This document shows positions 1-43,465 of a stretch of 43,465 nucleotides of DNA, one piece after another. Source of the DNA: Alphaproteobacteria bacterium (GTDB lineage: Bacteria > Pseudomonadota > Alphaproteobacteria > Micropepsales > Micropepsaceae). The translations under genes and the position numbers were made by a program. The notes beneath the pieces are model-generated. The model was not told the origin of the DNA and ran no database searches. It was given only the letters and a program-made list of their open reading frames with translations. Positions within the stretch are counted from its first letter, which is position 1; each line of letters begins with the position of its first letter. The stretch spans positions 1 through 43,465 of the forward strand of contig JAXDMY010000011.1 in NCBI GenBank assembly GCA_034665805.1. Direction: 5' to 3'.

Positions 1-1018
1 AAAACACGACGCCCGACATGATCGCGAACAGGGCCGGATTGTCCCTGGTCGCTAGCATCACCCACACCGCCACCGCTTCCATGGCGAAGGCGATAAACAT
101 GGTGTTCTCGCGGCCGATATTGTCCGACACCCAGCCGAAGAAGGGCCGCGTCAGGCCATTGGCGATGCGCTGCAGCGTCAGCGCAAAGGGCAGCGCCGCC
201 ATGCCCGCGATGGCAACCTCCGCGATGCCGAAATCGCGCATGACGGGGCCGAATTGCGACACGACCATCAGGCCGCCGGTCGACATCATCGTCATCATCG
301 CGAACATCAGCCAAAAGATCGGCGTCCGCAGCATCTGCAGAGGCGAATAGTCTTTGGTCGCACTGACAAAAGGCATGGACGCGGCGCGAAGGTGGATTTC
401 ATCGGGACGCGGCGCGCGCAAGCCCAAAGCCGCGCACACGCCGACGGCACCAAACAACAAGCCAAAGGTGATCAGCGTCGGGCGGTGGCCGGAGGCTTTC
501 AGCATCATGTCGATGGGAAAGGTCGTCAGAATCGCGCCGAACCCATAGCCCGCCGCTGCGAGGCCGACAGCGAAGCCCCGGCGATCGGGAAACCATTTCA
601 CCATCAGGCCGATGATGCCGATATAGACGATGCCTGTGCCGAATCCGCATAAGCCGCCATAGGAAAGATAAAGAGCCCAAGCCGTGGTCGCCTGGGCGGA
701 AAGCACAAAGCCGAGTCCCGTCAGCGCAGCGCCCGTGGCGATGAGGAATTTCGGGCCGAACCGATCCACCAGCCAACCCTGCAGCGGCGCGAGCCAGGTC
801 TGCAGTACGATCAGCACCGAAAAGGTGATCTGGATAGCGGGCAGGCTCGCCCCTGTCGCGGCCTGGAACGGCGCGACAAACAGCGTCCACACATATTGCG
901 GACTCGAGATCGACATCATCGCGATCAAGCCGAGGAGCAGCTGGACCCATCTTGTGGCCGGAATGGCCGGTGCAATTTCGCGCGCATCCCTCGCGGACGC
1001 TTCCTTCGCCAATGACAT
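1..1018 (-). CDS. MFS transporter, oxalate/formate antiporter (OFA/OxlT-like) family; C-terminus runs off the left window edge
   Basis: Absent from the ORF track because its stop lies outside the window. Hand translation of the reverse strand: ATG at 1018..1016, frame open down to nt 2 (339 codons; I checked every in-frame triplet and found no stop). N-terminus MSLAKEASARDAREIAPAIPATRWVQLLLGLIAMMSISSPQYVWTLFVAPFQ; later ...FGWVSDNIGRENTMFIAFAMEAVAVWVMLATRD. Hydrophobic helices and SPQYVW / GWxSDxxGR motifs are typical of OFA-family MFS proteins. AGGGG lies 7 nt upstream of the ATG. Confidence 0.75.
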   Translation of the reverse strand, partial: MSLAKEASARDAREIAPAIPATRWVQLLLGLIAMMSISSPQYVWTLFVAPFQAATGASLPAIQITFSVLIVLQTWLAPLQGWLVDRFGPKFLIATGAALTGLGFVLSAQATTAWALYLSYGGLCGFGTGIVYIGIIGLMVKWFPDRRGFAVGLAAAGYGFGAILTTFPIDMMLKASGHRPTLITFGLLFGAVGVCAALGLRAPRPDEIHLRAASMPFVSATKDYSPLQMLRTPIFWLMFAMMTMMSTGGLMVVSQFGPVMRDFGIAEVAIAGMAALPFALTLQRIANGLTRPFFGWVSDNIGRENTMFIAFAMEAVAVWVMLATRDNPALFAIMSGVVF

Positions 1019-1101
1019 GCGGGGGCCCCTCGACCGACTGCTCTATGGTGTGGAGCTTATGCCAAGGAGGCGCCAAACCCCAACCGCTACGCCACAGCGA
1101 T

Positions 1102-1908
1102 TTACGCGCCTTTGAAGACCGGCAGCCTTTTCTCACGGAACGCCATCACGCCCTCGGCAAAATCCTGGGTCTTCCCCGCGAGGGTTTGAAGCTCGGCTTC
1201 CAGTTCCAGCTGCTCCTCATAGCTGTTGTCCAGACTGTCCCAATAGGCCCGGCGAATGAGGGACAGCGTCGCGGTCGGCCGCTGCGTGAGTTCGGTGGCG
1301 AGGGCCTTTGCCGCGTCCAGCAGTCTATCGTCATCATGGACCTGATTGATGAGTCCCCAGGCAAGCGCCTTCTCTGCCGGCACCCGTTCGGCAAGGATCA
1401 CCAGCTCCTTAGTCCGCGCCATGCCGATGATGCGCGGAAGCAACCAGGGGGCACCCCCGTCGGGTACGAGCCCAATGCGGGAAAAGGTAAGCTGGAAGAA
1501 TGCGCTGCGCGCAGCGAGGATGACATCGCCCATCAGCGCAAGGCAAAGACCGAAACCGAGCGTCGGCCCATTGATCGCAATGAGCAGGGGCATCTTGAAA
1601 TTGCGCATCTGGCGCAGCACCGGATAGTAGCTCGCCCGCAGCACGCGCCCGAGATCGCCCTGCCCCAGAATGTCGCCCGGCCCCGTGGTGGTAAGGTTCG
1701 CCCCGGAGCAGAAGGCGCGGCCATTGCCGGTCAGAATCGCGCAGCGGAAGCCATGCTCGGGTTTTTCAATGTGCGAGAGTGCTTGGGACAGACCGCCCAT
1801 CATGCGCGGTGAAATCGCGTTGAGGGTTTTCGGATCGTTCAGCCGGAGGATCGCGACGCGCTCTTCCGCTTCCACAATGATGTCGTCGAATGCCGTCGTC
1901 GTGCTCAT
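1102..1908 (-). CDS. enoyl-CoA hydratase/isomerase (crotonase) family protein
   Basis: 268-aa ORF. Crotonase-fold motifs AILTGNGRAFCSGANL and INGPTLGFGLCLALMGDVILAA. GAGG precedes the ATG. Starts 7 nt after the stop of the upstream flavoprotein gene. Confidence 0.85.
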   Translation of the reverse strand: MSTTTAFDDIIVEAEERVAILRLNDPKTLNAISPRMMGGLSQALSHIEKPEHGFRCAILTGNGRAFCSGANLTTTGPGDILGQGDLGRVLRASYYPVLRQMRNFKMPLLIAINGPTLGFGLCLALMGDVILAARSAFFQLTFSRIGLVPDGGAPWLLPRIIGMARTKELVILAERVPAEKALAWGLINQVHDDDRLLDAAKALATELTQRPTATLSLIRRAYWDSLDNSYEEQLELEAELQTLAGKTQDFAEGVMAFREKRLPVFKGA

Positions 1909-1915
1909 AGTGGCC

Positions 1916-3076
1916 TCATCTGGACAGCGTTTCTTTCTGCGCCTGCGCCTCGTAAGCCGTGACGAATGCCGGAGAGGTCTTGCGGAGACGCTCCAAATCG
2001 ACTCGGCCCGAGCGCGTAATGTAGCTCATGGCGAAGTCCAGCGGCGCAAGCCGCATATGGCCGGCAAAATGCTCGTACCACTCCGCGCTGGCATTCGCCG
2101 CCGCAATAAGCTTTTGCACAGCGGGTTTGCGCGCCTCCTCATAGGCGGCAAGCGCAGAGGGAATGTCGTCCGGATGGCTTTCCAGACTGTACGCAAGAGC
2201 GATCGCATCTTCCATTGCCAGGCGCGTGCCCGAACCGATGGAAAAATGCGCGGTGTGCAAGGCGTCGCCGACGAGCACGCAATTGCCCACAGACCAGCGT
2301 TGGCTCCAGATCCTTGGAAATTGCCGCCAGATCGATTTGTTGGAGATCAGAGGCGCGCCGCCCAGTGTCTCGGCGAACACGCGCTGGCAAAATTCCCGCG
2401 CCGCGTCCGCATCCATCGTATCGAGGCCGCACCGGAAGAACGTCGCCTCATCGGTTTCGATGACAAAAGTGCTCATGCCAGGTGCGTGACGATGGTGATG
2501 CGCATTGAAGACGCCGTCGGGCGTTTCGATGAAGGTGTGGCTGAGCGCGTCGAAGCGTCTTGGCGTGCCATACCAGGCAAAGCGATTGGTGCAGAGCTCG
2601 ACGCTCGTGCCGAAATCCGCTTCTTTGCTCTTGCGCAGAAGCGAATTGGCTCCATCGGCCCCAACGATCAGATCGGCCTCGCCGAGTTCATCGACGGAGA
2701 CAAGCTGACGCCGATAGAATGGTTCGATTCCAACCGCGCGCGCGCGCGCCTGAAGGATCTCGAGCAGGCGCAGGCGGCCGATTCCGGCATATCCCATGCC
2801 GTCGATGCGAATGACCGCGCCCTTGAGATCAAGGATGCTGTCGCTCCAGAATTCCAGCGCAGGCTGCAGGGCAGCCCATGTTTCTGCATCCTCCCGTTTC
2901 AGGAACTCGAGAGCCTGCTCCGAGAAAGCAAGGCCGAAGCCGAAGGTTGCGTCGGGAGGATTCTGTTCGATGATCTCGATATGAAGATCGGCGCGGACGC
3001 GCTTCAGCAAATAGGCCAGATAGAGTCCCGCTGGACCCGTGCCGACAATGACCACGCGCGGGCGCGCCTTGCGCAT
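1916..3076 (-). CDS. FAD-dependent monooxygenase, stand-alone; resembles the monooxygenase half of aryl-CoA hydroxylases (salicylyl-CoA 5-hydroxylase / 2-aminobenzoyl-CoA monooxygenase type)
   Basis: 386 aa. N-terminal Rossmann VVIVGTGPAGLYLAYLL, then DATFGFGLAFSEQAL, DLIVGADGANS and CVLVGDALHTAHFSIGSGTRLAMEDA. The subfamily call is from recollection of these families, not a search. Confidence 0.7.
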   Translation of the reverse strand: MRKARPRVVIVGTGPAGLYLAYLLKRVRADLHIEIIEQNPPDATFGFGLAFSEQALEFLKREDAETWAALQPALEFWSDSILDLKGAVIRIDGMGYAGIGRLRLLEILQARARAVGIEPFYRRQLVSVDELGEADLIVGADGANSLLRKSKEADFGTSVELCTNRFAWYGTPRRFDALSHTFIETPDGVFNAHHHRHAPGMSTFVIETDEATFFRCGLDTMDADAAREFCQRVFAETLGGAPLISNKSIWRQFPRIWSQRWSVGNCVLVGDALHTAHFSIGSGTRLAMEDAIALAYSLESHPDDIPSALAAYEEARKPAVQKLIAAANASAEWYEHFAGHMRLAPLDFAMSYITRSGRVDLERLRKTSPAFVTAYEAQAQKETLSR

Positions 3077-3077
3077 G

Positions 3078-3527
3078 TCACGCCTTGCAGAGCGTGGCGC
3101 CTGTGGGATCCGACAGGCTCGCCATGATTTCCCTGGGAATCGGCTGCGCCTTGATCTTGCCCGGATGATCCGGATCGGCAGTCGCCCAGACCCGCTTCTC
3201 GATAGCCTCCACCGCGAGATCGCCCGCCTTCAGGATGCGGTGGCGGACCGTGAAGCTCGTGCGCCCCCACTCACTCACTTCGCTCTCGACGACGATCTCC
3301 TCGTCGAAGTGGCAGGGACTCACGAACCGGGCACCTTGTTCTATCAATGGCATTCCAAGAATGCCGTAGATCTTGCGCATCTCCGAAGGCGACAGACCGG
3401 TGCGCGCAAACAAGAGGCCCGTGCTGGTATCGAAAATGGTCAGATATTGTGGATAGAAGACGATGCCCGCCGGATCGCATTGTCCCCATTCGATGGTCAG
3501 CGTACGGCGATTGATAAGAGTGGCCAT
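3078..3527 (-). CDS. acyl-CoA thioesterase, 4HBT/YbgC hotdog family
   Basis: 149 aa. N-terminal WGQCDPAGIVFYPQY (catalytic Asp context of 4HBT-type hotdog thioesterases). AGGA precedes the ATG. Only 1 nt separates its stop from the next gene's start. Confidence 0.75.
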   Translation of the reverse strand: MATLINRRTLTIEWGQCDPAGIVFYPQYLTIFDTSTGLLFARTGLSPSEMRKIYGILGMPLIEQGARFVSPCHFDEEIVVESEVSEWGRTSFTVRHRILKAGDLAVEAIEKRVWATADPDHPGKIKAQPIPREIMASLSDPTGATLCKA

Positions 3528-3546
3528 GCGTCATCCTGCCTGGATT

Positions 3547-4884
3547 CTATGCGAACACCAACAGCGCGCCGCCATAGATCACAAGGCCGACGAGAAGGGC
3601 CATCACGCAATAGCCCATGATGTCCTTGATGCCCAGCCCGGCAATCGCAAGCACGGGAAGCGCCCAGAAGGGCTGGATCATGTTCGCCGTCTGCTCGCCC
3701 ATTGCGGTCGCCATGGCGGTGAGCGCCGGATCGACACCGAGATTCACCGCCGCCGGAACCATGAAGGGCCCCTGCACGGCCCAGTGGCCGCCGCCCGATG
3801 GAACGAACAGGCTGATGATGTTCGACGAGATGAAAGACCAGAAAGGCAGCGTGCGCTGCGTCGAGAACGCGACGAAGGCTTCGGCGATGACAGCCGCCAG
3901 ACCCGTTCCGGTCATCATGCCCATGATGCCGCCATAGAGCGGAAATTGCAGCAGGATCGGGCCCACGGTGCGAGCGGCTTTGTTGAAGGCGCGCACATAG
4001 CGGATGGGCCGCCAATGGAAGATGAGCCCCAGCATCAGAGCGATGAAGATCATGCCGTTGATGTCGAGCGTGAAACCCCGCGTGGCGATGATATTCGCTT
4101 CATACGCGATGCCCATGGCGACAAGCAGGAGCGTGAACAGGGGCGTGTCTTCGAGCACGCTGGCGAAATTCTTGGGGCGCGATTCGGGTTCGGGGGACGC
4201 GTCCTGGCGCTTTAGGAGCTCGGGGTCGATGCGCTTCATCTCCGTTTCGCCGGGCGCGATGGCAACCAGCATCAGCGGGATCAGGCAGAAGACCAGTATC
4301 GTTGGAACCAGATTGTAAGCGGTGAAGATGGTTTCGTTCAGTCCGGCGACGCGCCCCGTCACCTTCTCGATGATGTTGAGGGCGCTGCCGGGCGTCGCGG
4401 AGGCAAGCGCGATGGAGCTCGAAAGGCCCGAGGCCCAAACCATATTTCCCATATAGGCGACCGCGACGAGCAGGCCGAAATCGACGTCGCGAATGCGCTT
4501 GGCCATCTCGCGCGCCAGCAGCGCACCCACCACCAACCCGAATCCCCAATTCAGAAAATTGGCGAACGCGCCGACCAGGAACAGCGTGACCACGGCGCCC
4601 GATTGACGCACGGGTATGGCTGCAACCCGTTCGAGCAAGCGCCTTACCGGCGGCGCATCGGCGAGCGCCACGCCCGTCGAAAGGATCAACGCCATCTGCA
4701 TGGCAAAGGCGAGAATCGCCCAGATGCCGTCATACCAGGAGGTAACGATCTTGATCGCATCCGACCCCGTCCAGATGAACGCAGCAGCAGCGGTCACGAA
4801 AGTCAGGATCAGCGCGTAGATATAGGGATCGGGAATGTAGCGCTCGGCATAGTGAACGAAGATGCGGGTGAGGCGGCGCAGCAT
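3547..4884 (-). CDS. atoE: short-chain fatty acid transporter (AtoE family)
   Basis: 445 aa, polytopic. Colinear with E. coli AtoE as I recall it: YIPDPYIYALILTF, MQMALILSTGVALA, VPSGGGHWAVQGPFMVPAA, GEQTANMIQPFWALPVLAIAGLGIKDIMGYC. Confidence 0.85.
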   Translation of the reverse strand: MLRRLTRIFVHYAERYIPDPYIYALILTFVTAAAAFIWTGSDAIKIVTSWYDGIWAILAFAMQMALILSTGVALADAPPVRRLLERVAAIPVRQSGAVVTLFLVGAFANFLNWGFGLVVGALLAREMAKRIRDVDFGLLVAVAYMGNMVWASGLSSSIALASATPGSALNIIEKVTGRVAGLNETIFTAYNLVPTILVFCLIPLMLVAIAPGETEMKRIDPELLKRQDASPEPESRPKNFASVLEDTPLFTLLLVAMGIAYEANIIATRGFTLDINGMIFIALMLGLIFHWRPIRYVRAFNKAARTVGPILLQFPLYGGIMGMMTGTGLAAVIAEAFVAFSTQRTLPFWSFISSNIISLFVPSGGGHWAVQGPFMVPAAVNLGVDPALTAMATAMGEQTANMIQPFWALPVLAIAGLGIKDIMGYCVMALLVGLVIYGGALLVFA

Positions 4885-4891
4885 GATGCCT

Positions 4892-5905
4892 CTACTCGAC
4901 CCGGTATTTTTTCTTCAACGCGTCGAAGAAACCTTCGCGCCGCAATTCTTCGATCAGGCTGGCATCGACATAATCGGCGACATTGGTGCTTTTCACCGGC
5001 GTGCCGAGCGCGGGGAGTTCCTTCAGCATGGTCTCCGCTCCGGCCCGGGAGGGAGCCGCGTCGCGTGGCACGCGTGCCTTGAAATCCTCATAGGTCGCCT
5101 CGATGACGGCAGGCGGGAAATCCTTGAATTGCCCCGCAAGAAGCATTTTTGCGCGGGGGCCATCGGAGAGCGCAACATAGATGGCTTCGACATAGGCGCG
5201 TAGGAAATCCTTCACCGCCTCGCGGTGCGCGGCCAGATAGCGCCGGTCCACCACGATAGCGGTGAAAATCCAGGGCAGATCAGCCTTCAGATTCACCAAC
5301 AGCGGCAGACCCTCGCGCTGGGCCTGCGTGTCGGCCGGCTCGTTCAAAGCGGTGGCGGCGAGTGCACCGGATTTCAGCGCGTCGAGTCGCTTCAGCGTGC
5401 CGCCCGCCTCCACAACCGACACGTCGCTGCGCGTGAGCCCGAGCTGTTTCAGCGCCATGGATGCCGCGCTGTCGGATTCCGAGCCGAACGTGCTGACGCC
5501 GATCTTCTTGCCCTTCAGCGAAGCGGCGTCCGCGACTCCCTTGGCCCCAAAAAAGCGGAAGCTCATCGTGTTGGCCCCCGACGCGATCAGGCGATAGTCG
5601 CCTTTCTTTCCGTTCGCATCGATCACCGATGAGAGGCCCACGGTCATAGCCTCGAGCCGCCCTGCGCCCACTTCGGCGAGCCCGCGGCTGCCGCCATCCG
5701 TGTTCACGATCTCGACGGCGAGACCGCGCGCCCTGAACAGGCCCGCCTCCTGCCCCATCCACAAGGGAAGCATGTTGACGGTCGGCGCTGCGATGCCGAC
5801 CTTGAACGGAGTCGCCGGCGCCGCGCCCACCGGCGCGGCAGCGGCAAGGACAACCATCGCCGCAACGAAACATGCAATCGCGCGGATCGACCGGCTTGGA
5901 TTCAT
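4892..5905 (-). CDS. periplasmic substrate-binding protein, NMT1/THI5 (NitT/TauT-like) type; no cognate permease or ATPase in the window
   Basis: The track ORF 4892..6079 has an Arg-rich, implausible N-terminal extension. The internal ATG at 5905 gives MNPSRSIRAIACFVAAMVVLAAAAPVGAAP (signal peptide), followed by FKVGIAAPTVNMLPLWMGQEAGLFRARGL. It starts 8 nt after the upstream stop. Confidence 0.7.
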   Translation of the reverse strand: MNPSRSIRAIACFVAAMVVLAAAAPVGAAPATPFKVGIAAPTVNMLPLWMGQEAGLFRARGLAVEIVNTDGGSRGLAEVGAGRLEAMTVGLSSVIDANGKKGDYRLIASGANTMSFRFFGAKGVADAASLKGKKIGVSTFGSESDSAASMALKQLGLTRSDVSVVEAGGTLKRLDALKSGALAATALNEPADTQAQREGLPLLVNLKADLPWIFTAIVVDRRYLAAHREAVKDFLRAYVEAIYVALSDGPRAKMLLAGQFKDFPPAVIEATYEDFKARVPRDAAPSRAGAETMLKELPALGTPVKSTNVADYVDASLIEELRREGFFDALKKKYRVE

Positions 5906-5913
5906 ATCCAAAA

Positions 5914-7167
5914 CTATGCCACGCGCGCCGGCGCGATATGATCCCGGGTGATCGATTTGATGTTCGGCGTGCCGGTCAGCTGCATCACGATGTAGAGGTC
6001 GTCGCGCAAATATTCGAGCACGCTCTGCGCACCGAGATGCCCGCCAAGCGCCAGGCCGTACAGAATCGGCCTGCCGCAAGCGACCACGTCCGCACCAAGC
6101 GCCAGCGCGCGAAACACGTCCTGGCCGCGCCGGATGCCGGAATCATAGATGATCGGCACGCGCCCTTTCACGGCATCGGCGATGCGCGGAAGCACGGTGA
6201 TCGCCGCCGGCACTCCGTCCAAAGCGCGGCCGCCATGATTGGAGACATAGACCGCGTCGATGCCGCGCTCGACCGCCTGCATCGCGGTCACGGGCGACAT
6301 GACGCCCTTCACGACGACGGGAAGCCCCGTTTCCTGCTTGATCCAGAGCATGTCGTCCCAATTGAGGTCGACCTTGCGCACGCTCATCATCTGCGCCGCC
6401 TTGACGGGATCGTGTTCGTTCAGCGGCGCATTGCCTTTGCCCAGCGAGATGGGAATGCGGAAATCGTTGCGGATGTTGTTGTCGCGCGGATAGGCGAGCG
6501 TGGAATCGATGGTCGGGACGATCGCAGTGTAGCCCGCTGCTTTGGCGCGCATGATGACTTCACGCGCATAGCCGCGGTCGGCGGGGAAATAGAGCTGCAT
6601 CCATTTCGGTCCCGGATTGGCCATCGCCACCTCTTCGAGGGGCACGTTCGATTGCATGGAAAGGACCATCAACGTCTTTACCGCGGCCACGGCCTGGGCG
6701 GTCCCAACTTCCTTTGACACATGCGCGAGGCCATGGCCCCCCATCGGAGGCACGATGATCGGGAAGGGAAGCTTGTGGCCCAATATGGTCGCCGACAGAT
6801 CGGGCTTCAGGACGCCCGAGAGGAAATGCGGCTCAATGCCGATCGCTTCCATGGCGCGCAAATTCTCGCGTTTGGTATATTCCGCGCCGGAGCCGCCGAA
6901 AATGTAGCCATAGCCGCCTTTGGGGAGAATTTTCTCCGCTTCGATCTCGAGCTCGGCGGTGTTGATGATCTTCAGCTTCTTCACTTCAGTGCCGCCGGTA
7001 TATTGGATCTTCTCATCGCCGGTGAGCACGCTGCCGCCGCGCGCTTCACCCGGGCCGGGCGTAGCAGCCGCGACTTGCGTCGCCTGGGCCAATGCCGGCG
7101 TCGCCGCCGCCACCGCTGCCGCCGCCAATGTTCCATTCACAAGAAAATCGCGCCGCTGCACGTCCAT
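5914..7167 (-). CDS. FMN-dependent alpha-hydroxy acid dehydrogenase/oxidase (LldD/glycolate oxidase family) with a twin-arginine signal peptide
   Basis: Family motifs PFPIIVPPMGGHGL, VVVKGV, VYVSNHGGRALDG, IIYDSGIRRGQDVFRALALGAD. The start was moved from the track's 7185 to the ATG at 7167 because GGGGAGGAA lies about 5 nt upstream of it. Resulting N-terminus: MDVQRRDFLVNGTLAAAAVAAATPALAQA (Tat motif RRxFLxxG plus AxA site). Confidence 0.8.
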   Translation of the reverse strand: MDVQRRDFLVNGTLAAAAVAAATPALAQATQVAAATPGPGEARGGSVLTGDEKIQYTGGTEVKKLKIINTAELEIEAEKILPKGGYGYIFGGSGAEYTKRENLRAMEAIGIEPHFLSGVLKPDLSATILGHKLPFPIIVPPMGGHGLAHVSKEVGTAQAVAAVKTLMVLSMQSNVPLEEVAMANPGPKWMQLYFPADRGYAREVIMRAKAAGYTAIVPTIDSTLAYPRDNNIRNDFRIPISLGKGNAPLNEHDPVKAAQMMSVRKVDLNWDDMLWIKQETGLPVVVKGVMSPVTAMQAVERGIDAVYVSNHGGRALDGVPAAITVLPRIADAVKGRVPIIYDSGIRRGQDVFRALALGADVVACGRPILYGLALGGHLGAQSVLEYLRDDLYIVMQLTGTPNIKSITRDHIAPARVA

Positions 7168-7251
7168 CTGTTCCTCCCCTTGCATCGCGCCCGATAAGCG
7201 CGAACCGGGCGGTACTCTACCCGAAAAAACTGAGCTTGGCCGATGCGCGTT

Positions 7252-7860
7252 TTAGGAAACGGACGAGAAGCGCTTTTCCAACCGGTCGAGCAGCGCGCCC
7301 TCATCCAGACCGAGCGCCTTGAGCCGCCCGGCCCGGGCGAGGACCGCAAGACCCGTCACGGCAGCCGCGGCCAGCACCACGTCGCCCTGCTCGTCACGCG
7401 TCCTTAAGGTTCCTCGGCCGGTTGCTTCGGCAAACGCCGTCAATGCCGCTATCAGTCTGCCGTTGAACAATCTTTCGGCCTCGGAAGGCGCATCGGCGCC
7501 TTCCAGTGTAGCCGCGGCGGCCGGCAGCGCCCCGCTGACACGCATGATGTCGAGCGCCGCTTTCGCAGCCGCAGCAAAGGCTCCCGGTCCCCCTTCCTTG
7601 CCCGCGGCCGATTCGCGAACGGCCCGCGCCAGGCTCCCCATATCTTCGGCGGCAAGGGCCAGCACCAATTCTGCCCGGTTGCGGAAATATTCATAGACGG
7701 AAGCGGGCGCATAGCCGGCCTCCCCCGCGACGGCGCGCAAGGACAATTCGCCGGCGTCCTCGCGGGTTGCAACGCGCCGCGCCGCTTCCAGGATCGCCGT
7801 GCGATTGGCCGCACGCTGCCGGCTACGCCTCTCGGTACGACGGGAAAGCGCCTCGCTCAT
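7252..7860 (-). CDS. TetR/AcrR family transcriptional regulator
   Basis: 202 aa. N-terminal helix-turn-helix ILEAARRVATREDAGELSLRAVAGEAGYAPASVYEYFRNRAELVLAL. It is the first gene of the co-directional cluster. Confidence 0.85.
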   Translation of the reverse strand: MSEALSRRTERRSRQRAANRTAILEAARRVATREDAGELSLRAVAGEAGYAPASVYEYFRNRAELVLALAAEDMGSLARAVRESAAGKEGGPGAFAAAAKAALDIMRVSGALPAAAATLEGADAPSEAERLFNGRLIAALTAFAEATGRGTLRTRDEQGDVVLAAAAVTGLAVLARAGRLKALGLDEGALLDRLEKRFSSVS

Positions 7861-7917
7861 TGGCGCATGATAAGCGATTCTCGAGATAGGGTTTCATGCG
7901 AAGTGCGCCGGCGCGCC

Positions 7918-8004
7918 TTGCGCGCCTTCGGTTATTCTGCGTGCGAGGCACGCGGGCGCACTTTGCGCGCCTTAGGTTATTCTGCGTGCGAGGCACGCGG
8001 GCGC
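7918..8004. repeat. two tandem copies (45-bp period) of a 42-bp element, each containing a GCGTGC-GAG-GCACGC hairpin
   Basis: TTGCGCGCCTTCGGTTATTCTGCGTGCGAGGCACGCGGGCGC at 7918-7959 recurs at 7963-8004 with one mismatch (C/A). Internal 6-bp-stem hairpins at 7939-7953 and 7984-7998. A perfect 10-bp palindrome GCGCCGGCGC at 7905-7914 precedes them. The element lies between the tetR start and the terminator of the upstream gene. Confidence 0.8.
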
Positions 8005-8010
8005 CTCGCA

Positions 8011-8046
8011 AAACAAAGCGGCCCACGGGGCCGTGCCCGGGGCCGC
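8011..8046 (-). terminator. Rho-independent terminator of the small secreted-protein gene / AKR-SDR-patatin-methyltransferase unit
   Basis: GC-rich stem: 8018-8024 (GCGGCCC) plus 8026-8029 pair with 8036-8039 plus 8040-8046 (GGGCCGC). On the minus strand it is followed by TTTGTTT (8017-8011). It sits 24 nt downstream of the stop at 8070. Confidence 0.75.
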
Positions 8047-8069
8047 TCAAAACTCACGCAAAGGAAGGC

Positions 8070-8447
8070 TTACTTCGGGTGCGCCTGCTTATAGGCCGCG
8101 GCCGCCGCGTTGTACGCCTTTCCAACCGATTCCTTCAGCTTCTGGTTGGCATCGCCTTTGGCCTCAATCGCCTTCTTGATGGCAGGATCGAGCCCCTTCT
8201 TATTATCCTTATCGTCCTTGGCCGCATCGATCTGCGATTGCAGATCGGCGAGCAGGCAACTCTGGTAATCGTCGGAAGACTTGATGAAAGACACCACGTC
8301 CTTGTTCGCCTGAACCAGGTCGGAGACGGTCGCCGTCCGCCCATTGGGGACGACGGGCGCAATCGGCGCCGAACATTTGTCTTGCGCAAAAGCCGGCGCG
8401 GCCAGCATGACCAAAGCGACAGTGGATAGGCAAATTCCGCGGGTCAT
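8070..8447 (-). CDS. small secreted hypothetical protein (125 aa, two Cys, Lys/Asp/Ala-rich helical C-terminus)
   Basis: The internal ATG at 8447 is preceded by AAGGAG with 7-nt spacing. N-terminus MTRGICLSTVALVMLAAPAFAQDKCS is a signal peptide. The upstream part of track ORF 8070..8762 overlaps the methyltransferase gene and looks non-coding. Confidence 0.6.
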   Translation of the reverse strand: MTRGICLSTVALVMLAAPAFAQDKCSAPIAPVVPNGRTATVSDLVQANKDVVSFIKSSDDYQSCLLADLQSQIDAAKDDKDNKKGLDPAIKKAIEAKGDANQKLKESVGKAYNAAAAAYKQAHPK

Positions 8448-8529
8448 TCTCGTGCTCCTTGGGTCCCAGGCTCTCAAGACGCGATATAGAGCACAAATAA
8501 AGATGCCCCTCAAAGTTAATTTCCCGCAC

Positions 8530-9645
8530 TCATAAGGGCTCTTTTCGCTGCATCGCGACGGCCAAACCTTCCACGGGCGAATTCGCTTCCTGGCGCGGCG
8601 AACAATCGAGCAGGCCCATGACCTCCAGTCCCATCCGGTCGGCTTGGTCGCGCAAATAGGCCTCACCGTGGCGGTAGCGGCGTTTCGGTCCGAGTTCAAA
8701 GCCCTCGCCCGGCTTCTTTTCGACCGTGAAGAGAAAGAAGCCGCCTTTCTTGAGGCGGGCACTTATCGCCCCAAAAAGCTCCGCGAGGTCGCCGAGATAG
8801 ACCAGGGTGTCCGCGGCCAAGATCAAGTCATAGGATGGGCCGGGACTGGCAAGCGCGGCTTCCACGTCCTGGATGAGGAGGCTGTCATAAATGCCCCGGT
8901 GTCGCGCGTGCTCGATCATCAGGGGGGAGAGGTCCACGCCATCGAGCCGGCGTGCCAAGTCCCGGAACGCTTCGCCTGCCAGCCCGGTGCCGCAGCCAAG
9001 ATCAAGAATGTCCACCCCTCGGGTGGTTGCACCCACCAAGCCGGCCAAACCCCGTAAGATGAGATGGGCGCGATAGGAAAGCTCCCCCAGCATCTTGCGC
9101 TCGTAATCGGACGAAAACTGATCGAAGAGATGACGGACGTAGCCCGGCGCCGAGCGGCTGGCCCGGCGCATCGCCTCGACCTCGGACAGTCGCTGCGCGG
9201 CACGCGGCGTGAAGGGCGACTCCGTCGCGGCGAGTTCGGAGAAGATCTCCGCCGCCCGTTCAGCCTCACCCGCGTCGAGCCAGGCGCAGCCCAGCGCATA
9301 ATTTGCCGCTACCAGTTTGGGCTCAAGCCGGAGCGCGCGCTGAAACTCGGCGATGGCGGTCGGCAAGTGACCCATCGCAAGAAGCCCTTCACCCAAAGCG
9401 AGGGCCGCTTCGGCGATGCCCGGGCCCAACGCCGCCGTGTCGCGCAAGACTTGCAGGGCCTGGTCGCCATTGCCTGCCGCCAGCAAAGCGCGCCCGAGAG
9501 CAATTCTGGTGAGCAACCCGCCGCGACCGGCTTGGAGCTGCGCTTTCAGATAGTCCGTGGCGCCGTTTGCATCGCCCGACGCAATCCGCGCGTTCGCCCC
9601 GTCCAACGGATCGGGGAACTCAACATCATCCGTGCCGGAATTCAT
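8530..9645 (-). CDS. TPR-repeat SAM-dependent methyltransferase (COG4976-like)
   Basis: Start taken at the ATG at 9645 (MNSGTDDVEF...). The longer track ORF overlaps the patatin gene. TPR-like N-terminal half; methyltransferase motif I ILDLGCGTGLAGEAF; post-I DGVDLSPLMIEHA; DLILAADTLVYLGDL. Confidence 0.75.
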   Translation of the reverse strand: MNSGTDDVEFPDPLDGANARIASGDANGATDYLKAQLQAGRGGLLTRIALGRALLAAGNGDQALQVLRDTAALGPGIAEAALALGEGLLAMGHLPTAIAEFQRALRLEPKLVAANYALGCAWLDAGEAERAAEIFSELAATESPFTPRAAQRLSEVEAMRRASRSAPGYVRHLFDQFSSDYERKMLGELSYRAHLILRGLAGLVGATTRGVDILDLGCGTGLAGEAFRDLARRLDGVDLSPLMIEHARHRGIYDSLLIQDVEAALASPGPSYDLILAADTLVYLGDLAELFGAISARLKKGGFFLFTVEKKPGEGFELGPKRRYRHGEAYLRDQADRMGLEVMGLLDCSPRQEANSPVEGLAVAMQRKEPL

Positions 9646-9692
9646 CTTGGGATAAACGCGCGAATTGCGAAGGGAAGTATGCCAGGGACAGA

Positions 9693-11555
9693 TCAGGCCG
9701 GCGATCGGTGACGATTCATGGAGACCGCCGGTCCAGCCGCCCAGGAATCGGAAAACGGCACACCATGTTTTTCGATTTCCAAGCTGGCATGGGCGTAGCC
9801 CTGTGCAATGGCGCGCTCGAAAGCCTTCCAGTCGCGCATGCCGATGCCGCCAAGCGGCGGCTCGAAAAGGAAATCGGCCTGTTCGCGAACCGTGCGCCGT
9901 TGCAGATCGCTGCCTACGGTGCCTGCGCGCATCAAAATCGAGATGATGGAGGGCGATCCGTGCATGCGCTGACTGATGAGCGACCAGATGGAGCGCTCCC
10001 CATAGCGTTCGTCGTCCGCGTGAAGATCGATCTCGCCAGCGACATCCACCGCAATGATCGGCCCTCTGGCTTCGGCCGCCATCACGTCCACCGGCAGATT
10101 GTTCATAACGCCGCCATCGACCAGCAAATGACCGTTTTCGGTAACCGGCGGCAAAATCCCCGGCAAAGCGACGCTGGCGCGAAGCGCGCGCCACAGAAGG
10201 CCGCTGCGATGCACAAAATCCCGCCCCGTCGTCAGATCGGATGAGACGCAGAAATAGGGCTTGGGCAGATCTTCGATACGGACATCGCCGAAATGTTTCC
10301 GTAGGAGCGCGCTAACCCGCGCACCGCGGAACAGCGCGATGAGGGGCAGCGTAAAATCCGACAGCGGATTGTTCACGACAAAGGCGTCGCGCACCCGCTC
10401 GGTCAATTCTTCGATGCTCCATTCCATCGCCAAGCCCGCAGCGACGATGCCGCCCATGCTGGTCCCGCCGACATAATCGAACGGCACGCCCGCCTCATGC
10501 AGCGCTTTCAGCACGCCGATATGGGCAAAACCGCGCGCGCCGCCTCCCGCCAATACGATATTCACGGCAGAGCCGGCGACAAATCGCGCAAGCCGTTTCA
10601 AATCGCTGGTGCTTCCGGTGCGCACATGATGATGTGTGCCAAAAAGATCGTTGCGAAGTTCTATATGCTGCGGCAGTCCGCGTGGGGTCGTGTCTCCGGG
10701 ATGGAGCAGCAAGAGTTCGGGCGAGGCCGCCATCTCGCGCTTGAAAAAGCGACGCTCGAAGGGGTGCAGCGGCACGCTTTCATCGGCCCGCGCGATCAGC
10801 ATGACGCGATCGGCTTGACGCAGGCAGAAACTCGTCCAGGTGCTGTCGGGCTGATCGCCCTGATAGAAGACCACGTCATGTTCGGCTTCGAAACGATTGA
10901 ACCAGTCCGTCGTTTCGTCGCTGGCCGAACTGTCGAGCACCGCGGCCTTGGCGCCCATATTGACCAGTATCTCCGCCATGCTCCGCACCACGGGATTGTC
11001 GGCAAGCCCACGCTGCAGCGGAATCATGGCAAAGGTCTTGGGATGGGTGCGCTGATGCCCGCCGCGCGTCGTCTCCCTCAAACGCCGAACCACGATCTTC
11101 AGCAGATTGAGCATGATGCGGGGATAGCGCGTCAGCAGCATGTCGAAGGCTTTGGGCCCGAGGCGCAAAAGTTCCGTGTCGCGCAAGGCGACCAACGTCG
11201 CCGAATGGGATTCACCGGTCAGGAGCGACATTTCCCCCACCGTCTCTCCGGCCGGGATGGTAGCGACCAGCCGCTTGGGCGAATTCTCGTTGGAGACGAA
11301 CACGCCGAGCGATCCCGTGACGACCAGGAACACCGCGCGATCGTTCTCCCCGTCCCGCGCCAGCTGCGTTCCGCCAGGGAGTCCGAACCAATCGGATTCC
11401 GCCAGCAGCCGGCGCAACGCCGCATCGCCAATGTCGTCCAGCAGGCCGAAAGTCCTCAGCCGCTGTTTCAGCGATTCGGGAAAAAATGATTCGCTGTTGC
11501 TGCGGAAAGGCGAAAGCAGGGCCATTTCGATCGTTCTTGCGATACCGGGTCTCAT
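9693..11555 (-). CDS. cyclic-nucleotide-binding domain + patatin-like phospholipase fusion protein
   Basis: 620 aa. N-terminal cNMP-binding fold (LVVTGSLGVFV...IPAGETVGEMSLLTGESHSATLVALRDTELL). Patatin motifs VLAGGGARGFAHIGV (oxyanion), GGTSMGG (GxSxG) and LLVDGGVMNNLP (catalytic Asp-Gly). The ATG is 1 nt after the SDR stop. Confidence 0.85.
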   Translation of the reverse strand: MRPGIARTIEMALLSPFRSNSESFFPESLKQRLRTFGLLDDIGDAALRRLLAESDWFGLPGGTQLARDGENDRAVFLVVTGSLGVFVSNENSPKRLVATIPAGETVGEMSLLTGESHSATLVALRDTELLRLGPKAFDMLLTRYPRIMLNLLKIVVRRLRETTRGGHQRTHPKTFAMIPLQRGLADNPVVRSMAEILVNMGAKAAVLDSSASDETTDWFNRFEAEHDVVFYQGDQPDSTWTSFCLRQADRVMLIARADESVPLHPFERRFFKREMAASPELLLLHPGDTTPRGLPQHIELRNDLFGTHHHVRTGSTSDLKRLARFVAGSAVNIVLAGGGARGFAHIGVLKALHEAGVPFDYVGGTSMGGIVAAGLAMEWSIEELTERVRDAFVVNNPLSDFTLPLIALFRGARVSALLRKHFGDVRIEDLPKPYFCVSSDLTTGRDFVHRSGLLWRALRASVALPGILPPVTENGHLLVDGGVMNNLPVDVMAAEARGPIIAVDVAGEIDLHADDERYGERSIWSLISQRMHGSPSIISILMRAGTVGSDLQRRTVREQADFLFEPPLGGIGMRDWKAFERAIAQGYAHASLEIEKHGVPFSDSWAAGPAVSMNRHRSPA

Positions 11556-11556
11556 C

Positions 11557-12348
11557 CTACCAAGCCGTCCATCCGCCGTCCGCCGTCAACACCGCGCCTG
11601 TGACAAAACTCGAAGCTCGGCTCGCCAAAAATAAGACGGGGCCGCCGATCTCCGCCGCCGCGCCGGTGCGCCCCAGCATGGTGCGCGCCGCCAAGCGCCC
11701 GGCGAACGCCGCATCGCGCGAGGCCGTTTCGGGGGTGGGAAACGGTCCCGGACAGAGAGCGTTCACGCGTACGCCTTCAGGACCGAGCTCGGCTGCCAAA
11801 TGGCGGGTGAGCTGAACCAGGCCTGCTTTCGCGGCGCCGTAATGGGGCGGGCTCATCTGGCCGGGAGCGCTGTAGAGCTTCGGATCGGGGCTGACCGAAG
11901 CATACATGGTCGACACATTGATGACGCTCGCATCGCCCCACTTCTCCGCCGCGCGCGCAAGCGCCGGACGCGAGGCGCGTATCGCTTCGAAGGACGCGGT
12001 CACCGTGCTCCGGTAGGCGCTGTCGAAATCCGCCGGGGCCACCTCGCCCAGGCTTTTCGGGGTCATGGTGATCGCATTGTTGATCAGGATGTCCAATTGT
12101 GGCCGGGCCGCCAAAAAACGCCTCACGGCGTCGAAATCCATCATGTCGAAGGCCGCGCATTCGGAGGCGATCCCGCTTGTCGCGAGTTCGGCAGCGAAAG
12201 CTTCCAGTCGGGGCAGATTGCGGCCGTTCAAAATGAGCGTTGCTCCGGCGTGGCCGAGCGCGCGGGCCATCTCGCGGCCGAGATGGCCGGCGGCACCAGA
12301 GAGGAACGCAACACGCCCATCGAGCCGGAAGAGATCCTGCGCGCTCAT
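11557..12348 (-). CDS. SDR family oxidoreductase
   Basis: GRVAFLSGAAGHLGREMA (dinucleotide-binding), NNAI, YGAAKAG (YxxxK). Start chosen at the ATG at 12348, which forms an ATGA overlap with the AKR stop. An alternative ATG at 12360 adds 4 residues. The rest of track ORF 11557..12885 is Arg/Pro-rich and judged non-coding. Confidence 0.8.
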   Translation of the reverse strand: MSAQDLFRLDGRVAFLSGAAGHLGREMARALGHAGATLILNGRNLPRLEAFAAELATSGIASECAAFDMMDFDAVRRFLAARPQLDILINNAITMTPKSLGEVAPADFDSAYRSTVTASFEAIRASRPALARAAEKWGDASVINVSTMYASVSPDPKLYSAPGQMSPPHYGAAKAGLVQLTRHLAAELGPEGVRVNALCPGPFPTPETASRDAAFAGRLAARTMLGRTGAAAEIGGPVLFLASRASSFVTGAVLTADGGWTAW

Positions 12349-13280
12349 TGCGGCGGCCATCGGGCGGGATCGAGGAAAGTTGCGGGCAGATGCGGTGCGG
12401 CGGCGGCAATGGTCGCGCAATCCTGAGCGGACAGAGGAGGATGGCTGCAGAGCTTCAGATTCTCGTCGAGCTGCCCATCGGTCTCCTGACCAACCACAAC
12501 ACCGTCGATCCAGCTCTGTCCGCGGGCGAAAGCGAGCGCGAGATCGGCGACGCCGTGGCGGCCGAAAGCCTCGGCCGTTTGCGTCAGCCAGGCGATTGTT
12601 GCGGGTGCATCCACCCCGGAAATGCGGGGCCAGAGTTTCGGATCGCTGCAAGCGATAACGCCCTGAAGAAATACGCTCCGGGCATGGACGGTCACGGAAG
12701 GGCGGGCCTCCAGCGCGGCGATGACCCCGGCTTTGCTCCAGCGCCAATCGAGGATGTTGAATGGAAGCTGGATATGTGTGACAGCCGAATCGCCAAGCGC
12801 GGTGAGGGCTTCGACCGGCGATTGCGCCGAGACACCGAGGGCTTGGATGGTCCCGTCCGCCACATGCTCTTGCAGACGGCGCCAAATGGCGCGGTTATGA
12901 GAGGTCATTTGCTCCGCGCGATGCAGCAGCACGCAACTCAGAGTCTTGAGTCGCAATGCGGCCAGAGATTCGGCGACACTCTGATCCACCGCAGCGCAGA
13001 CGGACGCCGGCGATGCATCGGACGCGAGATCGTTCAGAGGGTCGAGCTTGGTGATGGTGCGGACCGCCCCCCTACCCGCCAGGGCCGCGCCCAAGCGTTC
13101 TTCCGCATCCCCATAGGACCGCGCCGTATCGAACACCGATACTCCGGCATTGGCAGCTCGCCGCACCAGGCGCAGGGCCGTATCCCGCGGGGGCTTGCCC
13201 GAGCGGTTCGTCGCGCCATACAAAAGGCCAAGCTGCACCGAACCCATGACGAACTCGGCGGGTCGGCCGTTGCGCATCAT
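12345..13280 (-). CDS. aldo/keto reductase family oxidoreductase
   Basis: MMRNGRPAEFVMGSVQLGLLYG..., VFDTARSYGDAEERLG, LLHRAE, IQALGVS. The start is one of two adjacent ATGs (13280/13277) preceded by GAGGGGGA. The upstream 208 codons of the track ORF are antisense to the CAP gene and were rejected. Confidence 0.75.
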   Translation of the reverse strand: MMRNGRPAEFVMGSVQLGLLYGATNRSGKPPRDTALRLVRRAANAGVSVFDTARSYGDAEERLGAALAGRGAVRTITKLDPLNDLASDASPASVCAAVDQSVAESLAALRLKTLSCVLLHRAEQMTSHNRAIWRRLQEHVADGTIQALGVSAQSPVEALTALGDSAVTHIQLPFNILDWRWSKAGVIAALEARPSVTVHARSVFLQGVIACSDPKLWPRISGVDAPATIAWLTQTAEAFGRHGVADLALAFARGQSWIDGVVVGQETDGQLDENLKLCSHPPLSAQDCATIAAAAPHLPATFLDPARWPPQ

Positions 13281-13370
13281 TCCCCCTCGCGCTTCGACTA
13301 CCCGCACAACCTCGTCTACCGTGGTAAAAGTCGGGTTAAGCAATGGTCTGGCGGTGCTGATTTTGTGCTG

Positions 13371-13907
13371 ATGATGACGCGTTTCGGCATTCTTCTCGTC
13401 GCTTTCGTCCTCGCGGCCTGCGCCAGCGCGCCCGCGCCAAAGACGCCGCCATCCTTGGAGAGCCAAGTGGGGCTGCTCAAGGAGCGGCTGTTTGTCCTGG
13501 TGGATGCGGAGCGTCACCGGCTCAATGAGCGGGCCAAGCCCCTCATCCTGGACCCCCAGCTGATGCGCGCGGCGCAGAGCCACTCGGAAGATATGGCACG
13601 GAAGCGTTCGTTCGATGTCGGAAACCCCGATGGCAACCTGGCGGTGAACAGCCTGCTCGCGGACCCGAAATTCCGTGGCTTTGTCGGCGAGAATTCCGCC
13701 GCGCAATATTTCACTCCGGCGGCGGGATTCGATCCGGAGACCTATGCGCGGGGCTTCCTCGACATCTGGCTGAAAAGTCCCGATCACAGGACCAACCTGA
13801 CATACGAGGCGTTCGACAAGACCGGCATAGGCATCGCGGTGAACGGGGACGAGATCTACGCGGCGGAACTGTTCGCCACCGACCTCGGCCTTCCCGAACC
13901 GCAATGA
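13371..13907 (+). CDS. CAP/SCP (cysteine-rich secretory protein family) domain lipoprotein
   Basis: ATG at 13371, in frame with track ORF 12240..13907. MMTRFGILLVAFVLAACASAP carries a lipobox LAAC. C-terminal WLKSPDHRTNLTYEAFDKTGIGIA is typical of bacterial CAP domains. Confidence 0.65.
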   Translation: MMTRFGILLVAFVLAACASAPAPKTPPSLESQVGLLKERLFVLVDAERHRLNERAKPLILDPQLMRAAQSHSEDMARKRSFDVGNPDGNLAVNSLLADPKFRGFVGENSAAQYFTPAAGFDPETYARGFLDIWLKSPDHRTNLTYEAFDKTGIGIAVNGDEIYAAELFATDLGLPEPQ

Positions 13908-13914
13908 CTCCCAT

Positions 13915-14271
13915 ATGACCCAACCTCAATCGATCGCCAGCTATGGGGAGTTCTGGCCCTTCTACCTGCGCGAACATGCCAAGCCCGAAACGCGTCTTTG
14001 GCATATCGTGGGAACGGGAGCCGCGAGCGTGCTCCTGGTGGCGGCCGTCGTCACGTTCAGTTACGAGCTGCTCTTCGGTGCTCTGATCGCAGGATACGGC
14101 CCTGCCTGGTTCGCTCACTTTTTTGTCGAGAAGAACCGGCCGGCGACCTTTACCTATCCCATGTGGTCGCTGGTTTCGGACTATCGCATGGCCGGCGCCT
14201 GGCTGACCGGCAGCCTGGGGCGGGAGCTGGACAAAGCCGGCGTGGCGCACAACGAGCCTCCGCTCGGCTAA
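13915..14271 (+). CDS. DUF962 (Mpo1-like) membrane protein
   Basis: 118 aa. FWPFYLREHAKPETRLWHIVGTG followed by two hydrophobic helices and FFVEKNRPATFTYP. The family call is from recollection. Confidence 0.55.
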   Translation: MTQPQSIASYGEFWPFYLREHAKPETRLWHIVGTGAASVLLVAAVVTFSYELLFGALIAGYGPAWFAHFFVEKNRPATFTYPMWSLVSDYRMAGAWLTGSLGRELDKAGVAHNEPPLG

Positions 14272-14415
14272 CGGCTCGTTAACTCTGTTCTGCGATTTTG
14301 ACGGCTCGGATGGCTGGATGTCCCCAGTTTACTGTGGTTGGGTTGCTAACGGTCCTTTACACAACATCTGGGTATCTTTACCTTTTCTAGACGGCTGGGC
14401 GTCGCAGAACGCGAG

Positions 14416-16980
14416 ATGAAGCATACACTTCCCTGGAATGTGACAGGTATCCCGCCAGAAGCGCGGGAAATCGCACGCTCGGCAGCCGGCCGGGAAGGTA
14501 TCCCCGTCGGCGAATGGCTGACCCGGCGAATAATTTCCGAAAGTGCAAGGGGCGAAAGTGCCCGGTCCGAAAACGGACGGGCCAAGACGGCAATCGAAGT
14601 ACCGGAAGAATCCGTGACTCCTTTCCGCTACGGGCGGGATGAGGAAATATCGCACGACCGCGACGATCCCGCCGCCAGATTCGCGCGCAAGGAAGCGGAA
14701 ACCGACGGCGCATTCCGCCGGATTGACGACACGTTGCGCGTGATGGCGCGTCGCCTTGAAGCAAGCGAACGCGCCCAGACCGAAGCGCAGCGGGCCATGA
14801 GCTCGGCGGCGGCGGAGATAAATGCAGCGGCACGCGATCAAGCTCAGGCATTCAAGCTTCTCACCACCAGGATCGACAATGTCGAGCGCCAGACAGATAC
14901 AAACGCGCTTCGCGACGCGGTGCGCGCCTTACACCAGGGAATGTCACGCCTGACCGATCAGATCGCCAAGACCGCGAGCGACTCCTCCGATCAGCTAGGG
15001 AATCTCACCGGCAACATCGAAGTGCTGGCCGGCAGGATCGCGTATGCGCGCGAGGAATCGCAACGCTTTGGGCAATCGGTGGAAGACCGCTTTGCGGCGT
15101 TCGATGAACGAATCAAAGAGGACGAGCATCGAATCGCATTGTCGCTCGCGCTGGAGGAACGTCTGAAGCGGGCCGAGCAAAACATCGCTTCCAACCAGGC
15201 TTCTAACGAGATTCTGGCCAGGCTCGACGCGCGCGTGAAGCGCTCCGAGGAGGACATCGCTTCCAGCCGGGCTTCTGACGAGATTGTGGCCCGGCTCGAT
15301 GCACGCCTGAAACAGGCTGAGCAGAGCATTGCTTCGGGCCCGGCTCCCGACGAGACCGAGGCCCGGCTTGAGGCGCGGCTGAATTTCGCCGAAGAGCGCA
15401 CGCAGGAAGCGCTTGAGCGTCATTTCGCATCTATCGGGCACAGTCTCGAAGACATTGCCTCCCGTCTCGAAAAAATCGAAAGCCGCGAGGCCGCCGATAC
15501 CGGGGTCCTCGACATGATGCGCAGTTTGGGCGCCCGTCTCGATGCGGCGGAAAAAAAGAACCGGGAAGCGCTGACGGATCTGGAGGCGAACCTCGCCGAG
15601 ACGACAAAGCGCATCGAGAATATCGCAATCGCCCAGCCATTGAGCGGGCCGCTGGCGCCGCTCCCCGAGGAAGAAAGCAGGGCTGACTCCCAGTTCGATT
15701 TGCCTCCCTTCCCTGAAATCCCTTTGTCCGAAGCCGCGGATCATCACACGTCCGGTGAGGCGGAATTCTCCAACCAAACAGCCCCACCGCAGCCGGAGCC
15801 GGAGGAAATCTTATCCTCCGAGGCGCAGCCCCTTTCCTCATCGCCCGAGAATTATCTTGACCACGCGCGCCGTGCGGCACAGGCGGCCGCGGAGCCCGAG
15901 GCAGAGCGCGGCACGCGCGCGAAATACCACATCCCCTTCCCCGGCGAAGCGGAATGGGCGCTCGCCGGCGGCCATTCAGCCAAACCATCCCGGCGAGGGA
16001 CGCAGCATCTCGCGATGGTGGGTTTGTTTTTGCTGTTGATCGCGTCCGGCTATGAGATCACGCGCAATATCTGGCGCGAATCGGGAGTGGTTGCGTTGCA
16101 GCTGAATAGGCCTGCGGTGCCAAATCGTCCAAGCCAACCCAGCGCGGCTGCGCCCGGCAAAGCGGCCGGGACCTCCGAGGTCGCTGCTTCGGCGATCCCC
16201 GCCGAAGAAGCGGTAAGCGCCGTGAACGCCGCGCCACCACCCGGATCTCCTGCTGCGAGTGCCCTGACCACGACGCCCGACGGTGGAGCGGCAACACCGA
16301 GCCCGGCAATGGCTCCCACCGTGCAGCAGGCGGCGGCCGGCTCAGCGGGCAATGCCGGCGCTGCAAATCTGTCGCGCCTGGTTGGCCAGGCCAATTCCGG
16401 CGACGTCAAGGCTGCCCTCGCCCTCGGTCTCAAATATGCCAATGGCGATGGGGTCCCGGTCAGCGATGCCGAAGCTATGCGTTGGCTCCAGAAGGCGGCG
16501 GGGGCCGGCGAACCGTTGGCCCAATATCGGCTCGGAGCGTTCTTTGAAAAGGGCCGGGGGGTCGACGCGGATCAGAACCAGGCCCTGCGGTGGTACGGCG
16601 AGGCCGCCAAAAACGGCAACCGCAAGGCGATGCACGCTTTGGGAGTCGCCAATGCCAACGGAATCGGCGGAAAAAAGAATTTTCCGGAGGCCGTGCGCTG
16701 GTTCAAGACTGCAGCGGAGCTGGGGCTGATCGACTCGCAATTCAATCTTGCGGTGCTCTACGAACGCGGCTTGGGCGTCCAAACGTCGCTCCCGGAGGCC
16801 TACAAATGGTATGCCATCGCGGCGGCGTCCGGCGATAGCGAATCCAAAACGCGCGTCAGTGCGCTAACGACCCAGATTTCCGCCGCCGAGCGAGACGCCG
16901 CCGACCGGCTCGCCAAGACCTATAAGCCGCAGCCCATGAACGTGGCGGCCAATGACGGTCCCCCGCTCACGTCGAATTAG
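14416..16980 (+). CDS. podJ: PodJ-like polar localisation factor: N-terminal conserved domain, coiled coil, one TM helix, Pro/Ala-rich linker, C-terminal Sel1 repeats
   Basis: 854 aa. N-terminus LPWNVTGIPPEAREIARSAAGREGIPVGEWLTRRI is the conserved PodJ-type start in Hyphomicrobiales. Long heptad-like coiled-coil region. TM helix LAMVGLFLLLIASGY. Sel1 repeats AMRWLQKAAGAGEPLAQYRLGAFFEKGRGV, ALRWYGEAAKNGNRKAMHALG, AVRWFKTAAELGLIDSQFNLAVLYERGLGV, AYKWYAIAAASGD. Confidence 0.7.
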   Translation: MKHTLPWNVTGIPPEAREIARSAAGREGIPVGEWLTRRIISESARGESARSENGRAKTAIEVPEESVTPFRYGRDEEISHDRDDPAARFARKEAETDGAFRRIDDTLRVMARRLEASERAQTEAQRAMSSAAAEINAAARDQAQAFKLLTTRIDNVERQTDTNALRDAVRALHQGMSRLTDQIAKTASDSSDQLGNLTGNIEVLAGRIAYAREESQRFGQSVEDRFAAFDERIKEDEHRIALSLALEERLKRAEQNIASNQASNEILARLDARVKRSEEDIASSRASDEIVARLDARLKQAEQSIASGPAPDETEARLEARLNFAEERTQEALERHFASIGHSLEDIASRLEKIESREAADTGVLDMMRSLGARLDAAEKKNREALTDLEANLAETTKRIENIAIAQPLSGPLAPLPEEESRADSQFDLPPFPEIPLSEAADHHTSGEAEFSNQTAPPQPEPEEILSSEAQPLSSSPENYLDHARRAAQAAAEPEAERGTRAKYHIPFPGEAEWALAGGHSAKPSRRGTQHLAMVGLFLLLIASGYEITRNIWRESGVVALQLNRPAVPNRPSQPSAAAPGKAAGTSEVAASAIPAEEAVSAVNAAPPPGSPAASALTTTPDGGAATPSPAMAPTVQQAAAGSAGNAGAANLSRLVGQANSGDVKAALALGLKYANGDGVPVSDAEAMRWLQKAAGAGEPLAQYRLGAFFEKGRGVDADQNQALRWYGEAAKNGNRKAMHALGVANANGIGGKKNFPEAVRWFKTAAELGLIDSQFNLAVLYERGLGVQTSLPEAYKWYAIAAASGDSESKTRVSALTTQISAAERDAADRLAKTYKPQPMNVAANDGPPLTSN
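15163..15378 (+). repeat. three in-frame tandem 72-bp (24-aa) repeats inside the podJ-like coiled coil
   Basis: LKRAEQNIASNQASNEILARLDAR (15163-15234), VKRSEEDIASSRASDEIVARLDAR (15235-15306) and LKQAEQSIASGPAPDETEARLEAR (15307-15378). The similarity is also visible at the nucleotide level. Confidence 0.8.
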
Positions 16981-17048
16981 AAATATCGGACGTAAGAATT
17001 TGGGAAATCAGCGTATCCTGACTTCCGGGTTTGGTCTTTCGATTCCAC

Positions 17049-17969
17049 ATGGAAATTTATCTTCCCGTCGCCCAGCTTTCCGTGAACTGGGCCATGATCC
17101 TGGGCGTGGGCGCCGCGGTCGGGTTTCTTTCCGGCATGTTCGGCGTAGGCGGCGGATTTCTCATGACTCCGCTATTGGTGTTTTACGGCATTCCGCCGGG
17201 CATCGCGGTCGCCACCCAAGCCAGCCACATTACCGCGTCATCGCTTTCGGGTGCCTTGGCGCAATGGCGGCGCCAAGGCGTGGACGCAAAAATGGGGACC
17301 ATGCTGCTTTCCGGCGGCTTGGCGGGTTCGGCGATCGGCGTTTACATTTTTCGTGAGTTGCAGCGGCTCGGTCAGATCGAGCTTGTCGTAACAGCGAGCT
17401 ATGTGGTCCTCTTAGGTTCGATCGGCGGATTGATGCTGAACGAGAGCATCCGCGCCATTCGCAGGGCCCGGACGGGCGGGAACGCCGCGCCGACGAAGAC
17501 CGGCGTGCACAGCTGGATCCATGGACTCCCGTTCAAGATCCGGTTTCGCCGCTCCAAATTGTATATCAGCGTGATTCCACCGGTGGTGTTGGGATTCCTC
17601 GTTGGCGTCTTGACGGCCATCATGGGCGTTGGCGGCGGCTTCATCATGGTACCGGCGATGATCTATCTCTTGCGGATGCCGACCAATGTCGTGATCGGCA
17701 CCTCGCAGTTCCAGATCCTGTTCGTTACCGCCGCAACCACCATCCTGCACGCCACCAGCGATCAGACTGTCGACATCGTCCTTGCGTTTCTTCTGGTGAT
17801 CGGCGGCGTGGTGGGCGTTCAGTTGGGCGTGCGCGTGGGCTCTCAGATGCGCGGCGAGCAATTGCGGGCACTGCTTGCCGTTCTGGTCGTCGGTGTCGCC
17901 CTCAGGCTCTTCATTGGCCTGGTGACCACGCCGGGCGACATCTATTCGATCGTGGCGGGCACGCCATGA
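17049..17969 (+). CDS. TSUP (TauE/SafE) family membrane transporter
   Basis: First ATG of the frame is at 17049 (the track start 17031 is TTG). Repeated GxGGGF motifs (GMFGVGGGFLMTPLL, IMGVGGGFIMVPAMIYL). About 8 hydrophobic helices. Confidence 0.75.
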   Translation: MEIYLPVAQLSVNWAMILGVGAAVGFLSGMFGVGGGFLMTPLLVFYGIPPGIAVATQASHITASSLSGALAQWRRQGVDAKMGTMLLSGGLAGSAIGVYIFRELQRLGQIELVVTASYVVLLGSIGGLMLNESIRAIRRARTGGNAAPTKTGVHSWIHGLPFKIRFRRSKLYISVIPPVVLGFLVGVLTAIMGVGGGFIMVPAMIYLLRMPTNVVIGTSQFQILFVTAATTILHATSDQTVDIVLAFLLVIGGVVGVQLGVRVGSQMRGEQLRALLAVLVVGVALRLFIGLVTTPGDIYSIVAGTP

Positions 17970-18739
17970 GGCTGCGCGCACCCCTTTATTGGATAGCTTT
18001 GATCGCCGCGCTCCTCGCCCGGACCCCGGCAACGGCCGACGATCTCGTTTCGGGACTATCCACCGATCTCATCCAGATCACCTCAAACTTCACCGGCACC
18101 GACATCGTGATGTTCGGTGCGATCGAGCCGTCCGAAGAGACAGGCCCGGCGAAGGATCGGGATCTTGTGATCGTCATCCGCGGGCCACAGCTGGATATGA
18201 CCGTGCGGCGCAAAAAGCGGATCCTTGGCATCTGGGTCAATCGGGAGCAGGTCGAGCTGCTCGGACTCCCGGGCTATTATTTCCTTGCCAGCACGCGGCC
18301 ACTGGACGACATCGCCTCGCCCGCGACGGTGACGCGCTTCCATCTCGGCACCGCCAATTTGGAAGCGACCACTAAGGGCAATATCGGTCCTGACGAAGCC
18401 GCTGCATTTCGCGCCGCCGCGATTAGGGATCGCAAGCGCGAGCATCTTTATTGGGAAAGCCCCACCGGCATCGAATTCCTGAGTCGCACCCTCTTTCGTG
18501 CTCGTATCCAGGTCCCGGCCTCCGTTCCGCCCGGCGAATACCGCGCGGAGGTTTATCTCTTCCAGAACGGTACAATCGTGAGTGCGCAATCCTCGCCGCT
18601 TTTCATCGACAAGAGCGGGTTCGAGCGGCAGGTCTACAATTATGCCTACCAAGCGTCGTTCGCTTACGGCTTTGCCGCCGTGCTGATGGCCCTTGCGTTC
18701 GGCTGGGCGGGATATTTGGTGTTCCGGCAGAGCCAATAA
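17966..18739 (+). CDS. conserved alphaproteobacterial membrane-anchored protein (TIGR02186 / Alph_Pro_TM-like)
   Basis: 257 aa. Signal peptide MRLRAPLYWIALIAALLARTPATADD and a C-terminal TM helix FAYGFAAVLMALAFGWAGYLVF. ATGA overlap with the TSUP gene. The family name is from recollection of the conserved TSUP + TIGR02186 pair. Confidence 0.55.
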   Translation: MRLRAPLYWIALIAALLARTPATADDLVSGLSTDLIQITSNFTGTDIVMFGAIEPSEETGPAKDRDLVIVIRGPQLDMTVRRKKRILGIWVNREQVELLGLPGYYFLASTRPLDDIASPATVTRFHLGTANLEATTKGNIGPDEAAAFRAAAIRDRKREHLYWESPTGIEFLSRTLFRARIQVPASVPPGEYRAEVYLFQNGTIVSAQSSPLFIDKSGFERQVYNYAYQASFAYGFAAVLMALAFGWAGYLVFRQSQ

Positions 18740-19927
18740 TCAGCTGAAGGCCTGTATGCCGGTCTGCGCGCGGCCCAAGACGAGCGCATGGATGTCATGC
18801 GTTCCTTCGTAGGTGTTGACCGCTTCGAGGTTCAACACGTGCCGGATGACGTTGTATTCATCCGCGACGCCATTGCCCCCATGCATGTCGCGCGCGAGCC
18901 GCGCAATATCGAGCGCCTTGCCGCAATTGTTGCGCTTCATCAGCGAAATGATTTCCGGCGCGGCTTTGCCCTGATCCAGCAACCGCCCGAGGCGCAGCGC
19001 CCCTAACAGCCCCAGCGCGATCTCGGTCTGCATGTCGGCCAGCTTTTTCTGGACCAGCTGATTGGCGGCCAAGGGCCTGCCGAATTGGCTGCGGTCGATT
19101 GTGTATTGCCGCGACGCATGCCAGCAGAACTCGGCCGCGCCCATGACGCCCCACACGATCCCGAAGCGCGCCTTGTTGAGGCATCCGAAGGGTCCTGCGA
19201 GTCCGCGTACATTGGGAAGCATGTTTTCTTCAGGAACGAAGCAATCTTCGAGCACGATCTCGCCGGTCGGCGAGGCGCGCAGCGAAAACTTGCCCTCGAT
19301 CTTGGGCGTGGAAAAACCCTTCGTCCCGCGTTCCACCAGAAATCCGCGAATGCGGTCGTCGTCGGCCTTGGCCCACACCACCGCGACATCGGCATAAGGC
19401 GAATTGGTGATCCAGGTCTTCGCGCCATTCAGGCGAAAGCCGCCAGGCGCCTTGGCCGCCCGCGTGGTCATCGAGCCCGGGTCCGATCCGTGATCGGGCT
19501 CGGTCAGCCCGAAGCAGCCGATCAGCTCGCCGCACGCCAGCTTGGGAAGGAATTTGCGCTTCTGCTCCGGGCTGCCATAGGCGTGGATAGGGTACATGAC
19601 CAGCGCGCTCTGCACGCTGAGAATCGAACGGTAACCGGAATCGACTCGTTCGACCTCGCGCGCGATCAACCCATAGGCGACATTGTTCAATCCCGCCCCG
19701 CCCTCTTCTTCGGGAAGAGTCGCGCCAAGAAAGCCCATCTCGCCCATCGCCGTCATCACGCTGCGGTCGAAGCGCTCATGGCGAAAATCATCGCGCGCGC
19801 GGGGGCTGAGCTTGGCTTGGCAGAAGCGCCGCGCATTGTCCCGCACCATGCGCTCATGTTCCGAAAGCTCCTGCTCGAGGAGAAATGGGTCGGCCCAATC
19901 GAATGCGGAATCTGCCATGGCCAGCAA
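18740..19927 (-). CDS. gcdH: glutaryl-CoA dehydrogenase
   Basis: 395 aa. [76 protein letters not shown]. Close colinearity with GCDH-type acyl-CoA dehydrogenases. Confidence 0.9.
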
Positions 19928-19935
19928 TTCTCTCC

Positions 19936-20691
19936 TCAGCTTGCAAGGAATGCGACGACAGCGTCCTTATAGGCGCGATCGCCTACGGTCGAATGATGGT
20001 TGCGTTTGGGAATGATCACCAGGCGGCCGTCGCGAAAGGCCCGTGCCAGCGGCTCGGGCGAAGCGATGAGATTGTCTTCGGCTCCGCACGCCACGAGCAC
20101 CGGCTGCGGGAAGGCGTGCAACTCCTCGGCCGAGAAGATCTGGCGGGGCCTGCGTATGCAGGCCGCCATGGCCAGAAGGTCGTCACCTGCCTTTTCGCAA
20201 AAGACGCGAAACTCCTTCGCCACGGAATCGGAGATTTTCGCCGGGTCCTTGGCCAGAAGCCCACGCGCGATGATATCGGCGCGCTCTTTGGAGAAATGGA
20301 AATAATTCTCGCCCAACCCGCCCAACACGGCCCGCCGCACGCGGCCCGGCGCATCATGCATCAGCCGGATCGCCAGCTGGGCGCCCATCGAATAGCCCAT
20401 GACATCGACCTCCGGTATTTCGAGCGCCGCAAGCACGGCGAGGACATCCATCGCCATGCGGCCCTCGTCGTAATCCTCCGAATCATGCGGCTTCTCGGAC
20501 TCCCCATGGCCGCGGCAATCCAGGGCGATGAGTTTGTGTCCGGCATGGGTCAGGGTCTGGTACCAGTTCGTATTTGCCCAAGTGATGAGGCGGTTGGCGC
20601 CGAAACCGTGGATCAGCAGAATGGGAGGGCCCTCGCCGATGCAATCATAGGCGATGTCGGTCCCGTCGGAGGCGGTGACGTAATAGGTCAT
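19936..20691 (-). CDS. alpha/beta-fold hydrolase
   Basis: Start at the first ATG (20691; the track start 20721 is TTG). [31 protein letters not shown], nucleophile elbow GYSMGA, CRGHGES. Its stop is 8 nt upstream of the gcdH start. Confidence 0.8.
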
Positions 20692-20728
20692 GGCGGCTAA
20701 CTCGCGCGTTTGAGGCTTCAACGCAAGC

Positions 20729-20801
20729 TAGTGTGGCTTTGAATCCGAAATTCGCCCGGAGCATTGCCCAAGCAGTTGCGAATTCCGGATTTGCCACACT
20801 A
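20729..20801. repeat. long imperfect inverted repeat (24-27-bp arms, 22-nt spacer) in the divergent hydrolase/DUF423 intergenic region
   Basis: Left arm TAGTGTGGCTTTGAATCCGAAATTCGC (20729-20755). Right arm GCGAATTCCGGATTTGCCACACTA (20778-20801). 22 of the 24 right-arm positions form Watson-Crick pairs, plus one G-T pair, one mismatch and a 3-nt TTT bulge in the left arm. Confidence 0.8.
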
Positions 20802-20835
20802 TTGCCACGGGACCCAGACCAGCCCAGCATATGCC

Positions 20836-21198
20836 ATGAACAGATGGCTCCTGGTCGGTGCGGTGAATGGGTTCCTGGCGGTGGCTGCAGGCGCCTTCGC
20901 GGCCCATGGTCTGGAGTCATCGGTCGCGCCCCGCGCTCTGGAGGTTTTCCAGACCGGTGCGCATTACCATCTCACGCACGCACTGGCGATTGTGGCCACA
21001 TCCCTGATTGCCCGGCCTGCGGCTGTCGCCCGCGCGAATCTTGCGGCGTGGTTTTTCACCGTGGGTATCGTGCTGTTCTCGGGGTCGCTCTATTTCATGG
21101 TGCTGACGGGTTCCAATGCGCTCGCGCTTGTCACCCCGCTGGGCGGTCTGTCGCTTCTGGCCGGCTGGCTGACCCTTGCCATGTCCGCACTCAAATGA
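20836..21198 (+). CDS. DUF423 (YgdD-like) small membrane protein
   Basis: First ATG is at 20836. MNRWLLVGAVNGFLAVAAGAFAAHGL...QTGAHYHLTHALA...FSGSLY. Four hydrophobic helices. Confidence 0.7.
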   Translation: MNRWLLVGAVNGFLAVAAGAFAAHGLESSVAPRALEVFQTGAHYHLTHALAIVATSLIARPAAVARANLAAWFFTVGIVLFSGSLYFMVLTGSNALALVTPLGGLSLLAGWLTLAMSALK

Positions 21199-21240
21199 GG
21201 GCTTCAAGAGGGCCGCCGAAACTGCGAATCTCCAACGCCC

Positions 21241-22125
21241 ATGTCGCCCGCCAAACAAACCGATAGTTTCTCTTATGCCACCGAGGACGATCCGCGGCTC
21301 AAGCGCCTGCTCATCCGCGCGGTCGAGCGCATGACCGGCCAGCCCTATTTGAAGAGTCTTTACGACGAGCAGCGCAGCAACCGCGCTCCGGGCGAAAATT
21401 TCTGGGCGGCGGCGATCCGCAGTCTCGAGCTGAAGATCGTCTATAACGAAGATGCTCTAGAGTGCCTTCCCGCCACCGGAGCCCTTGTTATTGTCGCCAA
21501 CCATCCGTTCGGGGTTTTGGACGGGCTGATCATCAGCCATCTGACTTCGAAGCTGCGCGAAGACTTCCTCGTGCTCACCAACAGCGTGTTGTATCGGGCC
21601 GAGGAGATCCGCTCCCATCTGCTGCCCATCGACTTTGCCGAGACCAAGGAGGCGCTCAGCACCAATCTCAAATCTCGTGCCGCAGCCAAAGCCCATCTCG
21701 TCAAGGGCGGTTGCCTGGTGATTTTCCCCGCGGGCGGCGCCTCCACCGCACCCAAGCCGTGGAGCAAACGCGCCGTGGACCCCGAGTGGAAGAACTTCAC
21801 CGCACGGCTCATTATCGCGGCAAAGGCGCCGGTGGTACCGGTCTACTTTGCCGGACAGAACAGCCGCCTATTCCAGATCGCCAGCCATATCAGCCTGACG
21901 CTGCGGCTCTCGCTCTTCTTCAAGGAGGTTTATGACAAGATCGGCAGCGAGATTCAGATGCGCATCGGCCAAGTGATCCCTTACAAGGACTTGGAAGCCC
22001 TCGACCGCAAGGACCTGATGGAACATTTGCGCAAGGCGACCTACGAGCTCGGCGCCAGCCTGCCGCACAGAAGGATTCGTGGCCGGCGGCCCAGCGCTTC
22101 GCGGAAGCCCAAGAAATCTTCATGA
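21241..22125 (+). CDS. lysophospholipid/glycerolipid acyltransferase family protein (PlsC/OlsA-like)
   Basis: 294 aa. LVIVANHPFGVLDGLII (acyltransferase His-Asp box context) and CLVIFPAGGAS (block III-like). Lys/Arg-rich C-terminal tail. Confidence 0.7.
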   Translation: MSPAKQTDSFSYATEDDPRLKRLLIRAVERMTGQPYLKSLYDEQRSNRAPGENFWAAAIRSLELKIVYNEDALECLPATGALVIVANHPFGVLDGLIISHLTSKLREDFLVLTNSVLYRAEEIRSHLLPIDFAETKEALSTNLKSRAAAKAHLVKGGCLVIFPAGGASTAPKPWSKRAVDPEWKNFTARLIIAAKAPVVPVYFAGQNSRLFQIASHISLTLRLSLFFKEVYDKIGSEIQMRIGQVIPYKDLEALDRKDLMEHLRKATYELGASLPHRRIRGRRPSASRKPKKSS

Positions 22126-22871
22126 CACGCGTCGGGCTCTTGATCACCTGCCTCGCCGACATGTTCCGGCCAGAGGTGGGTTTTGCGAGCGTGAAATTGC
22201 TCGAGCAGGCGGGCTGCGAGGTGGAGGTGCCGCCGCAGAGCTGCTGCGGTCAACCGGCGTACAATGCCGGGGACGAAACCGACGCCGCAGCGCTTGCGAA
22301 GAACACGATCGCGATTTTCGAGCGGTTCGACTATGTCGTCGTGCCGTCGGGCTCGTGCGGCGGGATGGTCAAGGTGCACTATCCCCGGCTCTTGCAAAGC
22401 GATGCCGCCTGGTCCGCGCGCGCGGATGCCCTGGCCGCCAAGACGCATGAGTTGTTTTCGTTTCGGGTGAATGTGTGCGGACTGAAGAGCGTCTCCGCCC
22501 AATGCACGGGCAATGCCGCCTATCATGATTCCTGTTCCTCTTTGCGCGAGATGGGGGTCTCGTCCGAACCGCGCCTTTTGCTGAAATCGGTGAGCGGTCT
22601 GTCCTTGCGCGATTTTTCGGAAAAGGAAACCTGCTGCGGTTTCGGCGGATTCTTTTCCGTCAAATATCCGGAAATCTCGGCGCGCATGGCCGACGACAAG
22701 ATCGCCGAGGCCAAGGCGAGCGGCGCAGACATGATTCTTGCCGGCGATTTGGGTTGCTTGCTGCATTTGGCAGGAAGGTTGGCGCGCAGGGGCGAGACGA
22801 TGAGCGTCCGTCATGCGGCCGAAGTGCTGGCCGACATGGGAGACTCGGCACCCATCGGCGAGGCGCCCTAG
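22122..22871 (+). CDS. lutA: L-lactate utilisation protein LutA (YkgE-type, CCG-domain Fe-S oxidoreductase subunit)
   Basis: MTRVGLLITCLADMFRPEVG, SCCGQPAYNAGD, ETCCGFGG (two CCG motifs). ATGA overlap with the acyltransferase stop. Confidence 0.85.
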   Translation: MTRVGLLITCLADMFRPEVGFASVKLLEQAGCEVEVPPQSCCGQPAYNAGDETDAAALAKNTIAIFERFDYVVVPSGSCGGMVKVHYPRLLQSDAAWSARADALAAKTHELFSFRVNVCGLKSVSAQCTGNAAYHDSCSSLREMGVSSEPRLLLKSVSGLSLRDFSEKETCCGFGGFFSVKYPEISARMADDKIAEAKASGADMILAGDLGCLLHLAGRLARRGETMSVRHAAEVLADMGDSAPIGEAP

Positions 22872-24301
22872 TGTCCAGCGATGCGCGCGATTTTCCCCAG
22901 GCTGCACGCATGGCGCTGCAAAATGCACGCCTTCAAGGCGCCCTTGGCCATCTCAAAGAAGGCTTCCAGGTCCGGCGCGCGGCCGCCTTCGCGACATTTC
23001 CCATCCCCTTTGAGTCCTTGCGCGAACAGGGGCGCGCCATTCGGGAGGCAGCGCTGTCGCGTCTGGACGAATTGCTCATCCAATTCGAAACGCAAGTGCG
23101 AAGCGCAGGCGGACACGTCCATTGGGCCCGCGATGCGGCGGAAGCGCGCGATGTCATCACGGCCCTTCTGAAAGAGCGCGCTGCCCGTTCCGTCACCAAA
23201 GGCAAATCCATGGTGACGGAGGAAATCGAGTTGAACGCGCATCTCAGCGCTCACGGAATAAACCCGGTTGAGACGGACCTCGGCGAGTACATCATCCAGC
23301 TTCGCAATGAGCGCCCGAGCCACATCGTGGCGCCGGCCTTTCATCTCAGGCGTGAGGACGTGGAAGCGAGCTTCCGCAGCAAGCACGAGACTCTTCCCCC
23401 CAGTCGAAAGCTGGACGACCGCCCGGCTTTGGTAGCCGAGGCCCGTGCCGTTCTGAGGCAGCACTTCGAGTCGGCGGACGCCGGAATCACAGGCGCGAAT
23501 TTTCTCGTGGCCGAAACGGGAACGGCAATCATCGTCACCAATGAGGGCAATGGCGATCTGACGCGGCTGCTGCCGCGCACGCATATAGTTGTTGCCGGAA
23601 TCGAGAAGATCGTGCCACGGCTGGAAGACGCTTCCATCCTGCTCCGCCTGCTGACGCGTTCGGCGACGGGACAGGAGATCACCTCCTATGTGAGCTTCAT
23701 GAGTGGACCCAAACGCGCCGGCGACGCTGACGGGCCGGAGGATTTCCATGTCGTGTTGCTCGACAATGGCCGGAGCGCGCTGCTTGCCAGTCCGGCGCGC
23801 GAAGTGCTGCACTGCATCCGCTGCGGCGCGTGCATGAATCATTGCCCGGTCTATGGCGCTATCGGCGGTCACGCCTATGGCGCGACCTATCCTGGCCCTC
23901 TTGGCGCCGCCCTCGATCCCGGGCTCGACGGTTTGGCCAAGACCTATCACCTCCCCAATGCATCGAGCTTCTGTGGCCGCTGCGAATCCGTGTGTCCGGT
24001 GAAAATCCCGCTTACCCGCATCATGCGGCACTGGCGCAATGAGAGTTTCGCGCGCGGTATTCCCTCTTCGGCTTTCAATGTCGGTCTGAAACTCTGGAGT
24101 TCGGTGGCGCTTCGCCCCAGACTTTATGGGATGGCGACGCGAGTGGTGGCCAGCGTGATGCGGCTGGCCGCAGGACGAGGAGGGCGGCTGCGCTCGCTCC
24201 CCGTTCTGTCGGGCTGGTTCGTCGTTCGCGATCTTGCCAAACCGGCGGCCGAAAGCTTCCAGTCGCAGTGGAAAAAACGCCGGGCGGGAAATCGCCCATG
24301 A
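22871..24301 (+). CDS. lutB: L-lactate utilisation protein LutB (YkgF-type, 4Fe-4S + LUD domain)
   Basis: GTG at 22871 overlaps the lutA TAG (TAGTG) and is in frame with track ORF 22754..24301. The N-terminus DFPQAARMALQNARLQGAL parallels the YkgF N-terminus. Ferredoxin motifs CIRCGACMNHCPVY and CGRCESVCPVKIP. The next in-frame ATG is at 22910. Confidence 0.85.
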   Translation: MSSDARDFPQAARMALQNARLQGALGHLKEGFQVRRAAAFATFPIPFESLREQGRAIREAALSRLDELLIQFETQVRSAGGHVHWARDAAEARDVITALLKERAARSVTKGKSMVTEEIELNAHLSAHGINPVETDLGEYIIQLRNERPSHIVAPAFHLRREDVEASFRSKHETLPPSRKLDDRPALVAEARAVLRQHFESADAGITGANFLVAETGTAIIVTNEGNGDLTRLLPRTHIVVAGIEKIVPRLEDASILLRLLTRSATGQEITSYVSFMSGPKRAGDADGPEDFHVVLLDNGRSALLASPAREVLHCIRCGACMNHCPVYGAIGGHAYGATYPGPLGAALDPGLDGLAKTYHLPNASSFCGRCESVCPVKIPLTRIMRHWRNESFARGIPSSAFNVGLKLWSSVALRPRLYGMATRVVASVMRLAAGRGGRLRSLPVLSGWFVVRDLAKPAAESFQSQWKKRRAGNRP

Positions 24302-24906
24302 GCGCCGCGCGCGAAGCGATCCTGCAGGCGATCGCCCGAGGCCGGCCGGGAGCGCGCGCCGTTCCGGATTATCGTCTTCCCTCCTGGACCGCCGATCCGG
24401 CGGCCCATTTCATCGCGAAGGCAAAGGCCAGCGTTGCGCATGTCCATGAAATCAAATCGGCAGGAGAGGTGCCCGCTTCGATCTGGTCAATCATGATGCA
24501 GATGCGGCTTCCTCCGCGTCTGCAAGTTCCCGAGATTTCGCCACTGAACGCGCTTGCCTGGGATCGCGCGCCCGGATTGATTCTATCGGCGGCCCCGCCC
24601 GATGGAAATGCATGCGCCGCTGCCGCGGCCGATTATGGAATCGCCGAGACCGGCACCCTCGTCTTCCTCTCAGGACCGCGCAGCCCCTCCTCTTGGCACT
24701 TTCGGCCAGGCTGCGAATTCGCGCTGGTGATGCGGAACTCCATCGTTCCGCGCTTCGAAGACATCGCCGCCATTCTGACCGCCGGGCCAAGCATGCCGGC
24801 CACGCTCAATCTCGTGACCGGCCCCTCGCGCACCGCCGATATCGAACAGACCATAGAATTGGGCGCGCACGGCCCTCGCGACGTTCACATCCTTATCGTC
24901 GGATAA
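24298..24906 (+). CDS. lutC: L-lactate utilisation protein LutC (YkgG-type, LUD domain)
   Basis: The ATG at 24298 forms an ATGA overlap with the lutB stop. MSAAREAILQAIARGRP..., ADYGIAETGTLVF, TGPSRTADIE. Confidence 0.8.
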   Translation: MSAAREAILQAIARGRPGARAVPDYRLPSWTADPAAHFIAKAKASVAHVHEIKSAGEVPASIWSIMMQMRLPPRLQVPEISPLNALAWDRAPGLILSAAPPDGNACAAAAADYGIAETGTLVFLSGPRSPSSWHFRPGCEFALVMRNSIVPRFEDIAAILTAGPSMPATLNLVTGPSRTADIEQTIELGAHGPRDVHILIVG

Positions 24907-25117
24907 TTTCGTTCGGACGTTTCGATACCTTCTGTTTACTCTATTCCTAAAGCTTGAGTTAAACGTGTCATTAAGCTGTGCCCCCTATCTTGGGTTGTTC
25001 GCGAAAAGACATAGCGGGGTTATATGCGCGCGGCGCAATCGTTGTGGACGGCACAGCGGGGCTGGACCGGCAAATCCGAGGGTAAGGCCGATCTTTTGCT
25101 CGCCTTCGGAGGCACGT

Positions 25118-27169
25118 TTGGCGAGAGAGCTGGTGCATAAACTCCTTCTCCGTCAACTACGAGCGGCAGCGAAGAGCGATAGCAAGGAGGTCGACCTCCA
25201 CGCGTTCAGCGCGATCGTCGATCAAACCTATGCCGAGTTCGATCGCGAGCGCCGGCTGAACGATCGCGCCGCGACGTCGATGGAAGAGGAACTTAGGGCC
25301 GCCAACGCGCAAGCCAAGCAGGAGCACGATGCGGTGCTCGCGGCCATCCTCGACCACGCATCCGATGGCATGGTGGTGATTGGCGAGGGCGGCAGCGTAG
25401 TCATCGCCAATGCCGCCGCCGAGAAGCAGTTCGGAGCGCGAACCGGAGGTCTTGCCGGCCTCCCGATTGGCCGGTTGCTCGGTGCCGAAGCCCATCGGGT
25501 TGCGCGGGGTGAATATTCTCCTGGCGAGATGCCGGAACTCTCGGGCACAACACTCGACGGCCGCGTGTTTCCCGTCGAGTTTTCCTGCGCAAATCTCGAC
25601 ATGGCCGATGGCCAGCGTCAGCTTTGGATGGTGCGCGATATCTCGGAACGAGTACGCGCGCAACGCGAAATCATCGAAAGCCGTATGCGCTTCCAGGATT
25701 TCGCCGAAGCTTCCTCGGATTGTTTCTGGGAGATGGATCACACGCTTTGCCACGTCGAGGTGAGTTCCGCAGAAGAGTCCGACCTTGTTACCCGGCTGCC
25801 GAGCTTGCTGACACCCGGACCCGGATCGCGCGTTCCGCCCGGTGTCGCCGAAGACAGCTGGCGCTCGCTTCGCCAGAGCCTTTCCGCCCGGCAGCGCTTT
25901 CGTTTGCGGCTCGATCTCAAAGGCGACGACGACGAAACTCTTTATGTCTCTGTGAGCGGCAAGCCGGCCTTCGACCTCGAAGGACGCTTCAGCGGCTATC
26001 GCGGAACGGCTCGCGACGTCACGCGGGAACTCGTGGCGCGGGAAGCCGCGCGCCGCGCCGAGCGTCGTCTGATCGAGGCGATGGATGCGGCGCCTTGCGC
26101 GGTGGCGCTTGTGGATTCGGAACTCCAGCTGGTCAGCGGCAATTCCGCGTTGAGGGCCCTGGCCTCCGCGGTAGAAAAAAGGCTGCCGTTTGGACGCCCA
26201 TTCTGTGCGTTTCTGATGACATCCTTGAATGTCGAAGCCATCTCACCCGAAATTCTGCGCCGCCTAGCCGATACCGGCGAGATGCGGGAAATCGAAATCG
26301 GCGGGTCCTGGTATCTTGTCGCGGCCTGCGGCCTCTCCGACGGCGGCATGGTGCTTACCTTCTCGGACATTTCCGTTTTGAAGGGGCGCGAAGGCGAACT
26401 TGCCGAGGCCAAGCTGTCCGCCGAATCCGCAAGCCGGCTCAAGTCGCAATTCCTCGCCACGATGAGTCACGAACTGCGCACGCCCCTCAACGCCATATTG
26501 GGCTTTTCGGAGGTGATCCGCGACGGCATCTTCGGCCGCACGGAAACGTCGTCAGAGAAATATGCCGAATATGCCGGCTCAATCCATACCAGTGGACGAC
26601 ACTTGCTCGCGTTGATTTCGGAGATCCTCGACCTTTCGAAGATTGAAGCGGGAAGTTACGTCCTCGACAGGCGGACGCTCGATTTGCGGGAGATGGTGCG
26701 CAGTGCGCTCACCATCGTCTCGCCTGCCGCCGCGAAGGCCGGCGTCGACCTTCGATCGATGCTCCCCGACGCCGAAGTCTGGTTTGCCGCGGACGAAAGG
26801 GCCGTGCGCCAGATTGCCATCAATCTGCTCGCCAATGCCGTAAGATTTACGCCGCGAGGCGGTTGCGTGACGGTCGAGGTGAGCGCTGCTGATTCCATGG
26901 TGGAATTCGCCATCAGCGATACCGGGATCGGAATTGCCGCGGAGCATCTGCCCGCCGTGTTCGAGCCCTTTCGCCAGGTCGATTCGAGCATCAGGCGACG
27001 GCATGAGGGCACGGGATTGGGCCTGGCCATCACCAAAAGGCTGGTGGAGCTTCATGGCGGCACGATCACCCTGCAAAGCGAACTGGCCGTGGGAACGAGG
27101 GTGTGCGTCCGATTGCCAGGACGCCTTGCCGAGGCGGATTTCCCCACCGCTAAAGGTGCCGCGGCCTAG
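25118..27169 (+). CDS. soluble multi-PAS sensor histidine kinase (no TM segment, no receiver domain)
   Basis: H-box SQFLATMSHELRTPLNAILGFSEVI, N-box INLLANAVRFTP, G1 ISDTGIGI, G2 GTGLGLAITKRLVELHGG. At least three PAS-like modules (AILDHASDGMVVI..., FQDFAEASSDCFWEMD..., LIEAMDAAPCAVALVD...). The frame has no ATG near its start. I chose the TTG at 25118 because GGAGG lies 5 nt upstream; GTG at 25133 is an alternative, and the maximal ORF starts at 24965. Confidence 0.8.
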   Translation: MARELVHKLLLRQLRAAAKSDSKEVDLHAFSAIVDQTYAEFDRERRLNDRAATSMEEELRAANAQAKQEHDAVLAAILDHASDGMVVIGEGGSVVIANAAAEKQFGARTGGLAGLPIGRLLGAEAHRVARGEYSPGEMPELSGTTLDGRVFPVEFSCANLDMADGQRQLWMVRDISERVRAQREIIESRMRFQDFAEASSDCFWEMDHTLCHVEVSSAEESDLVTRLPSLLTPGPGSRVPPGVAEDSWRSLRQSLSARQRFRLRLDLKGDDDETLYVSVSGKPAFDLEGRFSGYRGTARDVTRELVAREAARRAERRLIEAMDAAPCAVALVDSELQLVSGNSALRALASAVEKRLPFGRPFCAFLMTSLNVEAISPEILRRLADTGEMREIEIGGSWYLVAACGLSDGGMVLTFSDISVLKGREGELAEAKLSAESASRLKSQFLATMSHELRTPLNAILGFSEVIRDGIFGRTETSSEKYAEYAGSIHTSGRHLLALISEILDLSKIEAGSYVLDRRTLDLREMVRSALTIVSPAAAKAGVDLRSMLPDAEVWFAADERAVRQIAINLLANAVRFTPRGGCVTVEVSAADSMVEFAISDTGIGIAAEHLPAVFEPFRQVDSSIRRRHEGTGLGLAITKRLVELHGGTITLQSELAVGTRVCVRLPGRLAEADFPTAKGAAA

Positions 27170-27255
27170 CGCGCTTCTCCTCATGCGGCCTTGCACCGCT
27201 CAACCCGCGGGGGTTACTAGCATCTCGACCCCAGCGAGATGCCGTTACGCCCGTC

Positions 27256-28533
27256 ATGATCATCGAGCCGTCGCCAGAAGGATCCCCTACGCCGGCCTGG
27301 CTTGCCCGGGTTCCGCGCGTCTTTCGGCACTATAATTACCGGCTGTTCTTCGCCGGCCAATTGGTCACCCTGCTAGGCACCTGGATTCAGAGCGTGGCTC
27401 TTTCCTGGCTGGTCTATCGGCTGACCCATTCCTTGATTCTGCTGGGTGTCGTCTCCTTCGTATCCCAGGCGCCGATTTTCTTCATTACTCCCTTTGCGGG
27501 CATGATCGCCGACCGCAACGACCGCCGTTCGGTTTTCATGGTCACGCGAGCTCTGTGTATGCTCCAGGCGGCCATCCTGACGGTGCTGACGCTCACCGAT
27601 CACGTCGAGATCAACGCCATCATCGTGCTCGCGCTGGCGCTCGGGATTATCACCGCCGTCGAAGTTCCCACGCGCCAGTCCTTCACCGTGGACATGGTCG
27701 GACGGGAGGATTTGCGCCAAGCAATCGCCTTCAACGCCATGATGTTCAATCTTGCGCGCACGGTTGGACCGGCGATCGGCGGTATCATCGTTGCAGCCAT
27801 CGGCGAAGGCCTGTGCTTCCTGCTGAACACCGTGTCTTACGGTGCGGTGTTGACGAGCCTGTTCCTGATGCGGCTCGAACGGCGCGGCGAACGTCCCACG
27901 AGCAAGCCGTGGGACGATTTGAAACAGGGGTTCTTCTATGTCACGCGCCATCCGCATTTGCGCATGGTGCTGTTCCTATCGGCGATCTGTTCCTGTTTCG
28001 GAACGTCCTATCTTGCCCTGATGCCCGCCTTTGCGCAGGATATCCTGCATCAGGGGGCGGATGGTCTGGGCTATGTCATCAGCGCTTTCGGCGCCGGCGC
28101 CGTTTCCGGAGCAGCGCTCGTCTCCAAGCTGCCCGAGCGCCATTTGCCGGTGACGCCGACCATCATGGCCGTGGTCTTGGGCGTGAGCCTGATCGGATTT
28201 GCCAACGCACATTCTCTCCTTGTTGCGGTCCTCCTGGTGGTACCGACGGGTTTTGCCTATCTCGGCATCGCCGTCTCCAGCAACACGCAGGTCCAGGCCC
28301 TTAGCGAGGACGCGATGCTGGGGCGGGTGATGGCGTTCTACGCCATGGGGGCGTTGGGCAGCCCGCCGCTTGGCGCATTGCTGCTGGGCTACATCTCCGA
28401 TCTTATCGGGGTGTCCAATGCGTTCATGATGAGCGGCGCTGTCTGCCTGATTGCGGCCGGCATCTCCCTGATGAGCTTGCGGCGTCGCGGCATGATGAAC
28501 CTGAACGAGCTCCCCGAAGGGCAGGAGCCATGA
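27256..28533 (+). CDS. MFS transporter, MFS_3 ('transmembrane secretion effector' / EntS-like) family
   Basis: 425 aa with about 12 hydrophobic helices. The N-terminus FRHYNYRLFFAGQLVTLLGTWIQSVALSWLVYRLT and the GMIADRNDRR loop are typical of this subfamily. Confidence 0.8.
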   Translation: MIIEPSPEGSPTPAWLARVPRVFRHYNYRLFFAGQLVTLLGTWIQSVALSWLVYRLTHSLILLGVVSFVSQAPIFFITPFAGMIADRNDRRSVFMVTRALCMLQAAILTVLTLTDHVEINAIIVLALALGIITAVEVPTRQSFTVDMVGREDLRQAIAFNAMMFNLARTVGPAIGGIIVAAIGEGLCFLLNTVSYGAVLTSLFLMRLERRGERPTSKPWDDLKQGFFYVTRHPHLRMVLFLSAICSCFGTSYLALMPAFAQDILHQGADGLGYVISAFGAGAVSGAALVSKLPERHLPVTPTIMAVVLGVSLIGFANAHSLLVAVLLVVPTGFAYLGIAVSSNTQVQALSEDAMLGRVMAFYAMGALGSPPLGALLLGYISDLIGVSNAFMMSGAVCLIAAGISLMSLRRRGMMNLNELPEGQEP

Positions 28534-30743
28534 GCGCCGAACACGCACCGGCGGAAATTTTGGGTGCGCTCCGCCACGCCACCGCATTGCATCAGGCGGG
28601 CCGGCTCGATGAAGCCGAACGCCTCTATCGCCAAGTGTTGGAAGCGGCGCCTGATCAGGCGGATGCCCTGAACTTTCTTGGCGTCCTGATGGCCCAAACA
28701 GGCAGGCCCCTGGAGGCTGCCGCACTGATCGATCGCGCGATCTCTTTCGACCCGACGAATGCGGGCGCCTTCTACAATCGCGGCAACGCCCTGCTCGATC
28801 TCAAGCGCTTCGATGAGGCGGTGGCAAGCTATGATTCCGCGCTTCTCATTCGAAGCGATCATCTGGGCGCGCTGATCAATCGCGGAGCCGCGTTACAGAA
28901 GCTGAACCGGCTGCAGGACGCTCTTTCCAGCTATGAACGTGGCCTCGCTTTGGACCCCAATTCGACGGCCCTGATGTTCAACAAAGGCAATACCCTGCGC
29001 GATCTCGGCCGTTTGGAAGAAGCGATCGCCGCCTATGATCGCGTTCTCCAACGAGAGCCCCAGCATCTCGGTGCCCTTAACAATCGCGGCGGCACATTCT
29101 TAAGAATGCGGCGGTTCGACCACGCCCTGGCCGATTACGACCGCGCAGCCGCGCTGTACCCCGCGGACGCCGAGAGGCATTACAACCGCGGCAACGCGCT
29201 CATCCGGTTGGGACGGAACGCCGAGGCGCTTGCTGCCTACGAACACGCGCTCGCTTTGAGGCCCGACTTTGCCGCCGCCCATCAGGCGCGGGGAAGCGCG
29301 TGTTCCGCCGCGGGCGATTATGAGAGGGCCTTTCTCGCCTATGACGCGGCCTTCCGGCTCGACCCCGATCTCGACTACCTCGAAGGCTACCGTCTTCACG
29401 CCAAGATGCATATTTGCGATTGGACGGCTCTGCCGGAAGAAATGGCCAGTCTCATTACCCATCTGCGCAGCGAAAAACGCGCGGTCGAACCCTTCATGCT
29501 TTTGCCGGTTAAGTCATCGGCCGAGGATCAGCTGCATTGCGCGCGCATCTATGCGGCGGACAGATATCCCTCCAATGCGTCCACGCTATGGAACGGTGAA
29601 AACTATCGGCACGACAAAATCCGCGTCGCCTATATGTCCGGCGAGTTCCGCGAACAGGCGACCTCCTATCTCACCGCCGATCTATTTGAATGCCACGACA
29701 GGACCGCATTCAGGGCTTACGGAATCGCCACCGGGGCGGGCGACGGCAGCCCGATGCGCAAGCGGCTCGAGAAAGGGTTCGATGTTTTCGCCGACATGAC
29801 GGCGCAATCCGATTTTGAGCTCGCGCATTTCATTCGCGAAGCGGAAATCGACATTCTGGTCAATCTCAACGGCTATTTCGGCCTGGACCGCACGGCGGTG
29901 TTCGCCGCGCGCCCCGCCCCCATCCAGGTCAATTACCTCGGTTATCCGGGCACCATGGGGGCGCCCTATATGGACTACATCATCGCCGATCGGCATGTGA
30001 TCCCCGATGACGAGCGCAGCCATTATTCGGAAAATGTGTGCCGTCTACCCGACACCTATCAACCCAACGACCGCAAGAAGCCCGTCAGCAGCAGAATCTT
30101 CAGCCGGGCCGAATGTGCCCTGCCTCAGACCGGAGTGATCTTCTGTTGTTTCAACAACAATCATAAAATCTTGCCGGACATCTTCGACGTCTGGATGCGC
30201 CTGCTCGCCGGCGTCGATGGAAGCGTGCTTTGGCTGCTCGAAGGAAACGCGGCGGTCAGGCGCAACCTGATGGCCGAAGCCGAGAAACGCGGGGTCTCGT
30301 CCGAGCGGCTCGTCTTCGCTCCCATGATGCCATTGGCGGATCATTTGGCGAGAGAAAGGCTGGCGGATATTTTTCTCGACACGCTTCCGCACAACGCGCA
30401 CACCACCGCGAGCGATGCGCTCTGGTGCGGCGTGCCACTGGTTACGTGCCTGGGCGGCACGTTTGCCGGACGGGTCGCAGCGAGCCTCTTGAATGCGATC
30501 GGGCTGCCGGAGCTGATCACCACATCGCTTGAGGATTATGAAATTCTGGCCCTGGAGCTGGCCCGCGATCCCGCGCGTCTTGATGCCGTCAAGGCCAAAC
30601 TCGACCGCAACCGGGACGGGTTCGCATTGTTCGACACGCCCCGCTTCACGCGATACATGGAAGAAGCCTATCGCATCATGTGGGAACGCGCCACGCATGG
30701 ACTGCCGCCGGCGGGCTTCGATGTGGAAACAGGGCGGCAATGA
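28530..30743 (+). CDS. TPR + GT41 (O-GlcNAc transferase / SPINDLY-like) protein, paralog 1 (737 aa, 8 TPRs)
   Basis: ATGA overlap with the MFS stop. Eight contiguous 34-aa TPRs (residues about 10-281), a CDW linker motif (HAKMHICDWTAL), then a catalytic region colinear with human OGT: RVAYMSGEFREQATSYL, RPAPIQVNYLGYPGTMGAPYMDYIIAD, FCCFNNNHKILP, ADIFLDTLPHNAHTTASDALWCGVPLVT, FAGRVAASLLNAIGLPELI. Confidence 0.85.
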   Translation: MSAEHAPAEILGALRHATALHQAGRLDEAERLYRQVLEAAPDQADALNFLGVLMAQTGRPLEAAALIDRAISFDPTNAGAFYNRGNALLDLKRFDEAVASYDSALLIRSDHLGALINRGAALQKLNRLQDALSSYERGLALDPNSTALMFNKGNTLRDLGRLEEAIAAYDRVLQREPQHLGALNNRGGTFLRMRRFDHALADYDRAAALYPADAERHYNRGNALIRLGRNAEALAAYEHALALRPDFAAAHQARGSACSAAGDYERAFLAYDAAFRLDPDLDYLEGYRLHAKMHICDWTALPEEMASLITHLRSEKRAVEPFMLLPVKSSAEDQLHCARIYAADRYPSNASTLWNGENYRHDKIRVAYMSGEFREQATSYLTADLFECHDRTAFRAYGIATGAGDGSPMRKRLEKGFDVFADMTAQSDFELAHFIREAEIDILVNLNGYFGLDRTAVFAARPAPIQVNYLGYPGTMGAPYMDYIIADRHVIPDDERSHYSENVCRLPDTYQPNDRKKPVSSRIFSRAECALPQTGVIFCCFNNNHKILPDIFDVWMRLLAGVDGSVLWLLEGNAAVRRNLMAEAEKRGVSSERLVFAPMMPLADHLARERLADIFLDTLPHNAHTTASDALWCGVPLVTCLGGTFAGRVAASLLNAIGLPELITTSLEDYEILALELARDPARLDAVKAKLDRNRDGFALFDTPRFTRYMEEAYRIMWERATHGLPPAGFDVETGRQ

Positions 30744-33100
30744 CCAACACAAAGCCCCCACAATCGCCTCCGCTCCGCGCGCATTTTCAAGCGCCGGGCT
30801 CCGATTTGATGACCAAACTGCGGCAGGCCTCCGGCTTGCATCAACAGGGGCGGCTTGGGGATGCCGAGCAGCTCTATCGCGAAGTCCTCGCCAAAGCCCC
30901 AGATCATCCCGATGCGCTGCATTTCCTGGGCGTGTTGGAAGTGCAGCGCGGGCGTCATGAGGCGGGGGTCGTCCTCATGGAGCGCGCCATCGCCATCAAC
31001 CCGCGCAATGCAGCGGCGCAGTACAATCGGGCGAACGCGCTGCACGATATGGGCCGGAGCGCGGAGGCCATCGCAGCTTACGATGCCGCGCTCTCGATCA
31101 ATCCGGACAATATCAGGGCCTGGAACAACCGCGGCGTCGCGTTGCAGACATTGACGCGCTATGATGAGGCCATTGCCAGTTATGATCGCGCGCTGGCGTT
31201 GAAATCTGATCATATCGACGCGCATGCCAATCGCGGCAACGCGTTGATGGAGCTTGGCCGTTACGCGGAAGCGTTGGCGGCCTATGACCGCACCGTTGCG
31301 CTGGCGCCCAACGACGTCGCGGGTCTTTATGGCCGCGCCAATGCGCTTGCGAAACTCGACCGGCTCGAAGACGCGGTTGCGTGTTATGACCGCGCGCTTA
31401 CCGTGAAGCCCGACGATTCTCAAATCCTCAACAATCGCGGCAACACGCTTTCGCAGCTCAGCCGTTACGAGGAAGCCATTGCCGATTTCGGTCGCGCGAT
31501 CGCTGCCTCACCCAACAGCGCGGATGCCTTCGCCAATCGCGGCGATGCCCTGATGCAGTTGAGACGGCATGAGGAAGCCCTGGAAAATTACCGCCGCGCG
31601 CTCGAGTTGAATGGGGGTTCCAACCACGCTCTCTATGGCCGCGGATCGGCCCTGGTGGAACTCAAGCGTCACGGCGAGGCGATTGCCGCATTGGACCGTT
31701 TGATGCGCCAGCGGCCCGATTACCCCTATGGCCTCGGAATGCTGGTTTACGCGCAATCGACCTGCTGCGATTGGCGCGACACCGCGCGCACAACCGAAAT
31801 GATCGAAGGCATACGCGCCGGAAAACGCGTGGCGACGCCGCTCGTTCTCCTGGCGGTTTGCGATTCCGAAGCGGAGAAATTGCGTTGTTCCGAGATCTTG
31901 ATGCAGGACAAGTTTCCGCCGCGAGATGCATTGTGGCGAGGCGAGATCTACCGTCACGATCGCATTCGCGTGGCCTATCTTTCCGCCGATTTGCGCACTC
32001 ATCCGGTCGGCATTCTCATGGCAGGCGTGTTCGAGCATCATGACCGGGCGCGTTTCGAGACGATCGCCATGTCCTATGGCTCGGACGACGGCGGCGACAT
32101 GCGCAGCCGGCTGAAGCGCGCATTCGACCGCTTTATCGATGTGCGGGGAAAGAGCGATTCCGAAGTGGCCTCGCTCCTGCGCGCACTCGAAGTCGATATC
32201 GCCGTCGATCTGACGGGGCTGACGGCAAGCGGACGCCCGGGAATATTTGCTCATCGGCCCGCGCCGGTGCAGGTGAATTATCTCGGCTTTGCCGGAAGCA
32301 TGGGCGCGCCCCACATGGACTACATCCTTGCCGACGAGACCGTCATCCCCGGGGGGCAGCAGCGATATTATGTCGAGAAGATCGCCTATCTTCCCGATAG
32401 CTATATGCCCCACGACAGGACGCGCCGCATCGCCGCGCATACCCCTTCCCGGTTGGAGCTGGGCCTGCCTGAAACGGGTTTTGTCTTTGCCTCTTTCAAC
32501 AACAGCTACAAATTCGCGGCCGCCATGTTCGACGTTTGGATGCGCCTGCTGCGTGCCGTCGAGGCGAGCGTGCTGTGGCTGCCGAACGCCAATCCCACTG
32601 CCATGCGCAATCTGCAACGCGAGGCAGACGCCCGGGGCGTCTCGCCCGAGCGCATCGTGTTCGCCCCGCATTTGCCCGCAAACGAAGATCACCTCGCCCG
32701 CCTGCGCTCCGCGGACCTGTTTCTCGACACCTTCCCTTATAATGCGCACAGCACGGCGCTGGATGCCCTTTGGGCGGGTTTACCGGTCCTCACCATAAAA
32801 GGAGAAAGTTTTGCTTCCCGCGTCGCTGCCAGCCTGTTGAGCGCGGCGGGATTGCCCGATTTGATTGTGGACTCCCTCGATGCCTACGAATCCCTAGCGC
32901 TCGATCTGGCGCGCAATCCAGCGGCGCTCGCTGCGCTTAAGGAAAAGCTCCGGCAGGGCCGCGATTCCTGTGCGCTGTTCGACACCGCACGGTTCACCCG
33001 TAATCTCGAAGTGGTCCTTGGAATGATGTGGGAGCGGGCACAAAAGGGCAAACCGCCCATCCCATTGTCGCACGACGATTCAGCACGCGCGTTTCCATGA
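30740..33100 (+). CDS. TPR + GT41 (OGT/SPINDLY-like) protein, paralog 2 (786 aa, 9 TPRs)
   Basis: The ATG at 30740 forms an ATGA overlap with the paralog 1 stop. Nine TPRs. YAQSTCCDWRD linker. RVAYLSADLRTHPVGILM, RPAPVQVNYLGFAGSMGAPHMDYILAD, FNNSYKFAA, YNAHSTALDALWAGLPVLT. Confidence 0.85.
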   Translation: MTNTKPPQSPPLRAHFQAPGSDLMTKLRQASGLHQQGRLGDAEQLYREVLAKAPDHPDALHFLGVLEVQRGRHEAGVVLMERAIAINPRNAAAQYNRANALHDMGRSAEAIAAYDAALSINPDNIRAWNNRGVALQTLTRYDEAIASYDRALALKSDHIDAHANRGNALMELGRYAEALAAYDRTVALAPNDVAGLYGRANALAKLDRLEDAVACYDRALTVKPDDSQILNNRGNTLSQLSRYEEAIADFGRAIAASPNSADAFANRGDALMQLRRHEEALENYRRALELNGGSNHALYGRGSALVELKRHGEAIAALDRLMRQRPDYPYGLGMLVYAQSTCCDWRDTARTTEMIEGIRAGKRVATPLVLLAVCDSEAEKLRCSEILMQDKFPPRDALWRGEIYRHDRIRVAYLSADLRTHPVGILMAGVFEHHDRARFETIAMSYGSDDGGDMRSRLKRAFDRFIDVRGKSDSEVASLLRALEVDIAVDLTGLTASGRPGIFAHRPAPVQVNYLGFAGSMGAPHMDYILADETVIPGGQQRYYVEKIAYLPDSYMPHDRTRRIAAHTPSRLELGLPETGFVFASFNNSYKFAAAMFDVWMRLLRAVEASVLWLPNANPTAMRNLQREADARGVSPERIVFAPHLPANEDHLARLRSADLFLDTFPYNAHSTALDALWAGLPVLTIKGESFASRVAASLLSAAGLPDLIVDSLDAYESLALDLARNPAALAALKEKLRQGRDSCALFDTARFTRNLEVVLGMMWERAQKGKPPIPLSHDDSARAFP

Positions 33101-35295
33101 GCGAGGCGTTGCTGCAAAACGCCTGGCGCTTGCATCAGGCAGGAAAACTCCCAGAGGCCGCGCGCCTTTATGCGGATGTTCTTCGCGAAAATCCCAGGAA
33201 TTTCGACGCTCTTTATCAGCTGGCGTTGATCTATCTCGCGAGCCGAAAATTCGCCGACGCCGAACGCCTGTTTGCCACGGCGGTTCAAATCAATTCGCAG
33301 TCCCCGGACCTCTTTTACAATCGCGGATGCGCGTTGCAGGGTTTGGGCCGGAACAATGATGCGCTGGCCGCATTCGCCCATGCGCTCGCCATGAGGCCGG
33401 ATTTCGCGGAAGCGCGCAACAATCGGGGAGTGACGCTGCTCGCGATGAGGCGCCACCGCGAGGCTCTTGCGTGTTTCGACAGAGTCGCCGCGGAGAAACC
33501 GGGCATCGCGATGGTGCACAACAACCGTGCCATGGCGTTCCTCGGCCTTCAGCAGCCCGAGCAAGCGCTTGCCGCGGCCGGTCTTGCGTTGGGAATCGAT
33601 CCCGATAACGCCGAAGCCCTCTACCATCAAGGCGCTGCCTTAACCGCCCTTGGCCGCCACCAGGATGCGCTTGCAGATTTCGACAAGGCTCTGTCGATCA
33701 ACCCCGATTACGTCGAAGCACTTATCCATCGCGGTATCGTGTTTGCGTTATTGGGCCGCCACGAGGAAGCCGTCGCGAGCTACAGCAAAGCGCTCGCCTT
33801 GCGCCCCGGAGACATCGACATTCTGTACAACCGAGGCACGTCGTTCTGGGCTCTGCGGCGCTTCGAGGAAACGATCCTCGATTGCGAGCAGGTTCTGAAG
33901 GTCGATCCGCAATTCAAATATGCGCGGGGCAATCTCTTGCACTCAAAGCTTCAGTGCTGCGACTGGCGCGGGCTGGAGGACGAGAAAGCCATGATCGCGT
34001 CCGGTCTGAAAGCATCTCGTCGAGTCCTGCGTCCGCTCCAGAATGTCGCCATCTCGAGCTCGGGCGAGGCTCTGCTGCAATCCTCGCGCATATGGATGTC
34101 CCATGAATGCCCGCCATCGGAGAAGCCCTTGTGGCGAGGCGAGCGCTACCATCACGACCGCATCCGCATTGCTTATGTGTCCGCCGATTTTCGGCTTCAT
34201 CCGGCCGCGACGCTCAGCGCGGGAGTTTTCGAACATCACGACCGCAGCCGTTTCGAGACGATTGCGATATCGCTCGGCGCCGACGATGGGATGGGCATGC
34301 GCGAACGCATGCAAAACGCATTCGAGCGTTTCATCGACGTCCGCAACCGAAGCGATGAAGAGATCGCCAAGCTCTTGCGCGACATGGAGATCGACATCGC
34401 GGTCGATATGATGGGCTTCACGGAAAACGCACTAACGGCGATCTTCGCGCGCCGCCCCGCCGGCCTGCAGGTGAACTATCTCGGCTACCCCGGCACGATG
34501 GGCGCGCCCTATATGGACTACATCCTGGCCGACCGAATCCTCATCCCGCCATCGCATCAGGCCGATTACGAGGAAAAAATTGCTTATCTGCCAGACACTT
34601 ACATGCCAAATGACGGCACGAGACCGATTGCGGAACGCACCCCTTCGCGCGCCGAAGCGGGCCTGCCCGATAGCGGTTTCGTGTTCTGCACCTTCAACAA
34701 TCTCTACAAGATCACGCCCGAGATGTTCGCCCTCTGGATGCGGTTGCTCGTTGGGATCGAGAACAGCGTGCTTTGGCTGTCGCAAGCCAATCCTACAGCC
34801 ATTCGCAATCTCAGGCGCGAAGCGGAAGGTCAAGGAATCTCCGGCGAGCGGATTCTGTTCGCGCCCTTTGTTCGCGCCCCTGATGAGCATCTGGCGCGGC
34901 TGCGTCTCGCGGACCTATTTCTGGACACCCTGCCCTACAATGCGCACGCCACGGCATGCGATGCGTTATGGGCGGGAGTCCCAGTCGTCACACTAACCGG
35001 ATCGAGCTTTGCCGGCCGCGTCGGCACCAGCCTGCTTTCGGCCCTAGGGTTGCCGGAACTGATCGCCGATACGCCGGCGGCGTATGAAGCCATCGCCTTC
35101 GATCTCGCACGAAATCCAAGCCTGTTGACGGAGGTCAAGGGAAAGCTCGCGCGCAACCGCGAAACGCAGCCGCTTTTCGATACGGCGCGCTACACCCGCA
35201 ATCTGGAAACCGCCTATTCCATGATGTGGCGGCGCCATCAGAATGGCGATCCCCCCGCGAGCATTGCCGTGGATGCGACGACTGCTTCGCCATGA
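33097..35295 (+). CDS. TPR + GT41 (OGT/SPINDLY-like) protein, paralog 3 (732 aa, 8 TPRs)
   Basis: The ATG at 33097 forms an ATGA overlap with the paralog 2 stop. N-terminus MSEALLQNAWRLHQAGKLPEAARLY. HSKLQCCDWRG linker. RIAYVSADFRLHPAATL, LQVNYLGYPGTMGAPYMDYILAD, FNNLYKITP, YNAHATACDALWAGVPVVT. Confidence 0.85.
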   Translation: MSEALLQNAWRLHQAGKLPEAARLYADVLRENPRNFDALYQLALIYLASRKFADAERLFATAVQINSQSPDLFYNRGCALQGLGRNNDALAAFAHALAMRPDFAEARNNRGVTLLAMRRHREALACFDRVAAEKPGIAMVHNNRAMAFLGLQQPEQALAAAGLALGIDPDNAEALYHQGAALTALGRHQDALADFDKALSINPDYVEALIHRGIVFALLGRHEEAVASYSKALALRPGDIDILYNRGTSFWALRRFEETILDCEQVLKVDPQFKYARGNLLHSKLQCCDWRGLEDEKAMIASGLKASRRVLRPLQNVAISSSGEALLQSSRIWMSHECPPSEKPLWRGERYHHDRIRIAYVSADFRLHPAATLSAGVFEHHDRSRFETIAISLGADDGMGMRERMQNAFERFIDVRNRSDEEIAKLLRDMEIDIAVDMMGFTENALTAIFARRPAGLQVNYLGYPGTMGAPYMDYILADRILIPPSHQADYEEKIAYLPDTYMPNDGTRPIAERTPSRAEAGLPDSGFVFCTFNNLYKITPEMFALWMRLLVGIENSVLWLSQANPTAIRNLRREAEGQGISGERILFAPFVRAPDEHLARLRLADLFLDTLPYNAHATACDALWAGVPVVTLTGSSFAGRVGTSLLSALGLPELIADTPAAYEAIAFDLARNPSLLTEVKGKLARNRETQPLFDTARYTRNLETAYSMMWRRHQNGDPPASIAVDATTASP

Positions 35296-37376
35296 ACGAT
35301 GCGCTGATCCGCAAGGCGTTCGATTCCCATCGTGCGGGCCGGCTTGCTGAAGCGGAGCGGCTCTATGGCGAGATCCTCGTTGCCGAACCCCGCCATCTCG
35401 ACGCATTGTTCCTGCTCGGCTCGCTGCATTTCCAGCGCGGCGACTTGGCAGCGGCACTCACGCGCTTCGACCAGGCGCTGGCGATCAAACCGGACATGCC
35501 CGATGCGCACGCCGCGCGGGGGGCTGCGCTTTCGAGCCTGAACCGCCATCAGGACGCGCTCGCAGCCTATGACCGGGCGTTGGCGGTGCGCCCTAGCCAT
35601 GTGCCGGCGCTGAACAACCGGGGTAATGCGCTGCTGGCGCTGAAACGCGACGCCGAGGCGGTTGCGAGCTACGACAAGGCTCTCGCCATCAAGCCCGATT
35701 ATCCCGATGCCTGGCGCAATCGCGGAACCGCGCTGCTGCAGCTCGCGCGCTTGGACGAAGCGCTTGCCAGTTTCGATCGCGCGCTGGGATTGCAGCCCGA
35801 TTTCGCCGATGCATGGGAAGATCGCGCCGGCACATTGATGCGTCTTTCCCGCCGCGAAGAGGCCGCGGCCGCTTACGACAAGGCCATCGCACTCAAGCCG
35901 GACAACCCCGATCTCCTCTACAATCGCGGCAACGTCCTGTCGATTTTGAAACGCTATGAAGAAGCCATCCGCGACTGCGAAAAGCTTCTCGCCATTGCGC
36001 CCGATTATCCTTATGCGCGCGGTGTGCTCGTCCATTCCAAGCTGCAATGTTGCGACTGGCGGTCGCTGGACGAAGAGAAAGCGAAAATCGGCGCGGCCCT
36101 GAAAGCGGGAAAGCGCGTCGTCTCGCCCTTCAATTTGAAGGCGCTGTCGGATTCGCCCAGCGAGCAGCTGCGTTGCGCCCAGCTCTGGGTCGCGCATGAG
36201 GTTCCGCCTTCACCCACCCCTTTATGGGGTGGGGAACCCTACCACCACGGCCGCATCCGGCTCGCCTATATCTCCGCCGATTTCAACAATAGCGCCGTCG
36301 CCACGCTGATGGCCCCTGTGTTTGAACATCATGATCGCAGCCGTTTCGAATCCATCGCTGTCGCTTTCGGTCCGGCCGAGAAGACACCGATGCGCGTGCG
36401 TCTCGAATCGGCATTCGAACGCTTTCACGATCTGCGCACGCAAAGCGATTTGGATATCGCGGCAGCCTTGCGCGAAATGGAAGTCGATATTGCCGTGGAT
36501 CTCATGGGGTTCACCGGGGAATGCCGCAGCGCCATTTTCGCCCATCGCCCTGCCCCGCTGCAGGTGAATTATCTGGGCTTTCCCGGAACGATGGGCGCGC
36601 CTTATATCGACTACATTGTCGCCGACCCGACCGTGATCCCGGAAGAGCACCAGCACTTCTACGCGGAGAAGATCGCCTATCTTCCCGATTGCTATTTGCC
36701 CAGCGACCCCGCGCGTTCCATCGCCACGCCGCCCTCGCGCCGCGAGGCCGGCCTGCCCGAAAAGGGATTCGTCTTCGCCTCCTTCAACAACAGCTATAAA
36801 TTTTCCGCAGCAATCTTCGACATCTGGATGCGGCTGCTCAGCGCCATCGAGGATAGCGTGCTCTGGCTGCCGCAGAACAACGCGTCAGCCATGCGCAATC
36901 TCGCCCGCGAGGCGCAAACGCGCGGGGTGGCGGCGACGCGCATCGTGTTCGCGCCGCCCATACAAGCCGCGGACCAACATCTTGCCCGGCTTTCGCTGGC
37001 CGATCTGTTCCTGGACACGCTCCCCTACAACGCCCACACCTCCGCGTGCGATGCGCTGTGGGCCGGCGTTCCGCTGCTGACCCTATTGGGCAATAGCTTC
37101 GCCGGACGGGCCGCTGCCAGCGCCTTGACCGCCGTGGGACTGCGGGGCCTGATCGCGCATACGCCACCCGCCTATGAAGCGATGGCATTGTCGCTGGCGC
37201 GCAATCCCGAAGCGCTCGCCGAGATGAGAGGCCAGCTCGCACGCAACCGCGACGCTTCACCCCTGTTCGATCCGGCGCGATTCACCCGCCACCTGGAACG
37301 CGCATTCGAAACCATGTGGGCGCGGCATCAGAAGCGCGAACCACCCGCGAGCTTTGCTGTCGCACGCAGCGGCTAA
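35292..37376 (+). CDS. TPR + GT41 (OGT/SPINDLY-like) protein, paralog 4 (694 aa, 7 TPRs)
   Basis: The ATG at 35292 forms an ATGA overlap with the paralog 3 stop. Seven TPRs. HSKLQCCDWRS linker. RLAYISADFNNSAVATLM, LQVNYLGFPGTMGAPYIDYIVAD, FNNSYKFSA, YNAHTSACDALWAGVPLLT. Confidence 0.85.
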   Translation: MNDALIRKAFDSHRAGRLAEAERLYGEILVAEPRHLDALFLLGSLHFQRGDLAAALTRFDQALAIKPDMPDAHAARGAALSSLNRHQDALAAYDRALAVRPSHVPALNNRGNALLALKRDAEAVASYDKALAIKPDYPDAWRNRGTALLQLARLDEALASFDRALGLQPDFADAWEDRAGTLMRLSRREEAAAAYDKAIALKPDNPDLLYNRGNVLSILKRYEEAIRDCEKLLAIAPDYPYARGVLVHSKLQCCDWRSLDEEKAKIGAALKAGKRVVSPFNLKALSDSPSEQLRCAQLWVAHEVPPSPTPLWGGEPYHHGRIRLAYISADFNNSAVATLMAPVFEHHDRSRFESIAVAFGPAEKTPMRVRLESAFERFHDLRTQSDLDIAAALREMEVDIAVDLMGFTGECRSAIFAHRPAPLQVNYLGFPGTMGAPYIDYIVADPTVIPEEHQHFYAEKIAYLPDCYLPSDPARSIATPPSRREAGLPEKGFVFASFNNSYKFSAAIFDIWMRLLSAIEDSVLWLPQNNASAMRNLAREAQTRGVAATRIVFAPPIQAADQHLARLSLADLFLDTLPYNAHTSACDALWAGVPLLTLLGNSFAGRAAASALTAVGLRGLIAHTPPAYEAMALSLARNPEALAEMRGQLARNRDASPLFDPARFTRHLERAFETMWARHQKREPPASFAVARSG

Positions 37377-37398
37377 TTGTGCTTCGATCGTTTTCACC

Positions 37399-40092
37399 AT
37401 GAACGACCTCATCCTGCAGAACGCGTGGCGGCTGCACCAGGCGGGCAATTTCGCCGAGGCGGCGCGGCTCTATAATGACGTGCTGCGGATAAATCCGCGT
37501 CATGTCGGAGCCCTGCAGATGCTTGGCTTCCTTCATTTCCAACGCGGCGAATTCGGGGAAGCGGAACGCATCATGGAGAAGGCCGTCAAGCTGGATCCGA
37601 AATCGGTCGATGCGCTCTACAACCGCGGTTGCGCGCTTCAGGCCTTGAACCGGTCGAAGGAAGCGCTGACCTGTTTCGATCGCGCGTTGGCGCTCAAGCC
37701 CGACTACGCGCCGGCGATGCTCAATCGCGGCAATGTCCTCTCCCAGATGGGCCGTTTCGCCGATGCGCTGGCAAGTTACGATCTGGCGCAGGCGCTGATG
37801 CCCGCCTCGGCAGAGCTTACGATGAACCGCGGCAATGCGCTGTTCGAGCTCGAACGCTATGCCGAAGCGCTTGCCAGCTACGATGCGGCGCTCAAGCAAG
37901 ACCTTAGCGAACCGCTGCTTTGGAACAATCGCGGCAATGCGCTGAGCGAACTTGGCCGGCATCAGGATGCGGTCGCGAGTTTCACCCGGGCCTTGGCGCT
38001 CGAGCCCGCCTATGTGGATGCCTTGGTGAATCGCGGCAACGCCTTCGTCAAACTTGCGCGCGACGTCGAGGCGCTTGCCGATTTCACCAAGGCCCTTGTC
38101 ATCGAGCCCGACAATATCGAGGCGCTGGATAGCCGGGGCCATTTGCTGCTCAGGGGAAAGCGGGCCATCGAAGCGCTCGCCTCGTTCGATCGCATCCTGG
38201 TGCTCGACCCTGAGCATGGCGAAGCGGCGAGCGGGCGCGCAGTCGCACTCATCGAACTGAAACGCGACGGGGAAGCCCTCGCCGCCTTCGATTCTGCTCT
38301 TCAGATCGCCGAGAGCGCCGAGGTCCTCAGCAACCGCGCGAGCGCGCTGGTGCGTCTGAAACGCCATGAGGAGGCGTTGGCGAGTTCTGATCGCGCCCTT
38401 GCGCTGGATCCCACCTTTGGAGCGGCGTGGCACAACCGCGGCAGCGCCTTGGCGGGGCTGAAGCGGTACAAGGAGGCGCTCGTCTGTTACGACAAGGCGC
38501 TCGTTCTCTCGCCGGAGAGTCCCAGCACATGGAACAATCGCGGTGCGACCATGCTGTCATTGAAGCAGGATGAGGCGGCGCTCCCCTATTTCGAGACCGC
38601 GTTACGGCTCAACCCAGAGGACGCCGACTCCTGGAGCAATCGCGCGCGCGCGTTCTCGAGCCTCAAGCGCTTCCCGGACGCTATCGCCGATAGCGAGAGA
38701 GCGCTCGCGCTTGATCCTAAGCACGCGGCCGCGCTTCGCATTGGTATTCATTCGCGCCTTCACGCTTGCGATTGGCGGCGGCGGGACGAGGACAAAAAGC
38801 GGATCACCGTCGGCCTGATGTCCGGATCGCGGGTTATCGAGACGCTCGATCACCGGGGTCTGTGCGATTCGGAAGAGGAGAATCTTGCCGCCGCGCGGCT
38901 TTGGGTGGCCGACGAATGCCCGCCTGCGGCCAATCCATTATGGCGCGGAGAGCGCTACCGCCACGACAGAATCCGCATCGCCTATCTCTCGACCGATTTT
39001 CGTGCCCATGCCGTCGCCTCTCTGATCGTCGGCATCTTCGAGCATCATGACAAAGACCGTTTCGAGACCACCGCCATCTCGTTCGGCCGCGACGACAAAA
39101 GCGAAATCCGTGCGCGCATCGAAACCGCCTTCGACCGGTTCATCGACGTGGCCGAGATCAGCGATTCCGAGGTCGCCGCGATGATGCGCGAAATGGAGAT
39201 CGACATCGCGATCGATCTCAACGGCTATACGGGGGACCCGCGCACGGGAATTCTCGCGCATCGGCCGGCCCCGGTGCAGGTGAACTATCTCGGTTATCCC
39301 GGCACCATGGGCGCGCCCTATATCGACTACATCATCGCCGACCGCATCGTCATCCCGGAAGGCCAGCAAAGCCATTACAGCGAAAGAATCGCCTATCTGC
39401 CCGATGCCTATCAAGCCAATGACCGCAAGCGCCGTGTCGCGGATCGGACACCGACCCGAACCGAAGCCGGATTGCCGGAGCACGGCTTCGTCTTCGCCTC
39501 CTTCAACAACACCTACAAGATCGGACCGGAGGTCTTCGAGGTCTGGATGCGGCTGCTACGCGGCATCGATGGCAGCGTGTTGTGGCTGCTGGAAGACAAT
39601 TCCATCGCGGCGGCGAACGTCCGGCGCGAAGCCCAGCTGCGCGGGATCGCGCCCGAACGGCTCATCTTCGCGCCGCGCGCCAAACCGGACGAGCATCTGG
39701 CGCGCCATTCGCTTGCCGACCTCTTCCTCGACACGCTTCCCTACAACGCCCATACGACCGCCAGCGATGCCCTCTGGATGGGATTGCCGCTGGTGACATG
39801 TCCCGGCAGCACCTTCCCGGGCCGCGTCGGCGCCAGCCTGTTGCACGCGATCGGCCTACCCGAGCTGGTGACGGATACTCTTGCGGACTACGAAGCGCTG
39901 GCGTTGGAACTGGCGCGCGAGCCCGCTGCACTGTCCGCGATCAAGGCGAAGCTCGCGGCCAATCGCGACGCCTTTCCGATGTTCGACACGGCGCGGTTCA
40001 CGAAACTCCTCGAAGCCGCCTATGCGACGATGTGGGAACGCCAGCAACGCGGCGACGCGCCGGAGAGTTTCTCGGTACCGGCGATCCCCTAA
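37399..40092 (+). CDS. TPR + GT41 (OGT/SPINDLY-like) protein, paralog 5 (897 aa, 13 TPRs)
   Basis: The ATG at 37399 is supported by N-terminal homology to paralog 3 (MNDLILQNAWRLHQAGNFAEAARLY). 22-nt gap after paralog 4. Thirteen TPRs. HSRLHACDWRR linker. RIAYLSTDFRAHAVASL, VQVNYLGYPGTMGAPYIDYIIAD, FNNTYKIGP, YNAHTTASDALWMGLPLVT. Confidence 0.85.
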   Translation: MNDLILQNAWRLHQAGNFAEAARLYNDVLRINPRHVGALQMLGFLHFQRGEFGEAERIMEKAVKLDPKSVDALYNRGCALQALNRSKEALTCFDRALALKPDYAPAMLNRGNVLSQMGRFADALASYDLAQALMPASAELTMNRGNALFELERYAEALASYDAALKQDLSEPLLWNNRGNALSELGRHQDAVASFTRALALEPAYVDALVNRGNAFVKLARDVEALADFTKALVIEPDNIEALDSRGHLLLRGKRAIEALASFDRILVLDPEHGEAASGRAVALIELKRDGEALAAFDSALQIAESAEVLSNRASALVRLKRHEEALASSDRALALDPTFGAAWHNRGSALAGLKRYKEALVCYDKALVLSPESPSTWNNRGATMLSLKQDEAALPYFETALRLNPEDADSWSNRARAFSSLKRFPDAIADSERALALDPKHAAALRIGIHSRLHACDWRRRDEDKKRITVGLMSGSRVIETLDHRGLCDSEEENLAAARLWVADECPPAANPLWRGERYRHDRIRIAYLSTDFRAHAVASLIVGIFEHHDKDRFETTAISFGRDDKSEIRARIETAFDRFIDVAEISDSEVAAMMREMEIDIAIDLNGYTGDPRTGILAHRPAPVQVNYLGYPGTMGAPYIDYIIADRIVIPEGQQSHYSERIAYLPDAYQANDRKRRVADRTPTRTEAGLPEHGFVFASFNNTYKIGPEVFEVWMRLLRGIDGSVLWLLEDNSIAAANVRREAQLRGIAPERLIFAPRAKPDEHLARHSLADLFLDTLPYNAHTTASDALWMGLPLVTCPGSTFPGRVGASLLHAIGLPELVTDTLADYEALALELAREPAALSAIKAKLAANRDAFPMFDTARFTKLLEAAYATMWERQQRGDAPESFSVPAIP

Positions 40093-40094
40093 CT

Positions 40095-42824
40095 CTATTG
40101 CGGCGTGGGGCCCTGGCTGACCCGCACTAGATCGCCGGGACGCACCCATTTCCTGAACGCGGCCTGCACATCCGCAGGACTCAGCGCGATGTAGCGCCGG
40201 GCAGCATTTGTCGGCTCATCGAGCGGCAAATCCAGCTCCCAGCGGCCGGCAAGCGCGCGCGCAATGCGCCCGACGCTGGATTCGCCCAAAGGCATCTCGC
40301 GAAGCATCAAAGCCTTGGTCCGTTGCAGTTCATCGGCGCCCACAGGCGTATCCTGCATCTGCTTGAGCTCTTGCACGATGATGGCGTGGGCCTTGGAGAC
40401 ATTTTCCGGATCGGAGGCGAATTGCACAATGTAATTGCCGCGTGTCTTACCGGCGTTCAGATCGGAACCGACCGAATAGACCAACCCGGCATTCTTTCTC
40501 AGATCGATGGAAAGCCGCGTGGCATAGAAGCTGCCGCCAAGCACGCCATTGCCCAATTGCAGCGCATAATAATCGGGATCGGAACGCGTGATGCCCATGT
40601 TCTGCGCCAAAATAACGCTGTCCTGGACCCGGCTTTCATCGGGCACCGCGACCACATTGGCTTTGTTCGGCGGCGCGGTTGGCAAATCCGTGGAGGGCTT
40701 GGGACCTTCGGCCTTCCAGCCGCCGAAATATTTCTCGATCTCCGTGCGGGCGCGCTCCGGCGTGATGCGGCCTATCACCACGATGCTGGCAAGATCAGGC
40801 CGGAAGGCGGTGCGGTAATAGCCCTTGACGTCATCGATGGTGATCGAGCGCACGCTTTCGGGCGTCGCATCGCGCAAGGTCGGATCGCCTTTCGGGTACA
40901 ATGCCTCGCGCAGAGAGCGCTGCATCAAATAGCCGGGGCTCTTAAGCTGTGCCGCCACGACGCGCGCCACCTGTCCCTTGATGACCTCCAGCGCGTCTTT
41001 CGGCAAAGCGGGATGGAGCTCATTGTCGGCCAAGAGCTCGACGCCGCGGTCAAGATCACGCGTAAGGACTTGGATAGAAAAGTCGGTGCCGGCATCTTCC
41101 TCCGCGCCGATTTTATCCAGCGCTTCCTGGAACGCGATCCGATCGAGTTTTTCGCTGCCATAATCGAAGAGCTGGGAGATCACCTGCGACATGCCTTCCT
41201 TGCCCTGGGGCACCAGAAGCTCGGGGCGCGTCTTGATATGGCCATAGACGGTGACCGTGTCGCTGACGTCTTCGGGCTGCACAATGAGCGTCAGCCCATT
41301 GGACAGCGTGGTCACGGTGGGATGGATGGTGGAAGCGGGCACGTTCAGCCGGCTCAATGCGCTCTCCGCCCAATCGGGAAGAGTGGTCGGCTTTGCCTCT
41401 CCCAGCGAGATGGCCTCCTGGCCGCCGAAGCCGTTGGAAGCGACCGGCCGTCCGCCGCCACGCGGCACCAGCACGGCCGAAACCGCGCGGTTGAGATTGA
41501 GATAGGCCCTCGCCACGCGGTTCACGTCGGCGACGGTGACCTTCTTGATTCGCTCTAGATCTTCGTCGGGCGAACGCAGATTGTAGACCGCCACTGCCTC
41601 CGACCAGATCGAGGCGAGGCCCGCGATCGAGTTCTTCTGGAATTCCGCTTGGCGCTCTTCCTGAACCTTCGCGGCCTCCACGAGATCGGCCGGTACGCCC
41701 TGATCGAGGATCTTCTGCAGCGTGGTGCGAAGCTCCGTCGCGGCCGCCTTGGCATCGCCGTCGGCGGGGAAGGCAAGCGTGGCATAGGCCATGCCGACCT
41801 TAGGCAGCGGATTGAGAGAAAAGCCCGTCGAGAGCGCCTTGCCTTCCGGCACGAGGGCGAACAGATCGCTCCGCTCGCTATTCAGCACGTCGGAAAGAAC
41901 TTCGAGCGCGGGAAAATCCGGGCTTTCGAGACCGGGTATCCGCGTCGCCAGCACCGTCGTTCCGTTGGCGGTGTTGGTAGGAACGGTAAAGGGCTCTGTC
42001 GCCGCGATCGGCTTGGGATTGATCCCCGGATGGACCGGAAGGGTCTTGCGCGGGATCGAGCCGAACATGGTCCGCACTTTGGCGAGCGTCGCCTGTGGAT
42101 CGAGATCGCCAACCACCACCAGGATGGCGTTATTGGGCGCGTACCATTTGTCGTAAAACGCCTTCAGCATGGGGCCGGTGGTCTTGTCGAAGGACGGCCG
42201 CGTGCCGAGCGCATCGTGCTCATAGGGCGTGCCGGCGAACATGATCTCCCGCAATTTGGAGAACAGGACGTAATTGGGGCTCGAAATATCCTGCGCCACT
42301 TCCTGTTCGATGGCGCCACGCTCCTCGCCCCAATCCTTATCCGTATCATTCACGGCACGCATCCGGATCGCTTCGATATTCAGCGCAATATCGAGGTCTT
42401 CGGATGGGACGGTGAAAAGATATTGCGTCAGGTTCTCGCGCGTATTGGCGTTGAAATTGCCGCCCATGACGCTGCCGATATTGGCGAGCTGATCGGCCGT
42501 GAGGCCCGGGCTGCCGCGGAACATCATATGTTCCTGCGCATGCGCCATGCCGGGAAATCCATCGGGCGCATCGTTGGAGCCGGCGAGATAATTCACCGAG
42601 GTCGCAACCACGGGCGCAAGTGTGTTGCGCACCAGGATCACGCGAAGCCCGTTCGGCAGGGTCGCACGAAGAACACCAGGCTCGGTTACGGGCTGCCGGG
42701 TGGCCGCGGGCGCGGAGGGCGTCCAGACAAGATTTGCGATGCCAAAAGCGGCGACGGCAAGACCGCCCGCCAAGGCACTGGCCAAACCAAACCGGCGCGC
42801 ATGTTTCGCGCGAGAATTGCCCAT
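40095..42824 (-). CDS. M16 (pitrilysin/insulinase) family zinc peptidase, four-domain fused form, secreted
   Basis: 909 aa. N-terminal signal-like MGNSRAKHARRFGLASALAGGLAVAAFGIANL. Inverted zincin motif GMAHAQEHMMFRG (HxxEH). A second M16-like half lacks the motif. Confidence 0.85.
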   Translation of the reverse strand: MGNSRAKHARRFGLASALAGGLAVAAFGIANLVWTPSAPAATRQPVTEPGVLRATLPNGLRVILVRNTLAPVVATSVNYLAGSNDAPDGFPGMAHAQEHMMFRGSPGLTADQLANIGSVMGGNFNANTRENLTQYLFTVPSEDLDIALNIEAIRMRAVNDTDKDWGEERGAIEQEVAQDISSPNYVLFSKLREIMFAGTPYEHDALGTRPSFDKTTGPMLKAFYDKWYAPNNAILVVVGDLDPQATLAKVRTMFGSIPRKTLPVHPGINPKPIAATEPFTVPTNTANGTTVLATRIPGLESPDFPALEVLSDVLNSERSDLFALVPEGKALSTGFSLNPLPKVGMAYATLAFPADGDAKAAATELRTTLQKILDQGVPADLVEAAKVQEERQAEFQKNSIAGLASIWSEAVAVYNLRSPDEDLERIKKVTVADVNRVARAYLNLNRAVSAVLVPRGGGRPVASNGFGGQEAISLGEAKPTTLPDWAESALSRLNVPASTIHPTVTTLSNGLTLIVQPEDVSDTVTVYGHIKTRPELLVPQGKEGMSQVISQLFDYGSEKLDRIAFQEALDKIGAEEDAGTDFSIQVLTRDLDRGVELLADNELHPALPKDALEVIKGQVARVVAAQLKSPGYLMQRSLREALYPKGDPTLRDATPESVRSITIDDVKGYYRTAFRPDLASIVVIGRITPERARTEIEKYFGGWKAEGPKPSTDLPTAPPNKANVVAVPDESRVQDSVILAQNMGITRSDPDYYALQLGNGVLGGSFYATRLSIDLRKNAGLVYSVGSDLNAGKTRGNYIVQFASDPENVSKAHAIIVQELKQMQDTPVGADELQRTKALMLREMPLGESSVGRIARALAGRWELDLPLDEPTNAARRYIALSPADVQAAFRKWVRPGDLVRVSQGPTPQ

Positions 42825-43004
42825 GAAATACTCCCGATGCGTGTCGAGTGGCCGACGTCAATCCTGTTCAGCACATAGATTTAGCTTAACGCTCTCATAG
42901 CACATCCTTTTCAATCCTTTAGGGTGTTCACTTCCCTGTCAGACTTGGGAATCGCCTGATGGGTGGCCGACAAGCCGTTGGAGCGCCTGGATTTTTTCCG
43001 TCTT

Positions 43005-43465
43005 TTAACGCGGTGGTAGGGCTGCCGGAACATCAAAACCCGCGGCAGCGAAAATGCGGCCGGCTTCGCCGCTTCTGAGATAGGCAAGGAACCGGGCAGA
43101 GTCGGGACCAGCGTCTTTGGTGAGCGCCGCGGGATATAGAACCGGTTCATGCGTGTTGTCGGGGAAGGTCGCGACCACGCGCACGCGCGGCTCGATCCGC
43201 GCATCGGTCGCGTAGACGATTCCCAACGGCGCCTCCCCTCTTGCGACATAAGCCAAAGTGGCACGCACATCTTCCCCCTGGGCCAGACGGTCCTTGACGC
43301 TGTCCCACACACCCAGCGCCGTGAGTGCCGCCTTGCCGTAACGCCCGGCCGGAACGGATTCGACGGTGGCAAGCGCAAGACGCCCCCCGTGCAATGCTTC
43401 GGCCAGTTTGAATCGCGGCGCGATGGCGAGCGTGATCCTGGAATCGGCGGGCGCAACCAGGACAA
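43005..43465 (-). CDS. modA: molybdate ABC transporter substrate-binding protein ModA, C-terminal part (N-terminus off the right window edge)
   Basis: The reverse frame is open from the window edge (first full codon at 43463): VLVAPADSRITLAIAPRFKLAEALHGGRLALATVESVPAGRYGKAALTALGVWDSVKDRLAQGEDVRATLAYVARGEAPLGIVYATDA. This is the typical ModA C-lobe. The track lists only 43005..43394 from an internal TTG. Confidence 0.8.
   Translation of the reverse strand, partial: VLVAPADSRITLAIAPRFKLAEALHGGRLALATVESVPAGRYGKAALTALGVWDSVKDRLAQGEDVRATLAYVARGEAPLGIVYATDARIEPRVRVVATFPDNTHEPVLYPAALTKDAGPDSARFLAYLRSGEAGRIFAAAGFDVPAALPPR

Follow-up and report, generated by a model that had tools for sequence, protein, structure and literature searches.

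Clade-wide replacement of the acceptor-site histidine in two GT41 paralogs of a Micropepsaceae tandem array

The window, the whole stretch of 43,465 nucleotides that was analysed, carries five TPR–GT41 genes in tandem on the + strand. The histidine of the acceptor site, which usually occurs together with Asp554 (human OGT numbering), is present in paralogs 2, 3, and 5 and absent from paralog 1, where the pair is Glu/Gln, and paralog 4, where it is Asp/Ser. Since each replacement is a conserved hallmark of its own old subfamily, the two proteins seem specialised, not broken. We favour, with some reserve, the view that paralogs 1 and 4 are specialised GT41 enzymes, probably active, whose acceptor site has been remodelled and which are predicted to be co-expressed with the canonical paralogs. 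The source is a soil Micropepsaceae genome (a 56%-complete MAG) with a greatly expanded set of GT41 genes.

Identity and published role of the varied column

The codons of the column in paralogs 1 to 5 are CAG (Gln, 29655–29657), CAT (32000–32002), CAT (34198–34200), AGC (Ser, 36291–36293), and CAT (39007–39009), and paralog 1 also has Glu in place of the preceding Asp, exactly as the preliminary description had reported. The gap-free alignment to human OGT (hOGT) that it gave is borne out by HMMER ('rvgyvssdfgnhptshl' around the column) and extends to XcOGT ('rvgfvsngfgahptgll'). It had, however, labelled the residue His498. By alignment, the column corresponds to the His in "SSDFGNHPT" of human OGT and to residue 218 of XcOGT; chain index and literature anchors identify it as hOGT His558, with Asp554 as the preceding Asp. 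His 568 and Lys 852 of the 1046-residue hOGT chain correspond to 558 and 842 of the 1036-residue numbering, and passages of the relevant papers name S553/D554/H558 (PMC4840301), T560 and Q839/Y841/K842 (PMC2556091), and '495-VHPH-498', to which His498 belongs (PMC10466321). His498 thus named lies about 60 residues upstream of the varied column. The SPY equivalent of His558 is H495, which is retained according to a passage of PMC9715652. The acceptor-site His is conserved among characterised GT41 members and stands outside any formal family definition; both subfamilies described here are variants within the known GT41 family.

The exact role of His558 has been debated since 2008. In the published passages, hOGT H558A shows reduced Ser/Thr glycosylation (PMC4840301), hOGT H558F is reported inactive with UDP-GlcNAc binding kept and DmOGT H596F has 3% activity left (both PMC4703063), and SPY H495A and H495F are dead (PMC9715652). 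Because loss of the His severely lowers transfer in every GT41 tested, a natural Gln or Ser could mean very low activity. Changes of D554/H558 in hOGT uncouple Ser/Thr glycosylation from HCF-1 cleavage, and the D554H_H558D swap retains that cleavage (passages of PMC4840301), which runs via glutamate glycosylation (a passage of PMC6240873).

Layout of the array

The gene order predicts an operon of an MFS_3 transporter followed by the five TPR–GT41 genes. The transporter (EntS-like; 27256–28533, + strand; Pfam and NCBIfam) ends in a TGA that overlaps the ATG of paralog 1. Paralog 1 (28530–30743, +) belongs to the Glu/Gln subfamily by Pfam, alignments, the tree, and an AF2 model, with the motif SGEFREQATSYL. 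Paralog 2 (30740–33100, +; SADLRTHPVG) and paralog 3 (33097–35295, +; SADFRLHPAA) are Asp/His, and paralog 4 (35292–37376, +; SADFNNSAVATL) is assigned to the Asp/Ser-or-Thr subfamily by Pfam, the tree, and an AF2 model. The ATG of each of paralogs 2, 3, and 4 overlaps the stop codon of its predecessor; that of paralog 5 (37399–40092, +), a long-TPR Asp/His protein (STDFRAHAVA), lies 22 nt past the stop of paralog 4. Upstream of the operon is a sensor histidine kinase (24965–27169, +, longest ORF; Pfam PAS/HisKA/HATPase_c). A two-domain M16 peptidase (pitrilysin/PqqF-like; 40095–42824, − strand; Pfam) is convergent to the array.

This arrangement recurs in the genus, where a genome can have as many as 19 strong matches to the GT41 domain, in conserved arrays behind an exporter gene. 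A search for related loci returned two close ones among 11, and synteny was taken instead from genome-level searches. The MFS_3 gene stands ahead of the GT41 array in 6/6 related loci examined, the kinase slot is filled likewise in the G001, G009, and G048 loci, and the M16 peptidase is a conserved neighbour at the same position in G033, G009, and G016. The order paralog 2–paralog 3–paralog 4 (Ser/Thr)–paralog 5 is found in G001, G033, G009, and G016 and, as far as their contigs reach, in G045, G057, and G048; at least seven genomes of the genus have paralog 4 at this place in the array. Only the window, G045, and G057 have paralog 1 beside the array, and the genome of the window has a second Glu/Gln GT41 copy on another contig (C57), so paralog 1 is not an obligate neighbour of the array.

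Four successive ATGA overlaps join MFS_3 and paralogs 1, 2, 3, and 4, and translational coupling of this kind is typical for genes made in fixed ratios. It would fit a second reading, which we consider possible although somewhat unlikely: paralogs 1 and 4 could be conserved non- or barely catalytic GT41 proteins that bind nucleotide sugar and/or, through their TPRs, substrate and serve the His-bearing paralogs as regulators, scaffolds, or partners. Naturally fused double TPR–GT41 proteins (1250–1290 aa, and a 1354-aa open frame on contig C155 of the same genome) point the same way in showing that one polypeptide can combine two working GT41 domains, and so do passages of PMC4703063, PMC4840301, and PMC9715652 in which OGT and SPY mutants of the equivalent His are strongly impaired and H558F still binds UDP-GlcNAc. 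The fusions in these sets, however, carry His in both halves, never Gln or Ser/Thr, and the narrow range of paralog 1 as an array neighbour, with the copy on C57, also counts against this reading. That the replacing residues (Glu with Gln; Ser or Thr) are themselves conserved argues for a role, not mere loss. The pseudo-enzyme, scaffold, and heteromer ideas of the preliminary description have ATGA coupling and two-domain fusion as their only hints.

Two subfamilies that replace the histidine

The sequence sets consist of the best matches of paralogs 1 and 4, and the proportions given here differ in kind from family-wide frequencies; the tree comprises 255 unique full-length domains and is midpoint-rooted. 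The best 120 matches of paralog 1 together with the five window paralogs gave 144 domains, of which 89 are Glu/Gln, 43 Asp/His, and 7 Glu/His; the others are 1 Asn/His, 1 Asp/Ser, 1 Glu/Ala, and 2 gaps. In paralog 1 itself the pair is Glu372 (29643–29645) and Gln376, at the Asp554 and His558 columns of the alignments. The Glu/Gln clade has 79 tips, 78 Glu/Gln and one Glu/Ala (support 0.997), and Gln is paired with Asp in 0/255 domains. Paralog 1 is, on this tree, a member of an old subfamily in which Asp/His was swapped as a unit for Glu/Gln; with midpoint rooting, the tree suggests that Asp-to-Glu may have preceded His-to-Gln. DNA patterns undercount the subfamily, as motif variants are missed: the exact GEFREQAT-coding pattern occurs in 0/400 other alphaproteobacterial genomes (208 families sampled), and a looser GEFREQAT-type pattern in 5/20 genomes of the genus.

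Glu/Gln domains usually retain Thr at the Thr560 column and have His at those of Tyr841 and Cys917. In paralog 1, these two His are His545, next to the retained Lys842 equivalent Lys546 (30162–30167; alignments, covariation), and His621 (30390–30392), a position that is Tyr in paralogs 2–5. Both His occur in 54/86 Glu/Gln domains versus 1/84 Asp/His domains; as a single event may underlie each replacement, this covariation is beyond statistical test. The Cys917 column, we assume, is also located in the active site. Tyr841 was itself put forward as a candidate base in passages of PMC9715652 and PMC4330554, which places it at the reaction centre. The function of His558 might have moved to one or both of these His, leaving paralog 1 an ordinary O-glycosyltransferase with a re-wired equivalent site. 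The preliminary description had named a different histidine in the same spatial position as a finding that would speak against its own reading; by homology this is partly so in paralog 1. We think such a move quite improbable. The 32/86 Glu/Gln domains that are without one or both His (Tyr/Val 14, Phe/Cys 8, Phe/His 6, others 4) include the C57 copy (FNNAYK, LPVNAH), so the relocated His is not required by the Glu/Gln state, and the explanation is inapplicable to paralog 4, which has Tyr at both columns.

The best 120 matches of paralog 4 gave 140 domains: 56 Asp/Ser, 17 Asp/Thr, 52 Asp/His, 8 gaps, and 7 others. Among the 62 catalytic domains nearest to paralog 4 (identity 64.4% or more), 61 are without the His (46 Ser, 14 Thr, 1 Gly); the exception, P0192, has His and ranks lowest (64.3% identity). 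On the tree, 72 His-free tips (53 with Ser, 17 with Thr, and 2 with Gly) form a clade with support 0.971, which sits inside a group of 92 tips (support 0.883) that also includes Asp/His domains of the paralog 2 type. This topology places the origin of the paralog 4 subfamily among paralog-2-like ancestors, with Asp kept and Ser or Thr taking the place of His. A loose DNA pattern for Asp-x-x-x-Ser/Thr in the genus was dropped, as its reversed-pattern control matched too and a Gly was needed before the Asp.

The replacements are hardly credible as recent decay, sequencing or assembly error, or mis-alignment. A 56%-complete MAG and paralogous repeats that give chimeric joints in public contigs would leave room for error; the alignments, however, have no gaps near the column, the frames are open, and each replacement is present in about 70–90 metagenome clusters. 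Gln also occurs in the orthologues of the independent genomes G045 and G057, and its codon is unchanged in contig X2 of an independent soil run (29401–29827, 0 differences). The Ser codon is covered only by the likely source run (0 differences) and by one divergent contig, the differences of which are shown in part. With cluster-wide conservation, independent orthologues, and a dN/dS of about 0.15, we regard this explanation as effectively refuted. Contigs of four sequencing runs were compared with the window; none of the 24 runs listed was an RNA data set. Many contig joints in that comparison are paralog-induced chimeras.

All five paralogs match Pfam PF13844 (Glyco_transf_41) at 251–291 bits, with a cut-off of 25 bits, and multiple TPR families match the N-terminal TPR array in 5/5. 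NCBIfam has no model for the GT41 catalytic domain, and TPR models alone matched. The AF2 models of paralogs 1 and 4 (pLDDT 91.2 and 89.2) have an identical order of secondary structure and superpose on the GT-B fold of XcOGT with TM 0.90 (Foldseek); TM is 0.88–0.90 with hOGT and 0.88–0.92 with animal OGTs. Equivalents of Lys842, His920, Asp925, His901, and Arg904 are found in 5/5 paralogs, and those of Lys842, His920, and Asp925 are kept in 85/86 Glu/Gln and 71/71 Asp/Ser-or-Thr domains. Loss of Lys842 is a classic way to kill OGT, and its retention throughout speaks against non-catalytic paralogs. The preliminary description had the FNNxYK lysine and the NAHT(T/S) motif retained in every paralog. 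The equivalents of Lys842, His920, and Asp925 are there, but the motifs are not intact throughout, with His at the Tyr841 column of paralog 1 (FNNNHK) and, at the Thr921 column, Ser in paralog 2 (NAHST) and Ala in paralog 3 (NAHAT). The Thr560 sugar-contact column is Thr in paralog 1, Val in paralogs 2, 4, and 5, and Ala in paralog 3.

Catalytic-domain dN/dS, calculated against G057, is 0.148 for paralog 1, 0.127 for paralog 2, 0.160 for paralog 3, and 0.153 for paralog 4; purifying selection on paralogs 1 and 4 equals that on their His-bearing neighbours. Relaxed constraint on a former active site was not found, the replacing residues being fixed clade-wide at a dN/dS of 0.15. Of the earlier proposal that paralogs 1 and 4 are catalytically altered, a change at a functionally important site stands, as the impaired mutants indicate; the degeneration it implied does not, given clade-fixed residues, equal dN/dS, and intact donor residues. 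Conserved pseudo-enzymes, too, are under purifying selection and have their ligand sites intact, and dN/dS and the kept donor residues therefore do not tell an active enzyme from one that binds the donor without transfer.

Changed chemistry or acceptor is the option that we prefer among those of the preliminary description. The remodelled acceptor/sugar pocket of paralogs 1 and 4 would accommodate another acceptor and possibly another donor sugar, and the tandem paralogs may divide labour on one or several substrates. It is an unlikely but more specific extension that the Glu/Gln and Asp/Ser-or-Thr enzymes act on a nucleophile other than the Ser/Thr hydroxyl (carboxylate or amide) or use a changed donor and, with the canonical paralogs, build a multi-step or multi-sugar modification, the product of which would be handled by the MFS_3 exporter and the M16 peptidase. 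The carboxylate/amide direction is hinted at by the HCF-1 cleavage kept in hOGT D554H_H558D.

Comparison with known GT41 systems

His558 together with Asp554 is retained in human OGT, fly OGT, and plant SPINDLY, and XcOGT retains the His. Two natural, long-lived subfamilies that replace it, one by a coupled Glu/Gln change and the other by a small hydroxyl residue, are ready-made tests of the role of the residue and of acceptor or donor change in GT41. A bacterial GT41 gene should not be annotated as inactive on a missing acceptor-site His alone.

XcOGT (Xanthomonas campestris XCC0866; PDB 2JLB, 2VSY, 2VSN, 2XGM/O/S), like the paralogs, has a short TPR region and a GT-B catalytic domain and is without the metazoan intervening domain. 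It matches the catalytic domain of paralog 1 with a phmmer E-value of 3e-80 and the models of paralogs 1 and 4 with rmsd 2.1–2.6 Å and 36–39% identity at the TM given above, and it shares the Lys of FNNxYK, the HxxR motif, and NAHTT...D. It differs from paralog 1 (Gln) and paralog 4 (Ser) in keeping the His, as chain residue 218, and its Asp554 column is Gly, neither Asp nor Glu. XcOGT is, we presume, a single gene outside any tandem array.

Human and Drosophila OGT combine TPRs with GT41 in the same fold (TM 0.88–0.92), and their Lys842, His901, Arg904, His920, Thr922, and Asp925 have equivalents in the paralogs. In contrast, the paralogs are without the intervening domain, and 5/5 have Asn at the Gln839 column and a residue other than Lys at the Lys898 column. 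The His498 column is Val in paralog 1 by HMMER, in a region of low confidence. Asp554/His558 correspond to Glu/Gln in paralog 1 and Asp/Ser in paralog 4.

Thermobaculum terrenum TtOGT (PDB 5DJS) is also a bacterial TPR–GT41 protein (TM 0.80). According to a passage of PMC4683255, its activity could not be shown in vitro despite an intact site, a caution for GT41 assays. The HMW1C/ApNGT N-glycosyltransferases belong to the same CAZy family, with an Asn amide as the acceptor nucleophile instead (a passage of PMC10466321); unlike the paralogs they are without TPRs. A precedent for a remodelled GT41 active site with a change of donor or acceptor is the protein O-fucosyltransferase SPINDLY of Arabidopsis, a GDP-fucose user with Leu439 at the His498 column and Ala664 at the Tyr841 column, as passages of PMC9715652 describe. 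It superposes on paralogs 1 and 4 with TM 0.76–0.81. SPINDLY retains Asp491/His495, whereas paralogs 1 and 4 alter exactly that pair.

Genomic setting and identity of the variant column

The five TPR-GT41 paralogs (P1–P5, in array order) are located on the forward strand in an operon at 27256–40092, which opens with an MFS_3 (EntS-like) transporter gene. All five carry the Pfam domain PF13844 (251–291 bits, cut-off 25), and the region has an even composition with a GC content of about 62%. Four ATGA start/stop overlaps follow in a row (MFS/P1 at 28530, P1/P2 at 30740, P2/P3 at 33097, and P3/P4 at 35292); P5 starts at 37399, 22 nt past the P4 stop. The operon is flanked upstream by a PAS histidine kinase and downstream by a convergent two-domain M16 peptidase (Pfam). 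The genome is a MAG of 1.96 Mb (56% complete) with the window as its contig C11, and the nearest protein and locus matches are labelled Micropepsaceae bacterium. The order of LUD-domain genes, sensor histidine kinase, MFS_3, GT41 array, and convergent M16 (window 24965–42824) is kept across the genus (loci L025–L030). The LUD-domain genes of this conserved flank are lactate-utilisation-like. With an exporter and a peptidase next to the glycosyltransferases, the product might be one that is processed and exported; no space that could hold a small precursor gene was seen within the operon. An ORF on the reverse strand (9693–11555, 620 aa) combines a CRP-like cyclic-nucleotide-binding N-terminus with a patatin-like phospholipase domain, and its weak matches include RssA and a CBASS cGAMP-activated phospholipase.

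The codons of the variant column read CAG, CAT, CAT, AGC, and CAT in P1–P5, exactly as in the preliminary description. Around the motif, the five proteins align mutually without gaps, as does P1 (RVAYMSGEFREQATSYL) with human OGT (hOGT; rvgyvssdfgnhptshl) and XcOGT (rvgfvsngfgahptgll) in HMMER; the replacement of the histidine in P1 and P4 is therefore real. The residue had been named His498, which is wrong; the column is that of His558. The FNQLYK lysine is at 852 of the 1046-residue hOGT chain and at 842 in the 1036-residue scheme of the structural papers, and His568 of the longer chain is correspondingly His558. The positions of T560, Q839, Y841, and K842 are consistent with the 1036-residue numbering (PMC2556091). 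In hOGT, S553, D554, and H558 are adjacent within the N-Cat lobe (PMC4840301), and His498 sits in 495-VHPH-498 (PMC10466321). D491 and H495 of SPY are equivalent to D554 and H558, with Leu439 occupying the His498 column (PMC9715652). Both histidines have been proposed as the base, His558 from structures of bacterial homologues and His498 from the human structure (PMC4330554).

The donor-site motifs had been described as retained in all five paralogs. This holds for the equivalents of Lys842, His901/Arg904, His920, and Asp925, but not for the motifs as a whole, P1 having FNNNHK (histidine in the Tyr841 column) and P2 NAHST. P3 (33097–35295) and its listed orthologues have NAHAT, with alanine in the Thr921 column; therefore, even a His-bearing paralog deviates from the canonical donor site.

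Conservation of the replacements

Written as the Asp554 column/His558 column, P1 is Glu/Gln, P4 is Asp/Ser, and P2, P3, and P5 are Asp/His. A profile built from the five catalytic domains found 15 GT41 catalytic domains or pieces in the genome, on six contigs (C11, C57, C64, C125, C155, and C194). At the His558 column, which 13 of them span, 10 have His, 2 Gln, and 1 Ser; the Gln copy other than P1 lies on C57 and shares its SGEFREQAT motif. The best 120 hits of the P1 catalytic region, with the five window proteins, gave 144 domains: 89 Glu/Gln, 43 Asp/His, 7 Glu/His, 1 Asn/His, 1 Asp/Ser, 1 Glu/Ala, and 2 gaps. The best 120 hits of P4 gave 140 (56 Asp/Ser, 17 Asp/Thr, 52 Asp/His, 8 gaps, and 7 others). 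As both sets were chosen as best hits, these proportions are not family frequencies. In the P4 set, 61 of the 62 domains nearest the P4 catalytic domain lack the histidine (identity 64.4% or more), with Ser in 46, Thr in 14, and Gly in 1; the lone His (P0192, 64.3% identity) ranks lowest.

A midpoint-rooted FastTree (LG) phylogeny was calculated from 255 unique full-length domains, after removal of duplicates, of rows under 420 residues, and of the database entries that correspond to the window itself. It contains a Glu/Gln clade of 79 tips (78 Glu/Gln and 1 Glu/Ala; support 0.997) within a wider clade of 92 tips (support 0.918) that also takes in six Glu/His domains and one Asp/His. The His-free Ser/Thr clade has 72 tips (53 Ser, 17 Thr, and 2 Gly; support 0.971) and is nested together with Asp/His domains of the paralog-2 type in a clade of 92 tips (support 0.883). 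Gln is paired with Asp in none of the 255 domains, a pattern that probably goes back to a single event or a handful and is not amenable to statistics.

Nei–Gojobori dN/dS for the catalytic domains of P1, P2, P3, and P4 is 0.148, 0.127, 0.160, and 0.153 against orthologues in the related genome G057 (dS 0.62–0.70); against G045, it is 0.31, 0.21, 0.17, and 0.17, values that come with a dS of only 0.12–0.19. The P4 catalytic domain has close matches in 14 of the 15 other sampled genomes of the genus, up to 18–19 per genome at E ≤ 1e-100, and such matches occur in 6 of 45 family genomes outside it. The order P2-type (His), P3-type (His), P4-type (Ser/Thr), P5-type (His) recurs in G001, G033, G009, and G016, and in G045, G057, and G048 as far as the contigs reach. 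A Glu/Gln gene between MFS_3 and the P2-type gene is confined to the window, G045, and G057.

The equivalents of Lys842, His920, and Asp925 are intact in 85 of 86 Glu/Gln and in all 71 Asp/Ser-or-Thr domains. The replacements in P1 and P4 are not decay; artefact or decay is extremely improbable. That P1 and P4 are catalytically altered, as had been proposed, was a reasonable inference. On these data, degraded copies are a poorer account than two long-established subfamilies, maintained by selection, in which the Asp554/His558 element has been redesigned.

GT41 expansion and fusions

GT41 is greatly expanded in this genome and genus, with at least 15 domains or pieces in the 56%-complete MAG and tandem arrays of three to six often carried by relatives. 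Double TPR-GT41 fusions of 1250–1354 aa comprise a single open frame on contig C155 (886–4947, forward strand), database proteins P0006–P0017, P0022, P0126, and others. These natural fusions, like the ATGA coupling in the operon, are circumstantial hints that P1 and P4 could be conserved non-catalytic or weakly catalytic partners in a heteromer, but both halves are Asp/His in every fusion examined, and we consider such a role rather unlikely. Soil-metagenome contigs (runs X1–X4) over window 29400–36500 show many joints between paralogs that skip forward or go back. These are most likely chimeric assemblies from repeated GT41 sequence, which calls for caution with MAG-based GT41 gene counts.

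Active site and comparison with known GT41 enzymes

In hOGT, either single mutation, D554A or H558A, lowers Nup62 glycosylation, and the D554H_H558D swap loses Ser/Thr glycosylation while retaining HCF-1 cleavage (PMC4840301). H558F is reported to be inactive with UDP-GlcNAc binding retained, and DmOGT H596F keeps 3% activity (PMC4703063). In SPY, H495A/F is dead and D491A active; its authors regard the histidine as structural and the donor α-phosphate as the base (PMC9715652). In a molecular-dynamics study, His558 is one of the residues listed as hydrogen bonding to the acceptor peptide (PMC8085782). His558 is therefore an important acceptor-side residue, not an established catalytic base.

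At the Tyr841/Cys917 columns, the Glu/Gln domains have His/His in 54 of 86 (Tyr/Val 14, Phe/Cys 8, Phe/His 6, and other pairs 4); Tyr841 was once a candidate base (PMC9715652). That the histidine function of P1 has simply relocated is improbable. The Thr560 column, a sugar contact in hOGT (PMC2556091), is Thr in 80 of 86 Glu/Gln domains. The Asp/Ser-or-Thr domains are Tyr/Tyr at Tyr841/Cys917 in 70 of 71 cases, and all 71 carry Val in the Thr560 column, which in Asp/His domains is Val (50) or Thr (29). Each of the five paralogs differs from XcOGT and from hOGT at one or more of these columns, in keeping with sub-functionalisation of the sugar- and acceptor-binding pocket among members of the array. 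We think it fairly likely that P1 and P4 are active enzymes with a changed acceptor and/or donor. The Glu/Gln pair may plausibly keep an Asp/His-like carboxylate and hydrogen-bond donor, and the Ser/Thr variant would give a smaller, hydroxyl-bearing pocket.

In the parts of the literature on GT41 residues and phylogeny consulted, we met no description of a natural subfamily without the His558 equivalent, and absence from print is not claimed. AF2 models of the catalytic domains are confident (P1, pLDDT 91.2 and pTM 0.90; P4, pLDDT 89.2 and pTM 0.89), with an identical order of secondary structure; in both, the variant residue is the final loop residue between strand 87–93 and helix 100–111. 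In Foldseek, these models match XcOGT with a TM of 0.90 (rmsd 2.1–2.6 Å), animal OGTs with 0.88–0.92, TtOGT with 0.80, and SPY with 0.76–0.81.
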